64,000 bases of DNA from contig CATWNM010000007.1 of NCBI GenBank assembly GCA_958352145.1, positions 5,865-69,864 of the forward strand, in the 5' to 3' direction. Each line of letters starts with the position of its first letter. Position 1 is the stretch's first letter. Shown here piece by piece: positions 1 through 64,000 of this stretch. A model generated the notes under the pieces. That model did no database searches. It worked only from the letters and a program-made list of their open reading frames with translations, and was not told where the DNA came from. The position numbers and the translations under genes were made by a program. Origin of the DNA: an uncultured Eubacteriales bacterium (GTDB lineage Bacteria; Bacillota; Clostridia; Oscillospirales; CAG-272).

Positions 1-7
1 TGCACAG

Positions 8-694
8 TCAAAATCTCTGCAGAAATACGCGGAGGATCGCATAAGAGCGCGCCGCGGCCATGGCGGCGAATTTCGGATATTCCATCTGCGCTTTCCCGTC
101 CGCGCTGTCGGAGATGGCGCGCAGCACGCCGAACGGGACTTTGTTGATATACGCGGCCTGCGCAACGGCCGCGCCTTCCATTTCGCAGGCCATCGCGCCG
201 AACGCGTGGCGGATCCATGCTTTTTTCTCCGGATCGGACAGAAATTGATCGCCTGAAGCGATCGTGCCGCGGCATGATTTTGCGCCGGTTTCGTCTGCAG
301 CTGCTACAAGTATGCGCCTAATGCGCGGATCTGCTTCAAAATAGACGGTATCGAGTCCGGAGATCATCCCCGGCGGATCACCGAGCGGGGTGGTGTCCAT
401 ATCATGCTGAACCAATCGGTCTGCAATGGCAATGTCGCCGATAGACAATTTTGTTGTGAGCGTGCCGGCCACGCCGCTGTTTAGAATGCATGCGGGCGCG
501 TAGCGTAAAATCATAGCTTCCGCACAGACGGCGGCGAATACCTTGCCGATGCCGCAGACCGCAAGCACGATCTCCTGTCCGCATAGGCGTCCACGCACAA
601 ATTCCATGCCGCTTATAGATTCGATGCCGGTGATCTGCATTTCTTTTTGAATCGCGTCGGCTTCGAGTTTCATAGCGCAAATGATTCCGATCAC
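8..694 (-). CDS. mtnN: 5'-methylthioadenosine/S-adenosylhomocysteine nucleosidase
   Basis: 228-aa ORF. N-terminus MIGIICAMKLEA and the CEMEGAAVAQ and LRAISD motifs are typical of PNP_UDP_1 family MTA/SAH nucleosidases. Confidence 0.85.
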   Translation of the reverse strand: MIGIICAMKLEADAIQKEMQITGIESISGMEFVRGRLCGQEIVLAVCGIGKVFAAVCAEAMILRYAPACILNSGVAGTLTTKLSIGDIAIADRLVQHDMDTTPLGDPPGMISGLDTVYFEADPRIRRILVAAADETGAKSCRGTIASGDQFLSDPEKKAWIRHAFGAMACEMEGAAVAQAAYINKVPFGVLRAISDSADGKAQMEYPKFAAMAAARSYAILRVFLQRF

Positions 695-762
695 TGTATT
701 TCTCCTTGATTATTTTTATTTCTATTTGTAGCTTGAGGCGCGATCACCTGCTTGTCTGAAGC

Positions 763-2508
763 CTATATGGCAAACTGCGCGTTCCAAAGTTCGGCGTAGA
801 AGCCGCCCTTTTTCAGCAGGGCATCATGGGTTCCTTGTTCGATGATGTTGCCGTCGCGCATAACAAGAATAACGTCAGCCTCGCGGATGGTAGACAGCCG
901 GTGCGCGACAATGAAGCTGGTTCGCCCCTGCATCAGTTTGGCAAACGCGTTTTGTATCCGCATTTCCGTCCGCGTGTCGATGGACGAGGTCGCCTCGTCT
1001 AAAATCAGCATCGGCGGCAGGCAAAGCATGATTCTCGTGATGCATAGAAGCTGCTTCTGACCGGCGCTGAGCGCGCCGCCGTCCTCGCCGATATAGGTGT
1101 CGTAGCCGTCCGGCAGACGCCGGATGAAGGCGTCCGCATGAGAAGCTTTTGCGGCTCTTTGCACTTCCTCGTCGGTTGCGTCGGGCTTGCCCATCACAAT
1201 ATTGTCCCGGATACTGCCTTCTTTGAGCCAAGTTTCCTGCAGCACCATGCCGAAGCTTTTTCGCAAAGAGGCGCGTGTGAGCTTTTGTACGGGGACGCCG
1301 TCTACAAGAATTTGTCCGCTTGTCGTGTCGTAGAAGCGCATCAAAAGATTAATCAGCGTTGTTTTTCCGCAGCCTGTTGGTCCGACAATCGCGATTCGCT
1401 GGCCATGCTCCGCATGGAAATGGAAGTTTTCAACCAGCTTTTTATCTGGCGTGTAGGAGAAGCAGACATTCTCAAAGCGGACGCTGCCCAAAGCGTTTTC
1501 AAGCGTTTTTGCGCCGGAGGCGTCCGGCTTTTCGGAATCGGTATCCAGAAGTTCAAAAATACGAGACGCGCAGGCCAGCGCATTTTGAAGTTCCGTAATC
1601 ACGCCGGAAATTTCATTGAACGGCTTTGTGTATTGGTTGGAATAGCGAAGAAACGTGGAAAGACTGCCCACGGTCATCGTCGCGCCCGCGCCGATACAGA
1701 AAAATCCGCCGAGCAGCGCGATGCCCAGATATACGAAGTTGTTGACCACACGTGTGGCGGGATTGGTCAGAGAAGAGAAAAAAATGGCCCGAAGCGAGCA
1801 TGTTTCCAGTTTATCGTTGATTTCATCAAATTTCCGCAGATTCTCATTCCCGTGCGAGAAAGCGACAGAAACTTTCTGATTGGTGATGCTTTCGTCGATC
1901 AGCGCGGTTTGCTCGGCCTTTGTCATGCTTTGCAGGATAAACATGGCGTGCGTCCGTTCGGCGATGAATTTGGCCACAAACAGGGACAGCGGCGTGAGCA
2001 CGACGACGAACAGCGCGATGCGCCAGTCGAGGAGCAGCATGAAAAAGAGCGTGCCGAGAATGGTCATGACGCCGGTGAAGAACTGCGTAAAGCCCATTAA
2101 AAGGCCGTCGGAAAATTGATCCACGTCCGAAATCACACGGTTGACGGTTTCGCCCGCGGGATGCGCGTCGATATACGAAAGGGGGAGCGATTGGATTTTT
2201 CGGATGGCGTCACGGCGAATATCCCGTACGATGGTGTAGGTGATGCTGTTGTTCAGAATGCTCATGATCCATTGAAGCAGCGCGGTTGCCGCGATAATCA
2301 GAGCGCCGCGCCAAAGCAGACGGCTGATCGCTTCAAAATCGATCGGGCCGCCCTCGATGCAGAGATCAATGGCGTCTCCGATCAAAATCGGGAGATAGAG
2401 CGTCATGGCTACGATAAAGATGGAGAGGATCAGGGTAAGAACCAGTTTTGGTATGCTGCTTCGCATATAACGGAGCGTTTTGCGGATCGTTTCTTTATTG
2501 CGCATCAT
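763..2508 (-). CDS. ABC exporter, fused permease/ATPase subunit (heterodimer partner B)
   Basis: 581 aa. N-terminal 6-TM exporter domain. Walker A GPTGCGKTT, signature LSAGQKQ, Walker B ILDEATS. Overlaps the upstream partner by 14 nt. Confidence 0.9.
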   Translation of the reverse strand: MMRNKETIRKTLRYMRSSIPKLVLTLILSIFIVAMTLYLPILIGDAIDLCIEGGPIDFEAISRLLWRGALIIAATALLQWIMSILNNSITYTIVRDIRRDAIRKIQSLPLSYIDAHPAGETVNRVISDVDQFSDGLLMGFTQFFTGVMTILGTLFFMLLLDWRIALFVVVLTPLSLFVAKFIAERTHAMFILQSMTKAEQTALIDESITNQKVSVAFSHGNENLRKFDEINDKLETCSLRAIFFSSLTNPATRVVNNFVYLGIALLGGFFCIGAGATMTVGSLSTFLRYSNQYTKPFNEISGVITELQNALACASRIFELLDTDSEKPDASGAKTLENALGSVRFENVCFSYTPDKKLVENFHFHAEHGQRIAIVGPTGCGKTTLINLLMRFYDTTSGQILVDGVPVQKLTRASLRKSFGMVLQETWLKEGSIRDNIVMGKPDATDEEVQRAAKASHADAFIRRLPDGYDTYIGEDGGALSAGQKQLLCITRIMLCLPPMLILDEATSSIDTRTEMRIQNAFAKLMQGRTSFIVAHRLSTIREADVILVMRDGNIIEQGTHDALLKKGGFYAELWNAQFAI

Positions 2509-4213
2509 TCATCCCTCCAAACTGCGATTCGTAGATTTCCCGGTACACTGCGCAGTGCTGCAGAAGCGCTTCGTGACGGTCGATTCCGACCGCCGTGCCG
2601 TCGTCTAGGACGATGATTTTGTCGGCGTGCATGACCGACGCGGCGCGCTGTGAAACAATAAATGTGACCGGTGCGGCCGTGCTCTGCCGTATGGCTGCGC
2701 GCAGGCGTGCGTCGGTAGCATAATCGAGCGCCGACGCGCTGTCGTCGAGGATCAGAATTTCTGGGCGGCGTACGAGCGCGCGTGCGATCGTCAAGCGCTG
2801 GCGCTGGCCGCCCGAAAGATTTTTGCCGCCTTCGGTAAGCTCGGCGTCGAGAGAACCCTTCGCTTTGATGATATCCGTCCCCTGCGCGGTCTCGATCGCG
2901 GCGAGGATCTCTTCGTCGGTCGCGTCCGCTTTGCCCCAGCGCATATTGTCCCGTATGGTGCCGTCAAAGAGCGCGGCTTTTTGCGGCACGACGCCGATTT
3001 TTGCACGCAGCGCTTCCGGCTCCCACGCGCGTACATCCAGGCCGTCTATCAATATCCGTCCGCCCGATACGTCGTAAAAACGGGGGATCAGGTTGATAAG
3101 TGAGGTTTTGCCGCTGCCGGTGCCGCCGATGATGCCGACGACTTCGCCGCGCTCGGCGGAAAAGCTGAGGTTTTGCAGAACGTCGCCGCCTGCCGGATAG
3201 TGGAACGAAACGTTGTCAAAGCGGATGAAGGGATGGCCTGATTCCCGCGGGATATCCAGCGTTTCCATAGGCTGCCCGGTTTGGAAGAATTCTTCGATAC
3301 GGCCTGCCGAAGCGACGGATTTTGTAATCGTAATGATGAAATTGGCAAATTTGATCAGTTCGATCAGGATTTGCGACATGTAGTCGTAAAGCGCCAGCAG
3401 CGCGCCCTGCGTCAGGACGCCCGCTTCCATACGGATGGCGCCCGTCCAGATAAGGGCGATGACCGCAATGTTGATGATGACGTAAGTGACCGGATTCAGC
3501 AGGACTGAAATTTTGGCCGCAAATTTTTGCAGGTGCGTGAGCGCTTCATTTTCACGGTCAAACTCGGAAATTTGCCGGTCTTCGGCGCAGAACGCACGGA
3601 TGACGCGCGCGCCGGTCAGGCTTTGCCGCGTGGATTTCAGTACGCGTTCGAGGTTCCTTTGAACTTTTTTGAAAAGCGGAACGGTGATCAGCGTGACGGC
3701 AAAAACGGCTGCAAACAAAAGCGGAACCGCTATGACGAAAATCAGCGCGCATTTTGCGTCAATCATAAAGGCGCAGATGATCGCGCCGAATACGATAAAC
3801 GGGGAGCGAAGCAAAAGGCGCAGCGTCATGTTGATTCCGGTCTGCACCTGATTGACGTCGCTTGTCATGCGCGTGATGATGTTGGATATACCAGCGCTGT
3901 CCAGATCCGGATAGGTAAAGTCCTGTACCTTTTTATACATGTCATGGCGAAGGCTTCTGGCCGCGCCGACGGCCGCTTTTGCGGAAAAATACTGTGCGGT
4001 GGCGGCGCTCAGGAAGCCGACGATACAGAACACCACCAAAATCGCGCACATAGCGGCGATATAAGGCTTATCGGCGTTTTTGATGCCGGTATCGACCAGA
4101 CGCTTGACGACAAGCGGCACCAGCAGTTCAAATGTCGCTTCGAGCATTTTGAACAGCGGCGCCAGCATCGCCTCTTTTTTATATTTTGACAGGTAGGAAA
4201 AAACGCGTTTCAA
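2495..4213 (-). CDS. ABC exporter, fused permease/ATPase subunit (heterodimer partner A)
   Basis: 572 aa. TM domain plus Walker A GGTGSGKTS, signature LSGGQRQR, Walker B LILDDSASALD. Confidence 0.9.
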   Translation of the reverse strand: MKRVFSYLSKYKKEAMLAPLFKMLEATFELLVPLVVKRLVDTGIKNADKPYIAAMCAILVVFCIVGFLSAATAQYFSAKAAVGAARSLRHDMYKKVQDFTYPDLDSAGISNIITRMTSDVNQVQTGINMTLRLLLRSPFIVFGAIICAFMIDAKCALIFVIAVPLLFAAVFAVTLITVPLFKKVQRNLERVLKSTRQSLTGARVIRAFCAEDRQISEFDRENEALTHLQKFAAKISVLLNPVTYVIINIAVIALIWTGAIRMEAGVLTQGALLALYDYMSQILIELIKFANFIITITKSVASAGRIEEFFQTGQPMETLDIPRESGHPFIRFDNVSFHYPAGGDVLQNLSFSAERGEVVGIIGGTGSGKTSLINLIPRFYDVSGGRILIDGLDVRAWEPEALRAKIGVVPQKAALFDGTIRDNMRWGKADATDEEILAAIETAQGTDIIKAKGSLDAELTEGGKNLSGGQRQRLTIARALVRRPEILILDDSASALDYATDARLRAAIRQSTAAPVTFIVSQRAASVMHADKIIVLDDGTAVGIDRHEALLQHCAVYREIYESQFGGMNDAQ

Positions 4214-4283
4214 AACCAGATTCTCCCAATAAGCAGATTTGCGTCTATTTTAGCATTTTTTAAGCGGTAAATCAACCGCTCTG

Positions 4284-4313
4284 CAAAAAAAGCCCCGGCA
4301 TTTTTGCCGGGGC
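4284..4313 (-). terminator. Rho-independent terminator downstream of the YD/M15 gene
   Basis: On the minus strand, GCCCCGGCA-AAAA-TGCCGGGGC is followed by a T7 run, about 30 nt after the stop at 4341. Confidence 0.6.
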
Positions 4314-4340
4314 CGGTATCCTGAAACGCTGAGCCGAAGA

Positions 4341-7300
4341 TCAATAATAATAGAAACCGCGGTTTTTGACTGTTTCGTACAGCGCGTACTGTCCGGCGGT
4401 GCAGTCTGCGTATTCGTAGACATAATCGTCATCCTGAATCAGCCGGCCGTATTCGTCGTATTTGTAGGTATGAGATTCAGAGGATACAAGATCGCCGTTT
4501 TCGGAATATTGTTTGACGCTGAGCAGGTTGCCGAAGATGTCATAAGCATAGATTGTCAGCGGGTCTTTTGGGCTCGTGTCTGTTCCCTCTACGCGCGCAT
4601 AGCGCGTAAGACGTCCGTGTGCGTCGTATTCTTTTTCATAAACAGCGGTTAATGTCCGCGCGTCCTGTTCGCCGAGCGCGTAGGTTGAGATACGTTCCAG
4701 CCTGCCGTCCGCTTTTGTTTCATACGCGTATTCGTACAGCGTCTCGAAAGGATCGTTTTGCGACGGCGCGTCGTACTGGCGCGCCGGTGTGCCGTCGGGA
4801 TTGTATTCGATCAGCGTGTGCAGCATAGACAAAGGAATATTGCTGATAGATTCGCTGGAACGCATGGTTCCGTCGTCATAGTAGGTATAACGCCTGATGT
4901 GCTTGGATTGCTCATGGATGGCCTCAATCAGCCGTCCCTGCATATCGTACGTATACTCTGTAATGCCGCTTGGAATACCGCCTTGGCTAATCCGCAGGAT
5001 AACCTGATCCGCATCGTTGTACTGATATGAAATACAGACATGTTCGCACTGGCAACTCGGACACCAGCTTTCCGCGCGAATCAGCCGCCCTTTTTCATCG
5101 TATTCATATTCGTACCGGTAATTCATTTCATTTTCGCCGCCGGTGAGGTTATGTATAAGCGGCCGTCCCTGTGAATCATAGGTGTGCGTGCCGGTCATCG
5201 TGGAAATCAACGGTCCATTTTGTTTGTATTCGTTCATGCGGATGCTGTCTCCGCGCGCGTCATAAAGCGCGGAATACACGACTTGATCTCCCTTATAATA
5301 CAATTCTTCAATACCGCAGTCTGCGGTGAAGCGAAATTCGGAGAGAAGACTTGGCGGGGTGGATCCGTTGGATTTATACGTCTTTGCCGGATAGCTGCAG
5401 TTTAAATCGGATGGTTCTACGCCGGGCTGCGCAACCGGTTCGTAGGCGGAGGTAATGCCGAGGTATTCCTCGAGACAAAGCCCGCTTTCCGTGACAGCGG
5501 CAGCAAGCTCTTTTCCAAGATAGCGGATGTGCCACGGCTCGTACATGTATCCGGTTTCGGCTTCTTTATCTTTCGGGTAGCGAATGATAAAGCCGTATTC
5601 GGCACAGTGTTCGGCCAGCCAGATGCCCTCCGGCGAATCGGCGAACCAGTCTTCGCAGACGTTAACGTCGATGGCCAGGCCGCTTTGATGCTCCGAGTGC
5701 CCCGGCCGCGCGGAATAACGGTCGGCGTTTTCCTGGCCGTCGCGCGCCGTATAGTTGCCGTATATCCGGCTTTGCAGTGCATAGCTGCGATAACCTGAAG
5801 CAATTTTCAGCGAAAGCCCCGCTTCGGCGGCCGCTTTTTTCATTTGGTCAAAAGCGGTTTTTGCATCGGGATGAAGCTGACCGGGGTCGTAATTTTCAGG
5901 CAGCGCATAGGTCTTGTTGACGATCAGCACGCCGTTTATGTAGGGAATACCGTTTACATATTGAATGATGGGTTTACCGTCTTCCGGAACAATATATCCG
6001 CTATCCAGCAGCGTCGGGGCGTATGTTTCTGGAATTTCAACGTCCGTCGGGACGGAAGTTTCCGGAGGATTGGTGTTTTCGGTCTGCGTTTTTCCCGGCG
6101 CAGCTTCCGGGTTCGGATCTGAGGGAAAATAATAGAATGCCGAATGCCCGAGGATCATTTCGTACAGCGCGTACTGCTCGGCGGTGCAGTCTGCATATTC
6201 GTAGATGCAGTTGTCTTTTTCCTTAATGCGTCCGTATTCGTCGTATTTGTAGGTATGGGTTTCGGAGGACACAAGCCTGCCGGTTTCGGAATATTTTTTG
6301 ACGCTGAGCAGGTTGCCGCAGGCGTCATACTCGTAAGTTATCAGAGGGTATTTTTGCCCTTTGTCCTCTCCCGCTGTCAGTTCGCAGCGGATCAGGCGGC
6401 CGTCTGCATCGTATTCTTTTTCATATACATTGTTTAACGTGCGCGTGCCGTGCTCGTCGAGCGCATAAGATGAGATGCGTTCCAGCTTGCCGTCCGCATT
6501 CGTTTCATATGCGTACTCATACAGTTTTTCAAAATAATCGCCTGACAACTCTGTTCGGTATTTGCGCGATATCGTGCCGTCGGGATTGTATTCTTTCAAA
6601 GTATGCTCGTGAACTATATAGTTTTGAATATATTCTGCCGATTTTAATGCGCCGTCTTCATAATAGGCATAACGCCAAATCGCTTGGGAATGGTTTCTTG
6701 TTTTTTCAATCAAACGTCCGCTTTCATCATAGGTATAATACACCGTATACGTGCAGAGGTCGCCGACAAAGTCGTCGCTGACTATCTGCGTCAGACGCCC
6801 CGCTTCGTCGTATATATATGCCGTAAGTATATGTTCATACCGTGTGCCCGGATTCCATTGTTCCTCTTGAATCAGCCGTCCGGCTTCGTCGTAGGTATAT
6901 TCATACCGGTCGGTTATGTCATTGATGGAGTCGTACAGGATGCGGGTCAGCGGTTTGCCGTCTTCGTTATACGTGTACGTACCGGTCGTTTCCTCAGTGA
7001 TTTTTCCGCCGCTTTTTTTCGTGCTGCGCACTCGGTCGCCGTATGCGTTGTAGCGCGTGATCGATTGCGTTTGGTTATATGAACTGTAACTGAATGTTTC
7101 TATACCGCCGTCTTCGGTAAAACGATATTCGGACAGCAGCATTTTCGAAGCGGAATTCTTTTGATATGTTCGAGCCTGGATGCTGTAACCGGGATAAGGC
7201 AAGAAATCGGCCGGCTGTATAGCATCGTCCGCGGTAACCGTGGTATCAGCCGTCGTATCGGCGAGAGGCGGTTCGGATGCCGGCGGGGTGTATGGAGGCG

Positions 7301-7376
7301 TGGTTTGAATTTCACAGGCGGAAAGTGCAGAGAAAAATAGAAAAACAGCAAAAATACAGGCAATCGGCTTTTTCAC
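4341..7376 (-). CDS. Lipoprotein with two duplicated YD-repeat modules flanking a VanY/peptidase M15B (D,D-carboxypeptidase-like) domain
   Basis: 1011 aa. Signal peptide plus lipobox (FSALSAC). About ten YxYDxxGRL-type repeats lie in each of two homologous modules (about nt 6128-7160 and 4344-5400). The central domain carries M15B zinc motifs SARPGHSEHQSGLAIDV and EPWHIRYLG. Confidence 0.8.
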   Translation of the reverse strand: MKKPIACIFAVFLFFSALSACEIQTTPPYTPPASEPPLADTTADTTVTADDAIQPADFLPYPGYSIQARTYQKNSASKMLLSEYRFTEDGGIETFSYSSYNQTQSITRYNAYGDRVRSTKKSGGKITEETTGTYTYNEDGKPLTRILYDSINDITDRYEYTYDEAGRLIQEEQWNPGTRYEHILTAYIYDEAGRLTQIVSDDFVGDLCTYTVYYTYDESGRLIEKTRNHSQAIWRYAYYEDGALKSAEYIQNYIVHEHTLKEYNPDGTISRKYRTELSGDYFEKLYEYAYETNADGKLERISSYALDEHGTRTLNNVYEKEYDADGRLIRCELTAGEDKGQKYPLITYEYDACGNLLSVKKYSETGRLVSSETHTYKYDEYGRIKEKDNCIYEYADCTAEQYALYEMILGHSAFYYFPSDPNPEAAPGKTQTENTNPPETSVPTDVEIPETYAPTLLDSGYIVPEDGKPIIQYVNGIPYINGVLIVNKTYALPENYDPGQLHPDAKTAFDQMKKAAAEAGLSLKIASGYRSYALQSRIYGNYTARDGQENADRYSARPGHSEHQSGLAIDVNVCEDWFADSPEGIWLAEHCAEYGFIIRYPKDKEAETGYMYEPWHIRYLGKELAAAVTESGLCLEEYLGITSAYEPVAQPGVEPSDLNCSYPAKTYKSNGSTPPSLLSEFRFTADCGIEELYYKGDQVVYSALYDARGDSIRMNEYKQNGPLISTMTGTHTYDSQGRPLIHNLTGGENEMNYRYEYEYDEKGRLIRAESWCPSCQCEHVCISYQYNDADQVILRISQGGIPSGITEYTYDMQGRLIEAIHEQSKHIRRYTYYDDGTMRSSESISNIPLSMLHTLIEYNPDGTPARQYDAPSQNDPFETLYEYAYETKADGRLERISTYALGEQDARTLTAVYEKEYDAHGRLTRYARVEGTDTSPKDPLTIYAYDIFGNLLSVKQYSENGDLVSSESHTYKYDEYGRLIQDDDYVYEYADCTAGQYALYETVKNRGFYYY

Positions 7377-7598
7377 GGCGCCCTCCTTGGATCAAAAAGA
7401 ATACAGTTTACTTTATAATAGCATTTTTTGTATGAAAATGCAAGCAAAAGTTTGAATGGCCGTTTCCTATATGTTTTCGAAGCTTTCATATTTCAGACAG
7501 ACGCACAGTATGTCTTATGGCCGTACTTTTTAATCAAAACATGTTCTGCGTTCTTTCGCTCACAAGATGCGTTCTTTTTTCTCTATTGATTGTCTTGA

Positions 7599-8426
7599 CT
7601 AAATGATATGATCCTCCGTTGGCGCATGGCCGAAATGTTTTGTATATGCGCGGTAAAATGTTGAGTAATCGCCAAAGCCGCTGCTCTCAAAGGCGCTTTG
7701 CATCGAGGCGCCGCCGCGGATTTTTTCTTTTGCTGCTGTCAGTCTTTTTACGGTAATGTATGTCCATGGCGCCGCGCCTGTTGCGGCTTTAAAAACACGA
7801 TTGAACTGCGATACGCTGAGAAAAAAATGTTCGGCGAGCATAGGGACCGAGATATCTTCGAGCAGATTTGTATTTACATAGATCACGATTTCTTCTGAGC
7901 GGCATTTTGGCGGCATGTATTCCGAAGCGCCTCTCTTCAGATAGGCTTTGTGCACAGCGTCCAGCATACACAGCAGACGGGTGAGGATTTTCAGCCGTTT
8001 ACCGTACTCGTCCTCCTCGCAGTAGCACATTTCATAAAACATTTTTTGCAGTGGAAAATCGCCGAATTCTGCGGATGCATACAGATTTCCGCGGCCAAGC
8101 GGTCTGTCTAAAAATGGGCGCATCAGTCTGCCCTCGGGATCAATATTCGCAAACAGGGAGAGCGGAAAGTTGATGTTATATCGCTCGTAGCTGCAGGAAG
8201 CTAGGATTTTCGGTTTGTGCGATTCGGCAGGGCGGATGAGCAGCAGATTTCCCGGCCGCAAAGGATAGCTTGTGCCCTCGACTAAATACTCTACTTTTCC
8301 CGCGAGGAAAAAATAGATCTCGCATGTCCCATGAATATGCATGGGAAACGCGGCGTCGTTTGGGGCAGCATCCATGCCGTGCTTTAAATAGATGCCGTCT
8401 TGTCTGTATTCCTGCAGAATATCCAT
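7599..8426 (-). CDS. AraC family transcriptional regulator (cupin sensor + AraC HTH)
   Basis: N-terminal cupin-like region (HIHGTCEIYFFLAGK) and C-terminal AraC-type double HTH (FNRVFKAATGAAPWTYITVKRL...FGDYSTFYRAYTKHFG). The likely start is the ATG at 8426, preceded by GGAGG. The ORF track extends to 8456. Confidence 0.85.
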   Translation of the reverse strand: MDILQEYRQDGIYLKHGMDAAPNDAAFPMHIHGTCEIYFFLAGKVEYLVEGTSYPLRPGNLLLIRPAESHKPKILASCSYERYNINFPLSLFANIDPEGRLMRPFLDRPLGRGNLYASAEFGDFPLQKMFYEMCYCEEDEYGKRLKILTRLLCMLDAVHKAYLKRGASEYMPPKCRSEEIVIYVNTNLLEDISVPMLAEHFFLSVSQFNRVFKAATGAAPWTYITVKRLTAAKEKIRGGASMQSAFESSGFGDYSTFYRAYTKHFGHAPTEDHII

Positions 8427-8568
8427 ACGTCCTCCGTGTGTATTTGTAATCTGCAACCATCATAGCATACTATGCGCGAATTTGCAATGTAAAATGCGTA
8501 AAATGGCAATTGAAATGTAAATTCGCTTACGATATACTAAAAGTAACAAGGAAAGAGGGGGGAAATTT

Positions 8569-9315
8569 ATGAGAATCGGTGCGCAGTTATTTACCGTGCG
8601 GGATTTTTGTAAAAATTTAAACGATTTTTCGGATACGCTTTCCAGAATCGCGGATATCGGGTACAAGTATGTGCAAGTCTCGGGCACCTGCGCTTATGCG
8701 CCTGCATGGTTGCAGGAGGAGCTTCGGAAAAACGGACTTTCCTGTGCTTTGACGCATATCTCCGCCAAACGTCTTTTAGAAGAGACGGAGCAAGTGATAT
8801 GCGATCATACCGTGTTTGACTGCGAATATATCGGGCTTGGACATTATTCCTTTTCACCGGCAGAAGAGAAATGCCGCGATTTTTGCAGGCAGTTTTCTCC
8901 CGTAGCGGAAAGAATTGCTCAAGGCGGAAAATATTTCATGTACCACAACCATGCGGGCGAGTTTCAAAAGATCGGCGGCAAGACGGTGCTTGCACATCTT
9001 GCTGAGGATTTTTCCGCGGATAAAATGGGCTTTACCTTAGATACTTATTGGATTCAGGTCGGCGGCGGAGATGCGGCAGACTGGATAGAAAGATTTTCAG
9101 GAAGAGTGCCCTGTATTCATCTTAAGGATTACGCCTACGGGCAGAAAATGGCGGTCGTCGGTGAGGGAAATCTGAATTTTGACCGCGTGTTTGTCAAAGC
9201 CGAGGACGCGGGCACAAAATATCTGCTTGTGGAACAGGATGACTGCGGAGGCGAGAACCCCTTTGATTGTCTGAAACGCAGCTATGACTATTTACGATCG
9301 AGAGGTTTTTCGTGA
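8569..9315 (+). CDS. Sugar phosphate isomerase/epimerase (xylose isomerase-like TIM barrel)
   Basis: 248 aa. Family-typical layout (MRIGAQLFTVRD..., HNHAGEF, HLKD). Strong RBS AAAGAGGGGGG upstream. Divergent from the AraC gene. Confidence 0.75.
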   Translation: MRIGAQLFTVRDFCKNLNDFSDTLSRIADIGYKYVQVSGTCAYAPAWLQEELRKNGLSCALTHISAKRLLEETEQVICDHTVFDCEYIGLGHYSFSPAEEKCRDFCRQFSPVAERIAQGGKYFMYHNHAGEFQKIGGKTVLAHLAEDFSADKMGFTLDTYWIQVGGGDAADWIERFSGRVPCIHLKDYAYGQKMAVVGEGNLNFDRVFVKAEDAGTKYLLVEQDDCGGENPFDCLKRSYDYLRSRGFS

Positions 9316-10139
9316 TGAGATTTGCACTGGCCGCATTTGCGGATGAGGCGGATCACAGTATAGCAAGACAAATCATCGCCCTGCGTGAAAACGGTATTTC
9401 GTATCTGGAAATTCGCGGCGTAGACGGCGAAAATGTTTCGAATATTACCTTGGCGAAAGCGAAAGAAGTGCGCGCGGAACTGGATGCAAACGGCATAGCC
9501 GTATGGTCGCTTGCTTCGCCCTATGGCAAGATCAAAATCAGTGATGATTTTGCACCGCACCTTGACGAGTTCAAGCGCGGACTGGAACTTGCGCATATTT
9601 TCGGCGCAAAGCATCTTCGTCTTTTCAGTTTTTATGTTCCCCACACAGGGGCAGACACGTATATCAATGAGGTAATGGAGCGCCTGGATTCGTTCCGCAC
9701 GGCTGCAAAGGGAAGCGGGATCATGCTCTGCCATGAAAACGAAAAAGGCATTTACGGCGATATCGCCTTCCGCTGTGCGCATATCCACCGGACATTTCCC
9801 GATATCAAAGCCGTGTTCGATCCTGCAAACTTTGTGCAGTGCGGGCAGGATACGTGTGCTGCATGGGAAGCTCTTTGCGGCTATGTGGAATACATGCATA
9901 TTAAAGATGCACTTGCGGACGGCACCGTTGTTCCTGCGGGAAAGGGCGTTGGCAATATCCCGTATCTTCTCGAACGATATCGAGGCGAGGTACTGACGCT
10001 TGAACCGCATCTGTCCGTGTTTAAAGGACTGGAAAATTTGGAAGCAGACGAACGATCCAGGATTGGAAATGATCGCTACGCTTCGAAGCGGGCGGCGTTT
10101 GACGCTGCGGCAGTGGCACTAAAGGAAATTATGAAATGA
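9315..10139 (+). CDS. Sugar phosphate isomerase/epimerase (xylose isomerase-like TIM barrel), second paralog
   Basis: 274 aa. The start ATG at 9315-9317 overlaps the upstream stop TGA at 9313-9315 by one nt, so the genes are translationally coupled. Motifs CHENEKG and HIKD. Confidence 0.75.
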   Translation: MRFALAAFADEADHSIARQIIALRENGISYLEIRGVDGENVSNITLAKAKEVRAELDANGIAVWSLASPYGKIKISDDFAPHLDEFKRGLELAHIFGAKHLRLFSFYVPHTGADTYINEVMERLDSFRTAAKGSGIMLCHENEKGIYGDIAFRCAHIHRTFPDIKAVFDPANFVQCGQDTCAAWEALCGYVEYMHIKDALADGTVVPAGKGVGNIPYLLERYRGEVLTLEPHLSVFKGLENLEADERSRIGNDRYASKRAAFDAAAVALKEIMK

Positions 10140-10152
10140 AATGGAGGCAGTC

Positions 10153-11322
10153 ATGAAAAAAATTAAACTCGGGATCATCGGAATTGGGAATATGGGCAAG
10201 GGGCACCTGCAAAATGTGATTGATGGAAAATGTCCCTCGGTCGAGGTGGCCGCCGTCTGTGATATTGACGAAAAACAACTGGAATATGCGAAGGGAAAGC
10301 TGCCGGGCGTTCTTTGTTTTACGGATGCGATCAAAATGCATGACAGCGGAGAAGTCGACGCTGTGTTGATCGCCGTACCGCACTACGACCATCCCACTTA
10401 CGCAATAGAATGTTTCAAACGCGGGATTCATGTTATGATTGAAAAACCTGCGGGCGTATACGCAAGGCAGGTGCGTGAGATGAATGAGGCTGCGGACAAA
10501 GCAAATGTAAAATTCGGCATTATGTTTAATCAGCGTACAAATCCGCTTTATGCTAAGGCACGCGAGATCGTGCAAAGCGGCGCGCTCGGTAAGCCAAAGC
10601 GCCTTGTTTGGATCGTGACAAACTGGTATCGCACGCAGGCATATTACGATTCGGGCAGTTGGCGTGCTACATGGAACGGAGAGGGCGGGGGCGTGCTGCT
10701 GAATCAGGCACCGCATAATCTTGACTTGTGGCAGTGGATTTTCGGTATGCCGAAAAAAATCCGTGCTTTTTGCAGTTTTGGAAAATATCACAATATCGAT
10801 GTCGAGGACGACGTTACGATTTACGGCGAGTATGAAAACGGCGCCTCCGCTGTTTTTATTTCCACTACGGGTGAAGTCCCCGGTACAAACCGTTTGGAAA
10901 TTTCGGGCGATCGCGGAAAAATCGTGATTGAAGGCGGGAAGTTAAAATGGTGGAAGTTGTCTGTACCCGAGCGCGAATTCTGTTTCACTGCAAAAAAGGG
11001 ATTCGCCGTGCCTGAAAAGACCTATGAGGAGTTTTCGGATGAGGTGGTAGAGGGACATCCTAAGGTACTGGAAGCATTCGCCAAGGCGATCCTTTTTGAT
11101 ACCGAGCTTATTGCCGATGGCAGAGAGGGACTGAATTCGCTCTCTATTTCCAATGCTGCGTATATATCGGCATGGACAGAAACATGGGCGGAGATCCCCA
11201 CTGACGAAGCCCTTTTTGAACAGCATCTTGCAGAGCTTTGCAGCCGAGAAACGGGCGCGAAAAAGGCGGGAGATGCCGAATCACTCGACGCCTTGCGCGA
11301 ACGTTGGAGGGTCAGATGGTGA
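10153..11322 (+). CDS. Gfo/Idh/MocA family NAD(P)-dependent oxidoreductase
   Basis: N-terminal Rossmann KLGIIGIGNMGKGH and the canonical EKP motif (MIEKPAG). GGAGG lies 5 nt before the ATG at 10153. Confidence 0.85.
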   Translation: MKKIKLGIIGIGNMGKGHLQNVIDGKCPSVEVAAVCDIDEKQLEYAKGKLPGVLCFTDAIKMHDSGEVDAVLIAVPHYDHPTYAIECFKRGIHVMIEKPAGVYARQVREMNEAADKANVKFGIMFNQRTNPLYAKAREIVQSGALGKPKRLVWIVTNWYRTQAYYDSGSWRATWNGEGGGVLLNQAPHNLDLWQWIFGMPKKIRAFCSFGKYHNIDVEDDVTIYGEYENGASAVFISTTGEVPGTNRLEISGDRGKIVIEGGKLKWWKLSVPEREFCFTAKKGFAVPEKTYEEFSDEVVEGHPKVLEAFAKAILFDTELIADGREGLNSLSISNAAYISAWTETWAEIPTDEALFEQHLAELCSRETGAKKAGDAESLDALRERWRVRW

Positions 11323-11326
11323 CGCC

Positions 11327-12163
11327 GTGAATGTATTTGCGCTGATGCTGCTTGTTGCCACGTGTTACACGTTTACCTCGCTGAGCGATAAATCTGCCAT
11401 TACCGAGGCAAAGCTTTCGGGCAATATGTTCACGTTTCTCATGTGCGCATCGATGTCCGTTTTTTTGGCAGTGAGCTTGCCTTTTCAGGAAATCTATTTT
11501 CTGCTGTCGTGGCAGGCGTTTGCGGGAATTTTATTTGTCTCGCTTTGCAAAATGCTGGAGTTTCAGATGAGTGCGCTTGTTTTGCGGCAGTTATCGGCGT
11601 TTGAATTAAAAGCGTGGCTCGGCATAACGCTGTTTGCATCGTATATTACCGATATATGCTATGGCGCACCCCTACGATTTTTAAAGCTTGCGTGCATCAC
11701 GGTAACCGTTTGCGGTCTTGCACTTGTGGCAAGATCGGGACGAGGCCGTCAGATAGAATACCGAAAGATCCTATTGCCGCTGGTACTGTATCTTGCTGCA
11801 AAGTACGGCTACGGTCTTGTGATCAAAGCTTTTACACCGTATGCATCGTCTGCCATGCTGCTTCTGCCTGCTTTTGTGCTGATTGCAATCATTCTGCTGC
11901 CTACGGTGACAATCGCGCAGCTTCGAGCCAGCCGCAGCGGCATACAAAAGGTTGTCCTTGCCCGCATCCCCAACACTGTTGGTATACTTGCGGAAAATGC
12001 GGTCATCTCTGTCAGCCTTACGAGTTATTCATTTATTCAGCCGATGGTATTGGTAGGGCTGTTATTTATCCGCCTGTTGCGAAAAGAGTGTTGTTCGGTG
12101 CCCAGTCTATTCGGCAGTATCCTCTGTATTCTTGGTTTGTTTGCCTTTCAGATCTTAGGATAA
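11327..12163 (+). CDS. Multi-pass membrane protein, DMT/EamA-like putative transporter
   Basis: About 278 aa and almost entirely hydrophobic, with roughly 9-10 segments. It is the last gene of the AraC-controlled operon. The start is uncertain (GTG 11327 or ATG 11345); the upstream part of the 11153 ORF overlaps the oxidoreductase and is not credible. Confidence 0.5.
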   Translation: MNVFALMLLVATCYTFTSLSDKSAITEAKLSGNMFTFLMCASMSVFLAVSLPFQEIYFLLSWQAFAGILFVSLCKMLEFQMSALVLRQLSAFELKAWLGITLFASYITDICYGAPLRFLKLACITVTVCGLALVARSGRGRQIEYRKILLPLVLYLAAKYGYGLVIKAFTPYASSAMLLLPAFVLIAIILLPTVTIAQLRASRSGIQKVVLARIPNTVGILAENAVISVSLTSYSFIQPMVLVGLLFIRLLRKECCSVPSLFGSILCILGLFAFQILG

Positions 12164-12164
12164 A

Positions 12165-12354
12165 TTAAAAGAAGAACCAATGAGAAGTTTTAAGCAAACA
12201 GCCTTGGAGGTGACGGAAACAAAGAAGATAAGCAAAAAAGGTAGCGGTAGCTCTATAACGGGAATTCCTATTTACAGCTTTTCGCAGATTTTTACCGATT
12301 TTTAGAGATTTTGGCACCATAAGGGCACTATTTAGAAAAATTGAGCGGCACTTT
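12165..12354 (+). repeat. Scar homologous to the 3' tail of the right-hand integrase plus its downstream arm region
   Basis: CTCTATAACGGGA, TTTACAGCTTTTC and GGCACCATAAGGGCAC occur in the same order and orientation as 38170-38255. This is a remnant of an earlier element. Confidence 0.6.
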
Positions 12355-12401
12355 GACAAAGTGAAAACCCTTGAAAACGTAGTGCTTTCAAGGGTTTGTG
12401 G
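12355..12401 (+). repeat. Left copy of the island-flanking direct repeat (att-like core with hairpin)
   Basis: GACAAAGTGAAAACCCTTGAAAACgtagtgcTTTCAAGGGTTTGTgg matches 38358-38404 except in the hairpin loop and the last bases. Confidence 0.75.
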
Positions 12402-12713
12402 TATAAGGAATATAGAAAAGATAATTTCGGCTGTTTTGCAAAAAACTTTGAATCTATAGTTTATTATTGAAGTTATATTTGATAAAAATGTGTAATTTAG
12501 ATATAAAGTCTGCTTTGCTGTTTTCGTAAACTGCTTCGTTCTTACACCGATGCTTGTTGCAGAACGAAGTAATTGCTTTGCAATAATTGTATTTTTTTCG
12601 TTTTAGAAAGCACTTCAAAAACAAAACGATTTGGGTTGAAAAATCAAAAGATTTATTATGTAATGGGCTGGTTATTGTTATTACCTCTGAACGAATTATA
12701 TCACAATCAAATT

Positions 12714-13610
12714 TTATATTCCATGCTTTGCAAAGCAAAGTCGCCTTTTCTCATATCTTTCTCCATTATCTTTTCTAATAAAAAACGGTAAAGTAACATC
12801 GGTAATCGGCAGTATGCGGTCTTGCGATTTTGTAGGGGCCATTTCGGTAATTGTGGTCGTGCCGGGTGGAACTTTGAACGGTAATTGCTCAACGACAGCA
12901 AAACGCTTGTTTTTCAAATCAATATTGCTCCAACGCAAGCCGAGAACTTCATTACGCCGTAGTCCGTAAAGACCGCTTAAAACAAATATCATTTCTCACT
13001 CATTACCTGAACCCAATGCCATAAGGTGCTGCATTTGCTCGACCGTATAGGGGGCGGGCGCTTTTGCGTCTTTGCCGAACTTCATTAGTATATCTCTTGT
13101 GGGATTTGTTTCAATATAGTGATATTTCCGTGCCGCTTCAAACGCAACGCTTAATATTCGTTGCGTATAACGGCAAGTGCTGGTTGACAATCCTTTGTCG
13201 GAAAGCCGTTTTAACATATTGTCAATCATCGCCGGCGTCAGCTTTTTCAGAGGAACATTCCCGATATATGGAACAATATGGTTTTTGATGTGGCATTTAT
13301 ATCCCGAAAAGGTGCTTGGTCGTAAATTGGCTTTGCCGTGAATCTCAACCCATTCCTCTAAATATTCCTGTACGGTCTGTTTGGCTTCGACAGCCTTAAT
13401 CGGCTCATAACTCGGATTTGTCAGTTTAACACGCATTTCCGCTTCATGGTCTAACGCTTCTTTCTTTGTCAGAAATCCTCGTTTGCCGTATGTTTTATAT
13501 CCATTAGCCGTTTTATAGCGTATAAACACATCATAAACGGTTCCGGCTCTCGCTGTACTGCCGCCGTCAGCAGTGCGCTTATTTTTTACTTGGCGTGTGG
13601 TAACAGACAT
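12714..13610 (-). pseudogene. int: Tyrosine integrase (Tn916-Int-like), disrupted and 3'-truncated
   Basis: The N-terminal arm-binding and SAM-like domains are collinear with the right-hand integrase. There is an in-frame TGA at 12996-12998 where the paralog has TGG (TEWEM vs GNE*EM). Homology ends after ITDVTLPFF, so the HxxR and Tyr catalytic half is missing. Confidence 0.85.
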
Positions 13611-13643
13611 TTAATCACCTCCTGTCCCCGCTGTGGGACAGGT

Positions 13644-13722
13644 ACAATATCGGTTGTACCAATCCCATATGGCTTTGTCTGCAAGTAAACAGCGATTCCC
13701 GTTTTGTATATACTCAAGCTAT
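13644..13722 (-). pseudogene. xis: Excisionase (Xis) 3' remnant
   Basis: The reverse complement reads LEYIQNGNR..AIWDWY, collinear with the intact xis at 36641-36877. The 5' half is absent. Confidence 0.65.
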
Positions 13723-13838
13723 CATACTTTAGTTCCTAAATATCTCCTTCTTTAAATCCCGGGAGCGGAGGAATAAGCCTCAGGCTTTCATTTTGCAGTC
13801 GAAGTACATTACATCTTCACTTTTCTTGGTTGTATTTC

Positions 13839-14708
13839 TTATGCCTTTCGTTGTGCAAGAATCCAATTCAAAATGTTTTCATCATCGAAAAGAATATTAC
13901 CGCCGCCGTGGTAGTTATAAATGCCACGGCTGTTAAAGTATTCGTTATCGGGGATTTCTACAATCAATCGTTCACTAATTTGTTCATCTGTATATCCCTT
14001 TTCACGGTAAGCCGCTTGCAGACTGCTATAAGCGGATCGTGCTTTTTCAGAACCGTAATACTCATCGTTTTCAGCCATAAAGATATATACGGCTACATCA
14101 TTTTGAACTATTGGCTCATAAGCACCGTCCCATTGAGACGCACCGTGCAGATACGCTGCATACAAATCAGGGCGCATTGATACCGCCTGCGACATTGTTT
14201 CGCCTCCTGCCGAATATCCGGCGGCGTAAACTCTTGCCGGATCGACTGCAAAATTATCTATGAAGTATTTCGTCAGTTCAATCGCTTGTCTTGCAGATGT
14301 TTCGTGCCAATCGGTAAATTGAGCAGAAACCACAATCATATCTTCTGCAAGTTCTGTCCATACCTGAAAGCCACTCCATTTCAAATTATTGCCCGAAGAA
14401 TCTTCGCCAAACCACATCATATCGTAACCCGGCATAGTCATCATCAAGGGATAAGTCTTGCTTTCGTCGTAATCCTCCGGCAAGTAATAGCTATAATGAA
14501 TCTCGCCGTCATTACCGTTCAAAATCTGTTCAGAGAAAATACCGGTTTTTTCGGATAAGTTTTCTGTTTCGCTCCGTGTTTTCGATTCGGCAGCAACAGA
14601 TTCAGGCACCTTATTACTTTCGGAATCATCTATCGGCTGATTTACCGAGCAAGCGGTAATCAAAAGTGAAATTATCAATATGGTAGATAGAACCACTTCC
14701 TTTTTCAC
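13839..14708 (-). CDS. Lipoprotein alpha/beta hydrolase (esterase)
   Basis: 289 aa. Signal peptide plus lipobox (LLITAC). Nucleophile elbow GYSAGG. Confidence 0.75.
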   Translation of the reverse strand: MKKEVVLSTILIISLLITACSVNQPIDDSESNKVPESVAAESKTRSETENLSEKTGIFSEQILNGNDGEIHYSYYLPEDYDESKTYPLMMTMPGYDMMWFGEDSSGNNLKWSGFQVWTELAEDMIVVSAQFTDWHETSARQAIELTKYFIDNFAVDPARVYAAGYSAGGETMSQAVSMRPDLYAAYLHGASQWDGAYEPIVQNDVAVYIFMAENDEYYGSEKARSAYSSLQAAYREKGYTDEQISERLIVEIPDNEYFNSRGIYNYHGGGNILFDDENILNWILAQRKA

Positions 14709-14737
14709 TTATTCCACCTCGCTTTGAAAGACTGTTG

Positions 14738-15577
14738 TTAATGCAGTTTTGTCAGCATTTCCACAACCGACGGATCGTAGTGGGAGAAAAACAGGCTTTC
14801 CTTTTCGTCCAATGCTCGGATTGCGTTCATATCGTTTTCGTCAAGTGCAAAATCAAAGACATTGAGATTTTCCGCCATACGCTCCTTATGGGTGGATTTC
14901 GGGATTACCACAACATCGCTTTGCAGGAGGAAACGGAGAGCAACCTGTGCGGCACTTTTGCCGTGCTTTTTGCCAATCTCATTCAGTACGGGATTGGAAA
15001 AGAAATCCTTTCTGCCCTCGGCGAACGGGCCCCAAGATTCGTGCTGTACGCCGTATTTTTCCATATATTCGTGGGCTGATTTCTGCTGTTGGAAAATATG
15101 CGTTTCCACCTGATTGATCGCAGGTTTTACCTCGACAAAGCTGCACAAATCCACCAATCTGTCTGGATAAAAATTGGAAACACCGATTGCCCGAATCCAG
15201 CCTTCTTTATAGGCTTCTTCCATTGCCCGGTAAGTACCGTAGTAATCATTAAAGGGCTGATGAATCAAAACAAGGTCGATATACTCGGTTTGCAGTTTGC
15301 GTAAGGATTCTTTCAGCGATTCCTTTGCTTTTTCATATCCTCCGTTTGTAATCCAAACCTTTGTGGTAATAAAGAGTTCGTTACGGGAAACGCCGCACTT
15401 GCTGATAGCATTTCCGACCGCATCTTCGTTGCCGTATGCTTGTGCCGTATCAATCGAGCGATAGCCGACGCTGATTGCGTCCAGTACGCAGCGTTCACAT
15501 TCTTCGTTTGACACCTGATATACGCCGTAGCCCAGCTTTGGCATTTTGATTCCGTTATTCAAAGTTACATACTCCAT
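14738..15577 (-). CDS. Aldo/keto reductase (2,5-diketo-D-gluconate reductase-like)
   Basis: 279 aa. MEYVTLNNGIKMPKLGYGVYQV, IDTAQAYGNE and LVLIHQP are AKR hallmarks. Confidence 0.9.
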   Translation of the reverse strand: MEYVTLNNGIKMPKLGYGVYQVSNEECERCVLDAISVGYRSIDTAQAYGNEDAVGNAISKCGVSRNELFITTKVWITNGGYEKAKESLKESLRKLQTEYIDLVLIHQPFNDYYGTYRAMEEAYKEGWIRAIGVSNFYPDRLVDLCSFVEVKPAINQVETHIFQQQKSAHEYMEKYGVQHESWGPFAEGRKDFFSNPVLNEIGKKHGKSAAQVALRFLLQSDVVVIPKSTHKERMAENLNVFDFALDENDMNAIRALDEKESLFFSHYDPSVVEMLTKLH

Positions 15578-15590
15578 AATTGATTTCTCC

Positions 15591-16346
15591 TTATTTTACA
15601 TTTTTATAATCTTCGTTTCTTACAGGCTCACACCATTCGGTATGTGTGTTTTCTCCCGGTACTTCCACCGCAAGATGAGAGAACCAACTATCCGGTGCTG
15701 CACCGTGCCAATGCTTCACGCCTGCCGGAATATTGATAACATCCCCTGCTGTCATACAAATCGGTTTCTTGCCCCATTCTTGATAGAAGCCCCTGCCGGC
15801 AACACAGACCAAAATCTGACCGCCGCCCTGATCGGCGTGGTGGATATGCCAGTTATTTCGGCACCCCGGTTCAAAGGTCACATTGAAAATACCCACCTGT
15901 TCTTGGGACACAGGGGCAAGATAACTTTGCCCCGCAAAATACTGTGCAAAGGCATCGTTCGGCTGCCCGATCGGGAACAGCATAGATTTTTCATAAGCGG
16001 TTTTTTTGTCCGCTTCGTCTGTTTCATCTTTCCAAATATCTTTTGCTAAGCAGAAAGCCGCCCACGCTTTGGGCCAGCCTGCATAAAAGGCTGCGTGCGT
16101 AATAGTTTCGGCGATTTCGCTTCTTGTGATTCCATTCGCTTTTGCCGATTCCAGATGATGAACGAAAGAGGTATCTGTAAGCCCTTGAGAAAGAAGCGCC
16201 ACTACGGTTATCAAAGAGCGTTCTTTCAGAGAGAGTTTGTCCTCTCTGCTCCATACCTGACCGAAAAGCACGTCGTCATTGAGTTCTGCAAATTTAGGCG
16301 CAAATTCTCCGAGGGCGGTTCTTCCCGCCGTTTGCTTTACTGACAT
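15591..16346 (-). CDS. Carboxymuconolactone decarboxylase-family / cupin fusion protein
   Basis: 251 aa. The N-terminal CMD-like half (LFGQVWSREDKLSLKERSLITV) is fused to a C-terminal cupin (WHIHHADQGGGQILVCVAGRG...GVKHWHGA). Confidence 0.75.
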   Translation of the reverse strand: MSVKQTAGRTALGEFAPKFAELNDDVLFGQVWSREDKLSLKERSLITVVALLSQGLTDTSFVHHLESAKANGITRSEIAETITHAAFYAGWPKAWAAFCLAKDIWKDETDEADKKTAYEKSMLFPIGQPNDAFAQYFAGQSYLAPVSQEQVGIFNVTFEPGCRNNWHIHHADQGGGQILVCVAGRGFYQEWGKKPICMTAGDVINIPAGVKHWHGAAPDSWFSHLAVEVPGENTHTEWCEPVRNEDYKNVK

Positions 16347-16380
16347 ACTGTTGCCCTCCTAACATATTGATATATCGTTA

Positions 16381-16830
16381 TCAGAGATTTTCTGATAATT
16401 TATGGGCCTCGGAACGGTTGGTTGCCATACCTGCGTATTTCATTCCGTAAAGTCCTGCAAAGCGTTTCATCGTATATTCTCCGGCGTCCAACATCCATTT
16501 TTCCGGTGCTGCGCCTTGAAAGAGGAAATAGAGCGTTCTGCCAGACAATGAACCGTTTTCTACCAACCCGTAGAAACGATCCAGCATATTTCGTACCGAG
16601 CCGCAGATGTTGTGCCAGTACAGCGGAGAGCCAATAACAATTACCTCTGCCTGTTCCATTTTCGCAATAACCTGACCGAACTGATCGTCCTCGAAATGCT
16701 GCCCGTAACTTCCGATTCTGTAATCTGTCAAATTCTGCGTTTCATATTCTTTTCCTTTCAGAAGCTCTTTTGCAAGGGCGGCGGTATTTCCGCTCTGATT
16801 CGGGCTTCCGTTGATAAATAAGATGTTCAT
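16381..16830 (-). CDS. Flavodoxin-fold NAD(P)H-dependent FMN reductase-like protein
   Basis: 149 aa. MNILFINGSPNQSGNT and IGSPLYWHN are typical of the FMN_red/flavodoxin_2 fold. Confidence 0.7.
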   Translation of the reverse strand: MNILFINGSPNQSGNTAALAKELLKGKEYETQNLTDYRIGSYGQHFEDDQFGQVIAKMEQAEVIVIGSPLYWHNICGSVRNMLDRFYGLVENGSLSGRTLYFLFQGAAPEKWMLDAGEYTMKRFAGLYGMKYAGMATNRSEAHKLSENL

Positions 16831-16851
16831 TTGTTATTCCTCCTATAAAAT

Positions 16852-17870
<1,019 letters not shown>

Positions 17871-18407
17871 CTATACATTTTTGCCCATTTCATAGGCTTC
17901 AGCCATAGCCGGGGTACCCAGTATCGTGCCTTTTTCATAGACGCCTGTGCCGTAAATAACGCCCATTTCTTTTGCACCGTTTACGCAGTCAGCATAGCCG
18001 CGGAAACAGGCAAGTGTGGTTTCCATAGACGATTTATCTTCATCGGCGGCAGTCATAATATAGTAAAACTCTTTGTTTTTCACCTCTAGCCAGCGGGCAA
18101 CCGTCCTGTCGATAACCGCTTTTAACTGTGCGTCAATGGAATAGAAATAAACAGGGCTTGCAAGCACAAGTACATCGGCGTCGATCATTGCCTGCAAAAT
18201 TTCTGCCATATCATCTTTGTAAGCGCACTCGCCGCCGTGTTCACGGCAAAAATAGCAAGCGCGGCAAGGCGTTACTTTTTTGTTTGCAACATTGATTTTG
18301 GTTACATTGTTGCCGGCTTCCTTTGCTCCACGCATAAATTCATCACAGAGTAAATCGGAGTTGCCGCCGCCCCGGGGGCTGCCGGATAAGATAAGTACAT
18401 TTTTCAT
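17871..18407 (-). CDS. Iron-sulfur flavoprotein (Isf)-like flavodoxin-fold protein
   Basis: 178 aa. MKNVLILSGSPRGGGNS plus the compact Cys motif C-x2-C-x2-C-x6-C (PCRACYFCREHGGEC). Confidence 0.7.
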   Translation of the reverse strand: MKNVLILSGSPRGGGNSDLLCDEFMRGAKEAGNNVTKINVANKKVTPCRACYFCREHGGECAYKDDMAEILQAMIDADVLVLASPVYFYSIDAQLKAVIDRTVARWLEVKNKEFYYIMTAADEDKSSMETTLACFRGYADCVNGAKEMGVIYGTGVYEKGTILGTPAMAEAYEMGKNV

Positions 18408-18427
18408 TGTTCAAATTCTCCTTGTTT

Positions 18428-19111
18428 TTAATTTTTATAACCAAGTTCGTCAAGCCACTCGTCAACGGCGCTTTCTGCCTCGGCTACATTGTTGCCCGCA
18501 TAGGTAAAGTAGTTGTCGGCTAATACGGTTGAATCCGGACAAAGTTCCTCCAGAGTAGAAATGCTGCCCGCACCCGACGAGCTGCCGTTATGCGTAAAAA
18601 ACGGAATGATTGTTTTTCCCGACAGGTCATATTCTTCGAGAAAAGACCAAACAGGCATTGGCAGATCGTACCACCAAATCGGGAAGCCAATAAAGATAAC
18701 ATCGTATTCAGCCATAGCCTCTTTATCTATGTGAGAGGAAAGGGGTGGGCGAGTACCGCTGTTAAGTTCGTCTTGCGCCCGATCAAATACATCGTCGCTT
18801 GTATAATTGACTTCGGGCGTAATTCTAAATAATTCACCGCCTGTTTTATCAGAAATCCAGTTCGCAACCTGCTGTGTATTGCCCGACCAAGAGAAATAGG
18901 CGACCAAGATATTAGAATCACCTGCCACGCTTTCTTCGGAGGCGCTGTCAGCGGGATCCTCTGTGTTGTTGTCTGTGACAGCGTTATCATTATTCATAGT
19001 GGCACCGATGTTGTCCGCAGCGTTATTGCTTTGCTGGTTGCAGGCGGACAGAGAGAGAACGCAGCCAACACATAAAACAAGCGAAATCATTGATAATAAA
19101 ATTTTCTTCAT
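18428..19111 (-). CDS. Lipoprotein-anchored flavodoxin-domain protein
   Basis: 227 aa. Signal peptide plus lipobox (LSLSAC), a low-complexity linker, then a flavodoxin domain (ILVAYFSWSGNTQQVA...IGFPIWWYD). Its ATG overlaps the upstream stop (ATGA). Confidence 0.75.
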   Translation of the reverse strand: MKKILLSMISLVLCVGCVLSLSACNQQSNNAADNIGATMNNDNAVTDNNTEDPADSASEESVAGDSNILVAYFSWSGNTQQVANWISDKTGGELFRITPEVNYTSDDVFDRAQDELNSGTRPPLSSHIDKEAMAEYDVIFIGFPIWWYDLPMPVWSFLEEYDLSGKTIIPFFTHNGSSSGAGSISTLEELCPDSTVLADNYFTYAGNNVAEAESAVDEWLDELGYKN

Positions 19112-19794
19112 AGTGCCTCCTTAAATTTTTCCTTTTGATTTTTGTCCAGCCTACTTTTCTTTTGCAACAGTTTCTTACCGTAATAGGCGAAACCTGCAAA
19201 GGTAGAGGACATAGCGATAGTTTCAAAAAAATATATTATTGCTGATTTATCGGTATCAAAAAACTTAAACTCGGTAAGGTAGAACAGTTCCTCGTAAAAG
19301 GCTCTGCCGAAAAATACATAAATGCCGTATGCCGCCAGTAAAACGACAATGATTTGACCTGCCCGCAGAAGTGACCTCCTCTGTTTGAGCTTATTCGCCA
19401 AAGGCGTGAAATGCAATCCCAAATGCAGGTTCATCAGTACAAACGTCCATGCGGTTGCGATAAGGTGAAGCATTCTGCCGAATTTTGCCCCGCCTAAATT
19501 CAGAAAGGCAAAAACTTTTCCCGAAACCAGCACTGAACTTACCATACAGCACAACATAGTGATAAGCAGCGCAATATTGATAATCGTCGATACCGTCCTT
19601 GTCGGTGCGTATTTCCCCTTGAAAAGCGTTTTATACCAACGGAAATTCAGGATATTGTGAGCGATAAACAACACAAATAATGCTATACCGATCCATTCGT
19701 GCAATCCACCCCATAGGTGTTCTTGCATAAGGGCAACAAAGATTAGGTACATAGCAATGTCAATAGTAATTTTAACAACCCGCTTGTATTGCAT
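19108..19794 (-). CDS. His-rich polytopic membrane protein (DUF4405-like, possible b-type cytochrome fold)
   Basis: 228 aa with about six hydrophobic segments. Histidines sit in or next to TM segments (EHLWGGLHEW, IAHNIL, MLHLIA, LHLGLH). The family assignment is from memory and needs an HMM check. Confidence 0.5.
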   Translation of the reverse strand: MQYKRVVKITIDIAMYLIFVALMQEHLWGGLHEWIGIALFVLFIAHNILNFRWYKTLFKGKYAPTRTVSTIINIALLITMLCCMVSSVLVSGKVFAFLNLGGAKFGRMLHLIATAWTFVLMNLHLGLHFTPLANKLKQRRSLLRAGQIIVVLLAAYGIYVFFGRAFYEELFYLTEFKFFDTDKSAIIYFFETIAMSSTFAGFAYYGKKLLQKKSRLDKNQKEKFKEAL

Positions 19795-19798
19795 TTTG

Positions 19799-20845
19799 TC
19801 ACCTCCATATTAGGCGCAGCCCATTGTAAAAGTACAGCATAGCGTAGTAGCCGGAATGATCGCCGTCAGATTCAAGGTAATATAAATTTCCCTCTGCTTC
19901 ATTATCGGCAAAACGGAAAATACCGCTGTCGCTTGCCGCCATAGTGTCAATTCCACGCTTAAAACCTGAATAAGCGAAATCGTTTGTCCCCGAAGCGGCA
20001 AAAATGAAGAAATCGTTCCAATCGTGCCCCGAACTTTGGACAATACTCTCGTAGGTTTCTACGCTTGAAGCAGGGCCTCCGCTTGACGGCATAAAATAGC
20101 GGAAGTAATCAAGGCAATATTCAAAAGTACGCCAAGTTGCCATAGAACCCATTGAAAATCCGCAGAAAGCCCGATAATCACGAGAAGCGGCAATCGCTTC
20201 GGGAGTGATGTCTTCGGCATAAGTGCTGTATTTCCCCTCCACTGCCGGAATAAGGTCGTTTATTAACTCATTGTGATAATTGTCGGTCAACCGGAGAGCA
20301 AGACCGTAGTCGCCGCTGTCCTCCGGGCTTGTATTGTTGTAGGTAGGGCAAACAACAATCATCGGCTGGATTTCGCCGTTTGCAATGCCGTGATCGAGAA
20401 TGTGTTTCATTCTTAGCGGCTCATCAGGGCTGCCAAGATAGGCATATTCGTTACTCCAACCGCCGTGCATAAGATAGAACACGGGATATTTCTTACTTTC
20501 GTCATAGCCATACGGCAGATAAACAACAGCGTGCTTCCTAAGTTTTTGGCTTTTTTCCTCGTAGGAAAAGGATTCGTAAGAATCGTAGTAAAGGTCTTGC
20601 AAAGTGCCTTGCTGCTGGGCCTCGCTCAAATAGCTGTCGGGAATTGGGGTGAGCGAAACAGGAAAACGGTTTACGGTTTCGTCTGTATCAGACGGCGTAC
20701 TATTGTATTCAGCCCCCAAACTGCCGTTTTCTGCCCCTATATCCTCGCCGCCTATCGAGGACGAAGCACACGCCGAAAGAATGAGCGATAAGGCGATGAA
20801 CATAGTCAAAATTACAATACATTTTTTCATAGCATTATTTTTCAA
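19799..20845 (-). CDS. Lipoprotein esterase (putative esterase / feruloyl- or enterochelin-esterase-like alpha/beta hydrolase)
   Basis: 348 aa. Signal peptide plus lipobox (LILSAC). YPVFYLMHGG and the nucleophile elbow GFSMGS. Confidence 0.75.
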   Translation of the reverse strand: MKNNAMKKCIVILTMFIALSLILSACASSSIGGEDIGAENGSLGAEYNSTPSDTDETVNRFPVSLTPIPDSYLSEAQQQGTLQDLYYDSYESFSYEEKSQKLRKHAVVYLPYGYDESKKYPVFYLMHGGWSNEYAYLGSPDEPLRMKHILDHGIANGEIQPMIVVCPTYNNTSPEDSGDYGLALRLTDNYHNELINDLIPAVEGKYSTYAEDITPEAIAASRDYRAFCGFSMGSMATWRTFEYCLDYFRYFMPSSGGPASSVETYESIVQSSGHDWNDFFIFAASGTNDFAYSGFKRGIDTMAASDSGIFRFADNEAEGNLYYLESDGDHSGYYAMLYFYNGLRLIWR

Positions 20846-22037
20846 GGCTTTCTACCCAAGCGATTACATCGCTTTCGTTGGTGCCGGAACGGAAACGCTC
20901 GCCCGTCTGCCAATCGCCTGTGCCTGCCATTTCTGCAAGCAGTTTGCCGCTTTCGCCAAGTCCTGAACTTGAAGATGTTGCAAAGGGAATAACGGTCTTT
21001 CCCGTAAAATCGTTTGCTTTAATGAATCCGTCAACAGGCCAAGCGGCAATGCCCCACCAAATCGGATAGCCGATGAAAACAGTGTCGTATTCGCCCCAAT
21101 TATCGACTGTGCTTTTTACAAGCGGTACATCACGCTCATTGGGATTATCGTGTTCACGCACAACACGGCTGTTATCGTCTGTCCAGTTAAGATCGGCGTC
21201 GCTGTACGGATTGGCGGGTTCAAGTTTAAATAGATCGCCGTTTGTTGCGGCTGCAATCGTTTTTGCCACATTCTCTGTGTTGCCTGTTGCGGAGTAATAG
21301 ACAACTAATGTTTTTCCTGCCTCATCGGTGGAATTTGGCGCTTCGACAACAGAAGATTCCGGCTGTGCCGCAGTTTGTTCAAAGCCAAGAGATTTCACCC
21401 AATCAATAATTTCCTGCTCTGCGTCTTGAATATCGTTACGGGAAATGGATTTACCCTCTAATACCTTGGCGTTTGGCTCCAGTTCTTTGATTGTGGAGAT
21501 TGTACCCGAAAAACCGCTGCCGCCGTGTGTGTTAAAGGGAATAATGGTCTTGCCGGAAAAATCGTATTCGTCAAAGAAAGAATAAAGGATCATCGGCATA
21601 TCGCCCCACCAATTCGGATAACCGACAAAGATATTTTCATAGGTGTCAAAATTTTCGATGGTATCTTTGATTTTCGGTCTTGCATTATTGTTCTGTTCTT
21701 CTTTTGCAAGGTCAACCAGCGTATCGTGGTCGGTAGGATAGGGCGTTTCCGGCTCAATGCGGAAAATGTCTGCATCAACGGTTTCTTCAATAACATAAGC
21801 CATATACTGCGTATTACCGAGCGTTTCACCGCCTATTACAACAGTACTGTCATCAACATTATCAGGCATGGAAAAATACACGACAAGATTTTTTTCGTTT
21901 GTATTATGCGGCGTGAATGCGCTCCCATTATTTTGCGACGGTGTATTCGTATCGCCCTGCTGATTACTGCAAGCGGCAAAAGCGAATATAAGAATAAGGC
22001 TCATAAAAACAGCGATTATTTTTTTCATAACGAACAT
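20835..22037 (-). CDS. Lipoprotein with two tandem flavodoxin domains
   Basis: 400 aa. Lipobox FAFAAC. Domain 1 has NLVVYFSMPDN...VGYPNWWGD and domain 2 has TLVVYYSATGNTENVA...IGYPIWWG. The stop overlaps the next gene by 11 nt. Confidence 0.75.
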   Translation of the reverse strand: MFVMKKIIAVFMSLILIFAFAACSNQQGDTNTPSQNNGSAFTPHNTNEKNLVVYFSMPDNVDDSTVVIGGETLGNTQYMAYVIEETVDADIFRIEPETPYPTDHDTLVDLAKEEQNNNARPKIKDTIENFDTYENIFVGYPNWWGDMPMILYSFFDEYDFSGKTIIPFNTHGGSGFSGTISTIKELEPNAKVLEGKSISRNDIQDAEQEIIDWVKSLGFEQTAAQPESSVVEAPNSTDEAGKTLVVYYSATGNTENVAKTIAAATNGDLFKLEPANPYSDADLNWTDDNSRVVREHDNPNERDVPLVKSTVDNWGEYDTVFIGYPIWWGIAAWPVDGFIKANDFTGKTVIPFATSSSSGLGESGKLLAEMAGTGDWQTGERFRSGTNESDVIAWVESLEK

Positions 22038-22054
22038 TCCTTTCTATGATGTTT

Positions 22055-23224
22055 TTAATAACATTCCTTGAAAATTTCCAAGATTTCTTCGTGCGACATT
22101 TGTTTGTAACTGCCGGGGACGATAGCTACGGTATCAGCGATTTCCTTTAAGTTTGTTTGCTCGGTTACACCGAGTTCCCGCAAGGTCGTGGGCAAACCGA
22201 TTTCTTTGATAAAATCTGCCAACGCTTCAACGCCTACAAGGGCGGTTTCTTCCTCTGTTTTGCCGTCTGCCGAAACGCCCCAAACCTCGGTTGCGAATCG
22301 TTTGAATTTCGGCAAGCCGTATTTATAAATATGGCGGTAATAAACAGGGTGCAGAACCGCAAGTCCCTCGCCGTGGTTGCAATTGGTGTATGCGCCAAGC
22401 TGGTGTTCCATTTGGTGACATTCAAAATCTGTGCGTTTGCCGAGTTTGATAATTCGGTTTTCTGCCATTGTAGCCGCCCACATCAGATTGCTTCGTGCGG
22501 TATAATCCTTCGGATTCTGAATAGCAGTACGGAGGTTGCGGATTACGCTTCGCATAAGCGCCTCGGAAATATCGTCCGATACATTGTCCTCGTTTGGCTC
22601 GCTGAAATAAATCTCCATAATGTGCGAAAGAATATCAAAACTGCCGGACGCCATTTGTTTTTTTGGCACGCTGTACGTATAGGTCGGGTCGAGCAGGGCA
22701 AATTGGGGGTTGCATTTTGGATAATCTCTGCCTGTTTTGATTTTCAAGTCCTCGTTGGTAATAACTGCGCCGCCATTGCACTCGCTGCCTGTGCCTGCCA
22801 CGGTGACAATTACGCCGAGGGGTAACGGCTCGAAATCAAAGATACCCGGTCTCGTCCAAAAATCCGCCCATACATCGCCTTCATAGCAGGCGGCAATAGA
22901 AATCGCTTTACAGCAGTCCATAACAGAGCCGCCGCCGATTCCTAAAAGCAGGCTAACTCCGTTTTCCCTTGCGAGTTTTGCACCCTCCAACAACCTTGCG
23001 TAGGTGGGGTTTGCCATAATTCCGCTAAACTCCACCACGGTTTTACCTGCGGCTTTCAAGATTCCCATTACCTCGTCATAGATACCGTTTTTCTTGATAG
23101 AGCCGCCGCCATAACAAAGCATAACCGTATCGCCGTAGGCTTTTGTCAGGCATGACAAATATTCCTTTACGCAGCCTTTGCCAAAATAAACCTTTGTAGA
23201 GTTTTCAAAAATAAAGTTGTTCAT
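22055..23224 (-). CDS. Iron-containing alcohol dehydrogenase (butanol dehydrogenase/YqhD-like)
   Basis: 389 aa. GGGSVMDCCKAI signature and conserved His cluster (HQMEHQLG...HGEGLA). Confidence 0.9.
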   Translation of the reverse strand: MNNFIFENSTKVYFGKGCVKEYLSCLTKAYGDTVMLCYGGGSIKKNGIYDEVMGILKAAGKTVVEFSGIMANPTYARLLEGAKLARENGVSLLLGIGGGSVMDCCKAISIAACYEGDVWADFWTRPGIFDFEPLPLGVIVTVAGTGSECNGGAVITNEDLKIKTGRDYPKCNPQFALLDPTYTYSVPKKQMASGSFDILSHIMEIYFSEPNEDNVSDDISEALMRSVIRNLRTAIQNPKDYTARSNLMWAATMAENRIIKLGKRTDFECHQMEHQLGAYTNCNHGEGLAVLHPVYYRHIYKYGLPKFKRFATEVWGVSADGKTEEETALVGVEALADFIKEIGLPTTLRELGVTEQTNLKEIADTVAIVPGSYKQMSHEEILEIFKECY

Positions 23225-23272
23225 TGTATCAATCCTTTCTTTGATTATTTGTGTTGATAATTTCTTCGAGCG

Positions 23273-24292
23273 TTACATTTGCGTTTCCCAAAAGTCCATA
23301 GCGTCATTTATCCACCCCACGGCAATCGTTCCCGTGCCGAGACCGAAGCCGTGTCTCAGGCCTTTGTAATGGTGAAATTCGGTCGGGATTCCAAGTGCGT
23401 TCAAATGGTCAAGCCGAGCCTCCATTGTACGCCAGTTTGCAATACCGTCGTTTTCGCCCACACAAGCATAGGTCGGCGGATCGTTCTCGCTATATTCGTT
23501 GTAACCTGTGTACTGCATAATCACTGCCCCGGCCTGCGGCAAATCTTTTTCTCCGAACGCTGCCGTGCCATAAGAACCGAGCCACGCTGCCATTCTTCCT
23601 CCTGCCGAACCGCCCCAGAGGGAATAACAATCCGTGTTTACCTCTAATTCATCAGCATTTTCAAAAATAAAGCTGATTGCTCTTGCCAAGTCCTCGCAGG
23701 CGGTCTGTGCGCCGGGGCGATAAATCAAAGCAAATGCATTGTAGCCCATTTTTGATAATTCCAAAGCATGGGGAAAACTATCGTGCATTGCGCCAACATA
23801 AGCAAATCCGCCGCCTACGTTGCATACCGCAAACCGTTCACCGGGATTTCCCTTGAAGAAAAACAAGCCTGTATCTTCCTTTGTGGGATCAGCCGCCTTT
23901 TCTTCATCGGTATAAATGTCATAGAAAATCACATGGCCGTTTTCAGCGTGGTTTTTCATATAGTTCGTAATCTCAACGGTCTTATCAGGGTCAATATTGT
24001 TGTACTAAATAAGTCCGAGTTCCCCCAATGTATCGCCGCTGTAATATCCGCTGTTTACAGGGAATATTAGTCTGCCGTAATCCCCAAAGACGGGGTTGTT
24101 CATCACATCGGATATTTTGGTGTTTACCGTATATCGTTCAGTATTGTTCTGATTCGCTTGCACAGATGTCTCTACTCCTTTGGAATCCGTGTCTGTATCG
24201 GTGTTATTCATTTTTATACAACACCCTGCAAGGAAAACGGCTATACAAATTAAAATTGCGAGGAAAGCGTTCTTTCTCAAAGCCGTCACCAA
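23273..24292 (-). pseudogene. Lipoprotein alpha/beta hydrolase interrupted by an in-frame TAG
   Basis: ORFs 24005-24292 (signal peptide plus lipobox FLAGC) and 23273-23959 share a frame. They are separated only by a TAG at 24005-24007 (GELGLI*YNNIDPDK). Catalytic elbow WGGSAGG. Confidence 0.75.
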
Positions 24293-24374
24293 CCTTTTTG
24301 TTTACAGTATAAACAAAACGAGACCTCCGCAGAAGTCTCGTTTTGTTTATCAGTTTATACCCAAAGGTTATATC

Positions 24375-25319
24375 TTATCTAATTTCCTTTATACAACGAT
24401 TTCCCTGCCCGCAGGGGTCTTTCACCGCCGCCTGCGCTGCGCTAAGAAAGCGCTTAACTAATTCTGTCGGTTGCGGTGAGTGCAATATGCCGTAGGGAAT
24501 ACAATGCTCCCATTCCACAGGAATAACTTTTAACAACGGATGTACATTTGCCCAGCCGGGAATAGCCATCAGGATATCGTTTCCATTTTCGCAGCGATTA
24601 AATATGTTTACATCATAAAAATCAAAATCTATTACATTGATTTGCGGATGGTTTTTCCAAATATCATCGCGCAGTCCGTCAACATAACGGCTCCAGCCAC
24701 GGTGCATTAAAAGCAAATTTTCACCATATAAATCCTCTATCTTTAATTTATCCTTTGAGGCAAGTCGATGATGAAAAGATACTGCACAGCAAAGCGGCTC
24801 ACAGGACAGCCTCAATCCGTCGCAATGACGAAGATGTAGCATTGTTTCATCAAATATACCGCCGATTACATCAATGTTTGTACCGAGGTTAGCTAAAATC
24901 TCCCGTGCATTTTCAGGTGTATTTTCAAACGGAACAATCTGAAATTTCATATCAGGGCAATGCTCATGCATTTTTGGCCATAACTGCATAAGCAGTTGCG
25001 CCGGCGTGGTAGCCGATGTACCGATTCGGATAATATTCGTATCCTCCTGCATTGCGTTTTTCGCCCGTGTGACGGAATCTTTACAGTATTGAATGATGTA
25101 TTTTGAATCCTGATACAGAGAGCGACCGGCTTTTGTCAAAAGTAAGCCTCTGTGAGTACGCTCAAAGAGTTTCACCTCTAACGAATCTTCCAACAAATTG
25201 ATTTGTTTTATGACAGCAGTAGGCGTAATGTAAGATTCTTCTGCGGCCTTATTAAAACTGCCGGCGTCTGCTACTCTTAAAAATGTTTCAAGTTGAGGGT
25301 TATACATCCATTTCACCAC
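24375..25319 (-). CDS. LysR family transcriptional regulator
   Basis: 314 aa. N-terminal LysR HTH (LETFLRVADAGSFNKAAEESYITPTAVIKQINLLE) plus a substrate-binding domain. First large gene of the minus-strand cluster. Confidence 0.9.
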   Translation of the reverse strand: MVKWMYNPQLETFLRVADAGSFNKAAEESYITPTAVIKQINLLEDSLEVKLFERTHRGLLLTKAGRSLYQDSKYIIQYCKDSVTRAKNAMQEDTNIIRIGTSATTPAQLLMQLWPKMHEHCPDMKFQIVPFENTPENAREILANLGTNIDVIGGIFDETMLHLRHCDGLRLSCEPLCCAVSFHHRLASKDKLKIEDLYGENLLLMHRGWSRYVDGLRDDIWKNHPQINVIDFDFYDVNIFNRCENGNDILMAIPGWANVHPLLKVIPVEWEHCIPYGILHSPQPTELVKRFLSAAQAAVKDPCGQGNRCIKEIR

Positions 25320-25509
25320 CTTTACTCCAACGCTTTTTTCGTAAATCTGTCGGTTTTTCCGCCGTTTTGGGAATCATCCAAGAACGCCCGAATTTTTGTG
25401 TTCCGTCTATTCTATTTTCTTCACATAATTTTTGAATACGCCGTTCAGAGATTTCCCATTTCTGTGCCGCCTCTTTGACTGATATGTAATCCATTTCCAT
25501 CCTCCCCAA
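25300..25509 (-). CDS. Small helix-turn-helix DNA-binding protein (excisionase/MerR-like HTH)
   Basis: 69 aa. DYISVKEAAQKWEISERRIQKLCEENRI is a typical HTH_17-like motif. Overlaps the LysR start by 20 nt. Confidence 0.65.
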   Translation of the reverse strand: MGRMEMDYISVKEAAQKWEISERRIQKLCEENRIDGTQKFGRSWMIPKTAEKPTDLRKKRWSKGGEMDV

Positions 25510-26109
25510 AGTACGCTTAACCGAACAATAACATAACTATATTTTATTCGTATATGTGTATAGTGTCAAGAGAAATATTTGAACTGGTTTTAGGGACATT
25601 TAAATTGGTGAGCGTAGACTCTCCGAATTAGGTAGCAAACAAATTTTGGGGAGATTTTGTTTTACAGTGATAAGGAAGTATTTACAACAACTTATCATCG
25701 ACGCTGACAAACAGGATTGCAAACAGAAACAGAGAGTTAATCACTTCCAAAAATGGTCGGCTCTCTGTTTTTCTATCTCCGCATTGTTACGCAGTAGAAC
25801 CCCATTTTTAAGGGAAAAGGTATAAATCCCTTACCCTTGATATTTTCGTGTCTGTAAGCCGTTTAAATCAAGGTTGTTTTGCCCTCTACTGCGTAACATT
25901 ACTATGGTAATTCATGTAGCTGTTTACACAAAACAAAACCTATGTGTACTTCCGGCTTTCGGTATTGGATTACCCTACATTGGATTTTCCAACGTTGGAT
26001 AAACCTATGTTGGAAAATCCAACGCAATTAAATAAAGATATACAAAGTAAAGATTAAATAATTACTGATTCAATCAATTACCCATTCCTTTCCGTCCCCT
26101 CAATTCTAC

Positions 26110-26525
26110 CTATTCTTTTCGTAACTGTTTTAGCGCTGCTAATTTCCAGTAATTCGTTGTACTTCTGTTTCGCCCATACTCTTTTCCAATTTGAGCATCG
26201 GTATAACCGAAGAAAAAGTACAGAAGTAAAACATTACGTCTTTGTTCGTTCAATTTCAATAGTGCTTCGGCTAACTGTTTACTTGCAACAACAATCTCTT
26301 GTCCTTTCACAACAAAAATAGTCGGTTGGTCATACTACTCGAAATAAGTATCCGTTGTGAACGCTTCAAACGACGTTTCGGATTTAAGTATTCCAGCGAT
26401 ATTTCCCGTTTCTGCTTCCGTCCGAAATCACGATAGGCAGACATTGCCGCATTGTAGAGAGCAACTCTGCAAAAAGCGGCGAAAGTGTATTTGATATGTT
26501 CCTTGTATTCTTCCGAATAAATCAT
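26110..26525 (-). pseudogene. Tn916 ORF7-like sigma-70 family protein, frameshift plus in-frame TAG
   Basis: The N-terminus MIYSEEYKEHIKYTFAAFCRVALYNA...EISLEYL and the C-terminal region-4 HTH (RRNVLLLYFFFGYTDAQIGKEYGRNRSTTNYW) are in different frames. The C-terminal frame contains TYFE*YDQ (TAG). Confidence 0.75.
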
Positions 26526-26889
26526 CCAACTCCCCCCTTTCCTCCCGGCAAGGGGGTGATAAAACAAATACCCATACAGTGGAAAACTGTACGGGCGTTT
26601 GAACAATGTGAACTGATGATGTTATCTATATGACCTGTGTGTTCACTATCATAGACAGGAATATACCTCAATGAAACAACGTTTTTTTGACAACAGGCTA
26701 TAGGGTGATTGAATAGCAAACATGGCGATGCCTCCCGATACTGCCGGACTTTTACTTTACGCAAAAATACGGCGACTTTGAATAACAATCAAAACCGCCG
26801 CTGGGCTTTTCTATTCTGTTTAGGCGTGATTATACAGCCGCCGAAACAACGTTTTTTTCATTATCCGTTGGGCGGAATGTATCAATAAG

Positions 26890-27753
26890 TTAGAGTGCTT
26901 CGTTTGGGTATTGGCTTAGAAATACCTCGTTTGCCTTTTCTAATTTGTCGTGATATTTACGATAAGACCTACTCAGTTTTTTCATTGCTGGGATAAAGAT
27001 AGTATCATATCCACTTTCGCTGTTGAGTTTCCTTAGATATTCCTGAAGTCTATACGCCGGGGAAGCCTTAAATTCATCGGATTGTTTTAGCTGCATATAC
27101 CGTTCAAGAATTTCTTTGTTCTCTGCTATATATTTTTCAGTATCAGAAATTGCGTAATTCATATTTGCAAACACCTTCTCGACAAAGGCTTCGTCAAAAT
27201 CTTTTGTGATTTCATCAAGATATTGCTGAAGATCGGGTGGAAGTGCAAAACTTACATTATCCAAAAATTCAATGACAGTTTCAAACGCCTCTTGTTGTTC
27301 ATCACTAACAATAGGCTCATTGAGATACCGGGCAAAATGCAGACTGATATATTTACCATAGTAGCCCGGAAAGACATTCAACAGTCTTTGCAAAATCGTC
27401 TGACTTTTTTCGAGGACTTCAAGTTGAGCGTTTGTATATTCCCAATCTTGTTTCTCCGCAAGCTGTTGAACTAATGCTTGCTTTGTTTCTTCCGCTTTGA
27501 TTTCAATTCTTTTTCTTTCGGAAACCTTGTACAATGCCGTTTGCCCTCCTCCGTCCAAAACTTCTTTTATGCTTTGAACCGATAAGCCTAATCTTCGGAG
27601 TATAGCAATCTTTTTTAATCTTTCAATATCAGCAGCAGAAAAATTACGATACCCATTTTCTAATGTTTTCGGCTGAACTAACTTTTGCTCAGCATAGTAT
27701 TCAATCGACTTTTTTGTTAATCTACACTTTTTGCAAACCTCGTTAATCAACAT
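26890..27753 (-). CDS. MerR family transcriptional regulator with a long C-terminal effector domain
   Basis: 287 aa. MerR HTH (LTKKSIEYYAEQKLVQPKTLENGYRNFSAADIERLKKI). Confidence 0.85.
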   Translation of the reverse strand: MLINEVCKKCRLTKKSIEYYAEQKLVQPKTLENGYRNFSAADIERLKKIAILRRLGLSVQSIKEVLDGGGQTALYKVSERKRIEIKAEETKQALVQQLAEKQDWEYTNAQLEVLEKSQTILQRLLNVFPGYYGKYISLHFARYLNEPIVSDEQQEAFETVIEFLDNVSFALPPDLQQYLDEITKDFDEAFVEKVFANMNYAISDTEKYIAENKEILERYMQLKQSDEFKASPAYRLQEYLRKLNSESGYDTIFIPAMKKLSRSYRKYHDKLEKANEVFLSQYPNEAL

Positions 27754-27992
27754 ATTTATTACCTCCGATTACATGATAAACCGTCCCCCAAGGTGGCAGT
27801 CAATAGATTTTTAAAATTTTTTTGCAACAAACTGCCCTTTTCGGTTGGATATTGAGTGGAAAAATTTTTTCAAAAAATGCGACTGAAAGTTTGGCAAATT
27901 CATAATTTCGGGGGTGTATGTAGTGAAAGGGTTTGGGACACTTCCCAACAAGCAAAAATCGCCCGCTGTCAGCAGACAGAAAACGGACGATT

Positions 27993-28187
27993 TTACGGAA
28001 AGGGTGCTCTTTTCCTATGCTTGCTACGAATGTTATCTATATTCGCAAGATAGCGGGGCGATAAGTTCATATCGTCGCTGACCTTCTTGCGAGACTCTCC
28101 TCGTTTCGTTCTTGCGTCTTTTATAGCCTTTCCAAACGCCGTAAAGTCATAAAGTGGTACGGGTCTTTTCATGGCTTTTACTTTCAT
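27993..28187 (-). pseudogene. XRE-family HTH regulator, probable 3'-truncated remnant
   Basis: 64 aa. The HTH start (FGKAIKDARTKRGESRKKVSDDMNLSPRYLANIDN) runs into unrelated sequence. Length and ending are atypical for the family. Confidence 0.45.
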
Positions 28188-28382
28188 TTGTGCTATAATA
28201 ATTCATACGCTTATATTATACAGTTCATCCTCGCTTTTGTATATGTCTGCACAATTCATAGTGTTAGCCAATATATTTCCAATTACTCGTTTTTTATTTG
28301 TTAATTTTCTGTGAAACTTCTTGACTTTTATCCGATTTCGGATTATAATATCATCCGCTTTCGGATAAAACGAGGTGGACAG

Positions 28383-28847
28383 ATGAAAGAAGTTATTCCA
28401 ACACAATTAACGGCGTTTAATAAAATCCACAAGGAAATGGATATTGTTTATCACAATTATGCCAAGGACTTTGGATTGTCCGATACTGCTTTTTGGATTT
28501 TATATTCCGTATCTGAACATAATGGCTCGTTTACACAACGGGAATTATGCAATGATTGGTCTTTTACTCCCCAAACGGTAAATTCTGCGCTTAAGGAGTT
28601 GGAGAAACGGAATATTATCACATTGGAATCTGTACCCGGTAATCGGAAAAACAAGTGGATTAAATTCACCGAGCAAGGCAAAGCCTTGGCATACCGTTCT
28701 GTCATTCCGCTCATGCAGGCAGAGTATGATTCATTTGCGGCATTGAATGAAGAAGAGCGTGAACTACTTTTGTCCACTACCCAAAAACACATTTCCATTT
28801 TGAGAAATGAAATCAACAGAATAAATAAGATGTCATCGGAGGACTGA
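28383..28847 (+). CDS. MarR family transcriptional regulator
   Basis: 154 aa from the ATG at 28383 (RBS GAGGTGG). Winged-HTH core FTQRELCNDWSFTPQTVNSALKELEKRNII. Confidence 0.8.
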   Translation: MKEVIPTQLTAFNKIHKEMDIVYHNYAKDFGLSDTAFWILYSVSEHNGSFTQRELCNDWSFTPQTVNSALKELEKRNIITLESVPGNRKNKWIKFTEQGKALAYRSVIPLMQAEYDSFAALNEEERELLLSTTQKHISILRNEINRINKMSSED

Positions 28848-28944
28848 TCATCGCAATGATTGATAGTCGAACGGAAGATGTCGGGTGCGCCCGGTTATTG
28901 TAACAGATAACCGGGATTTTTTTGCCCTGAAAGGAGGCGGTATT

Positions 28945-29417
28945 ATGCGCCATGACACCGATGTTCTGCTGAAAGCATTAAACCGTCAAACCAAGGAGGT
29001 AGATGCCATTTATTATAAAGTCGCGTCGGTATGGGGACTATCAGAAAGTGCATTTTGGATTTTATATACCATAGCAAAGTTTCCGCATGAATGCTCACAG
29101 CGCGATATATGTTCGGATTTGCCCATATTTAAAACAACGGTCAATTCTGCAATACAAAGCCTTGCCCGAAAAGGATATGTATTTTTAGAACGAGATTCGG
29201 ATTCCTTGCGTAAAAAATTATACATATGACAGAATACGGCAGACAATTTGTAAAACAACATATTGTACCGTTGCAAAAAGCAGAGCGAAAAGCATTTTTA
29301 AGAATGGACATTCAAGAGCAAGAAACGTATGTTGGCTTATCTCAAAAATATGTTTCAAATTTGCGAGAGGAAGCGGAAACATTCTTAAAATCTTATCAAA
29401 AATCTAAAACTAATTGA
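28945..29417 (+). pseudogene. MarR family regulator paralog, frameshifted
   Basis: 28945-29229 (…CSQRDICSDLPIFKTTVNSAIQSLARKGYV…RKKLYI*) and 29226-29417 (MTEYGRQFVKQHIVP…) are collinear with the intact paralog but in different frames. The shift is at an A6 run near 29212-29217. Confidence 0.65.
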
Positions 29418-29433
29418 AGAAGGAAATATCAAT

Positions 29434-30048
29434 ATGAAAATTATTACTATCAGCCGAGAATTCGGTAGCGGAGGACGAGAGCTTGGAAAGCGTTTAGCGG
29501 ATGCTCTCGGTATTCCGTGTTACGATCACGAGATCATGGAAATGGTTGCAGAAAGGCACGGCTTTGGCAAGGAGCATGTTGCGCACGTTTCCGAAAAGGA
29601 CATTCGGGTATTTTATCCGACAACGATCGCACATCGGTTGATTACTCCGCACCCGATGGCACAGCAATCCGTTAAAATTGCTGTTGCCGAGCATGAGACC
29701 ATAAAAGAGCTTGCAAATGAGGGCGACTGTGTTATCGTAGGACGGTGTTCCGATGTGATTCTGCGTGAGATGAACCCGATGAACATATTTGTTTATGCAG
29801 ATACCCCCTCCAAACTCGAACGGTGCAAGAGCAAGGCAGATGAAAACGAGCATTTTTCGGACAAAGAAATGCTGAAAAAGATGAAGCAAATCGATAAGGA
29901 ACGCGCCGCTTACCGTGCGATGTTTACAGAGTGCGCTTGGGGCAGAAAAGAATCCTATCATCTTTGTATCAATACATCAGGTAAAGAGATCAAGACATTG
30001 ATACCCGGAATTGCGGAGTATGTAAAGCTGTGGTTTAGCGTGAATTGA
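29434..30048 (+). CDS. Cytidylate kinase-like family protein (P-loop)
   Basis: 204 aa. MKIITISREFGSGGRELGKRLADALGIPCYD is the typical N-terminus of the Cytidylate_kin2 family. Confidence 0.75.
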   Translation: MKIITISREFGSGGRELGKRLADALGIPCYDHEIMEMVAERHGFGKEHVAHVSEKDIRVFYPTTIAHRLITPHPMAQQSVKIAVAEHETIKELANEGDCVIVGRCSDVILREMNPMNIFVYADTPSKLERCKSKADENEHFSDKEMLKKMKQIDKERAAYRAMFTECAWGRKESYHLCINTSGKEIKTLIPGIAEYVKLWFSVN

Positions 30049-30059
30049 GGTGGGACATC

Positions 30060-31373
30060 ATGGCAGATTCAAGAAAAAAGATCATTTTCAAAAATGTAGC
30101 GCCCGCTATTTTAGCAAATGCCTGCGTATTTCTGTTTTCAGTCGTTGACGGTATTTTTGTAGGACAAGGTGCTGGAATGGATGCCCTCGGCGCTGTCAAT
30201 ATCGCGCTTCCGTTCGTGCTGATCGTTCAGGCACTTAATGCAATGGCAAGTATCGGTGGTGTTACCATTACCGCCATTCGCTTCGGACGCGGTGATAAAG
30301 AAGGTGCACAAAATGCTTTCATGCACTCCGTAACTATCAATTTTATTGTTGGTTGCCTGGTCACGCTGATCGGGTGCGGCTTAACAGCACCCGTTTGTAA
30401 ATTGCTCGGTGCAACCGGCAATTACTTTGAACTTGCAAAGGATTATGTGTTCTGGTGGGCATTGTTTGCCGTCGCCAACTCGGTATCGTTGAACCTGCAA
30501 TCTTTCTGCCGTAACGACGGTAATCCCGGACTTGTGGCGATAACGAATGTAGTCATCACGACACTGAACATATTCCTTGACTGGCTTTTCGTATTTCCGA
30601 TGCAAATGGGTGTTGCAGGCGCGGCAATCGCAACTGGTATTTCGCAGGTCGTCGGTCTTTGCGTAATCCTGACTCACTTCATTTTCAAAAAAGGTGAGCT
30701 TCGCATTCGAAAATATAAACCGCAGGGCAAGCTGTTCCGCAAAATTGTTCTGCGCGGACTTCCGGAAGCAATTGCACAGTTTTCCACGCCCGTTACTACA
30801 TTCTGTATGAATCAAACGCTGATGGCAACCTACGGTGACATCGGTATCAATGCGTTCTCTATTATTTCCTATCTGTCGTCCTTTACGATGTCAATATTCT
30901 TCGGAGCATCGGAAGGTATGCAGCCATTGTTCGGTCAGGCGTATGGCGCAAAGCGGGATGATGACCTTAAACATTACTATCGCTCAGGACAGATCATCAG
31001 CATTGTCGGTAGTGCAATCTGCGTGGCAATTTATGTAATCTTTCCTCACGCGCTCTGCAAACTGTTCGATGCGGATGATATAACCATTGATTTTACATGC
31101 ATACATATGTGGGAATACTGTTGGGGTTTTATTATCGGCAGTATTAATACTATGATTTCAGCGTACTTCTATTCCACCAAGCGTTCCACACAGGCAATCG
31201 TGCTCAACACCGTGCGAAGCCTGATTATGAACAGCCTTGTTATCACATTTATACCGATGATCTTCGGCAAATTGATCGTATGGCATACCTTCGGTATCTT
31301 TGAGGTGCTTGTGCTGATCGCTGCAATCATCATCAAAAAGTATTCCGAACGAAAAGGTATTATTTACAAATAA
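30060..31373 (+). CDS. MATE family efflux transporter
   Basis: 437 aa and 12-TM-like. N-terminus ...ILANACVFLFSVVDGIFVGQGAGMDALGAVNIALP is typical of MatE. Confidence 0.85.
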   Translation: MADSRKKIIFKNVAPAILANACVFLFSVVDGIFVGQGAGMDALGAVNIALPFVLIVQALNAMASIGGVTITAIRFGRGDKEGAQNAFMHSVTINFIVGCLVTLIGCGLTAPVCKLLGATGNYFELAKDYVFWWALFAVANSVSLNLQSFCRNDGNPGLVAITNVVITTLNIFLDWLFVFPMQMGVAGAAIATGISQVVGLCVILTHFIFKKGELRIRKYKPQGKLFRKIVLRGLPEAIAQFSTPVTTFCMNQTLMATYGDIGINAFSIISYLSSFTMSIFFGASEGMQPLFGQAYGAKRDDDLKHYYRSGQIISIVGSAICVAIYVIFPHALCKLFDADDITIDFTCIHMWEYCWGFIIGSINTMISAYFYSTKRSTQAIVLNTVRSLIMNSLVITFIPMIFGKLIVWHTFGIFEVLVLIAAIIIKKYSERKGIIYK

Positions 31374-31521
31374 ATATATTGTGGTCATCGGAGGACTTTC
31401 CGTCGTAACGGAAAAGTCGATAAGATGCCGGGTGCGCTCGGTTTAAATGATAAGTCTGTAAAAAAGACTTGCATGCAAAGTCAAGCGCATTTTTATGTTA
31501 ATTTATAACTGGAGGCATTAT

Positions 31522-33258
31522 ATGAAAATTATTTTACGATTTTTGAAGCCGCATTGGAAATTGTGTGTCATCACTGTTTTATTGGCTTTTTTTGATGTTG
31601 TCGGAGCGCTGATTATCCCGACTTATGCTGCAGAGATGCTCAACCGAGGCACAATGCTAAATGCTGACTTCTCTATGCTTTTGAACACTTGTATCAAGAT
31701 GGTAGTCGCCGCCGCTATATCCGGCATAGCAATGCTTATAGGTTCGTATGTATGCGCTGACTTGACGTCAAAAGTTGGTGCGGATATGAGAAATGCGCTT
31801 TATAAAAAATCAATGAGCTTGTCTGTCGCAGATTTCCGAAACTTTGGTACTGCTTCGGTTACTACAAGAACCGTATCGGACATTACCAACATTCAGTTTG
31901 CGCTTGGCAGCTGTTTTCAGATGTTATTTCCCGTTCCGATTATTTTCGTGGTATCCCTTATCCTTGCTTTCCGTATGGATTGGCTGATGGGATTGATACT
32001 ACTTGCCGTTTTGATCGTCATTACGGCTGTTTGTGCGATCATTATGCGTTCCACTTCTCCGATGTTCCGCAAACTTCACAAGAAGTTGGACAGAATGAGT
32101 AAGGTTCTTCTTGAAAATATCACGGGTGTGCGCGTTATTCGCGCTTTTAACAAAGAAACTCACGAGGAACAGCGTTTGGATAATGAATTTCAAAGTTATG
32201 CTAAAACCGCAATTAAGGTAAATAAGCGTTTCGCAATTCTTGACAGTATATCTTTTTGCGCTATCAATATATTCGTCATTATTGTTTATCTTTTAAGCGG
32301 CTCCCGTATAACAGCAGGTTACTTTGAAATCGGCGATATTACGGCTATTATCGAGTATGCCATGCTTTCGTTGTTCTTCTTAATGATGGCGCAGGTGGTG
32401 ATTCTGACCTTACCTCGCGCTTTGGAATGTTGCAACCGTATCGGTGAAATTCTCGATTTCTCGCCTACCATTGCCGATAAAACCGATAAGCGCGTACAAG
32501 AAGTGAGTAACAAAAATGTTTTGTCCTTCAAAGATGTTTCCTTCCGTTTTGCCGATGCGGATGAATATACCTTGAAAAACTTGAATTTTGATTGCCGTCG
32601 CGGTGAAACAACTGCTATTATCGGGGGTACGGGTAGCGGTAAATCTACGGTTGCTTCACTTATGATGCGTTTTAACGAGGTTACGGAAGGCAAGGTGCTT
32701 TTGAATGGGGTGGATATTCGTGAAATTCCGCAAAGTCAGCTCCGTGATCATTTATCCTTTGTTCAGCAAAGAGCATGGCTGTTTTCGGGGACGATTGCGG
32801 AAAACCTGCGATACGGCAACCCTGAAGCAACCGAGGAAGATCTGTGGCACGCTTTGGAGGTCGCACAGGCAAAGGATTTCGTTGAAGCTCTCCCCGATAA
32901 ATTACATTCTTTTGTAGCGCAAGGTGGCACAAACTTTTCGGGCGGACAGAAACAGCGGCTTTCTATTGCGCGGGCATTGGTAAAGAAACCTGAGCTTTAT
33001 ATTTTTGACGATAGCTTTTCGGCACTTGACTTCAAGACTGATGCAGCTCTCCGCAAGGCATTGATCCCCGAAACAAAGAATGCGGCAGTAGTCATTATAG
33101 CACAGCGTATCAGTACCATTCTTCATGCAGACCGCATTATCGTTTTACATGAGGGTGAACCCGTAGGTATGGGTAAACATGAGAAATTGCTTGGAAACTG
33201 TTCTGTATATAAAGAAATCTATGAGTCGCAGACCAAGGAGGCAAGCGAAAATGAGTGA
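31522..33258 (+). CDS. ABC exporter, fused permease/ATPase subunit
   Basis: GGAGG lies 6 nt before the ATG at 31522. Walker A GGTGSGKST, signature FSGGQKQR, Walker B IFDDSFSALD. Confidence 0.9.
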   Translation: MKIILRFLKPHWKLCVITVLLAFFDVVGALIIPTYAAEMLNRGTMLNADFSMLLNTCIKMVVAAAISGIAMLIGSYVCADLTSKVGADMRNALYKKSMSLSVADFRNFGTASVTTRTVSDITNIQFALGSCFQMLFPVPIIFVVSLILAFRMDWLMGLILLAVLIVITAVCAIIMRSTSPMFRKLHKKLDRMSKVLLENITGVRVIRAFNKETHEEQRLDNEFQSYAKTAIKVNKRFAILDSISFCAINIFVIIVYLLSGSRITAGYFEIGDITAIIEYAMLSLFFLMMAQVVILTLPRALECCNRIGEILDFSPTIADKTDKRVQEVSNKNVLSFKDVSFRFADADEYTLKNLNFDCRRGETTAIIGGTGSGKSTVASLMMRFNEVTEGKVLLNGVDIREIPQSQLRDHLSFVQQRAWLFSGTIAENLRYGNPEATEEDLWHALEVAQAKDFVEALPDKLHSFVAQGGTNFSGGQKQRLSIARALVKKPELYIFDDSFSALDFKTDAALRKALIPETKNAAVVIIAQRISTILHADRIIVLHEGEPVGMGKHEKLLGNCSVYKEIYESQTKEASENE

Positions 33259-35056
33259 GAAAAAGAATGTGAAGTTCGATAAAGAAGTTCCCGAAAACGT
33301 AGGTAAAACCGCCAAGCGTTTATTCGGTCAATTTAAAAATCAACGAGGACGTTTAACCATTGTCGGTATCTGTATTGTTTTTTATGTGCTTCTCAATACA
33401 TACACGCCCTATTATAGTGCGGGAGTTATTGACCATCTTTTGTCAAACATTCGAAATTGTGCGGAAACCGGTTCAAAGTTTTCAATTGAGCGGGAGACTC
33501 TTGGTATTGAAATGCTTTCACTTTGCGTGATGTATGCTTTGACGGCTGTGTTTTATCATTTCCAAGGTTATTTGATGGCAAATGTGGCTGAAAATTTGAT
33601 ACTTACGTTAAGAAAGCAGATCAGTAACAAACTGAACAAATTGCCCTTGCGTTTTTTTGACGGAAACAAACCCGGTGAAATCTTAAGTCGCGTAACGAGT
33701 GACCTTGATAAAGTATCTGAAACCTTGCAGACCGGTCTGTTGAAGCTGATAACCTCGATAGGAACGCTTATAGGCGCATTAGCGTTTATGTTCTATTACA
33801 GTTGGATTTTGACACTTATGTTCCTCGCATTTACCATTATTAGCCTTCTTGTTACAAAACTGATTTCAAAGAAAAATCTTGAATGTTCTGCGGCTCGCCA
33901 AGAAGGACTCGCATATCTTACGGGTATTGCGGAGGAATATTATACGGGACGTGATGTGATCCGCGCGTATAACCATGAAAAAGAGAGTATCAAAACAGTA
34001 AATGAAGCGGTTGACGAACTCCGTGCTGCAACCAAGAAAACGGATTTCTTGCTAAACTGCGTCAACCCTTTGATTCGCTTCCTTTCCCGTTTGTCGCAGG
34101 CGGCAATTATGCTCCTTGCTTGTTATTGGATGATTGAAGGCAAAATGACGATCGGTATTGTGCAGGCATTCTTCCAATACATCAATATGGCGGCAGAGCC
34201 GTTGACCGAAACCTCTTATATGATCAACTCCTTGCAGGCGGCTCTTGCTTCTGCGGAGCGTACCTTCAATTTCCTTGATGCAGAGGAAGAAGTAAAAGAC
34301 ACAACCACTCCCGTGAAGCTTGAAAACGCAAAGGGAGAAATCGCCTTTAACAATATCAGCTTTGGTTATACGTCCGATAAAATTTTGATGAAGAACATAA
34401 ATTTCATTGCCAAGCCCGGACAAAAAATTGCTGTTGTCGGCTCTACGGGTGCAGGTAAAACAACGCTGATCAATCTACTCATGCGATTTTATGAGGTCAA
34501 CGGCGGTCAGATCACCATCGACGGTATTCCTACCACCGACTTGACAAGAAAAGACCTTCGCCACAATTTCGGCATGGTTTTGCAGGATACATGGCTTTTC
34601 GGCGGTACGGTTGCTGAAAACATTGCTTACGGTAAACCCGATGCCACAATGGAAGAAATCAAAGCGGCGGCAAAAGCGGCAAAGGTTGATTACTTTATCC
34701 GTACAATGCCGCAAGGCTATGAAACCATACTTGATAACGAGGCAGGTAATCTTTCTGTCGGACAACGACAACTTATTACGATCGCCCGTGTATTCCTTTG
34801 CAATCCTCCCGTTATTATCTTGGACGAGGCAACGTCAAGCGTTGATACCCGTACCGAAGTCGAGATCGGCAAAGCAATGAAAAAGCTCATGAGTGGCAGA
34901 ACAAGTTTTGTTATCGCACACCGTTTGTCCACAATTCGTGATGCAGACATAATTCTGTTCATGGAAAATGGCAATATAATCGAACAAGGTAACCATAAAC
35001 AGTTGCTTGAAAAGAAAGGTGCATACTCTGCGCTGTATTACAGCCAGTTTGCGTAA
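33251..35056 (+). CDS. ABC exporter, fused permease/ATPase subunit (partner)
   Basis: The start ATG at 33251 overlaps the upstream stop (ATGAGTGA). Walker A GSTGAGKTT, signature LSVGQRQ, Walker B ILDEATSSVD. Confidence 0.9.
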   Translation: MSEKKNVKFDKEVPENVGKTAKRLFGQFKNQRGRLTIVGICIVFYVLLNTYTPYYSAGVIDHLLSNIRNCAETGSKFSIERETLGIEMLSLCVMYALTAVFYHFQGYLMANVAENLILTLRKQISNKLNKLPLRFFDGNKPGEILSRVTSDLDKVSETLQTGLLKLITSIGTLIGALAFMFYYSWILTLMFLAFTIISLLVTKLISKKNLECSAARQEGLAYLTGIAEEYYTGRDVIRAYNHEKESIKTVNEAVDELRAATKKTDFLLNCVNPLIRFLSRLSQAAIMLLACYWMIEGKMTIGIVQAFFQYINMAAEPLTETSYMINSLQAALASAERTFNFLDAEEEVKDTTTPVKLENAKGEIAFNNISFGYTSDKILMKNINFIAKPGQKIAVVGSTGAGKTTLINLLMRFYEVNGGQITIDGIPTTDLTRKDLRHNFGMVLQDTWLFGGTVAENIAYGKPDATMEEIKAAAKAAKVDYFIRTMPQGYETILDNEAGNLSVGQRQLITIARVFLCNPPVIILDEATSSVDTRTEVEIGKAMKKLMSGRTSFVIAHRLSTIRDADIILFMENGNIIEQGNHKQLLEKKGAYSALYYSQFA

Positions 35057-35140
35057 AGCGATTTACGCGCCTATTGTAATGAAAACACATTCAATATGAC
35101 GCAAAACCGTTTTATGTAATAGTTACTGTTCAAATTGAAA

Positions 35141-35176
35141 AACGGCGGTTTTGCAAATACAAAGCCGCCGTTTTTC
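35141..35176 (+). terminator. Rho-independent terminator after the efflux operon
   Basis: AACGGCGGTTTT-loop-AAAGCCGCCGTT followed by TTTTT. Confidence 0.65.
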
Positions 35177-35513
35177 GACGACTTAAAGACCACACACGGC
35201 GGTATCTAATGGAGGTACGCCGTGTTAATTTTTTTCAATACTCACCCGCCTAATATCCTACGGTCAAAAAAGCTATCACCCGCCGTCGGGATATTACGGC
35301 TATGAGTATGAACTCACAAATTATCTAACACTGCTTACAATTCTTTTTGCGCTCGTTCGCGTCTTGCGAACGGGCGCATTTTGTCTTTTTCAAAAATTTT
35401 TTCAAAAAAATCACCGTTTTTATTTGGCAGTTTTCAAAATGCGGTGGTGTGGGTAACGAAAGGGGAAATCAGCCTATCACCCGCTTTCGCGGTTGCGAAA
35501 AGAGGTAAACACC

Positions 35514-35962
35514 TTGAATGAACCAACTCGCACCCAGTTTCAAGTACGCTGTGCTTTTAACGGCTTTTGCAAAAAGGCGTTGAAGTGCGAAGCGAGCAAT
35601 GCACACAGAGATATGAAACGCTATCAAAAACACTTTGTCAGCTTTTCCGATCTGACGCCCGAGAAGAAAATCAGCTTTACACGGTTGACGATCAACCCTA
35701 CGGCGAAGATCACGACAATTCTTTTCGTGTGGGCGGTAAAAGAATCACGCCCGAACTGCTAGCCGAAGCTCTCCGTACATTGCCCGAAGAAAAGCGCAAT
35801 GCTGTTATGCTGTACTACTTCCACGATATGTGCGACGCGGATATTGCCAAGCTCTATAACATTCTGAGAAGTACGGTACAGTACAGACGGACAAGCTCTT
35901 TGGAACCCCTAAAACAATTTTTGGAGGAACGTGCAAATGATGATGAAACAGACGAATGGTAA
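35514..35962 (+). pseudogene. Tn916 ORF7-like sigma-70 family protein, frameshifted
   Basis: The N-terminal frame (…AFNGFCKKALKCEASNAHRDMKRYQKHFVSFSDLTPE) and the C-terminal frame (NQLYTVDDQPY…LPEEKRNAVMLYYFHDMCDADIAKLYNILRSTVQYRR) switch near 35661-35675 in an A-rich run. Confidence 0.75.
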
Positions 35963-36197
35963 TATCAGCGATCACGACGAGCGCGGTTTATTGCTTTATC
36001 CCGTCATTGTAGCCGCGACAAAGGGCGCCCCCGAAGCAATAAAAATTGTAATACAGCATTATGAGGGGTATATCGCTTCTTTATCCGCCCGTAAGCTCCG
36101 CGACGAACGCGGCAATACATATTACGGCATTGACGAGGACATACGCGATAGACTACGTTCAAGGCTTATGCGAGCCATTCTTGATTTTGAGGTTTGA
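35931..36197 (+). CDS. Tn916 ORF8-like helix-turn-helix protein
   Basis: 88 aa. YPVIVAATKGAPEAIKIVIQHYEGYIASLSARKL matches the conjugative-transposon HTH_16-type family as I remember it. Overlaps the sigma gene end. Confidence 0.65.
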   Translation: MQMMMKQTNGNISDHDERGLLLYPVIVAATKGAPEAIKIVIQHYEGYIASLSARKLRDERGNTYYGIDEDIRDRLRSRLMRAILDFEV

Positions 36198-36640
36198 TTA
36201 AAACGTGCGCTTGCGCCCACCCCTTTCCGTAAGCGTACAAAATCCTACCTCTCACGTTCCTTGACAAAGAAAGCGACGCAAGATAACGGCGACGCAGTAT
36301 AGGGCAAATCGGATACGTTCTTTTTGCCCCGAGCCGAGCGACGGGTGCGTCGCGGGAACGAGCGAGAAACACAGCGTCGTAAAACGAATATAGCAGTTTG
36401 TGGGCGACGACAAGCAGAAAGGATAATGATACTCCCTTATAGCCACAGTTCGAGCGTGATTCCGGTGGCCTCGCAAATTCGCAGAATTTGCGGGGTGGAA
36501 ATAGCGTCGCAAACGATGGGGAGGTTGCCAAAGAGAGCAAGGGTGAAACTCCCGTGGAGCTATGCTAATAGCCGTCCGATTAAAGCCCCTTTTTCGTATT
36601 CAAAACTTTTTAGCCAAAATTAACGAAAGGGGGTTATCCT

Positions 36641-36877
36641 ATGGCAAAAAAAGAAACTACAAGCCAAGCCGCCCCGATGTTACCTATGCTAAAAACCGTA
36701 GAGCAAATGAGCAAGGTTAGCGGCATTGGTGAAAACAAGCTCCGTGAGCTTATGGATAGCGGCGAGCTTGAATATATCCAAAACGGAAACCGCCGATTGA
36801 TAGCCGATTCTGCAATATGGGATTGGTACCATAGAGCAAAGACGGCGGCAAAATCCCCGGCTACACAAGGGGGTTAA
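36641..36877 (+). CDS. xis: Excisionase (Tn916 Xis-like DNA-binding protein)
   Basis: 78 aa. LKTVEQMSKVSGIGENKLRELMDSGELEYIQNGNRRLI. RBS AAAGGGGG. Lies immediately upstream of int. Confidence 0.8.
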   Translation: MAKKETTSQAAPMLPMLKTVEQMSKVSGIGENKLRELMDSGELEYIQNGNRRLIADSAIWDWYHRAKTAAKSPATQGG

Positions 36878-36880
36878 GCT

Positions 36881-38183
36881 ATGGCGGTATTATTAAGACA
36901 AGTATAAAATAAACGTGATAGTAACGGTGTTCTGACGGGTAAGCCAGGCACCGTTTACGACGTTAATATCAAATATAATTCGCCCGAAGGCAAAATGACC
37001 TATTCCCAAAAGGGCTTTGCAACCAAAAAGGAAGCTACACAGCACGAAGCTGAAATGAAAACCAAGCTCGCAAATCCCGTCTATACGCCCGTTGCTTCCT
37101 CACAAGGCAAGCAGACGGTCAAGGAGTATATGGAGGAATGGGTAAGAGATACACGGAAAAGCAAACTTGCGCCCAAGCACGTTTGCAAGCTACAAGGGCT
37201 ATATAAAAAACCACATTGTGCCGAACATCGGACACGTTCAACTCAATCAGCTTTCGCCCGCTATGCTTGACAATATGTTTCAAAAAATGTTCGATAGCGG
37301 ATTGTCAAACAGTAGCGTCAGATATGCTCAAAGAATTATGAGCGTCGCATAGGAACACGCAAGGAAGTATCACTACATAGAACACAATGCCGCCCGTGAT
37401 GTTATCACGAAATTTGGCAAGCAAGGCAAGACACCCGACCCGTACACCATAGGACAAATGCAAGATTTTATGGGCAAGGTTATCGGTACGGAATGGGAAA
37501 TGCTCGTTATGCTTGCGGGTATGTATGGCTTGCGTATGAGTGAAATTCTCGGCTTGCGTTGGCAAAATGTAGATTTGGAAAAAGGCACGTTCGGCGTTGT
37601 CGAGCAATTACCGTTTAATCTCCCCGCAGGGACAAAAGAGATTGCGGAAATGGCACCGACAAAATCCAACGATAGAATATTGCCGATCACCGATCTGACG
37701 CGCCCATATTTTGAGCAAGCGAAAAATCTGCAAGAAAGGAGGAAGGAGCTTACAGCCGCCGCAGGGACACCGTACTATGACAATGACCTTGTGATCTCAA
37801 AGCCCGACGGCACACCTTATCGGCGCGACGTTGTTTCAAACAATTTCGGTCAGCTTGTACGGCACCTTGAAATGCCGCATATTCGTTTTCACGATTTGCG
37901 GCATACGGCGGCAACCAATATGCACCAACTCACGGGCGACTTTTATACTGTCGGTGAGATTTTGGGGCATACGTTGAAAGGTATCGGAATGTCGCTTGGT
38001 ATCTCAACCAACCTTGAAGCAGTAACGGCACAGTACGTTGACGTGCGTCTTGAACGTAAAAAATCCGTCCTTGACGTTTACCACAAGGGCACTACACCCG
38101 CCGAAAGGCGACGGAGAAAAGAAGCAAGGCGACAGCGGCAAGGAAGAAAAGCCAAAGAAAAAAGTAGTGATATAGAGCTATAA
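36881..38183 (+). pseudogene. int: Tyrosine integrase (Tn916-Int-like) with three lesions
   Basis: Collinear with the left integrase and retains RxxxR..HDLRHT..GH..Y-region motifs. It has a TAA at about 36905 (RQV*NKR vs RQVKNKR), a frameshift near 37165 and a TAG at 37350-37352 (SVA*EHA vs SVAFEAA). Confidence 0.85.
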
Positions 38184-38238
38184 CGGGAACATCTCTTTAC
38201 AGCTTTTCACTACTTTTTATAGGTTTTTAAGACATTCG

Positions 38239-38352
38239 GGCACCATAAGGGCACCACAGTATTCATTTTTGATGAATAAACTGAATAGAGCAAAACACCG
38301 AGGTCACCACAAATTAGGGCACCAATGGCACCATTCACAAAAAGCGGGCACC
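38239..38352 (+). repeat. Cluster of GGCACC(A) direct repeats (candidate integrase arm-type sites)
   Basis: Exact GGCACC at 38239, 38250, 38318, 38327 and 38347, plus GTCACC at 38303, between the int stop and the core repeat. Confidence 0.5.
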
Positions 38353-38357
38353 ACCAA

Positions 38358-38404
38358 GACAAAGTGAAAACCCTTGAAAACATAATGTTTTCAAGGGTTT
38401 GTTG
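38358..38404 (+). repeat. Right copy of the island-flanking direct repeat, overlapping the tRNA-Ser 3' end and its terminator hairpin
   Basis: GACAAAGTGAAAACCCTTGAAAACataatgtTTTCAAGGGTTTGTtg. The hairpin AAACCCTTGAAAAC/GTTTTCAAGGGTTT lies directly 3' of the tRNA on the minus strand. Confidence 0.75.
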
Positions 38405-38491
38405 GCGGAGAGGGCGGGATTCGAACCCGCGTGCGATTGCTCGCAAACTGATTTCGAGTCAGCCCCGTTATGACCACTTCGATACCTCTCC
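38403..38491 (-). tRNA. tRNA-Ser: tRNA-Ser (anticodon CGA), class II with long variable arm, CCA encoded
   Basis: The reverse complement is GGAGAGGTATCGAAGTGGTCATAACGGGGCTGACTCGAAATCAGTTTGCGAGCAATCGCACGCGGGTTCGAATCCCGCCCTCTCCGCCA. It has a 7-bp acceptor stem, a T-arm GCGGG-TTCGAAT-CCCGC, an anticodon loop CT-CGA-AA and a variable arm of about 17 nt. Confidence 0.88.
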
Positions 38492-38635
38492 ATATAAGCC
38501 TGTTTGCATTTGAGAAACGGATACCGCACCGTCGTTTTTCTTTTTAAGCAGCATTCTGCCGTAATGAAGCGCGGCGCATTTACGTCGCCTATTATAGCAC
38601 ATCTCCAAAACAAATGCAAGAATTTTTTTTAAAAA

Positions 38636-38658
38636 GTCAAGGCCTGTTTGGCCTTGAC
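38636..38658 (-). terminator. Hairpin terminator directly after trkH
   Basis: GTCAAGGCC-aaacag-GGCCTTGAC followed by a T-rich tract on the minus strand. Confidence 0.55.
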
Positions 38659-38659
38659 T

Positions 38660-40138
38660 TTAAATACTCGCTTCGGCGGATTTTTTTTGTGCGAAGCCCG
38701 ATTTTCGCCAAATGGCCGGATGGAAGAGCAGTAGCATCGGAAACAGTTCCAACCGTCCCGCAAGCATATCGAAGATCAGCACATATTTGGAAAAACAACT
38801 GAAAAAGCCGTAATTTTGCGAGGGGCCGACCAAGGACAGTCCGGGGCCGATATTATTGATGGTCGCGGCAACTGCGGTAAAGCTGGTCGTTGTATCATGG
38901 CCGTCTACGGATATAAGCAGCGTGGAGACGGCGAAGATAAAAATATACGCGACTAGGAACGCGCTGGTTGTATGAACAATGTCGCTGCTGACAATTTTTT
39001 TCTCCAGCCGAATTTTGGTTATGCTGTTGGGATATAGGTACCGCCGGAGTTCTTCGCGGGCGCGCTTGGCAAGGATGATGATTCGGGAGACTTTCAATCC
39101 GCCGCCGGTACTGCCGGCACAGGCGCCGATAAACATCAGCAGCACGAGGATTGTTTGGGAAAGCACCGGCCAGCGGGCAAAATCGCAGGTGGCAAAGCCG
39201 GTCGTCGTCATAATCGAGGAAACCTGAAATGCAGCGTGCCGGAGTGATGCTTCTATGTTTTCTCCCGGAATATACGTGTTCCAAAAAATGATGCCGCTCG
39301 CCGCCGCAAGAATGATAAAGTACGTTCGGAGTTCTTCGCTGCGCAGCGCCTGCTTCCATTTTTTAATCAGGAGCAAAAAGTATATATTGAAGTTGACGCC
39401 GAACAGCGCCATAAAAATCGCGACTACCCATTGAAGATACGGCGAATACTCAGCCATACTGCTGTTGCGGATGCCAAATCCGCCGGTACCCGCGGTGCCG
39501 AACGTGGTTGTGACCGCATCAAAAGCGGGCATACCGCCCGCCAGTAGAAAGAAAAATTCCAAAATAGACAGGAATATATATAGCATATACAGGATCAGTG
39601 CGGTATAGCGGGTTTTGGGAACCAGCTTTCCGACTGCGGGGCCGGGACTTTCGGCGCGCATCAAGTGCATTTGGGATCCGCCTGCGAGCGGGAGAACGGC
39701 GAGTAAAAATACGAGAACGCCCATACCGCCGATCCAATGTGTAAAGCTGCGCCAGAACAGGCTGCAGTGCGACAGAGCCTCGACGTCGGACAGGATGCTC
39801 GCGCCGGTCGTCGTAAAACCGGAGACGGTTTCGAAAAGCGCGTCGGTAAAAGCGGGAATTTCGCGGTTAATTATAAACGGCAGACAGCCGAAGATACTGA
39901 GCGCAATCCAAGAAAGCGCAACGGCGACAAAGCCTTCTTTCAGGTAAAAAACCATGTTTTTAGGCCGTCGCAGAATCGCCGGTACCCCTGCCGCCGCGCA
40001 GATCAGCGCGGTGGTCAGAAAGGCATATGCCGCGCATTCGCGATAGAATAAGCCGACCGCGAAAGGGAGCAGCATAAATATGGCTTCCATATTCAAAACC
40101 CAGCCAAGAATATAGACGATTATACGAAAATTCATCAT
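38660..40138 (-). CDS. trkH: TrkH/KtrB-family potassium uptake membrane subunit
   Basis: 492 aa, polytopic, with repeated pore-loop motifs (SGFTTTGASIL, TTGFAT, GTAGTGGFG, GSTGGGLK). Confidence 0.9.
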   Translation of the reverse strand: MMNFRIIVYILGWVLNMEAIFMLLPFAVGLFYRECAAYAFLTTALICAAAGVPAILRRPKNMVFYLKEGFVAVALSWIALSIFGCLPFIINREIPAFTDALFETVSGFTTTGASILSDVEALSHCSLFWRSFTHWIGGMGVLVFLLAVLPLAGGSQMHLMRAESPGPAVGKLVPKTRYTALILYMLYIFLSILEFFFLLAGGMPAFDAVTTTFGTAGTGGFGIRNSSMAEYSPYLQWVVAIFMALFGVNFNIYFLLLIKKWKQALRSEELRTYFIILAAASGIIFWNTYIPGENIEASLRHAAFQVSSIMTTTGFATCDFARWPVLSQTILVLLMFIGACAGSTGGGLKVSRIIILAKRAREELRRYLYPNSITKIRLEKKIVSSDIVHTTSAFLVAYIFIFAVSTLLISVDGHDTTTSFTAVAATINNIGPGLSLVGPSQNYGFFSCFSKYVLIFDMLAGRLELFPMLLLFHPAIWRKSGFAQKKSAEASI

Positions 40139-40144
40139 AATGCC

Positions 40145-41542
40145 TCAGGCGAGAATATCGCCAATCTCATGAAATCCGCTGTGTTTGGTGACGACGATGA
40201 CCGTATCGCCGGGAAGAATGCAGTCGTGCCCGCTGGGGATGATAATTTTGCCGCGCCGGTTGATGCAGGCGACCAAGAGATCTCGTTTTAAAGGAAGTGC
40301 CATAATCGGCTGATTGGCCACAGGCGCGTCCTCCGTGATCCGGAACTCGATAGCTTCGGCGCGGTTATCGAAAATATGGTACAGCGTTTCAATATTGCTG
40401 CCGAGCGAATTTTGCCGGGCGCGCGCATAGGCGATGATCGACTCTGAGGTGATGTACCTCGGATAGACTACGCTGTCCATATCCAGTCCGGCGATCACGT
40501 CGTGAAAATTGGTTCTGTTGATTTTGGTGATGACCTTGGCGTCCGTTGTTTTTTTGGCGTACAGCGTGAGCAGAATGTTTTCTTCGTCGATATTGGTGAT
40601 CGGGACGAAAGATTCGGTTTGTGCAAGTCCCGACTGCATAAGCAGGCTTTCGTCCGTGCCGTCGCCGCAGATAATCAGCGCGCGGTCGAGCAGAGACGCA
40701 AGTTCCAAGCAGCGCTCGGAGCGCTGTTCGATAATTTTGACCTCGATCCCGGTGTCCAAAAGCTGCTTGGCCAAATAATAGGAGATTTTGCCGCCGCCCA
40801 CGATCATGGTGTTGGAGACTTTCCGCGTTTCGATGGCGGCTTTTTTAAAGAATTTTTGCGCGTTTTGCGCCGTGGCGATAAAGGAAACGATGTCGCTTTC
40901 CTGAAACACGAACGCGCCGTTCGGGATTGTAAGCTGTCCCTCTCGCTCGACGGCGCAGATCAGAAGGCCATTTGAAAAAATTTCCTGCAGATCCATGATC
41001 GCCTTTCCGCAGAGGATGTTTTTTTCTGGAATCTTGAATTGGATCAGTTCGGCGTGACCTCTGGCAAAGGAATTGATACTGATTGCGCCGGGCAGGCGAA
41101 GCAGTCTCGCAATTTCGTTTGCGGCTTCCAGTTCCGGATTGATAATCATGGAAAGGCCGAGTTTTTCCCGTATGTAGCCGAGTTCGTCGCTGTAATCAGG
41201 CGTGCGGACGCGCGCGATCGAAGCGCAGTTCCCGACTTTTTTCGCCATGGTGCAGCAGAGCAGATTCAATTCGTCGCTGTCTGTGACGGCGATAATCAGA
41301 TCGGCGCTTTCAATGCCGGCTTCCATCTGTACGCTGTAGCTCGAGCCGTTGCCCACGATGCCCATTACGTCGTAGGTGCTCGAAATTCGATTGACAATTT
41401 CCGCATTTTTGTCAATGACGGTGATATGATGGCCTTCTTTGCTGAGCCGCTCCGTGATGGTTGTGCCGACATTGCCGCCGCCGACGACAATGATATTCAA
41501 GGTGCGCTTTTCGGCTTTGCTTAGTTTATCAAGTATGGACAT
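40145..41542 (-). CDS. trkA: Trk system potassium uptake protein TrkA (two RCK units)
   Basis: 465 aa. Two Rossmann motifs (IIVVGGGNVGTT and MIVGGGKISYYL), each followed by an RCK_C-like segment. Confidence 0.9.
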   Translation of the reverse strand: MSILDKLSKAEKRTLNIIVVGGGNVGTTITERLSKEGHHITVIDKNAEIVNRISSTYDVMGIVGNGSSYSVQMEAGIESADLIIAVTDSDELNLLCCTMAKKVGNCASIARVRTPDYSDELGYIREKLGLSMIINPELEAANEIARLLRLPGAISINSFARGHAELIQFKIPEKNILCGKAIMDLQEIFSNGLLICAVEREGQLTIPNGAFVFQESDIVSFIATAQNAQKFFKKAAIETRKVSNTMIVGGGKISYYLAKQLLDTGIEVKIIEQRSERCLELASLLDRALIICGDGTDESLLMQSGLAQTESFVPITNIDEENILLTLYAKKTTDAKVITKINRTNFHDVIAGLDMDSVVYPRYITSESIIAYARARQNSLGSNIETLYHIFDNRAEAIEFRITEDAPVANQPIMALPLKRDLLVACINRRGKIIIPSGHDCILPGDTVIVVTKHSGFHEIGDILA

Positions 41543-42404
41543 TTTGCTTCTTCACTTCCTCTTTTTCAAAGACGCAGACGACCATTTTTACAAACAATTC
41601 TCGAAGACCGGGGACTTTCGCGGGCGCGCGCAGGATATTTCGCAGCGGAATCTGCCGGTAATATGCAGGGCGGATGCCCATTTCGGACAGAATTTTATGA
41701 AAACGCCGGATCGTCATATGATTGATGTAAGAGAAATATTCGGTTCCGTCTTCGCGCGGTGAGATGCGGAACGCAATCCGGGCGTCGCCGTCCGGAACCT
41801 GTTTTGCAAGTTCTTTGTATGCCTCGACCAAAACCGGTTCGGAGAAAAAGAGATGCACCCACGGAATGTAAATCAGATCGCTCAGATGCGCGCCGAACGG
41901 ATGGTTATATGGGGGAAAGTTGACAAACAGCCGTCCGCCTGGACGCAGGATGCGCATGGTTTCGGCCAGCACTGCTTCCGGCTTTGCGACGTGTTCCATC
42001 GCGTCGTTCATGATAATTGTATCGACGCTGCCGTCGGCAAAGGGAAGCGCCGCGGCGTCGGCGCAGACAAATCGGAATTTATCGGTCAGGCCGAGCTTTT
42101 TCGCCAAGGCGTCCGCTTCGGCGCGGTATTTTTCGAGGATCTCCACGCCGATGACCTCTTTTGCGCCGCGCGAGGCGTAATACAGTGATTTCCCGCCTGC
42201 GCCGCAGCCGATATCCACGACGGTCTTGCCGGCGAACATTTCCGCCTCCGTATACCGTTCCAAATAAAATTTGATGGTTTGTGCACCCTTTTCATACTGC
42301 CACATGGCGTAGGATTTTACACCGTCGTTTTGCAGATTCAAAGGATGTACGGGCGGTTTGAAAAAACGATTGCACCAGAGGAGAAATCGGGTTCTTTTTT
42401 TCAT
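41529..42404 (-). CDS. Class I SAM-dependent methyltransferase
   Basis: 291 aa. SAM motif I VVDIGCGAGG and post-I/II motifs (VIGVEI, DTIIMNDAMEHV). Confidence 0.8.
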   Translation of the reverse strand: MKKRTRFLLWCNRFFKPPVHPLNLQNDGVKSYAMWQYEKGAQTIKFYLERYTEAEMFAGKTVVDIGCGAGGKSLYYASRGAKEVIGVEILEKYRAEADALAKKLGLTDKFRFVCADAAALPFADGSVDTIIMNDAMEHVAKPEAVLAETMRILRPGGRLFVNFPPYNHPFGAHLSDLIYIPWVHLFFSEPVLVEAYKELAKQVPDGDARIAFRISPREDGTEYFSYINHMTIRRFHKILSEMGIRPAYYRQIPLRNILRAPAKVPGLRELFVKMVVCVFEKEEVKKQNVHT

Positions 42405-42405
42405 G

Positions 42406-43581
42406 TTATTTTATCCTTACAAGTGTGCTTAGTCCTTCGGCCAGCGCGCTGCAGAGCGCGTCCGCTTCGTCTGTGGTATTTTCATGCGATAGGCTGACGC
42501 GGATCGTGCAGTCGGCTTCGCGGCTGCTTTTTCCAAAAGAGGTCAGCGAGCGGCTGATTTTTTTGGTGTGCGAGGAGCAGGCGGAACCGCTGGAAACGCA
42601 GATATGCTTTCCGGAAAGAAAATTCAGCATGGTTTCGCTTTTGATGTCCGGCAGCGTCAGACTGAGGATGTGGGGCGCGGCGCATTTGGGTTCATTGATC
42701 CAAATTTCCTGGAGTGCCGGCGTATTCTTCAGACACTGACAGATATGATTTCGGATCGTTTCCATGCGGATGCGGTTTTCATCAAAATGCAGGGCGCCGG
42801 TTTGCGCCGCCGCTCCGAAGCCGGCGATGCCCGGCATATTTTCGGTACCGGCCCGAAGGCCGTTTTCCTGCTGTCCTCCATGGATTATGGGGCAGATTGC
42901 GCGGCGTTTCAGCGCTTCGGCGGAAATATAGAGCGCTGCTGCGCCTTTGGGGCCGTGGATTTTATGCGCGCTCACCGTAATCAGATCCGCGCCGAGGCTT
43001 GCCGGGGAAAATTTAATTTTTAAAAAGCCCTGTACGGCGTCGCAATGACAGAGAATATCCGGCCGAAACGCTTTTGCTGCGGCAAACATCCGCTCTACCG
43101 GGTAGACCGCGCCGGTTTCATTATTGACCAGCATAGAGGAAATCAAAACCGTATCTTCAGTCAGCGCAGCGCTGAGTTCGTCAAAGCGAATTTCGCCGCC
43201 CGTGGTGGACAGGCGTACGACGTCGGCGCCAAGCGTTTCCAGATACGCGGCTGAGGCTTCGATTGAGGCGTGTTCGCCTTCGGTTAGGATGACCCGCGGC
43301 CGTCCGCGCCTTTTTTTTGCGGTATAGCTGCCGATGAGCGCGAGGTTATTCGCCTCGCTACCGCTGCCGCAGAATACGAGACACCGGCTGTCTGGCGGCG
43401 CGCCCAGCGCAGAAAGCACTTCGGTGCGCGCCCGGTTCAGGACTTTTTCGGCGCGCAGTCCGGCGGCGTGCAAGGACGACGGATTGGCAAACGCCTCTTC
43501 CATAACTTCGCGGACGGCGGCTTTGGCTTCTTCGCAGGGCGCCGTTGTGGCGCTGTTGTCGAAGTAAATCTCGCTGTTCAT
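42406..43581 (-). CDS. Cysteine desulfurase (NifS/IscS-like class V aminotransferase)
   Basis: 391 aa. IYFDNSATT, PLP-lysine motif SAHKIHGPKG and active-site Cys loop SSGSACSS. Confidence 0.88.
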   Translation of the reverse strand: MNSEIYFDNSATTAPCEEAKAAVREVMEEAFANPSSLHAAGLRAEKVLNRARTEVLSALGAPPDSRCLVFCGSGSEANNLALIGSYTAKKRRGRPRVILTEGEHASIEASAAYLETLGADVVRLSTTGGEIRFDELSAALTEDTVLISSMLVNNETGAVYPVERMFAAAKAFRPDILCHCDAVQGFLKIKFSPASLGADLITVSAHKIHGPKGAAALYISAEALKRRAICPIIHGGQQENGLRAGTENMPGIAGFGAAAQTGALHFDENRIRMETIRNHICQCLKNTPALQEIWINEPKCAAPHILSLTLPDIKSETMLNFLSGKHICVSSGSACSSHTKKISRSLTSFGKSSREADCTIRVSLSHENTTDEADALCSALAEGLSTLVRIK

Positions 43582-44111
43582 GCGATGAAGCGGAAAGCGC
43601 CGACCGCTGCCTGCACGTCTTCGATATGCCGCTCGAAATTATCCGCGGAGGAAGTATAGGTCAGCACATAAGCAAACCCGTTTTTTAGGCATATGACCTG
43701 GAGAAAGCTGTAATTTGTGCCGCCAAAGGAAGCCGAGTACTCATACTGCATCGCGTTGTTTCCGTCGAGCAAAAGATTGGATGAAGCCACATTCTGCATA
43801 TCGCCGAAGACGTCTGCAAAAGTTTTTTCATAGGTTTTAAAATACGTTTCCGCATCCGGTATGGATGCATCCACGCCGTATACGTTGACCGTCAGGCTGG
43901 AGGGATCGGCTATGGAGTGATAGGCGCTGGTAACGCCGGTAGAAAGGTCAACGACCCAACTTTCCGGTACGAACAGGCAGTAATCCACGACCGCTGTGTC
44001 CGAGGCGAGTTTCATGCCGACCGGCGCTTCAAATTCCTCGGTTTTGCCGCAGGCGGCAAGCATTGCAAAGAGGATCGCGCCGGTCAGACAAAGAGATAAA
44101 AATTTTTTCAT
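43578..44111 (-). CDS. Lipoprotein of unknown function
   Basis: 177 aa. Signal peptide plus lipobox (MLAAC). No recognisable catalytic motif. Confidence 0.6.
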   Translation of the reverse strand: MKKFLSLCLTGAILFAMLAACGKTEEFEAPVGMKLASDTAVVDYCLFVPESWVVDLSTGVTSAYHSIADPSSLTVNVYGVDASIPDAETYFKTYEKTFADVFGDMQNVASSNLLLDGNNAMQYEYSASFGGTNYSFLQVICLKNGFAYVLTYTSSADNFERHIEDVQAAVGAFRFIA

Positions 44112-44120
44112 ATGTAAACC

Positions 44121-45386
44121 TCACGTTTTAAATTTAAGAAGTTCTGCGGCGGCGGAAAGCACACCGATTTTGCCGCTCTCATAGGTCAGACCGCCCTGCA
44201 TATAGACGGTATAGGGCGGACGGAGAGGGCCGTCTGCCGAAAGCTCGATGGAAGAGCCGCCGGTAAACGCGCCGGCCGCCATGATTACGGGGTCGGAATA
44301 GCCGGGCATATCCCAAGGCTCAGGCGAGACGAATGCGTCCACGGGGGAACCGGCTTGGAGGCCGCGGCAGAACGCGACCAGCTTGTCCGGTGCGCCGAGC
44401 TTGATTGTCTGAATGATGTCATAGCGCCGCTCGTTCCATCGCGGAGAAGCTTCATAGTCGAGCTTTTCAAAAATGTACGCGGCAAAGTGCGCGGTTTTGA
44501 GCGCCTGCGCAACGGTATGCGGGGCGTAGAACAGACCGCGGAACATATTTTTCGTCTGACCGAGCGTCGCGCCGATTTCAAGGCCGACGCCGACGGCCGT
44601 CAGACGGTATCCGGCAAGCTCGACTGCCCGCTGTGTCCCCGCGATATAGCCGCCCGATTCCGCCATGCCGCCGCCTGGATTTTTAATCAGCGAGCCGATG
44701 ATCATGTCCGCGCCGGCGGCCGCCGGTTCGGTTGTTTCCACAAATTCTCCGTAGCAGTTGTCTACGACGATGTAAGCGTCGGACACGGAACGGATCAGCC
44801 GGCAGGCTTCCCCGATCTCCGCTGTGGAAAGTGTTGGCCGGTTCAGGTAGCCTTTGGAGCGCTGGATAAAAACCACTTTGATCTTTTCGCCGTTTTTGAG
44901 CAGGTTTTCCCGTATTGCAGGAAGATCGAGCTTGTCGTCTTTCAGATCGGTCTGCATATAGGTGACGCCAAAGTCGCGCAGTGAGCCGCGTCCCTCGGCA
45001 CCCGCGGTGCCGATCACTTCATCCAGCGTGTCATAGGGCTTGTCCGCAATTGAGTACAGAATGTCGCCGGGGCGGAGCAGGGCGTACAGCCCGATGGCAA
45101 GCGCGTGCGTGCCGCTGGCGATGCTGTGGCGGACAAAGGCGGCCTTGGCACCCATGACATCGGCGTAAATTTTATCCAGCGTGTCCCGGCCTTTGTCGTC
45201 ATAACCGTATCCGGTGCTCGGCGCAAACATCGCTTCGCTTACGCGGTAGCGGCGGAAGGCGTCCAGGATTCTCTGTGTGTTTTGTTCGGAAACCGCGTCG
45301 ATCTCCGAAAAAATTTCAGTCAGCGCGGTTCCGGCTTCCTTTGCCAGTTGTAAAAGCTTTGTTTCCACTTTAAATTCCTTCTTCAA
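44121..45386 (-). CDS. Aluminium-resistance/YnbB-like PLP-dependent (Met gamma-lyase family) protein
   Basis: 421 aa. The N-terminus ...QRILDAFRRYRVSEAMFAPSTGYGYDDKGRDTLDKIYA is characteristic of this family. Confidence 0.75.
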   Translation of the reverse strand: MKKEFKVETKLLQLAKEAGTALTEIFSEIDAVSEQNTQRILDAFRRYRVSEAMFAPSTGYGYDDKGRDTLDKIYADVMGAKAAFVRHSIASGTHALAIGLYALLRPGDILYSIADKPYDTLDEVIGTAGAEGRGSLRDFGVTYMQTDLKDDKLDLPAIRENLLKNGEKIKVVFIQRSKGYLNRPTLSTAEIGEACRLIRSVSDAYIVVDNCYGEFVETTEPAAAGADMIIGSLIKNPGGGMAESGGYIAGTQRAVELAGYRLTAVGVGLEIGATLGQTKNMFRGLFYAPHTVAQALKTAHFAAYIFEKLDYEASPRWNERRYDIIQTIKLGAPDKLVAFCRGLQAGSPVDAFVSPEPWDMPGYSDPVIMAAGAFTGGSSIELSADGPLRPPYTVYMQGGLTYESGKIGVLSAAAELLKFKT

Positions 45387-46359
45387 TCAGTTTGAGGGCG
45401 AGCGCCTCGCAGGCACGCGCATCGTCCAGATCCGCGATTTCGTTTATGGTTTGCGTATAGCGCGCGGGAATAGTCAGCGCGGCGGCGGCGCATCCTGCGC
45501 GCGCGCTTTGAATAGCGGCCGCATCCGTACTTTTGGACGCGGAGACGATGGGCTGCACGGGAATTTTTTCAAGCTTTGCGAGTGTAAGCAGCCGGTTGGA
45601 AAGCTGCATATCGCATAAAGTCTGGGCGTCTTTTATCAGAATAGCCGCACCGCCGCCAAGACAGGGGGACGCGTCTTTCCCGGCGGCATCCCCAGCGGGA
45701 GACAGGTCAAAGACGAGCGCAAGATCCGGCTCGACGGTAAAAGCGGCGGTTTTCGCACCGCGGTGTCCCGCTTCTGCCTGCGTGGTAAAAACAAAATATA
45801 TGTCGTCTTGGGGCGGCGGGAGTTTTTTCGCGATGTCGAGCAGAATTGCGCAGCTGATCCTGCAAAGCGGCTGCCCGCCGATCCTTGTATGGCTGAGGCG
45901 GCAGAGCGACGGCGAAAATGCAAAACGTTCCCCCACCTGAACGCGGCGCATTGCGGCGCGGCGGTCTTTTGCACCGATATCAATATACATGCAGTCGGGC
46001 GCGTATTCTTTTAGCTCCGTATGTCCGGCGGGCGCCAGCACGCCGCGCACACCGCGTTCGGATTGTACGCAGGCGAAAGCCGCGGCAGTCAGATCCATGT
46101 TCCCAATTTTGCCGAAGCGGAGCAGGCCGCATTCTTCAATATAGGTTACGATCAGACCGGCCGTGTCGGTGTGCGCCGCGAGCATGATTTTTTTGGGGGC
46201 GGCGCTGTTGCCATGGCGGACGGCGATCAGGTTTCCGAGCGCGTCGGTATGCATTTCGTCGGCAAATGGGGACAAGCTTTTTTCTATTTCACGGCGCAGC
46301 GCCTGCTCGCCGCCGGATACGGCGGCGTGCGCGGTCAATTGTTTCAGGATTTGATACAT
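45370..46359 (-). CDS. M42 family metallopeptidase (glutamyl aminopeptidase/TET-like), paralog 3
   Basis: 329 aa. AVSGGEQALRREI...LAAHTDTAGLIV is the M42 pattern. Confidence 0.85.
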   Translation of the reverse strand: MYQILKQLTAHAAVSGGEQALRREIEKSLSPFADEMHTDALGNLIAVRHGNSAAPKKIMLAAHTDTAGLIVTYIEECGLLRFGKIGNMDLTAAAFACVQSERGVRGVLAPAGHTELKEYAPDCMYIDIGAKDRRAAMRRVQVGERFAFSPSLCRLSHTRIGGQPLCRISCAILLDIAKKLPPPQDDIYFVFTTQAEAGHRGAKTAAFTVEPDLALVFDLSPAGDAAGKDASPCLGGGAAILIKDAQTLCDMQLSNRLLTLAKLEKIPVQPIVSASKSTDAAAIQSARAGCAAAALTIPARYTQTINEIADLDDARACEALALKLIEEGI

Positions 46360-47432
46360 AGCGTCTCCTCGGATTTGAAATGATCTAGATTCTCCAGAAC
46401 GGCCAGCAGCAATGCGCGCATGGAGAAGTAGTCCTCTCGGTCAATTACGCAGGCAGGCGAATGCAGGTACCGGGTCGGCGCTGAAAGCGCCATCGTGCGG
46501 ACACCCGCGCCGCTTCTCTGAATATGCCCCGCGTCGTTGCCGCCCGAAACGTATTGCTTGATTTGAAACGGGATGCCCGCATGCTTTGCCGTCTCTATGG
46601 CAAAGCCGGTCAGCGCGCGGTCGTAAATCGTGCTGCGGTCCAGAAGCGAGATCACGCCGCCCTGACCCAAAGCGGCGACTCGTTTTGCGGGCGGCACTTC
46701 GGCAATGTCGGCGACCGCCGTGGTCTCCAGCACCACGGCAAGCTGGGGCTCGATGCGCTTCGCCGCGGTTTTTGCGCCGGACAGGCCGGTTTCCTCGCGC
46801 ACGCTGAAGCAAAAATAGAGATCGTAAGCGCCGCGTTGCGGCGCGGCATACAGCTTTCGCATGGTTTCAATCATCAGCGCGCAGCCCAGCCGGTCGTCGA
46901 TCGCTTTGCCTTTGACGAGCCTATCTGCTTCGCCGAACGCTGTAAATTCCGAGTCGAACACAGCAATGTCGCCGACGCCGCACAATGCTTGTGCTTCTTC
47001 GCGGCTGTGCGCGCCGATGGAAATATACATGTTCTCTTTTTTCGCGTAGGCTTCCCGTTCTTCTGCGCTTTGGAGGTGGATCGGCTTTGAAAGGATCACG
47101 CCGGACAGGGAAGGCGCGTTTTCGCGCAGGATCTGAACCCGCTTGCCGCAGAGCACCGCATCGTCGATCCCGCCGAGCGCGCCGAATTTCAAAAAGCCGC
47201 TGGGCGTGATATCCGTAATCATAAAGCCGACTTCGTCCATATGTGCGCTGAGCATGACGCGTCCGCGCCCGCTGCCGCGGATGACCGCGGTCAGGCTGCC
47301 GAGCACATCGCAGGAATAGGTGTCGCAGCAATCCTTGATTTCTTGTTCGATCGCGTTGCGCACCGCGTCCTCAAAGCCGGACGGCCCGTCGGCTGCGCAC
47401 AGCGCACGCAGCAGTTCGATTCCTTCATACAT
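46344..47432 (-). CDS. M42 family metallopeptidase, paralog 2
   Basis: 362 aa. GPSGFEDAVRNAI...LSAHMDEVGFMIT...DDRLGC. Confidence 0.88.
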   Translation of the reverse strand: MYEGIELLRALCAADGPSGFEDAVRNAIEQEIKDCCDTYSCDVLGSLTAVIRGSGRGRVMLSAHMDEVGFMITDITPSGFLKFGALGGIDDAVLCGKRVQILRENAPSLSGVILSKPIHLQSAEEREAYAKKENMYISIGAHSREEAQALCGVGDIAVFDSEFTAFGEADRLVKGKAIDDRLGCALMIETMRKLYAAPQRGAYDLYFCFSVREETGLSGAKTAAKRIEPQLAVVLETTAVADIAEVPPAKRVAALGQGGVISLLDRSTIYDRALTGFAIETAKHAGIPFQIKQYVSGGNDAGHIQRSGAGVRTMALSAPTRYLHSPACVIDREDYFSMRALLLAVLENLDHFKSEETLCIKS

Positions 47433-48474
47433 GGGCGTATACCTCGCTCAGCTTTTCGGACGCGTACAGCGCCGAAAGCAGCTTTGCCGCGGCCAGAATA
47501 TCGTCGGTGCAGGCGGTCTCGGCGGCGGTGTGCATGTTTAAAATCGGTATGCTGATGGTGGCGGTCGGTATCCCGCCGTGTGTGAGCGTCAAAAGGTCGG
47601 AGTTTGTGCCCGTGCGCTCGGGTTCCGCCGTTTTGCAAAGCGGAATGCCCGCCTGTTTTGCAAGCGCATAAATATGCGCGGCAAGCGCGCGTTGGTTTGC
47701 GGCCGTAACCGAGAGCATCAGTCCCTCGCCGAGGGCGGGGGTGTGCGCGGGCAGTTCCGGGCAGTCGGGCGCTCGGGCAAAGCCGGTGTCGAGAATCAAG
47801 GCAAGATCGGGACGGATGCCGTATGCCGCAGTAAATGCGCCTGCGCCGCCCAGTTCTTCCCGCGCGGACAGGCAGAGGTAGAGATCAAAGCAAAGCGACA
47901 GATCTGAAACTGCAGCCGAAAAGAGCGCCGCGGCGCAGGACGCTTTGTTGTCCAGCCCTTTGCTGCATACGCAGTTTCCCGAAAGCTTTGTGAATCGCGG
48001 CGCATAGCCGACCGGCGAACCGACGCGGATCAGCGTTTCGAGTGTTTTTTGATCGTAGCCCGTATCAATCAAGAGTTCGCCGATTTTGGGCGCTTTGCCG
48101 CGGTCTGCCGCGCTCTTTAAGTGCGGTGGCGTGGAGGCGACGACGCCGAAAACCGGTTTTTTGCCGTATATGATTACATCGCCCGCCTGCATGGCTTTTG
48201 CGTCGAGTCCTCCGAGATTGGCCGCGCGCAGGAAGCCGTCCGGCAAAATTTCGCTCACCAGCATGCCGACTTCGTCAAAATGCGCGTCTACCATCAGCTT
48301 CGGCGCATTCGGGCGCGCGCTGCGGCGGACAAAGATCAGGCTGCCGAGCGGCGTTTCAAATTGTTCGTCGAAATATGCGCCAAACGTATCAAAAAGCGTT
48401 TTTTTAGCCGTATATTCGCTGCCGGACACGCTCATTTGGGTACACAGCAGCCGGAGCAGTTCTTGAATTTCCAT
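47425..48474 (-). CDS. M42 family metallopeptidase, paralog 1
   Basis: 349 aa. SVSGSEYTAKK...VDAHFDEVGMLVS...LDNKASC. Confidence 0.85.
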   Translation of the reverse strand: MEIQELLRLLCTQMSVSGSEYTAKKTLFDTFGAYFDEQFETPLGSLIFVRRSARPNAPKLMVDAHFDEVGMLVSEILPDGFLRAANLGGLDAKAMQAGDVIIYGKKPVFGVVASTPPHLKSAADRGKAPKIGELLIDTGYDQKTLETLIRVGSPVGYAPRFTKLSGNCVCSKGLDNKASCAAALFSAAVSDLSLCFDLYLCLSAREELGGAGAFTAAYGIRPDLALILDTGFARAPDCPELPAHTPALGEGLMLSVTAANQRALAAHIYALAKQAGIPLCKTAEPERTGTNSDLLTLTHGGIPTATISIPILNMHTAAETACTDDILAAAKLLSALYASEKLSEVYAHV

Positions 48475-48477
48475 GTT

Positions 48478-49878
48478 TTAATCCTGAAAGGCATTTACGA
48501 TTTCTTTGAATTTTTGGCCGCGCGCCTCAAAGTTGCAAAAGGCGTCGAACGAGGTGCAGGCGGGGGAGAGCAGAACGGTGTCCCCCGGGGCGGCCAAAGT
48601 GCGCGCCGCCTGCACTGCGTTTGTAAAATCTTCTTCTATCAGTATGGGAAGTTTGCCGGGTTTATATTCGGGTGCGTTCTGTACGGCGGCCAGAATCTGA
48701 TCTTTTGCCTCGCCGGTCAGAATCAGCGCTTTGGCGCGCCGCAGAATTTCGGATGCAAGGCTATCGAACGGGACGTGTTTGTCGCGGCCGCCGCAGATCA
48801 AAATCGGCTTTTGCGGATAGGCGCCGAGCGCCGCCATCGTGCGTGAGGGAGAAGAGTCAATAGAAGAGTTATAGTATTTTACGCCGCCGCATTCCCGCAC
48901 GAATTCGTTGCGGTGCTCTACGCCGCCAAAGCTTTTGGCAAGCGCAGTCACATCCTCGTGGCCGGCGTATCCGAGCGTTAGACCGATCGCGCACATATAG
49001 TTTGCTATGTTGAAGTGACCGGGCAAACGAATGTCAGCGCAGCGCAAGAATGGCTCGCCATTGACTGTGATCACGCCGTTCGAATCGCAGATCATCGCTT
49101 TTGCAGAGCGTTCGGAAGACGTTGGTTCCAAAGAAAATACGATTTCCTCAGCGCCGGTTTTGCCGATCTGCGCCGCAGTAAGCGCGTTGTCGGCGTTGAG
49201 CACTACGCGCTTTGTGCCGTGTTTATATACGTTCAGTTTCGCTTCTGTGTATTCCGCCATGTCCGTATGCCAGTTCAGGTGATTTGGCGTGATGTTGGTA
49301 ATCGCTGCGGCAAACGCCGATTTTTGCATGGTCATCAGCTGGAAGCTGGACAGTTCCACCACGGCAAAGTCCTGTTCGGTCATCTCTTCAACGTGCGGAA
49401 GCAGCGGCGCGCCGATGTTGCCGCCGACATAGACCTTTCTGCCACGTCCCTCTCTTGCGGCTGCTGCCTCTAACATCTTATAGGTCAGCGTGGTCGTGGT
49501 GGTTTTACCGTCCGAGCCGGTAACGGCAAAGATTTTTGCGGGACAAAGCTCGAAAAACAGTTCCATTTCGGAAGAGAGGCGCGCGCCGTTTTTTACGGCG
49601 GCCACGATTTCCGGCAGATCCGGGCGGATGCCGGGCGACCGGAAGAGAATATCGCCGTCAAGGCTGTCGAGGTAGCGCGCGCCGCAGACGAACTGCACGC
49701 CGCGCGCGGCGTATTGAGCAAAAGGTTCTTTTGAGGGATCTATATCGCGCAGGTCGCGTGCTGTGACGCGCGCGCCGTGACGCAGCAGATAGTCGATTAG
49801 GGGCAGGTTGGAGACGCCGAGGCCGAGAACGGTGCAGCGTTTCCCGAAAACGTCGTAGGACAAAATCAAAGACCTCAT
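48478..49878 (-). CDS. murD: UDP-N-acetylmuramoyl-L-alanine--D-glutamate ligase
   Basis: 466 aa. VLGLGVSN Rossmann-like N-terminus, P-loop VTGSDGKTTTT and Mur ligase C-terminal domain. Confidence 0.9.
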   Translation of the reverse strand: MRSLILSYDVFGKRCTVLGLGVSNLPLIDYLLRHGARVTARDLRDIDPSKEPFAQYAARGVQFVCGARYLDSLDGDILFRSPGIRPDLPEIVAAVKNGARLSSEMELFFELCPAKIFAVTGSDGKTTTTTLTYKMLEAAAAREGRGRKVYVGGNIGAPLLPHVEEMTEQDFAVVELSSFQLMTMQKSAFAAAITNITPNHLNWHTDMAEYTEAKLNVYKHGTKRVVLNADNALTAAQIGKTGAEEIVFSLEPTSSERSAKAMICDSNGVITVNGEPFLRCADIRLPGHFNIANYMCAIGLTLGYAGHEDVTALAKSFGGVEHRNEFVRECGGVKYYNSSIDSSPSRTMAALGAYPQKPILICGGRDKHVPFDSLASEILRRAKALILTGEAKDQILAAVQNAPEYKPGKLPILIEEDFTNAVQAARTLAAPGDTVLLSPACTSFDAFCNFEARGQKFKEIVNAFQD

Positions 49879-49947
49879 TTCTGCGTAAAAATGCTATACA
49901 AAATCATTATATTATTTTACGCGGTCAAAAGCAATACAAAACGGCAA

Positions 49948-49976
49948 AAAAGACCGGCGGCATTTGCCGCCGGTCC
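49948..49976 (-). terminator. Rho-independent terminator of rnpB
   Basis: On the minus strand, GGACCGGCGGCAAATGCCGCCGGTC is followed by T6. Confidence 0.7.
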
Positions 49977-49977
49977 T

Positions 49978-50360
49978 GCAACGCGGGGTTGTAAGCCGAG
50001 TTCTGTTGACGAAAAATCGTCCCGCAGTCATCTATCTTTGCAGGCCGTTGCCGGCCTGCTCGGGTATAAAAATACCGCTGCCACCTGGGAAAATGTGCCG
50101 GGCAGGCACTGCCTTTCGGCATTTCCCATACGGTGTTGCTTCGGATAGGGTTTACAGTTGCACACAGTTGCCTGTCGTGCCGGTGAGCTCTTACCTCGCC
50201 TTTCCATCCTTACCGCTTGCGCGGCGGTCTATTTCTGTTGCACTTTCCCTAAGGTCGCCCTCGGCGGACGTTATCCGTTATCCTGCCCTGTGAAGCTCGG
50301 ACTTTCCTCGCGATAATACCTTTCGGCGACATATCGCGCGACTGCGCCGCCCGGTTGCGC
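49978..50360 (-). ncRNA. rnpB: RNase P RNA (bacterial; probably type A, as usual for Clostridia)
   Basis: The reverse complement contains the universal motifs GAGGAAAGTCCGAGC (50288-50302) and ACAGAACTCGGCTTACA (49991-50007). P1 pairing GCAAC-CGGG / CCCCG-CGTTGC defines the ends to within about 5 nt. Confidence 0.88.
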
Positions 50361-50407
50361 TGTCATTATAAACGTTTTTCCCGGCTTTGTCAAGGCTATG
50401 GACGCTT

Positions 50408-51229
50408 TTATCCGGCGTTTTGCTTTTTGGAAGCTCTGCCAACCGCAAATAAAGCGGCCGCCGCGATTGCGGCGCAGGCGGTAACGGCGGCGACGGCGAT
50501 CCAGTTTGCGGAAGCGATCTGCGTGATGTCGAATTCGCCGGTCTCTGCATTTTGCAGCTTGGAAAAGATTGCGGCGACGTCGAAGATCAGCGCGCCCGTG
50601 CAGGCAAGCCCCGCAAGGATCGTCCAGACGCTGCGCCGGGCGGCGACGGTCTCTGTCCGGGCCGTACGAACCGGCAGATCGGCGTGAAAGTCAATCATGG
50701 AGCCTATGTAGACCGAGACCAGAACCATGATGAGCGTTTCCGGCAGCATATAGGTCGCATTGTAGATAAAGGAGTAGATCAGCGCCGCCTTGGTCGGAAT
50801 GGAGATACCCGCCCATACGGTGGCGCCGGACAGAACATGGCAGGCGTATCGGAGCAGGCAGACGAGCAGGGAGCCTGCCGCCAGCGCTGAAGACTGGTTT
50901 TTGATACGGCCGCGGAATATGCCGCCAAGCCCGGTGACCGCATAGGCAATCACGTAATCGAGCAGGATCACGGCGACGATGCTCTGCCATGTGGTGACAT
51001 AGGAGAGGGAGGAGAGTCCGGTCAGCTGTTGGATGATGCCGTAGACAAGTCCGGCGGCGCAGCCCCAGCGCAGTCCGAAACGGTAAGAGAGGATCACGAT
51101 GGGAAACATGGATGCGATCGTAATAGAACCGCCATAAGGCAGATCTACCAGCTTGATCAGGCTGAGGATCGTGGCGAGCGCGATCAGAATCGCACTCTCT
51201 ACAAGCGCGCGTGTTTTGGTGTTTTTCAT
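50408..51229 (-). CDS. thiT: Thiamine ECF-transporter S component ThiT with C-terminal extension
   Basis: Start MKNTKTRALVESAILIALATILSLIKLVDLPYGGSITIASMFPI is a ThiT hallmark. It is preceded by a TPP riboswitch. About 273 aa, with two extra predicted TM helices at the C-terminus. Confidence 0.8.
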   Translation of the reverse strand: MKNTKTRALVESAILIALATILSLIKLVDLPYGGSITIASMFPIVILSYRFGLRWGCAAGLVYGIIQQLTGLSSLSYVTTWQSIVAVILLDYVIAYAVTGLGGIFRGRIKNQSSALAAGSLLVCLLRYACHVLSGATVWAGISIPTKAALIYSFIYNATYMLPETLIMVLVSVYIGSMIDFHADLPVRTARTETVAARRSVWTILAGLACTGALIFDVAAIFSKLQNAETGEFDITQIASANWIAVAAVTACAAIAAAALFAVGRASKKQNAG

Positions 51230-51299
51230 GGAAAAAACCTCCGTAAAATAAATTCCGCACAGACATATGTCCGTGCGGAAATACATTACGGGTGTAAAT

Positions 51300-51382
51300 A
51301 TATCTCCCTACGACGGCATTATCCGTATCAGGTAAAGGGTTCGAACTTGCGTTCATCTCAGCCGTTTCCAGCACCCCCGACA
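51300..51382 (-). promoter_or_regulatory. TPP (THI-box) riboswitch, with terminator-type expression platform at about 51251-51283
   Basis: The reverse complement is GGGGTGCTGGAAACGGCTGAGATGAACGCAAGTTCGAACCCTTTACCTGATACGGATAATGCCGTCGTAGGGA. It contains the CTGAGA, ACCTGAT, GGATAATGCC and GTAGGGA boxes. The hairpin TTCCGCACGGACATATGTCTGTGCGGAA plus a T-run follows. Confidence 0.88.
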
Positions 51383-51434
51383 TATTCTGTTTGGTCGGCT
51401 TGATTATAGGACAAACTTCGCGCTTTGTCAATAG

Positions 51435-52091
51435 TTAGCCGATATTTTTCGCAATTTCATAAATTTCGGCCGGTGTGGACGCGATGGCTTCCGCGCCGTT
51501 TTGCAGAAGAATTTCCGGACTCTTGTAGCCGTAGCCGGCGCCGATGGGATGCATGCCCGCGTTTTTACCGGTCTGCATGTCGATGTGCGAGTCGCCGACA
51601 AAACAGATTTCCCCGCAGGAAAGGCCGAAAATTTCGGCAATTTTGAGCGCTGCCGCCGGGTCGGGCTTTAGCGGTTCGTTTTGCACGCCCCATATCGGAT
51701 CAAAAACGCCCTTGCCGAAAATCTGCTCGACGAGAAGCACGGCGGCGCGGTGCGCCTTGTTGGTCAGTACGGCGGTTTTGCAGCCGTCTCGTTTCATTTG
51801 CAGGATGGTTTCCGGCATGCCGGGAAAGGCGGTCTTTGTGTTCATGTACTCGTCTTCATAATCGGAAATATAGTATTTTGTGGCTTCGTCGATCGTTTCC
51901 TTGTCGGTTCCTTCGGGGAACGTGCGGAGCACAAAATTTCGCGGCCCGTCGTTGATGCCGCGCAGAACTTCTTTTCGTCCGATGGGATCGAGCCCGAACC
52001 GCGCGCGGGTCCGGTTCATGGCGCGGTTGAGTTCGGGCAGCGTGTCGGCCAGCGTGCCGTCCAGGTCAAATATAAATCCTTTAATGCGCAT
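51435..52091 (-). CDS. HAD family hydrolase (phosphoglycolate phosphatase-like)
   Basis: Start MRIKGFIFDLDGTLADT (DxDGT motif I), LTNK (motif II) and VGDSHIDMQTG (motif IV). Confidence 0.85.
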   Translation of the reverse strand: MRIKGFIFDLDGTLADTLPELNRAMNRTRARFGLDPIGRKEVLRGINDGPRNFVLRTFPEGTDKETIDEATKYYISDYEDEYMNTKTAFPGMPETILQMKRDGCKTAVLTNKAHRAAVLLVEQIFGKGVFDPIWGVQNEPLKPDPAAALKIAEIFGLSCGEICFVGDSHIDMQTGKNAGMHPIGAGYGYKSPEILLQNGAEAIASTPAEIYEIAKNIG

Positions 52092-52381
52092 AGGAGTCCT
52101 CCAAGTTTTCTGCGCGTCTGCACGCAGCACGGTATCCGAAAACAGTATACCATAGTTTATTTCAATTTATTATAGTGCGGCGCCGGCGTCCTGTCAAGAA
52201 ACCGCCTTTTTTTCGGCACCTTGACATAAATCTTTCGCTTCGTGGCAAAAATTTTGGCGGATAGTCCATTTTCATTTCAAAGCGTATGTGCTATAATAAT
52301 AAAGTTATCGACATGGAATTTTAGAACGTTCGAACGCAGGAAACGGCGCTTTGCGCCTGATTGAATAGAGGTAGAAACAAA

Positions 52382-54211
52382 GTGGTAAGAGAAGATTTGA
52401 GAAACATTGCGATCATTGCGCATGTTGACCACGGCAAGACCACGCTCGTGGACGAGATGCTCCGGCAGGGCGGTATTTACCGGGAAAATCAGGCGATGAC
52501 CGAGCGCGTTATGGACTCGGGCGATCTCGAACGGGAGCGGGGAATCACCATTCTCGCGAAAAATACGGCGGTGCATTACAACGGCGTCAAGATCAACATC
52601 GTCGATACGCCGGGGCACGCGGATTTTGGCGGCGAGGTCGAACGCATTTTGAAAATGGTGAACGGCGTTTTGCTGTTGGTAGACGCGGCAGAGGGGCCTA
52701 TGCCGCAGACCCGGTTCGTGCTGGAGCGCGCGCTGCAGTTGAACCACCGCGTCATCGTCGTCATCAACAAGATCGACAAGCCGGACGCGCGCATAGCGGA
52801 AGTGCAGGACGAGATTCTCGAGCTTTTCTTCGAATTGAACGCGAATGACGAACAATTGGACAGCCCTATGGTATTTTGTTCGGGCAGAGCCGGTACGGCG
52901 TCGCTCGACCCGGAAATTCCGGGCACGGATTTGCGCCCGCTGTTCGATAAGATTTTGGAGTATATGCCGGCCCCGTCCGGGGATGAGGATGGGGAATTGC
53001 AGATGCTGGTTTCTTCGATCGATTACAACGATTATGTCGGCCGCATCGGTATCGGCCGGATCGAGCGGGGCGTGATCCGGCAGAATCAGGAGATCATGAT
53101 CTCCAATTTCCACAGCAAGGACGCGCCGCGGCGTGCGAAAGTGGTCAGCGTCTATCAGATCGATGGTTTGACCCGCGTTCCGGTCGAAACGGCGAAAGTG
53201 GGCGATATCATTTGCTTTTGCGGCGCGGAAAATATCAATATCGGCGACACGGTGACGTCGCTTTCCTGCGTTGAACCTTTGGAGTTTGTCAAGGTCAGCG
53301 AGCCGACGATGGAAATGACGTTTTCGGTCAACGACAGCCCGTTTGCGGGCAAAGATGGCAAATATGTGACTTCCCGCCATCTGCGTGAGCGCCTGTACCG
53401 CGAGCTTTTGAAGGACGTGTCTCTTCGCGTCAGCGATGGGGAGACGACGGAGAGCTTCAAGGTGGCAGGACGCGGGGAAATGCATCTTTCCATTTTGATC
53501 GAGACTATGCGCCGGGAGGGATATGAACTGGCGTGCAGTACGCCGCATGTGCTGTACCGGGAGATCGACGGCGTAAAATGCGAGCCGGTGGAGCGCGTCA
53601 TCATCGACTGTCCGGACGCCTATAACGGCGCGGTCATGGAGAAGCTCGGTTCCCGCAAAGGCGAGCTTGTCGCCATGGAGCCGCGCGGCAGCCGCACGAG
53701 ACTGGAATATCTTGTGCCCTCGCGCTGCCTTTTCGGCTATCGCAGCGAGTTTCTCACAGACACGCACGGCGAGGGGATTCTCAATACGATTTTTGACAGC
53801 TATCAGCCGTATCGCGGCGAAGTGACTGTGCGTTTTACCGGTTCGCTGGTCGCAAGCGAAGCGGGCGAGTCCACTTCTTACGGCGTGTTCAACGCGCAGG
53901 ACCGCGGCCAGATGTTTATCGGCGCGCAGTGCCCCGTATATGAGGGAATGATCGTCGGTTCTTCTCCGAAGCAGGGGGACATCGTTGTGAATGTGTGCAA
54001 AAAGAAACATCTTACGGCGATCCGCAGTTCGGGCGCGGATGAAGCGCTTCGGCTGGTCACGCCGAAAATCATGAGTCTTGAGGAAGCGATCGAATATATC
54101 GCCGACGACGAATTGATTGAAGTCACGCCGAAAAACGTCCGTTTGCGCAAACGTATTTTGAATACCGAACTGCGCCTCAAAGAAGAGGCCAAGCTCAAAA
54201 AGCAGCAGTAA
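52382..54211 (+). CDS. typA: Translational GTPase TypA/BipA
   Basis: IRNIAIIAHVDHGKTTL, DTPGHADFGGE and NKID G-motifs, with an EF-G-like domain order. The start is either GTG 52382 or TTG 52361. Confidence 0.92.
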   Translation: MVREDLRNIAIIAHVDHGKTTLVDEMLRQGGIYRENQAMTERVMDSGDLERERGITILAKNTAVHYNGVKINIVDTPGHADFGGEVERILKMVNGVLLLVDAAEGPMPQTRFVLERALQLNHRVIVVINKIDKPDARIAEVQDEILELFFELNANDEQLDSPMVFCSGRAGTASLDPEIPGTDLRPLFDKILEYMPAPSGDEDGELQMLVSSIDYNDYVGRIGIGRIERGVIRQNQEIMISNFHSKDAPRRAKVVSVYQIDGLTRVPVETAKVGDIICFCGAENINIGDTVTSLSCVEPLEFVKVSEPTMEMTFSVNDSPFAGKDGKYVTSRHLRERLYRELLKDVSLRVSDGETTESFKVAGRGEMHLSILIETMRREGYELACSTPHVLYREIDGVKCEPVERVIIDCPDAYNGAVMEKLGSRKGELVAMEPRGSRTRLEYLVPSRCLFGYRSEFLTDTHGEGILNTIFDSYQPYRGEVTVRFTGSLVASEAGESTSYGVFNAQDRGQMFIGAQCPVYEGMIVGSSPKQGDIVVNVCKKKHLTAIRSSGADEALRLVTPKIMSLEEAIEYIADDELIEVTPKNVRLRKRILNTELRLKEEAKLKKQQ

Positions 54212-54384
54212 TATGCGCCTTTCGAAAAACTCTGTTTTTCGAAAGAAAAGACCGGTTCACTCGCGTCTTCGTGCCGCTTACGCGGCACTCGCGCAGCCAC
54301 AAGGTGTAAAAAAGCTGGCAAAGCCGGCTTTTTTACGAAACTTTATACGATTTTGTTTGTGGGAATATTTTTTTGACACACTAA

Positions 54385-54421
54385 GGCCGTCTGAAAACAA
54401 AGTTTTCAGACGGCCTGTTTT
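54385..54421 (+). terminator. Hairpin terminator between typA and azlD
   Basis: GGCCGTCTGAAAAC-aaa-GTTTTCAGACGGCC followed by TGTTTTA. Confidence 0.6.
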
Positions 54422-54425
54422 ATGG

Positions 54426-54743
54426 TTAGAACAGCAGCATACCCGCTTCCACTAAAAATACGGCGGCGCACGCGCCGGTCGCCACAGTCAAAAGCGCTTT
54501 GCCGCGATAGGCCAGAACAAGCGCGGCGGCAAGACCGGCGGCGGCTGACCAGATGCTGTTGGTCGCATAGAGGATCGCGGGGAACGTCATCGCCGCCAGC
54601 ACCGTGTACGGCACGTAGTACAGAAAAGCGAAAAGAAAGCGGTTTTGTATCCGGCGCTTGACCAGAACGAACGGAACGGCGCGGATCAGATATGTAACGC
54701 CGGACATGACCAAGAGATAAGGAAGAAACGCAGAAAGCTCCAT
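54426..54743 (-). CDS. azlD: Branched-chain amino acid exporter small subunit AzlD
   Basis: 105 aa and hydrophobic. MELSAFLPYLLVMSGVTYLIRAVPF is typical of AzlD. Lies directly after azlC. Confidence 0.8.
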   Translation of the reverse strand: MELSAFLPYLLVMSGVTYLIRAVPFVLVKRRIQNRFLFAFLYYVPYTVLAAMTFPAILYATNSIWSAAAGLAAALVLAYRGKALLTVATGACAAVFLVEAGMLLF

Positions 54744-55454
54744 TCAGTTTTCCTCCTTTACGGGAAAAAGCAGCGCGGCGGCGGCCGACGCGGCGACGGC
54801 GCAGATAATCATGGCAAAGCCGCCGGATACTTTGGACAAAAAAGGCGTATAGCGGAAAAGAACGCTGAGCGCGACGGCCAAACCGACGGCTGCCAGCACA
54901 TGCTTGTCCTCTTTGGCTTTTGGCGTGACGATCGCGATAAACATCCCGTACAGCGCGACGCCCAGCGCGCCGGTGACGATCGCCGGCAAAATGCTGCCGA
55001 GTACCGCGCCGCAGAGCGTGCCCGCTGACCAGCCGGCAATCGGAAGGAGCGCAAGCCCTGCAAAGTAGGCGGGCTCGATTTTTTGCGGATTGCCGATGGC
55101 GACGGCGAAAATTTCATCGGTTATGGCAAAGCCGAGCAGCCACCGCCATCCGCTGTGAAAATTTTTGCTTAGCTTTTGGGAAAGCGCGATGCTCATCAGT
55201 GCATACCGCGCGTTGACGACCAACTGCGTCAGCGCCATTTCGATTAGGGTGCCCGAAGCGGTTATGACCGAAAGTCCGGCAAATTGGCCTGCGGAAGTCA
55301 GATTGGTTACGGAAATCAGCATCGCTTCCAAAAGTGTACATCCGCTTTGAGACGCCAATACGCCGAATGCGAGCGAAACGGAAAAATAACCGAGTCCGAC
55401 CGGCAGTCCGCCGCGCAGTCCCGATTTGAAACTCATAAAACATGCCTCCAACAA
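54744..55454 (-). CDS. azlC: AzlC family branched-chain amino acid exporter subunit
   Basis: 236 aa. GLGYFSVSLAFGVLA...TNLTSAGQFAG is typical of AzlC. An alternative start lies at 55436. Confidence 0.85.
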   Translation of the reverse strand: MLEACFMSFKSGLRGGLPVGLGYFSVSLAFGVLASQSGCTLLEAMLISVTNLTSAGQFAGLSVITASGTLIEMALTQLVVNARYALMSIALSQKLSKNFHSGWRWLLGFAITDEIFAVAIGNPQKIEPAYFAGLALLPIAGWSAGTLCGAVLGSILPAIVTGALGVALYGMFIAIVTPKAKEDKHVLAAVGLAVALSVLFRYTPFLSKVSGGFAMIICAVAASAAAALLFPVKEEN

Positions 55455-55483
55455 AAATGGTATCGCACAGTTGCGCTTTGGCT

Positions 55484-55512
55484 ATTATACGACAAAATTG
55501 AGCGTTGTGCAA
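55484..55512 (-). promoter_or_regulatory. Candidate sigma-A promoter for azlCD
   Basis: On the minus strand, TTGCAC, a 17-nt spacer and TATAAT lie about 30-50 nt upstream of the azlC start. Confidence 0.5.
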
Positions 55513-55868
55513 TGGGGAATTTTAAAAATATGGCGGCGGATGGCGCTTTGCGGCGATGCGGTCAAAAAAAGAGGGCGTGTGCCCTCTGAGCTTGTCAAAA
55601 AACCAAAGGTTTTTGACAAAAAAGGCTTGGTTCGCTCGCGCCGCGCGCCGCAAAAGCGGCACTTGCCAAGCCGTAAGGTGCATACAGAGCGGCGCATGTC
55701 CGCTCTGTATGCCTTTTTTATTGAATTTGTTATGTGAGATGAAAAAGATGGTCATTGCGGACTGTTTGCATATTTGTGCATATTTGTTTTTTTACGCAGG
55801 CTCATTGGTTGAAGTGAATGTGAGAATTAAATATCATAAAGCACCACATGCTGTATAAGAAAATCAAG

Positions 55869-56051
55869 TTAGTTCTTTGTGGACTCTATTTTAATTTCTC
55901 CATGTTCTTGCTCGTAACTTGAAATGTATATTTTGCAAAGATGCTCAAGCAAATTACTTACACTTCTTGTTTCTTTCTTTGAAATATAACGCAATTTTTC
56001 TAAATATTCATTTTGAAGATGAAATGTAAAAGGTGTTTTGTTCGTCGGCAT
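55869..56051 (-). CDS. Ribbon-helix-helix (Arc/CopG-like) DNA-binding protein, copy 1
   Basis: 60 aa. The N-terminal beta-strand-like TPFTFHL is followed by two short helices (EYLEKLRYISKKETRSVSNLLEHLCKIY). The RHH call comes from this pattern only. Confidence 0.55.
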   Translation of the reverse strand: MPTNKTPFTFHLQNEYLEKLRYISKKETRSVSNLLEHLCKIYISSYEQEHGEIKIESTKN

Positions 56052-56214
56052 ATAGCTTTTTCCTCAGTGAACAGATAAAAACAATAGTTTACTATAGATT
56101 ACCAAAATTAAATCCATTTTTATACACCAACGGTAAAACAACAGTTATTGAATAATGACATATTTTTTACATTTTTTTTGATGAATCATTTGTTTGAGGG
56201 AGTAAAATGTTACT

Positions 56215-56391
56215 TTATTGATTATTAATTTCTATTTTTCCATGTGCTTGTTCGTATTCTTTTATATAGGATTTGCACAGATGTTCCAGTAAATTACTTA
56301 CGCTTCTCGTTTCCTGTTTTGAAATATAACGTAGTTTTTCCAAATATTCATCTTCCAGATGAAATGTAAAAGGAGTTTTATTTGTTGGCAT
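56215..56391 (-). CDS. Ribbon-helix-helix protein, copy 2 (tandem paralog; below the 60-aa ORF-track cutoff)
   Basis: My hand translation gives MPTNKTPFTFHLEDEYLEKLRYISKQETRSVSNLLEHLCKSYIKEYEQAHGKIEINNQ (58 aa). It differs from copy 1 at roughly ten positions. Confidence 0.55.
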   Translation of the reverse strand: MPTNKTPFTFHLEDEYLEKLRYISKQETRSVSNLLEHLCKSYIKEYEQAHGKIEINNQ

Positions 56392-56566
56392 ATAGATATA
56401 TCCTTTCCTTACGGTATAATAACGGTTGCATATATATATTATCAGAAATAAATAATTTAATATACGCCAACGGTTATGATATTATGGTTAAACAGTTGCA
56501 TAACAGTTTAATTTATGATAGAATTATTTTTAAATATATGGTAAAAAGTGAAAGGATAACATTTGT

Positions 56567-57214
56567 ATGTTAAAAGATATTCCATACAGCGTAATAAAAA
56601 AGGACAAGCGTGCATATGAGATTATGCTGCTTCGAGAGCAATCCGGCTATACATATACAAAAATAGCCGAAAAATTTAACATATCGGTCTCGGAGGCAGG
56701 GCAACAATACCATTTCCTAAAACAGAAACAGATGCGTTTATATATCCGTCATGTTGCGGTAGTGCTGGGGCATGAAGATCTTTCTCAAGTCAGAAAAGTT
56801 TTTGACGACGCATATGAATGCTATGTGGATGAGATGTACCTTTGCGCATATTTAGAAAAGAAATACGGAGATATTTTGACTGAATATCGAGAAGGCGAAC
56901 CGGGGATGCCGGAACAATGGATTCGAAGTCTGCCGCCGTTTAAGACTGCAATGCGTAAAAAAACAGTTTCCCGCATCGTAGAAATGCGGGAAACCAAACA
57001 CATGGGGTATTCGGCAATTGCAAAAGAATTTTGTATAACGCCGGCAAAAGCCAGGCATACATACGAATGGTTTTATTATGAACAGAGCTTAAAAATTATT
57101 GAAGCCTTGCAGGAAAAAGCGAAAAGCCCTGAAGAAAAAGAAGCAATATGGAGAAATTACTATAAGGGAAATTTGTCCTACAAAAAGCGCTATGAATTGC
57201 TGACGAAAAAATAA
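56567..57214 (+). CDS. Protein with two internally repeated HTH (sigma-70 region 4-like) modules, function unknown
   Basis: 215 aa. Repeat 1 is AYEIMLLREQSGYTYTKIAEKFNISVSEAGQQYHF. Repeat 2 is VSRIVEMRETKHMGYSAIAKEFCITPAKARHTYEW. Confidence 0.55.
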   Translation: MLKDIPYSVIKKDKRAYEIMLLREQSGYTYTKIAEKFNISVSEAGQQYHFLKQKQMRLYIRHVAVVLGHEDLSQVRKVFDDAYECYVDEMYLCAYLEKKYGDILTEYREGEPGMPEQWIRSLPPFKTAMRKKTVSRIVEMRETKHMGYSAIAKEFCITPAKARHTYEWFYYEQSLKIIEALQEKAKSPEEKEAIWRNYYKGNLSYKKRYELLTKK

Positions 57215-57253
57215 ATGCATGATCCTATAAAAGATATAGACAATGGGATACAT

Positions 57254-57502
57254 TTACCACTGAACAGCATTTTCCGGAATGCATTCAGAAATCGGCGAGT
57301 GAAGTTCATCAACGATTTTATCTTTCAAACCGGGAATCGAATACAGATATATGGTTCCTATTAAGCCGTTATAATCTTCTTCACTGAGAATTACTGCATT
57401 CCCGTCTTTGGTGCTGATATTTACAGGTTCCTTGTATTTTATCGTCTGCTTCAGTATATTGGAAATGTTTTTACGAAAATTTGTGATATTGGTATAGTAC
57501 AT
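57254..57502 (-). CDS. Phd/YefM-family type II antitoxin, no adjacent toxin gene
   Basis: 82 aa. The N-terminus TNITNFRKNISNILKQTIKYKEPVNISTKDGNAVILSEEDYNGL matches the Phd/YefM fold pattern. Confidence 0.7.
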   Translation of the reverse strand: MYYTNITNFRKNISNILKQTIKYKEPVNISTKDGNAVILSEEDYNGLIGTIYLYSIPGLKDKIVDELHSPISECIPENAVQW

Positions 57503-57545
57503 TTTGTGTTATCTCCTTGTGTACATTATAGAATACACTGTGGAT

Positions 57546-58724
57546 TCAGTGCGGAATGGGCGCAAAGCTGTCGTCGATGGTGATGACGCAGAAAAAGGAC
57601 GGGTCCCGCTCGCGTGCCAGCGCCATGATTCTTTTGCACAGTTCTGTTTTGCTTATGGAAAGATTCTGCGGCGCTACGCAGTCGAAGATCAGATTTGTAT
57701 GCGTTGGGCCGCGAACTACCCGCAAATCATGGATCGACAGCGCTGGGTCGATGCTTTTGACCGCATCGGACAGCCATGTGCGCAGGTCGTTGATTTCCGG
57801 GTCGGCTGTGACAATCGGATCCATATGGATAACCAGATGCAGGCCGAGTTCGTTTCGTATGTCCCGCTCAATGTTGTCGATGACGTCATGGCTGGCAATG
57901 ACATTGGCCTCGGCTGCGACTTCTACGTGTACGCTGGCAAACTGACATCCGGGACCGTAGTCATGTACGATCAGATCGTGCGTGCCGAGCACGCCCGGAT
58001 AACGCATGATTTTTTGCCGGATTTGTTCTACGAATTCGGGTTTCGGCGGCTTTCCCAGAATTGGATCGAGCGTTTCCCGGATCAGGCCGAATCCGCTGTA
58101 AAGGATGAATACGGCGACCGCCACGCCCATATAACCGTCTAGTTCCCATTTCGTGAAGTGGGAGATCAGCGCAGCGACCAGCACGGCCGTTGTGGAAATC
58201 GCGTCATTGCGGCTGTCCGCGGCGGTTGCGCTCAGGGTTTGGGAATCAATTCTTTTCCCCAGATTCCGGTTGAACAGCGCCATCCACAGCTTGATTAAAA
58301 TCGAAGCGGCCAGCACGGCTGCGACCGGAAAGCTGAATTCTACAGGCGCCGGATGCAATATTTTTTCAATGCTGCCCTTTAAGAGTTCAACGCCGATCAG
58401 CAAGACGAGGACGGAGACCATCAGACCGGACAGATATTCGTAGCGCGCATGTCCGTAGGGATGATCTGCGTCGGCTGGCTTTTCGGCCATTTTGAAGCCG
58501 ATGAGGCTGATGACGCTTGAAGATGCGTCGGAAAGGTTGTTGATAGCGTCCGCTGTGACGGATACGCTGCCGGAAAGCGTTCCGACGGCAAGTTTGCCGC
58601 AAAACAGCAGCAGATTGCATAAAATGCCGGTCAGGCCGGAAAGTCTGCCGAAAGCTGCGCGCACGGCCGGTTTTTCGGTATGCGTGTAATCTTTGACAAA
58701 CAGGCGGATCAGTAGATTGGTCAT
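57546..58724 (-). CDS. Cation diffusion facilitator (CDF) family metal transporter
   Basis: Start MTNLLIRLF at 58724. TM motifs AINNLSDA, HPYGHARYEYLSG and DSRNDAIST, plus a C-terminal cytoplasmic domain. The upstream 83 codons of the ORF-track entry are not credible. Confidence 0.88.
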   Translation of the reverse strand: MTNLLIRLFVKDYTHTEKPAVRAAFGRLSGLTGILCNLLLFCGKLAVGTLSGSVSVTADAINNLSDASSSVISLIGFKMAEKPADADHPYGHARYEYLSGLMVSVLVLLIGVELLKGSIEKILHPAPVEFSFPVAAVLAASILIKLWMALFNRNLGKRIDSQTLSATAADSRNDAISTTAVLVAALISHFTKWELDGYMGVAVAVFILYSGFGLIRETLDPILGKPPKPEFVEQIRQKIMRYPGVLGTHDLIVHDYGPGCQFASVHVEVAAEANVIASHDVIDNIERDIRNELGLHLVIHMDPIVTADPEINDLRTWLSDAVKSIDPALSIHDLRVVRGPTHTNLIFDCVAPQNLSISKTELCKRIMALARERDPSFFCVITIDDSFAPIPH

Positions 58725-58821
58725 AGAAGCACTCCTTTGCATCTTTTTGGCGGCGCAGGCCGGTTTTGCGCAGCGCGCGGTCTTTGCCTTTAGAAAAATC
58801 CGCCGGTAAGGCGGATTTTTT

Positions 58822-60525
58822 CTAAAGGCGTTCGTCTTTGACGATTTTATTTCTTTTGATTTTATTTGTAGTCGTTTTTTCAAACTCGGCGTCGCGCACT
58901 TTGACTTTGGCGATGTGTTTATAGTGCGGGAGCGGTTCTGTCGCTTTCGCAATGTCCGCACGGATACGCTCAACCGGGTTTTCGATCCCTAGTTCCGCAA
59001 TTTTTTCTTCGGAAAGGAAAACCTCAGCGCAGAGCGAATCTTCCAGGCCGTGTTCATTTTTCAGCGCGTAGACGACAGCTTCGGCGACGTAGGGAATCGC
59101 GGCGATATAGTTTTCGATTTCCTCAGGAAATACGTTTTTGCCGTTTGTGAGGACGATCAAATTCTTTTTGCGTCCAGTGATATACAATTGCCCGTGTTCG
59201 TTCATCCGGCCGTAATCGCCGGTATAGAACCAGCCGTCCCGCAGGCATTCGGCGGTCAGCTTTGGCTGCTTGTAGTAACCGAGCATGACGACGTCGCCCT
59301 TTACGCAGATTTCACCGTCGCCGTCCGGCGTGACGTTTTCAAATTTGATCTGGCAGCAGGGAAGCGGAATGCCTACGGTGTGCCAGTCGTTGAACGCGTC
59401 GTGATTTGCGCTGACAAGCGGTGAGCATTCGGTAATGCCGTAGCCGTTAATCAAAGAGATGCCGATGCCGTCGAAAAATTCGCCGAGTTCCGGCCGCAGG
59501 GGAGACCCGCCGCAGACAATTTTTCGCAGATTGCCGCCGAAAGCTTTGTGTACGGAGGCAAAAAGCGTCTTTCGCAAATCTATGCCGGCCCGGCGCAGTT
59601 TGTTGCTGATGCGGATCATTTTGAACAGCGTTTGTTCCTTGCCGTTTTGACGCGCGTTGGTCAGAATTTTCTTGTAGAAGACTTCGACGAATGCGGGCAC
59701 AAGGTAAACATAGTCCGGTTTGTATTCCTGTAGGTTTTTCAGGACCATTTTCAAACTTTCGTTGATGCAGATCGTCGCGTGTTTGTGCAGGGAGACAAGG
59801 AGACCGGAGACCGCCTCATAGGTATGATTGTAGGGGAGCACGGAGAGCGACCGGCGATAGACGGTGGAAACCTGCAATCCGTAGTATACGCTGGAAACAA
59901 GATTGTGTTCGCTCAGCATGACGCCTTTTTGCATGCCGGTTGTACCCGAGGTATAGACCAGCATTTTGAGGGCGTTCGGGTCGCTGGTCATGGAGGCGTA
60001 CCGTTCGTCCCCGTCTGCATACAATTTGGCGCCTTTGGCTTTCAGCGCTTCAAAGCTGAGAAAATTGCCCAGATCTTCTTCGCGGTCTATGCCGACAAAG
60101 TATTTGACCTGCGGCATTTTTGCGGCGTTTTCCATTAGGTCGCTTTCATAGCGCTTCGTATAAAAGACAACTTCGCTGTCGCTGTCGTTTACAATGTTCT
60201 GGATATCGCAGAAAGGCAGTTCCTTGTCGATTGGGACATACACGCCGCTCGATTTCAAAACCGTCAGGTATACCACGATCCAGGAATAGGAATTTTCGCC
60301 CAGCATCGCGATATGCCGGTCTCCAAAGCCGAGGTCGGTGAGCGCCGTGCCAAGCGCCATCGTATCGGCATAAAAATCGCGGTAGGAAATCTCTGCGATC
60401 TTGCCGTCCTTTCGAAATTTAAACGCGGTTTGATCGCCGGCGGCTTTGATCGCCATCTCCAGCATTTCTTTGATGGATTCGAATTTTTCTACTTTGTAAT
60501 ACTCGTAGGGCAGTTTATCTGTCAT
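58822..60525 (-). CDS. AMP-dependent long-chain acyl-CoA synthetase
   Basis: 567 aa. AMP-binding motif LVYTSGTTGMQKGVMLSEHN, then GYGITE, YTGDYG and GRKKNLI. Confidence 0.88.
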   Translation of the reverse strand: MTDKLPYEYYKVEKFESIKEMLEMAIKAAGDQTAFKFRKDGKIAEISYRDFYADTMALGTALTDLGFGDRHIAMLGENSYSWIVVYLTVLKSSGVYVPIDKELPFCDIQNIVNDSDSEVVFYTKRYESDLMENAAKMPQVKYFVGIDREEDLGNFLSFEALKAKGAKLYADGDERYASMTSDPNALKMLVYTSGTTGMQKGVMLSEHNLVSSVYYGLQVSTVYRRSLSVLPYNHTYEAVSGLLVSLHKHATICINESLKMVLKNLQEYKPDYVYLVPAFVEVFYKKILTNARQNGKEQTLFKMIRISNKLRRAGIDLRKTLFASVHKAFGGNLRKIVCGGSPLRPELGEFFDGIGISLINGYGITECSPLVSANHDAFNDWHTVGIPLPCCQIKFENVTPDGDGEICVKGDVVMLGYYKQPKLTAECLRDGWFYTGDYGRMNEHGQLYITGRKKNLIVLTNGKNVFPEEIENYIAAIPYVAEAVVYALKNEHGLEDSLCAEVFLSEEKIAELGIENPVERIRADIAKATEPLPHYKHIAKVKVRDAEFEKTTTNKIKRNKIVKDERL

Positions 60526-60633
60526 AGTATGCCTCCAGTATTTTATATCTTTATAATTTTAGCACAATATTGCCAAAAAGGCAAGTGATTTTTTCGTTCA
60601 ATATTCATTGAATTCATTCTGCGAAGTTTAATC

Positions 60634-60662
60634 TTGTAAAGAAACGCAGTATATGATAAAAT
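60634..60662 (+). promoter_or_regulatory. Candidate promoter of the sulfatase operon
   Basis: TTGTAA, a 17-nt spacer and TAAAAT lie about 40 nt upstream of the RBS GGGGGAG and the ATG at 60704. Confidence 0.4.
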
Positions 60663-60703
60663 TTGCATTGGGAAAGTTTTAAACATAAGGGGGAGAAAGA
60701 GAA

Positions 60704-62266
60704 ATGCGACCGAATATCGTGATTGTAATGACGGACCAGCAGCGCGCTGATTTGCGGGCAGGGGTGGGATATCCGCTCGATACGATGCCTTTTTTGGACC
60801 GGTGGGCCGGAGAGGGAATCGATTTTCGCCGCGCGTATACCCCAAATCCCTGCTGCGTGCCGGCGCGCGTCAGCATGTTTACGGGGCGGTATCCGTCCTG
60901 CCATGCCGTGCGGACAAATCACAATGTGTCCGACGCGCTGTACGGAGAGGATCTTTTGGACGTGCTGAAGCGCTGCGGCTACAGAACGGCGCTCTGCGGT
61001 AAAAATCATACCTACCGTAAACCGGAGGATTTTGATTTTCAGGAGCGGACAGGGCATCTCGGAGGAAAACCGGGACCGGACAGCAGTGAAGACGACATTG
61101 CATTCGCTGATTTTTTAAATCGCATCAAGCATACGGAGACGCATGAACCGTCGCCTGGCGGCGTCTGTGTGCAGCATCCCTATAAAAATGTGAGTTCGGC
61201 GCTGAAATTTATAGATCAGGACCGCGGCGGCGCTCCCTTTTTTCTCTGGCTCTCGTTTGCCGAACCGCATAATCCCTATCAGGTTCCGGAACCGTATTTT
61301 GACATGTTCCCGCCCGAGTCTCTGCCGAAAACCACGGGAACCGTGGCGGATTTGCCTGCGAAGGGGCCGTTCTTTGAATGGGAACGCGCCGGTTGGGAGA
61401 CGGCTATGGGCGAGGACACCGACAGACGGATCCTGCGTGCGCGGTCGAATTATCACGGCATGCTTCGTCTGATCGACGATCAGTTCAAACGGTTTATCGA
61501 GGGACTGGAGGCGCGCGGGCTTCGGGAAAACACGGTTGTGGTATTTCTTTCGGATCATGGAGATTTTGTCGGAGAATATGGCTTGATCCGCAAGGGCGTC
61601 GGACTTCCGGAGGTGCTTACCCGCATTACGATGGCATGGCAGGGTCCCGGATTTTCACGCGCGGTCGTCAATGACAGCGCCTGTGTGAATTTAGTGGATA
61701 TTTTGCCGACGGTCTGTGATTTGATTGGCGCGGAAATTCCGTTTGGCTCTCAGGGGCGCAGCCTGCTTCCGCTTCTGCGCGGGGAAGCGTGCCCGCCCGG
61801 CGAATTTGACGTCGCCTATTCCGAATTTGGCTACGGCGGATTGTACTGGAATGACCGCGATCATCTGAAGCCCACGGATGACCGTACGCTTTCCGAAGAT
61901 AAAAAGACGTTCGTCTGCATGGGGTCATGGACGCAATCCGGACAGACGCGCATGGTTCGCAAGGGCGACTATAAAATTCAGATTGACATGATGGGAACGG
62001 GTTACTTATATAATTTGAAAGAGGATCCGGCGGAGCTCCGCAATCTCTGGGACGAACCGGATTATCTCCAGATCAAAGCGGATATGCTGGCCTGCCTTGC
62101 GGCGGCGGCGCTTCGCGCCGCTGATCCGATTCCCGCGCCGCATAACCGGTACCGCACAAAGCTGCATCCAAAGGGGTATTGGTTCGATGAAACGTATGTG
62201 GCGGAAGATCCGGGTGTGCGCATGGAACCGCTTGCTGCTTTTGCCGCGCACGGTAGCAAGGATTGA
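60704..62266 (+). CDS. Cys-type sulfatase, no signal peptide
   Basis: 520 aa. PNIVIVMTDQQR and the formylglycine motif C-V-P-A-R in NPCCVPARVSMFTGR. The N-terminus lacks a hydrophobic leader. Confidence 0.88.
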   Translation: MRPNIVIVMTDQQRADLRAGVGYPLDTMPFLDRWAGEGIDFRRAYTPNPCCVPARVSMFTGRYPSCHAVRTNHNVSDALYGEDLLDVLKRCGYRTALCGKNHTYRKPEDFDFQERTGHLGGKPGPDSSEDDIAFADFLNRIKHTETHEPSPGGVCVQHPYKNVSSALKFIDQDRGGAPFFLWLSFAEPHNPYQVPEPYFDMFPPESLPKTTGTVADLPAKGPFFEWERAGWETAMGEDTDRRILRARSNYHGMLRLIDDQFKRFIEGLEARGLRENTVVVFLSDHGDFVGEYGLIRKGVGLPEVLTRITMAWQGPGFSRAVVNDSACVNLVDILPTVCDLIGAEIPFGSQGRSLLPLLRGEACPPGEFDVAYSEFGYGGLYWNDRDHLKPTDDRTLSEDKKTFVCMGSWTQSGQTRMVRKGDYKIQIDMMGTGYLYNLKEDPAELRNLWDEPDYLQIKADMLACLAAAALRAADPIPAPHNRYRTKLHPKGYWFDETYVAEDPGVRMEPLAAFAAHGSKD

Positions 62267-62300
62267 CGCGCCAGAAAGTATTTATGTGTGAGGAATATTT

Positions 62301-63413
62301 ATGCCGCCTTTGAGTATGATGATTAAGCCTGCCTCGTCCGCTTGTGATTTGCGGTGCAGGTATTGCTTTTATGCGGATGTAACGTCCCGCCGGGAACAGG
62401 CGTGCCGGGGCATGATGACGCCGCAGACGATGCGTGCGCTCGTCCGTCGCGCGTTTATTTATGCGGACGACACGGTTACGTTTGCTTTTCAGGGCGGCGA
62501 GCCGACGCTTGCGGGCGCAGAATTTTTTCAGGCGTTTTTGCATCTGGTTTCGGAGTATAATGTGCGCGGACTTCCTGTTTCCTATGCGCTGCAGACGAAT
62601 GGGTGTCATTTATCGGACGCGCTGTGCGCGCTGTTTGCAAAGCATCATTTTTTGCTGGGTGTCTCCTTGGACGGCGACCGGGAAACGCATGACGCTGCGC
62701 GCGTTGACGCAGAGGGGAAAGGCAGTTATGACCGCGTGCTTTCTGGGATCGCTATGCTGAAAAAATATAAAGTTGATTTTAATATTCTTTGTGTGGTCAC
62801 TGCGCGGACAGCTGAACATACGGAACAAGTATGGAAAGCGCTTGCCCCGTATGAGCATCTGCAGTTTATACCCTGTATAGATGAGTTTGGCGGCGAGCGG
62901 GGCAGTTTTTCGCTGGAAGCCGAGGCATATGGGCGCTTCCTGATCGAGAGTTTTGATCTCTATGAAGCGGCGTTTTACACGGGTCATGCCGTAAGTGAAC
63001 GGCGTTTTGACAATTATATCGGGATGCTGCTTGGCTGCATGCCTGAACACTGTGGCATGGCAGGCAGATGCGGACTGTATTTTTTGGTCGAGGCGGATGG
63101 CAGCGTGTATCCGTGCGACTTTTATGCGCTGGATGAATGGCGGCTTGGGAATGTCAATGAAACCTCGCTTGCGCGTATCGCCAATACCTCCAAAGCTTTG
63201 GCGTTTCGGGAAGCGTCTCTGACGCTTCCCGAAACGTGCGGCGCCTGTAAATGGCGCGCCCTCTGCCGCGGCGGCTGTCGGCGCGACAGGGAGCCCGTGC
63301 TGGACGGCAAGCCCGGAGAAAATCGTTTCTGCGAGAGCTATCGGATGTTTTTTGAAAAGCGGTTTGACCGCATGGCCTTACTGGCGGAGAGGATTCGAAG
63401 GCAGAGTCTATGA
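62301..63413 (+). CDS. Anaerobic sulfatase-maturating enzyme (radical SAM/SPASM)
   Basis: 370 aa. CX3CX2C (CDLRCRYC) near the N-terminus and a C-terminal Cys-rich SPASM region (CGACKWRALCRGGC). Confidence 0.88.
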   Translation: MPPLSMMIKPASSACDLRCRYCFYADVTSRREQACRGMMTPQTMRALVRRAFIYADDTVTFAFQGGEPTLAGAEFFQAFLHLVSEYNVRGLPVSYALQTNGCHLSDALCALFAKHHFLLGVSLDGDRETHDAARVDAEGKGSYDRVLSGIAMLKKYKVDFNILCVVTARTAEHTEQVWKALAPYEHLQFIPCIDEFGGERGSFSLEAEAYGRFLIESFDLYEAAFYTGHAVSERRFDNYIGMLLGCMPEHCGMAGRCGLYFLVEADGSVYPCDFYALDEWRLGNVNETSLARIANTSKALAFREASLTLPETCGACKWRALCRGGCRRDREPVLDGKPGENRFCESYRMFFEKRFDRMALLAERIRRQSL

Positions 63414-64000
63414 TTTGGATTTGTATACTGGTTTGTCTTTGCAGCACGCTGCTCGGCGCAGTCAGCGGGATCGGCGGCGGCGTGATTATCAAGCCTGTGC
63501 TGGATGCGGCTCTGCCGCTGGGTATGGCAAAGGTCAGTCTGATCTCTTCTTTCGCCGTATTTTGCATGTCTCTGTTCAGCGTGGCGAGACATTACCTAAA
63601 GCGGGTAAAGCGTGATCCCGAGGCGTTTAGGCTGAACTATGCCGTTCCGCTGGCGATAGGCGGCGCATTTGGCGGCGCGTTTGGGAAAATGATATTTGCC
63701 CGCGTTTCGGATCAATTTGCATCGGATGGGGACATGGTCAAATGCGTGCAGAACGGCGTTTTGTTTGTCCTTATGGCCGCGGTGCTGGTATGCGGTTTTT
63801 TCAGACGGGAGTCGGAGAAGAGCGATTCGGCGCGCAGCGCGGCAGGCGGTCTGCCAATCGGCTTTATATTGGGAATCGCCGCCGCATTTTTAGGAATTGG
63901 CGGCGGCCCTTTGAATATGCTGGCGCTGACCGTGTATTATCGTATGCCGTATAAAAAAGCCGCTCTGTATTCGCTGTTCATCATTCTTTGTTCGCAGGGC
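63410..64000 (+). CDS. TauE/SafE (TSUP) family anion exporter, 3'-partial at the window edge
   Basis: ATGA overlap with the anSME stop. My hand translation gives MIWICILVCLCSTLLGAVSGIGGGVIIKPVLD...LGIGGGPLNM, with two GIGGG motifs typical of TSUP. It is not in the ORF track because no stop lies within the window. Confidence 0.7.
   Translation, partial: MIWICILVCLCSTLLGAVSGIGGGVIIKPVLDAALPLGMAKVSLISSFAVFCMSLFSVARHYLKRVKRDPEAFRLNYAVPLAIGGAFGGAFGKMIFARVSDQFASDGDMVKCVQNGVLFVLMAAVLVCGFFRRESEKSDSARSAAGGLPIGFILGIAAAFLGIGGGPLNMLALTVYYRMPYKKAALYSLFIILCSQG

Follow-up and report, generated by a model that had tools for sequence, protein, structure and literature searches.

A probable mosaic of two mobile-element-derived modules between azlCD and a CDF transporter gene in an uncultured Eubacteriales bacterium

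The window considered here, a stretch of 64,000 nucleotides from an uncultured Eubacteriales bacterium, contains an AT-rich islet of four small genes, located between the azlD/azlC genes and a gene for a CDF transporter. The islet is a mosaic leftover, being neither a working toxin-antitoxin (TA) system nor a mobile element. It is rather probable that it combines two accessory modules derived from mobile elements, namely a repressor-gated switch centred on a 215-amino acid protein (F215) and a Phd antitoxin devoid of its toxin; the odd “all-regulator” content of the islet would then reflect the coming and going of modular cargo at a hotspot of the chromosome. Both modules would have become inserted downstream of the CDF stop codon and ahead of the terminator of that gene; this junction varies from one species to another and also within the same species.

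The islet, its borders and its alleles

The azlD/azlC flank occupies positions 54426-55454 on the minus strand, and the CDF transporter gene, which lies on the same strand, has its stop at 57546. The sharp fall in GC content, which the sequence-only reading had judged by eye, is borne out by computation, with values going from about 0.55 to 0.26-0.43 over 55.7-57.5 kb; in 300-nt windows, GC is 0.26-0.32 at 55700-56750, 0.35-0.43 at 56600-57650 and 0.50-0.60 in the flanks. The same reading had listed four small genes, with no enzyme or obvious toxin and with no integrase or repeats around them, and these points proved correct. Indeed, RHH_A, RHH_B, F215 and Phd are real open reading frames, and domain and PADLOC models revealed no enzyme or toxin signature in their products, the best E-values in PADLOC-DB 2.0 being 0.017 for F215 and 0.0092 for Phd, with no match for the RHH proteins. 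No integrase/recombinase, relaxase or coupling protein was found among the islet ORFs and domain matches, no direct repeats bracket 55588-57540, as the att-type flanks of integrative mobilizable elements would, and a tRNA gene is absent too; Rfam gave no credible match in 54000-59500.

On the left side, an intrinsic-terminator hairpin (AGAGGGCACACGCCCTCT followed by a U-run) is found at 55570..55587 on the minus strand (dG -13.8, z -3.65). It probably once terminated the CDF gene and has been moved away from it by the islet: it represents the last block of bases common to allele C (see below), homology with contig L093 stops at 55587, and the same hairpin also stands after yoeB in L093. A copy of a dispersed GC-rich repeat of about 140 bp covers 55585..55725 and holds a strong plus-strand hairpin with a T-run (55680-55712; dG -26.9, z -5.5). 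This repeat is present in about 30 copies in genome G000 and about 30 in genome G012, with 24 blastn matches on 18 contigs; at the junction it is found in alleles A, B and D and not in allele C. Its possible role as a travelling companion of the RHH genes was rejected by blastn of the genome copies. The repeat is followed by an AT-rich non-coding boundary segment (55726..55868), which is single copy in the genome and which is common to alleles B, C and D up to 55816. The right edge of the islet is located 5 bp beyond the CDF stop codon.

At least three structural alleles of the junction (A, B and C) occur within the species, and a fourth (D) is found in the sister species G008; the F215 module is fixed at the CDF-azl junction in two species. 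In alleles B and C, which are conspecific, and in allele D there is only one RHH gene, which has the same orientation as F215 and lies 22 bp upstream of it. In G012, 5.7 kb of lipoprotein genes are found at the same junction instead. No empty site was detected in congeners, the G012 junction being occupied and the other species having no CDF-azlC synteny; a metagenome search for sequences in which no more than 30 nt separate the terminator hairpin from the CDF 3′-end also gave no exact match. F215 is 99.5% conserved among the conspecific alleles, and its dS is 0.05 versus 0.97 for the flanking azlD; as judged from this divergence, F215 has recently been exchanged at the junction.

F215 and its predicted operator

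F215 (56567-57214, plus strand) consists of two sigma-70-region-4-like helix-turn-helix (HTH) units, as recognised by domain, fold, profile and family searches, which are joined by a conserved linker, EYRxGEPGMP...PPF. The twin-HTH organisation proposed from the sequence alone was corroborated in two ways: the AlphaFold model (pLDDT 93.3) displays an HTH followed by a long helix at residues 14-66 and again at 131-184, and the two halves of the protein match each other in a profile-profile comparison (residues 18-60 versus 136-178, E 8e-6). A region 4 HTH is recognised at residues 18-49, where Sigma70_r4_2 scores 29.8 bits (cutoff 25.7), and the C-terminal unit matches Sigma70_r4 in the relative P0351. 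Foldseek returned local matches to region 4 of SigE, SigW, SigC and SigR; all structural matches are confined to 44-58 residues of sigma-r4, DeoR or KorA, and no full-length structural relative was found in PDB or BFVD. A full sigma factor was rejected because region 2 is lacking: TIGR02937 scores 24.6 bits versus a cutoff of 42.9, Pfam detects no region 2 in the middle or C-terminal part of the protein, the PDB contains no full-length sigma match by either sequence or fold, and no candidate for an adjacent region-2 partner gene is present in the window. F215 would be non-enzymatic and is most likely a repressor-gated, sequence-specific transcription factor, binding to RNA polymerase being less likely.

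The searches define a small, previously uncharacterised family of proteins with a twin sigma-r4-like HTH, whose repressor partner is conserved and for which an operator is predicted. It comprises 182 clusters among 1.84 billion proteins, nearly all of which are stand-alone sequences of about 215 amino acids from Clostridia; 224 full-length homologs share 50-64% identity with F215. Within the genus the family is carried by only 3 of 19 species. Domain fusions of distant relatives yielded only r4-type HTH matches, none of them informative. A phage or plasmid origin of F215 was rejected, since tblastn gave no match in 50,697 phage and 72,556 plasmid records.

The two RHH genes lie upstream of F215 on the opposite strand. 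RHH_B (56215-56391, minus strand), which is divergent from F215, encodes a 58-amino acid ribbon-helix-helix repressor, with an RHH_5 score of 26.6 bits (cutoff 26) and an E-value of 6.6e-10 for phrog_3180, an Arc-like repressor; RHH_A (55869-56051, minus strand) encodes a 60-amino acid paralog of Arc/CopG type, which stays below the same RHH_5 cutoff (22.5 bits) and matches phrog_3180 with an E-value of 8.6e-8. The two proteins are 84% identical over 55 amino acids. That they are tandem paralogs, as had been supposed, is confirmed by a 340-bp tandem duplication (55888-56134 and 56228-56474, 76-79% identity). No close donor of the divergent RHH cassette of the window was found among the sampled loci (70-78% identity). 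A programmed inversion of the cassette was also considered and rejected: inverted cassettes are only 73-84% identical, and neither a recombinase nor a bounding inverted repeat is present.

Box searches and locus comparison pointed to the region between RHH_B and F215 (56392..56566) as a divergent control region. It contains AACNGTT boxes at 56421, 56469, 56491 and 56502, followed by the F215 promoter, with an extended -10 (TGATAGAAT) at 56516-56524, and by a ribosome-binding site (RBS) at 56551-56556. AACRGTT occurs 26 times in the window; five of these copies fall within about 370 bp (56140-56508), and four within the 88 bp of 56421-56508. The region upstream of RHH_A (56052..56214) is a duplicated and partly degenerate copy of the operator region, with AACGGTA at 56129 and AACAGTT at 56140. 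This architecture is conserved at seven loci from different genera in which an RHH gene of the type seen here (RHH1) is divergent from F215 (the window, L016, L033, L036, L045, L046 and L057): in each of them, AACNGTT boxes are spaced by 11 bp, precede a -10 and overlap the F215 promoter. The array is absent at the Xre loci, at the RHH2 loci and at the other RHH1 paralogs of this genome, and L012 has no perfect box. Counted against the specificity of the boxes is that most of the eight RHH1 paralogs in the genome have none; an operator common to all RHH1 paralogs was rejected, because the paralogs checked lack the boxes.

On this comparative basis, the RHH proteins are predicted to bind the AACNGTT boxes and to repress F215. 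The repressor would sit on an array with a spacing of one helical turn, overlapping both the F215 promoter and its own, and its occupancy of the boxes would keep F215 off. Such an arrangement resembles that of Arc, Mnt, CopG and omega, as it combines an RHH protein of 58-60 amino acids with a predicted operator of short repeated boxes, spaced by a helical turn and overlapping divergent promoters; unlike in those systems, however, the AACNGTT operator and the F215 target are undescribed, and the RHH gene is tandemly duplicated and has eight paralogs in the genome.

The Phd gene and the yoeB stub

The fourth gene (57254-57502, minus strand) encodes an 82-amino acid antitoxin of the Phd/YefM family, with a PF02604 score of 46.9 bits (cutoff 29.8, E 2.3e-12) and 1320 homologs at 67-84% identity. 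It is preceded by its promoter and RBS (57503..57540, minus strand; TATAAT at 57530-57525 and AAGGAG at 57518-57513), which are conserved with the Phd-YoeB allele. The sequence-only reading had called it an orphan antitoxin, and this was verified: in an alignment with L093, where Phd-YoeB is intact, no more than about 20 nt of yoeB are left behind the stop codon of Phd, forming a yoeB 5′-end stub at 57234-57253 on the minus strand (ATGTATCCCATTGTCTATAT). The intact pair is found at the same junction in a conspecific allele (L093-L097), where Phd is 83% identical to that of the window and YoeB (PF06769) starts directly after the antitoxin stop. Comparison of the two alleles demonstrates that the gene is a former Phd-YoeB pair with the toxin deleted; the deletion would have left a harmless antitoxin with its promoter still present. 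Because just these 20 nt or so remain, the Phd of the window cannot work as a TA system. The product is a clear Phd/YefM antitoxin, as in YefM-YoeB and Axe-Txe, but unlike in those systems the window lacks the cognate toxin beyond the stub. Since the toxin deletion is visible between conspecific alleles, the locus provides a base-level example of how an orphan antitoxin originates.

Genomic contexts of the pair and alternative explanations

An RHH1 gene, a gene of a second RHH type (RHH2) or an Xre gene is located directly upstream of F215 in 35 of 49 loci. Co-directional operons of repressor and effector are typical of TA pairs; in 30 of the 35 partnered loci the partner is divergent from F215 and not operonic, and the window itself, with RHH genes divergent from F215, has no bicistronic antitoxin-toxin operon. 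An operon-like RHH-F215 order, with a 22-bp gap or an overlap, occurs in alleles B, C and D and in L042 and L043. Most copies of the pair are solo islets, 22 loci having housekeeping neighbours; in at least seven independent contexts the module adjoins TA or abortive-infection genes (Phd-ParE, Phd-YoeB, DUF6290-ParE, HicAB, RelB, AbiEi/Eii, DUF3791). F215 is intact in 41 of 43 full-length copies, and about six copies are broken with the partner still present.

These contexts may be taken to suggest that the pair is itself a TA-like or abortive-infection module, in which F215 is a growth-arresting effector that is silenced or neutralised by RHH. By mimicking sigma region 4, F215 could, for instance, compete for the core RNA polymerase or obstruct promoters, and the module would persist by addiction, or would become active upon loss or titration of the repressor. 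The few operon-like layouts, the repeated adjacency to TA and abortive-infection genes, the predominance and integrity of the solo copies, the recent horizontal transfer of F215, and the retention of the module in L046 after the loss of the rest of the element are all consistent with this explanation, for which published precedents also exist. Indeed, Orf7 and Orf8 of Tn916 form a split sigma factor, Sig7-8, that is toxic when over-made, and the plasmid sigma factor SigN of pBS32 kills when derepressed (Gomberg & Grossman 2026, bioRxiv 10.64898/2026.10.01.756105). SigN, a tightly repressed and host-harming protein encoded by a mobile element, would be the model for F215 if this is an effector; however, SigN is a complete sigma factor, and F215 has no region 2. 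Moreover, the divergence of the partner at most loci, the fact that the partners belong to three DNA-binding families with a distant relationship or none, the failure of F215 to match any toxin or PADLOC model, the very short tail that RHH proteins of just 58-65 amino acids could offer for binding a toxin, and the many RHH paralogs that this genome contains as orphans all argue against a TA or defence role, which we consider possible but rather unlikely; the broken copies with a preserved partner are compatible with either view.

A bolder version, which we regard as somewhat less likely still, is that the pair represents an unrecognised selfish or defensive class of two-gene systems. Here a repressed twin-sigma-r4 protein would arrest the cell, or exclude elements or phages, by occupying RNA polymerase or promoters when repression ends through loss or titration of the repressor; such a protein would be a sigma-mimic toxin gated at transcription and not by protein-protein neutralisation. 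If F215 were toxic, or bound RNA polymerase, the host-killing sigma-like proteins of mobile elements, such as Sig7-8 of Tn916, would gain a new single-chain architecture, which travels as stand-alone cargo beside TA and abortive-infection genes; should it turn out to be a plain transcription factor, the finding would amount to a useful annotation, and the islet to a commonplace instance of a mobile element in decay.

In the explanation that we favour, the pair would ride in the variable head slot of compact elements, made of Rep (PF02407), FtsK/TcpA and Xis-Int or a serine recombinase, and would be found more often alone in AT-rich islets. Five complete elements carry it (L008/L018, L016, L026, L037 and L057), cultivable hosts of such an element being Pseudoflavonifractor phocaeensis and Anaerotruncus sp. 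AF02-27; all five have the same order: the partner on the minus strand, F215 on the plus strand, an HTH gene, p105, Rep, FtsK and Xis/Int. Their mobility genes code for a PF02407 Rep, an FtsK-like protein, and either a serine recombinase or Xis with a tyrosine integrase. In this gene content and compact array they resemble the streptococcal compact integrative mobilizable elements, which combine a Rel_PF02407 relaxase of RCR type with TcpA/FtsK (Coluzzi et al. 2017, PMC5357655). Unlike in that class, Rep precedes FtsK in the Clostridial elements; the window has none of these genes, and contains only a module that some elements carry as cargo.

The identical position and orientation of the pair in all five complete elements, the solo copy of L046, a deletion intermediate whose derivation from an L016-type element is proven, and a sigma-r4 match above the Pfam cutoff could also mean that the pair is a dedicated switch of the Rep-FtsK element. 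In that case, F215 would activate the excision/transfer operon in the manner of Sig7 and would be repressed by RHH or Xre as proposed for Orf9 of Tn916, and the window would be the residue left after deletion of the mobility genes. Like the Tn916 module, the pair is borne by mobile elements, has a small HTH/RHH gene upstream and divergent from a sigma-region-4-like gene, and heads the excision/transfer gene set in complete elements. It differs from that module in several respects: F215 is a single chain with two r4-like units, without an adjacent region-2 partner of Orf8/RsoA type; its sequence homology with Orf7 is confined to the HTH; and it is dispensable cargo in its elements, the F215 of the window being found without any element.

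Distribution speaks against a dedicated switch. Among 401 genomes, F215 occurs in 8 and Rep in 16, and the two are never adjacent; 15 of the 16 Rep-bearing genomes have no F215, and 7 of the 8 F215-bearing genomes have no Rep. Sister elements, whose Rep is 63-80% identical, contain other cargo or nothing in the F215 slot and begin with their own HTH gene, and F215 is set apart from the element core by about 500 bp of sequence containing hairpins. A search for a target motif of F215 in the F215-to-HTH gaps of the five complete elements yielded only 9-mers with one mismatch, that is, no motif common to all of them; tblastn of the 96%-complete genome detected no Rep, and the FtsK and Int probes gave only weak matches (22-29% identity). 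A dedicated switch is therefore considered unlikely, and by these comparisons the repressor-F215 pair is exchangeable cargo and not the core regulator of the elements. In the window the pair stands alone, and therefore F215 has no mobility genes to act on. The sequence-only proposal of a regulatory remnant of a lost mobile element thus held only in part: Phd has lost YoeB, and the pair heads some mobilizable elements, but it is cargo in them, and the window contains no trace of a mobility gene.

It is improbable that the islet is simply decaying DNA with four functionless relic genes. The toxin has been deleted, the RHH cassette is rearranged and duplicated, and the family is patchy, with some frameshifted or truncated members; however, none of the four ORFs is disrupted, good promoters and RBSs precede them, F215 is strongly conserved among conspecific alleles and nearly always intact elsewhere, and the operator architecture is kept across genera. 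A protective terminator within F215 argues in the same direction: a strong hairpin with U7 lies inside the coding sequence, on the minus strand (56964..56996; dG -22.9, z -5.4), and the window and L012 are the only loci where it reaches -24 to -27 kcal/mol, the others having -2 to -21. This lineage-specific hairpin probably stops the read-through from Phd and CDF that would run antisense to F215.

Domestication of F215 and RHH as host regulators of azlCD or of the CDF transporter gene, suggested by the position between two transport loci and by fixation at the junction in two species, is very improbable, given that nearly all other loci have different neighbours, that few species of the genus carry the family, and that unrelated genes occupy the G012 junction. 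An apparent frameshift of F215 in the conspecific contig L086 is probably an assembly error, because this contig contains many further split genes.

Anatomy of the AT-rich islet

The most likely account of the islet that separates azlD/azlC from the CDF transporter gene (stop codon at 57546) is that it combines two accessory modules of mobile elements at a junction prone to recombination: one a repressor-gated gene for a twin-HTH protein, which stands solo in the window, and the other a relic of a Phd-YoeB pair, deprived of its toxin gene. Confidence in the anatomy and evolutionary history described here is high. The sharp drop in composition noticed in the sequence-only reading was confirmed: in 300-nt windows, GC content falls from 0.50-0.60 in both flanks to 0.26-0.32 at 55700-56750, and then reads 0.35-0.43 as far as about 57650. 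The four small genes proposed in that reading are also present, namely two ribbon-helix-helix genes, RHH_A (55869-56051, minus strand, 60 aa) and RHH_B (56215-56391, minus strand, 58 aa), the gene for the 215-aa protein, F215 (56567-57214, plus strand), and a Phd/YefM homolog (57254-57502, minus strand, 82 aa). In profile searches RHH_B scored 26.6 bits and RHH_A 22.5 bits with RHH_5 (cutoff 26), and both matched the Arc-like repressor phrog_3180 of PHROG (E 6.6e-10 and 8.6e-8, respectively); Phd matched PF02604 with 46.9 bits (cutoff 29.8). No islet protein had a significant match among the PADLOC models. The description of the RHH genes as tandem paralogs holds, as both lie inside a 340-bp tandem duplication that includes their upstream regions (55888-56134 / 56228-56474, 76-79% identical).

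No integrase or bounding direct repeat was found at the islet, in agreement with the first reading, and no tRNA either. A perfect 14-nt inverted repeat surrounds it (55554-55567, CGATGCGGTCAAAA; 57755-57768, TTTTGACCGCATCG), with one arm left of a terminator hairpin and the other within the CDF coding sequence; by chance, about 0.02 pairs of this kind would be expected in 3.2 kb. The mechanical ORF of the CDF transporter (57546-58973, minus strand, 475 aa, TTG start) is probably over-extended at its start, because relatives and conspecific gene calls have 392 aa and begin with MTNL(L/F)IRLF.

Alleles of the azlC-CDF junction and the orphan Phd

The F215 family is found in only 3 of the 19 species of the genus, and four alleles of the junction were seen. 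Allele A, shared by the window and many metagenome contigs, comprises a dispersed repeat, an inverted pair of RHH genes together with operators, F215 and the orphan Phd; allele B (the conspecific locus L087) has the repeat, one RHH co-directional with F215, F215 and the orphan Phd. Allele C (the conspecific loci L093-L097) is devoid of the repeat and carries YoeB-Phd on the left and RHH followed by F215, with no Phd on the right side, and allele D (L012, from genome G008 of another species) has the repeat and RHH followed by F215, without Phd. In a third species, G012, the junction is occupied by four paralogous lipoprotein genes (5.7 kb), and its own F215 copy lies elsewhere. These lipoprotein-like genes (L079, contig C17, 4140-9815; 421, 263, 500 and 523 aa) are in a lower-GC segment and each codes for a signal peptide followed by Cys.

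Divergence between the window and allele D is uneven. The core flanks are about 80-86% identical (azlD dS 0.97), whereas F215 is 96.9% identical (dS 0.05, dN 0.025); the high-identity tract extends from 6 bp 5′ of the ATG to 18 bp past the stop. Identity is about 96% at the left boundary, 55513-55817, but only 78-84% in the RHH cassette that lies between the two, which is inverted. This pattern indicates that F215 was recently exchanged between lineages and that the RHH cassette was replaced independently. A minus-strand terminator hairpin (55587-55570) marks the point at which homology between allele C and the window ends, and on the right the islet reaches to 5 bp from the CDF stop, so the islet would seem to lie between the CDF gene and the CDF terminator. 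In line with this placement, the F215 alleles at this junction are the only ones with a strong minus-strand terminator-like hairpin inside the F215 coding sequence (56996-56964 in the window; dG -22.9, z -5.4, 13-bp stem, U7), which probably serves to end read-through transcription that enters F215 antisense from Phd/CDF. The copy of the dispersed repeat at 55585-55725 is GC-rich, about 140 bp long, and has a strong plus-strand hairpin with a T-run at 55680-55712. Copies occur in both orientations: the window's genome has about 24-31, spread over 18 contigs, the congener G012 about 30 and G008 several; the repeat, whose presence at the junction varies between conspecific alleles, looks like a MITE/REP-like element.

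The Phd product is a member of a very large family of 82-aa Clostridial antitoxins. Contigs with an identical Phd protein are conspecific with the window and have the same islet. Those with an 83%-identical Phd, the allele C loci, are also conspecific, with flanks 99.8% and 98.4% identical and F215 99.55% identical to those of the window. Their gene order is azlC, YoeB and Phd on the minus strand, RHH and F215 on the plus strand, and CDF, and the 87-aa YoeB toxin gene begins at the base right after the Phd stop codon. Alignment with these loci revealed that the window retains the Phd promoter, RBS and coding sequence, and that the first ~20 nt of yoeB, ATGTATCCCATTGTCTATAT, still lie 3′ of its Phd stop codon; homology stops exactly at the start of the conserved F215 3′ tract (56561-57232). 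Given this stub and the intact conspecific pair, the orphan Phd/YefM antitoxin of the sequence-only reading is borne out and is, as the alignment indicates, the remnant of a Phd-YoeB pair whose toxin gene was deleted. The two Phd alleles share a DNA identity of only 87% and are placed on opposite sides of the RHH-F215 module, as if one kind of cassette had been inserted independently on each side. A 54-aa ORF (57089-57253, minus strand) opens with the yoeB stub (MYPIVY...) right after the Phd stop and runs antisense through the F215 3′ end; it is probably a junk fusion, which could be translated by coupling to Phd.

The F215 protein and its DNA-binding partners

F215 residues 18-49 match Sigma70_r4_2 (29.8 bits, cutoff 25.7). 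The AlphaFold2 model, built from a 30-sequence family alignment, is all-helical and confident (pLDDT 93.3, pTM 0.82), with two equivalent units of an HTH and a long helix (residues 14-66 and 131-184). The two halves also align with each other in a profile-profile comparison (18-60 with 136-178, E 8e-6), and the twin-HTH label given from the sequence is therefore correct. A Foldseek search of PDB and BFVD found no full-length relative (E<=0.001); local matches of 44-58 residues were to sigma-70 region 4 (SigE, SigW, SigC, SigR), the DeoR HTH and KorA. The middle and C-terminal parts had no profile match, and the family profile found nothing among PDB sequences. Since there is no evidence of sigma region 2 (TIGR02937, 24.6 bits, below the cutoff of 42.9), F215 is not to be classed as a sigma factor; it is most likely a transcription factor, an assignment made with low confidence.

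A word-indexed search returned 224 full-length homologs at 50-64% identity, and an exhaustive profile search of 1.84 billion representatives gave 182 clusters (E<=0.001); by these searches the family is small and narrow. Nearly all relatives are stand-alone proteins of about 215 aa, or fragments, and the few longer ones contribute only further r4-type HTH matches. The linker motif EYRxGEPGMP...PPF is the strongest conservation outside the HTH units. No relatives were found in phage and plasmid records. Of 43 full-length copies, 41 have an undamaged reading frame, and a further six copies show a frameshift, a truncation or a stop.

Fifty-one loci were compared, from Oscillospiraceae, Ruminiclostridium, Blautia, Christensenellaceae and others. 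A small DNA-binding gene lies directly upstream of F215 in 35 of the 49 with usable flank: Xre-type HTH_3 (21 divergent and 2 co-directional), RHH of the window's type (7 divergent and 3 co-directional) or a second RHH-like type of 58 aa (two loci, the genus's two other F215 islets). All seven loci with a divergent window-type RHH (the window, L016, L033, L036, L045, L046 and L057, from different genera) share one intergenic layout, in which the RHH start and RBS are followed by a proximal box pair, a conserved TATACGCCAACGGTT block, two or three AACNGTT boxes at 11-bp spacing, a TATAAT-like -10, an RBS and the F215 ATG. Of 26 AACRGTT matches in the window, five are within 56140-56508 and four of these in the 88 bp at 56421-56508. 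AACNGTT boxes were not found at loci with Xre or second-type RHH partners, nor upstream of at least six other RHH paralogs in the window's genome; thus they accompany the RHH-F215 pairing. The simplest reading, held with moderate confidence, is that RHH would bind the AACNGTT array and repress both the F215 promoter and its own.

The window's genome (G000, 2.2 Mb) has only one F215 gene, against numerous orphan RHH genes, of which eight or more are paralogs of the window's type (68-91% identical) and about five belong to the second type. They occupy tiny AT-rich islets, some beside Xre-like or RelE-like genes and several at contig ends (C2:765-1277, C2:92073-92634, C2:138162-138359, C3:5220-5393, C3:19529-19792, C17:41436-41492, C18:1-627, C18:38998-40526 and C32:2-58).

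Toxin-antitoxin or Abi genes lie beside several F215 loci besides the window and allele C. A Phd-ParE pair adjoins Xre-F215 in Ruminiclostridium-type loci and lies 5 kb from F215 in L061; the G012 islet contains DUF6290-ParE, HicA/HicB, DUF2442/HTH_59 and RelB, and the second G008 islet AbiEi-AbiEii and DUF3791. This recurrence, the operon-like RHH-F215 arrangement of alleles B-D and the fact that solo copies have stayed intact could suggest that the pair itself is a module of the addiction or defence type whose effector is F215, a mechanism made plausible by the published toxicity of Sig7-8 and SigN (bioRxiv 10.64898/2026.10.01.756105). However, 30 of the 35 partnered loci are divergent rather than operonic, the partners are drawn from three different DNA-binding families, F215 matched no toxin, enzyme or defence model, and eight window-type and about five second-type RHH paralogs reside in other tiny islets of a genome with one F215; a sigma-mimic or toxin role is rated unlikely.

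The F215 pair as cargo of mobile elements

In five loci (L016, L018/L008, L026, L037, L057) the partner-F215 pair heads a compact element, in which F215 is followed by an HTH gene, a 105-aa gene, a PF02407 Rep and an FtsK-like protein. Next come Xis and a tyrosine integrase of the Tn916 type; in other cases a serine recombinase lies on the opposite side instead. These elements belong to a class of integrative mobilizable elements known from streptococci, with RCR-type relaxases and TcpA/FtsK coupling proteins (PMC5357655). Their layout resembles that of Tn916, whose Orf7 (sigma-r4-like) and Orf8 together make up a split sigma factor; this auto-activates the main promoter, is required for excision and, when over-produced, kills the cell (bioRxiv 10.64898/2026.10.01.756105).

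F215 is present in 8 of 401 evenly sampled genomes of the window's order and Rep in 16, adjacent in none; the two share one genome only, on different contigs. In sister elements, the slot left of the HTH gene holds a two-gene helicase-type system (in one with an 80% identical Rep), an Xre regulator with ABC transporters, or nothing, so the conserved core begins at the HTH gene and the left slot is variable cargo. The non-co-occurrence and the other cargo of the sister elements rule out F215 as an obligate regulator of Rep-FtsK elements, and confidence that the pair is cargo is high.

The module occurs most often as a solo islet, as it does in the window. In the 22 loci without mobility hallmarks, where no integrase, recombinase, Rep, FtsK or relaxase family had two or more members, the large F215 neighbours are assorted housekeeping genes. 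The solo locus L046 is 95.4% identical to an L016-type element over RHH, operators, F215 and a further 135 bp; beyond that, 912 bp (the HTH gene) are missing, another 109 bp match and host DNA follows, so that by alignment the locus is demonstrably a deletion derivative. The proposed remnant of a lost mobile element is supported in part: the Phd gene is a Phd-YoeB relic and the F215 pair rides on mobile elements elsewhere, but the pair is cargo and not a core regulator. The islet is none of a sigma-70 family member, an IME, a functional toxin-antitoxin system or a known defence system; it is regulatory or accessory MGE cargo built around the uncharacterised F215 family.

In L020 (Ructibacterium gallinarum, 360-3260 and 4000-5600), two tandem Xre-F215 units, with F215 copies 57-58% identical to the window's, adjoin two large serine recombinase genes. 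In L099 (G088:C9, 51-4633 and 5590-10660), a Rep-FtsK-serine-recombinase element directly adjoins a type II CRISPR-Cas locus with a Cas9 C-terminus, Cas1, Cas2 and a repeat array. Just upstream of the sole tRNA gene of the window, tRNA-Ser (38403-38491), a weak tyrosine-integrase-like match at about 37527-38069, with 27% identity to the integrase probe from the elements across 187 aa, may be a remnant of another integrated element.
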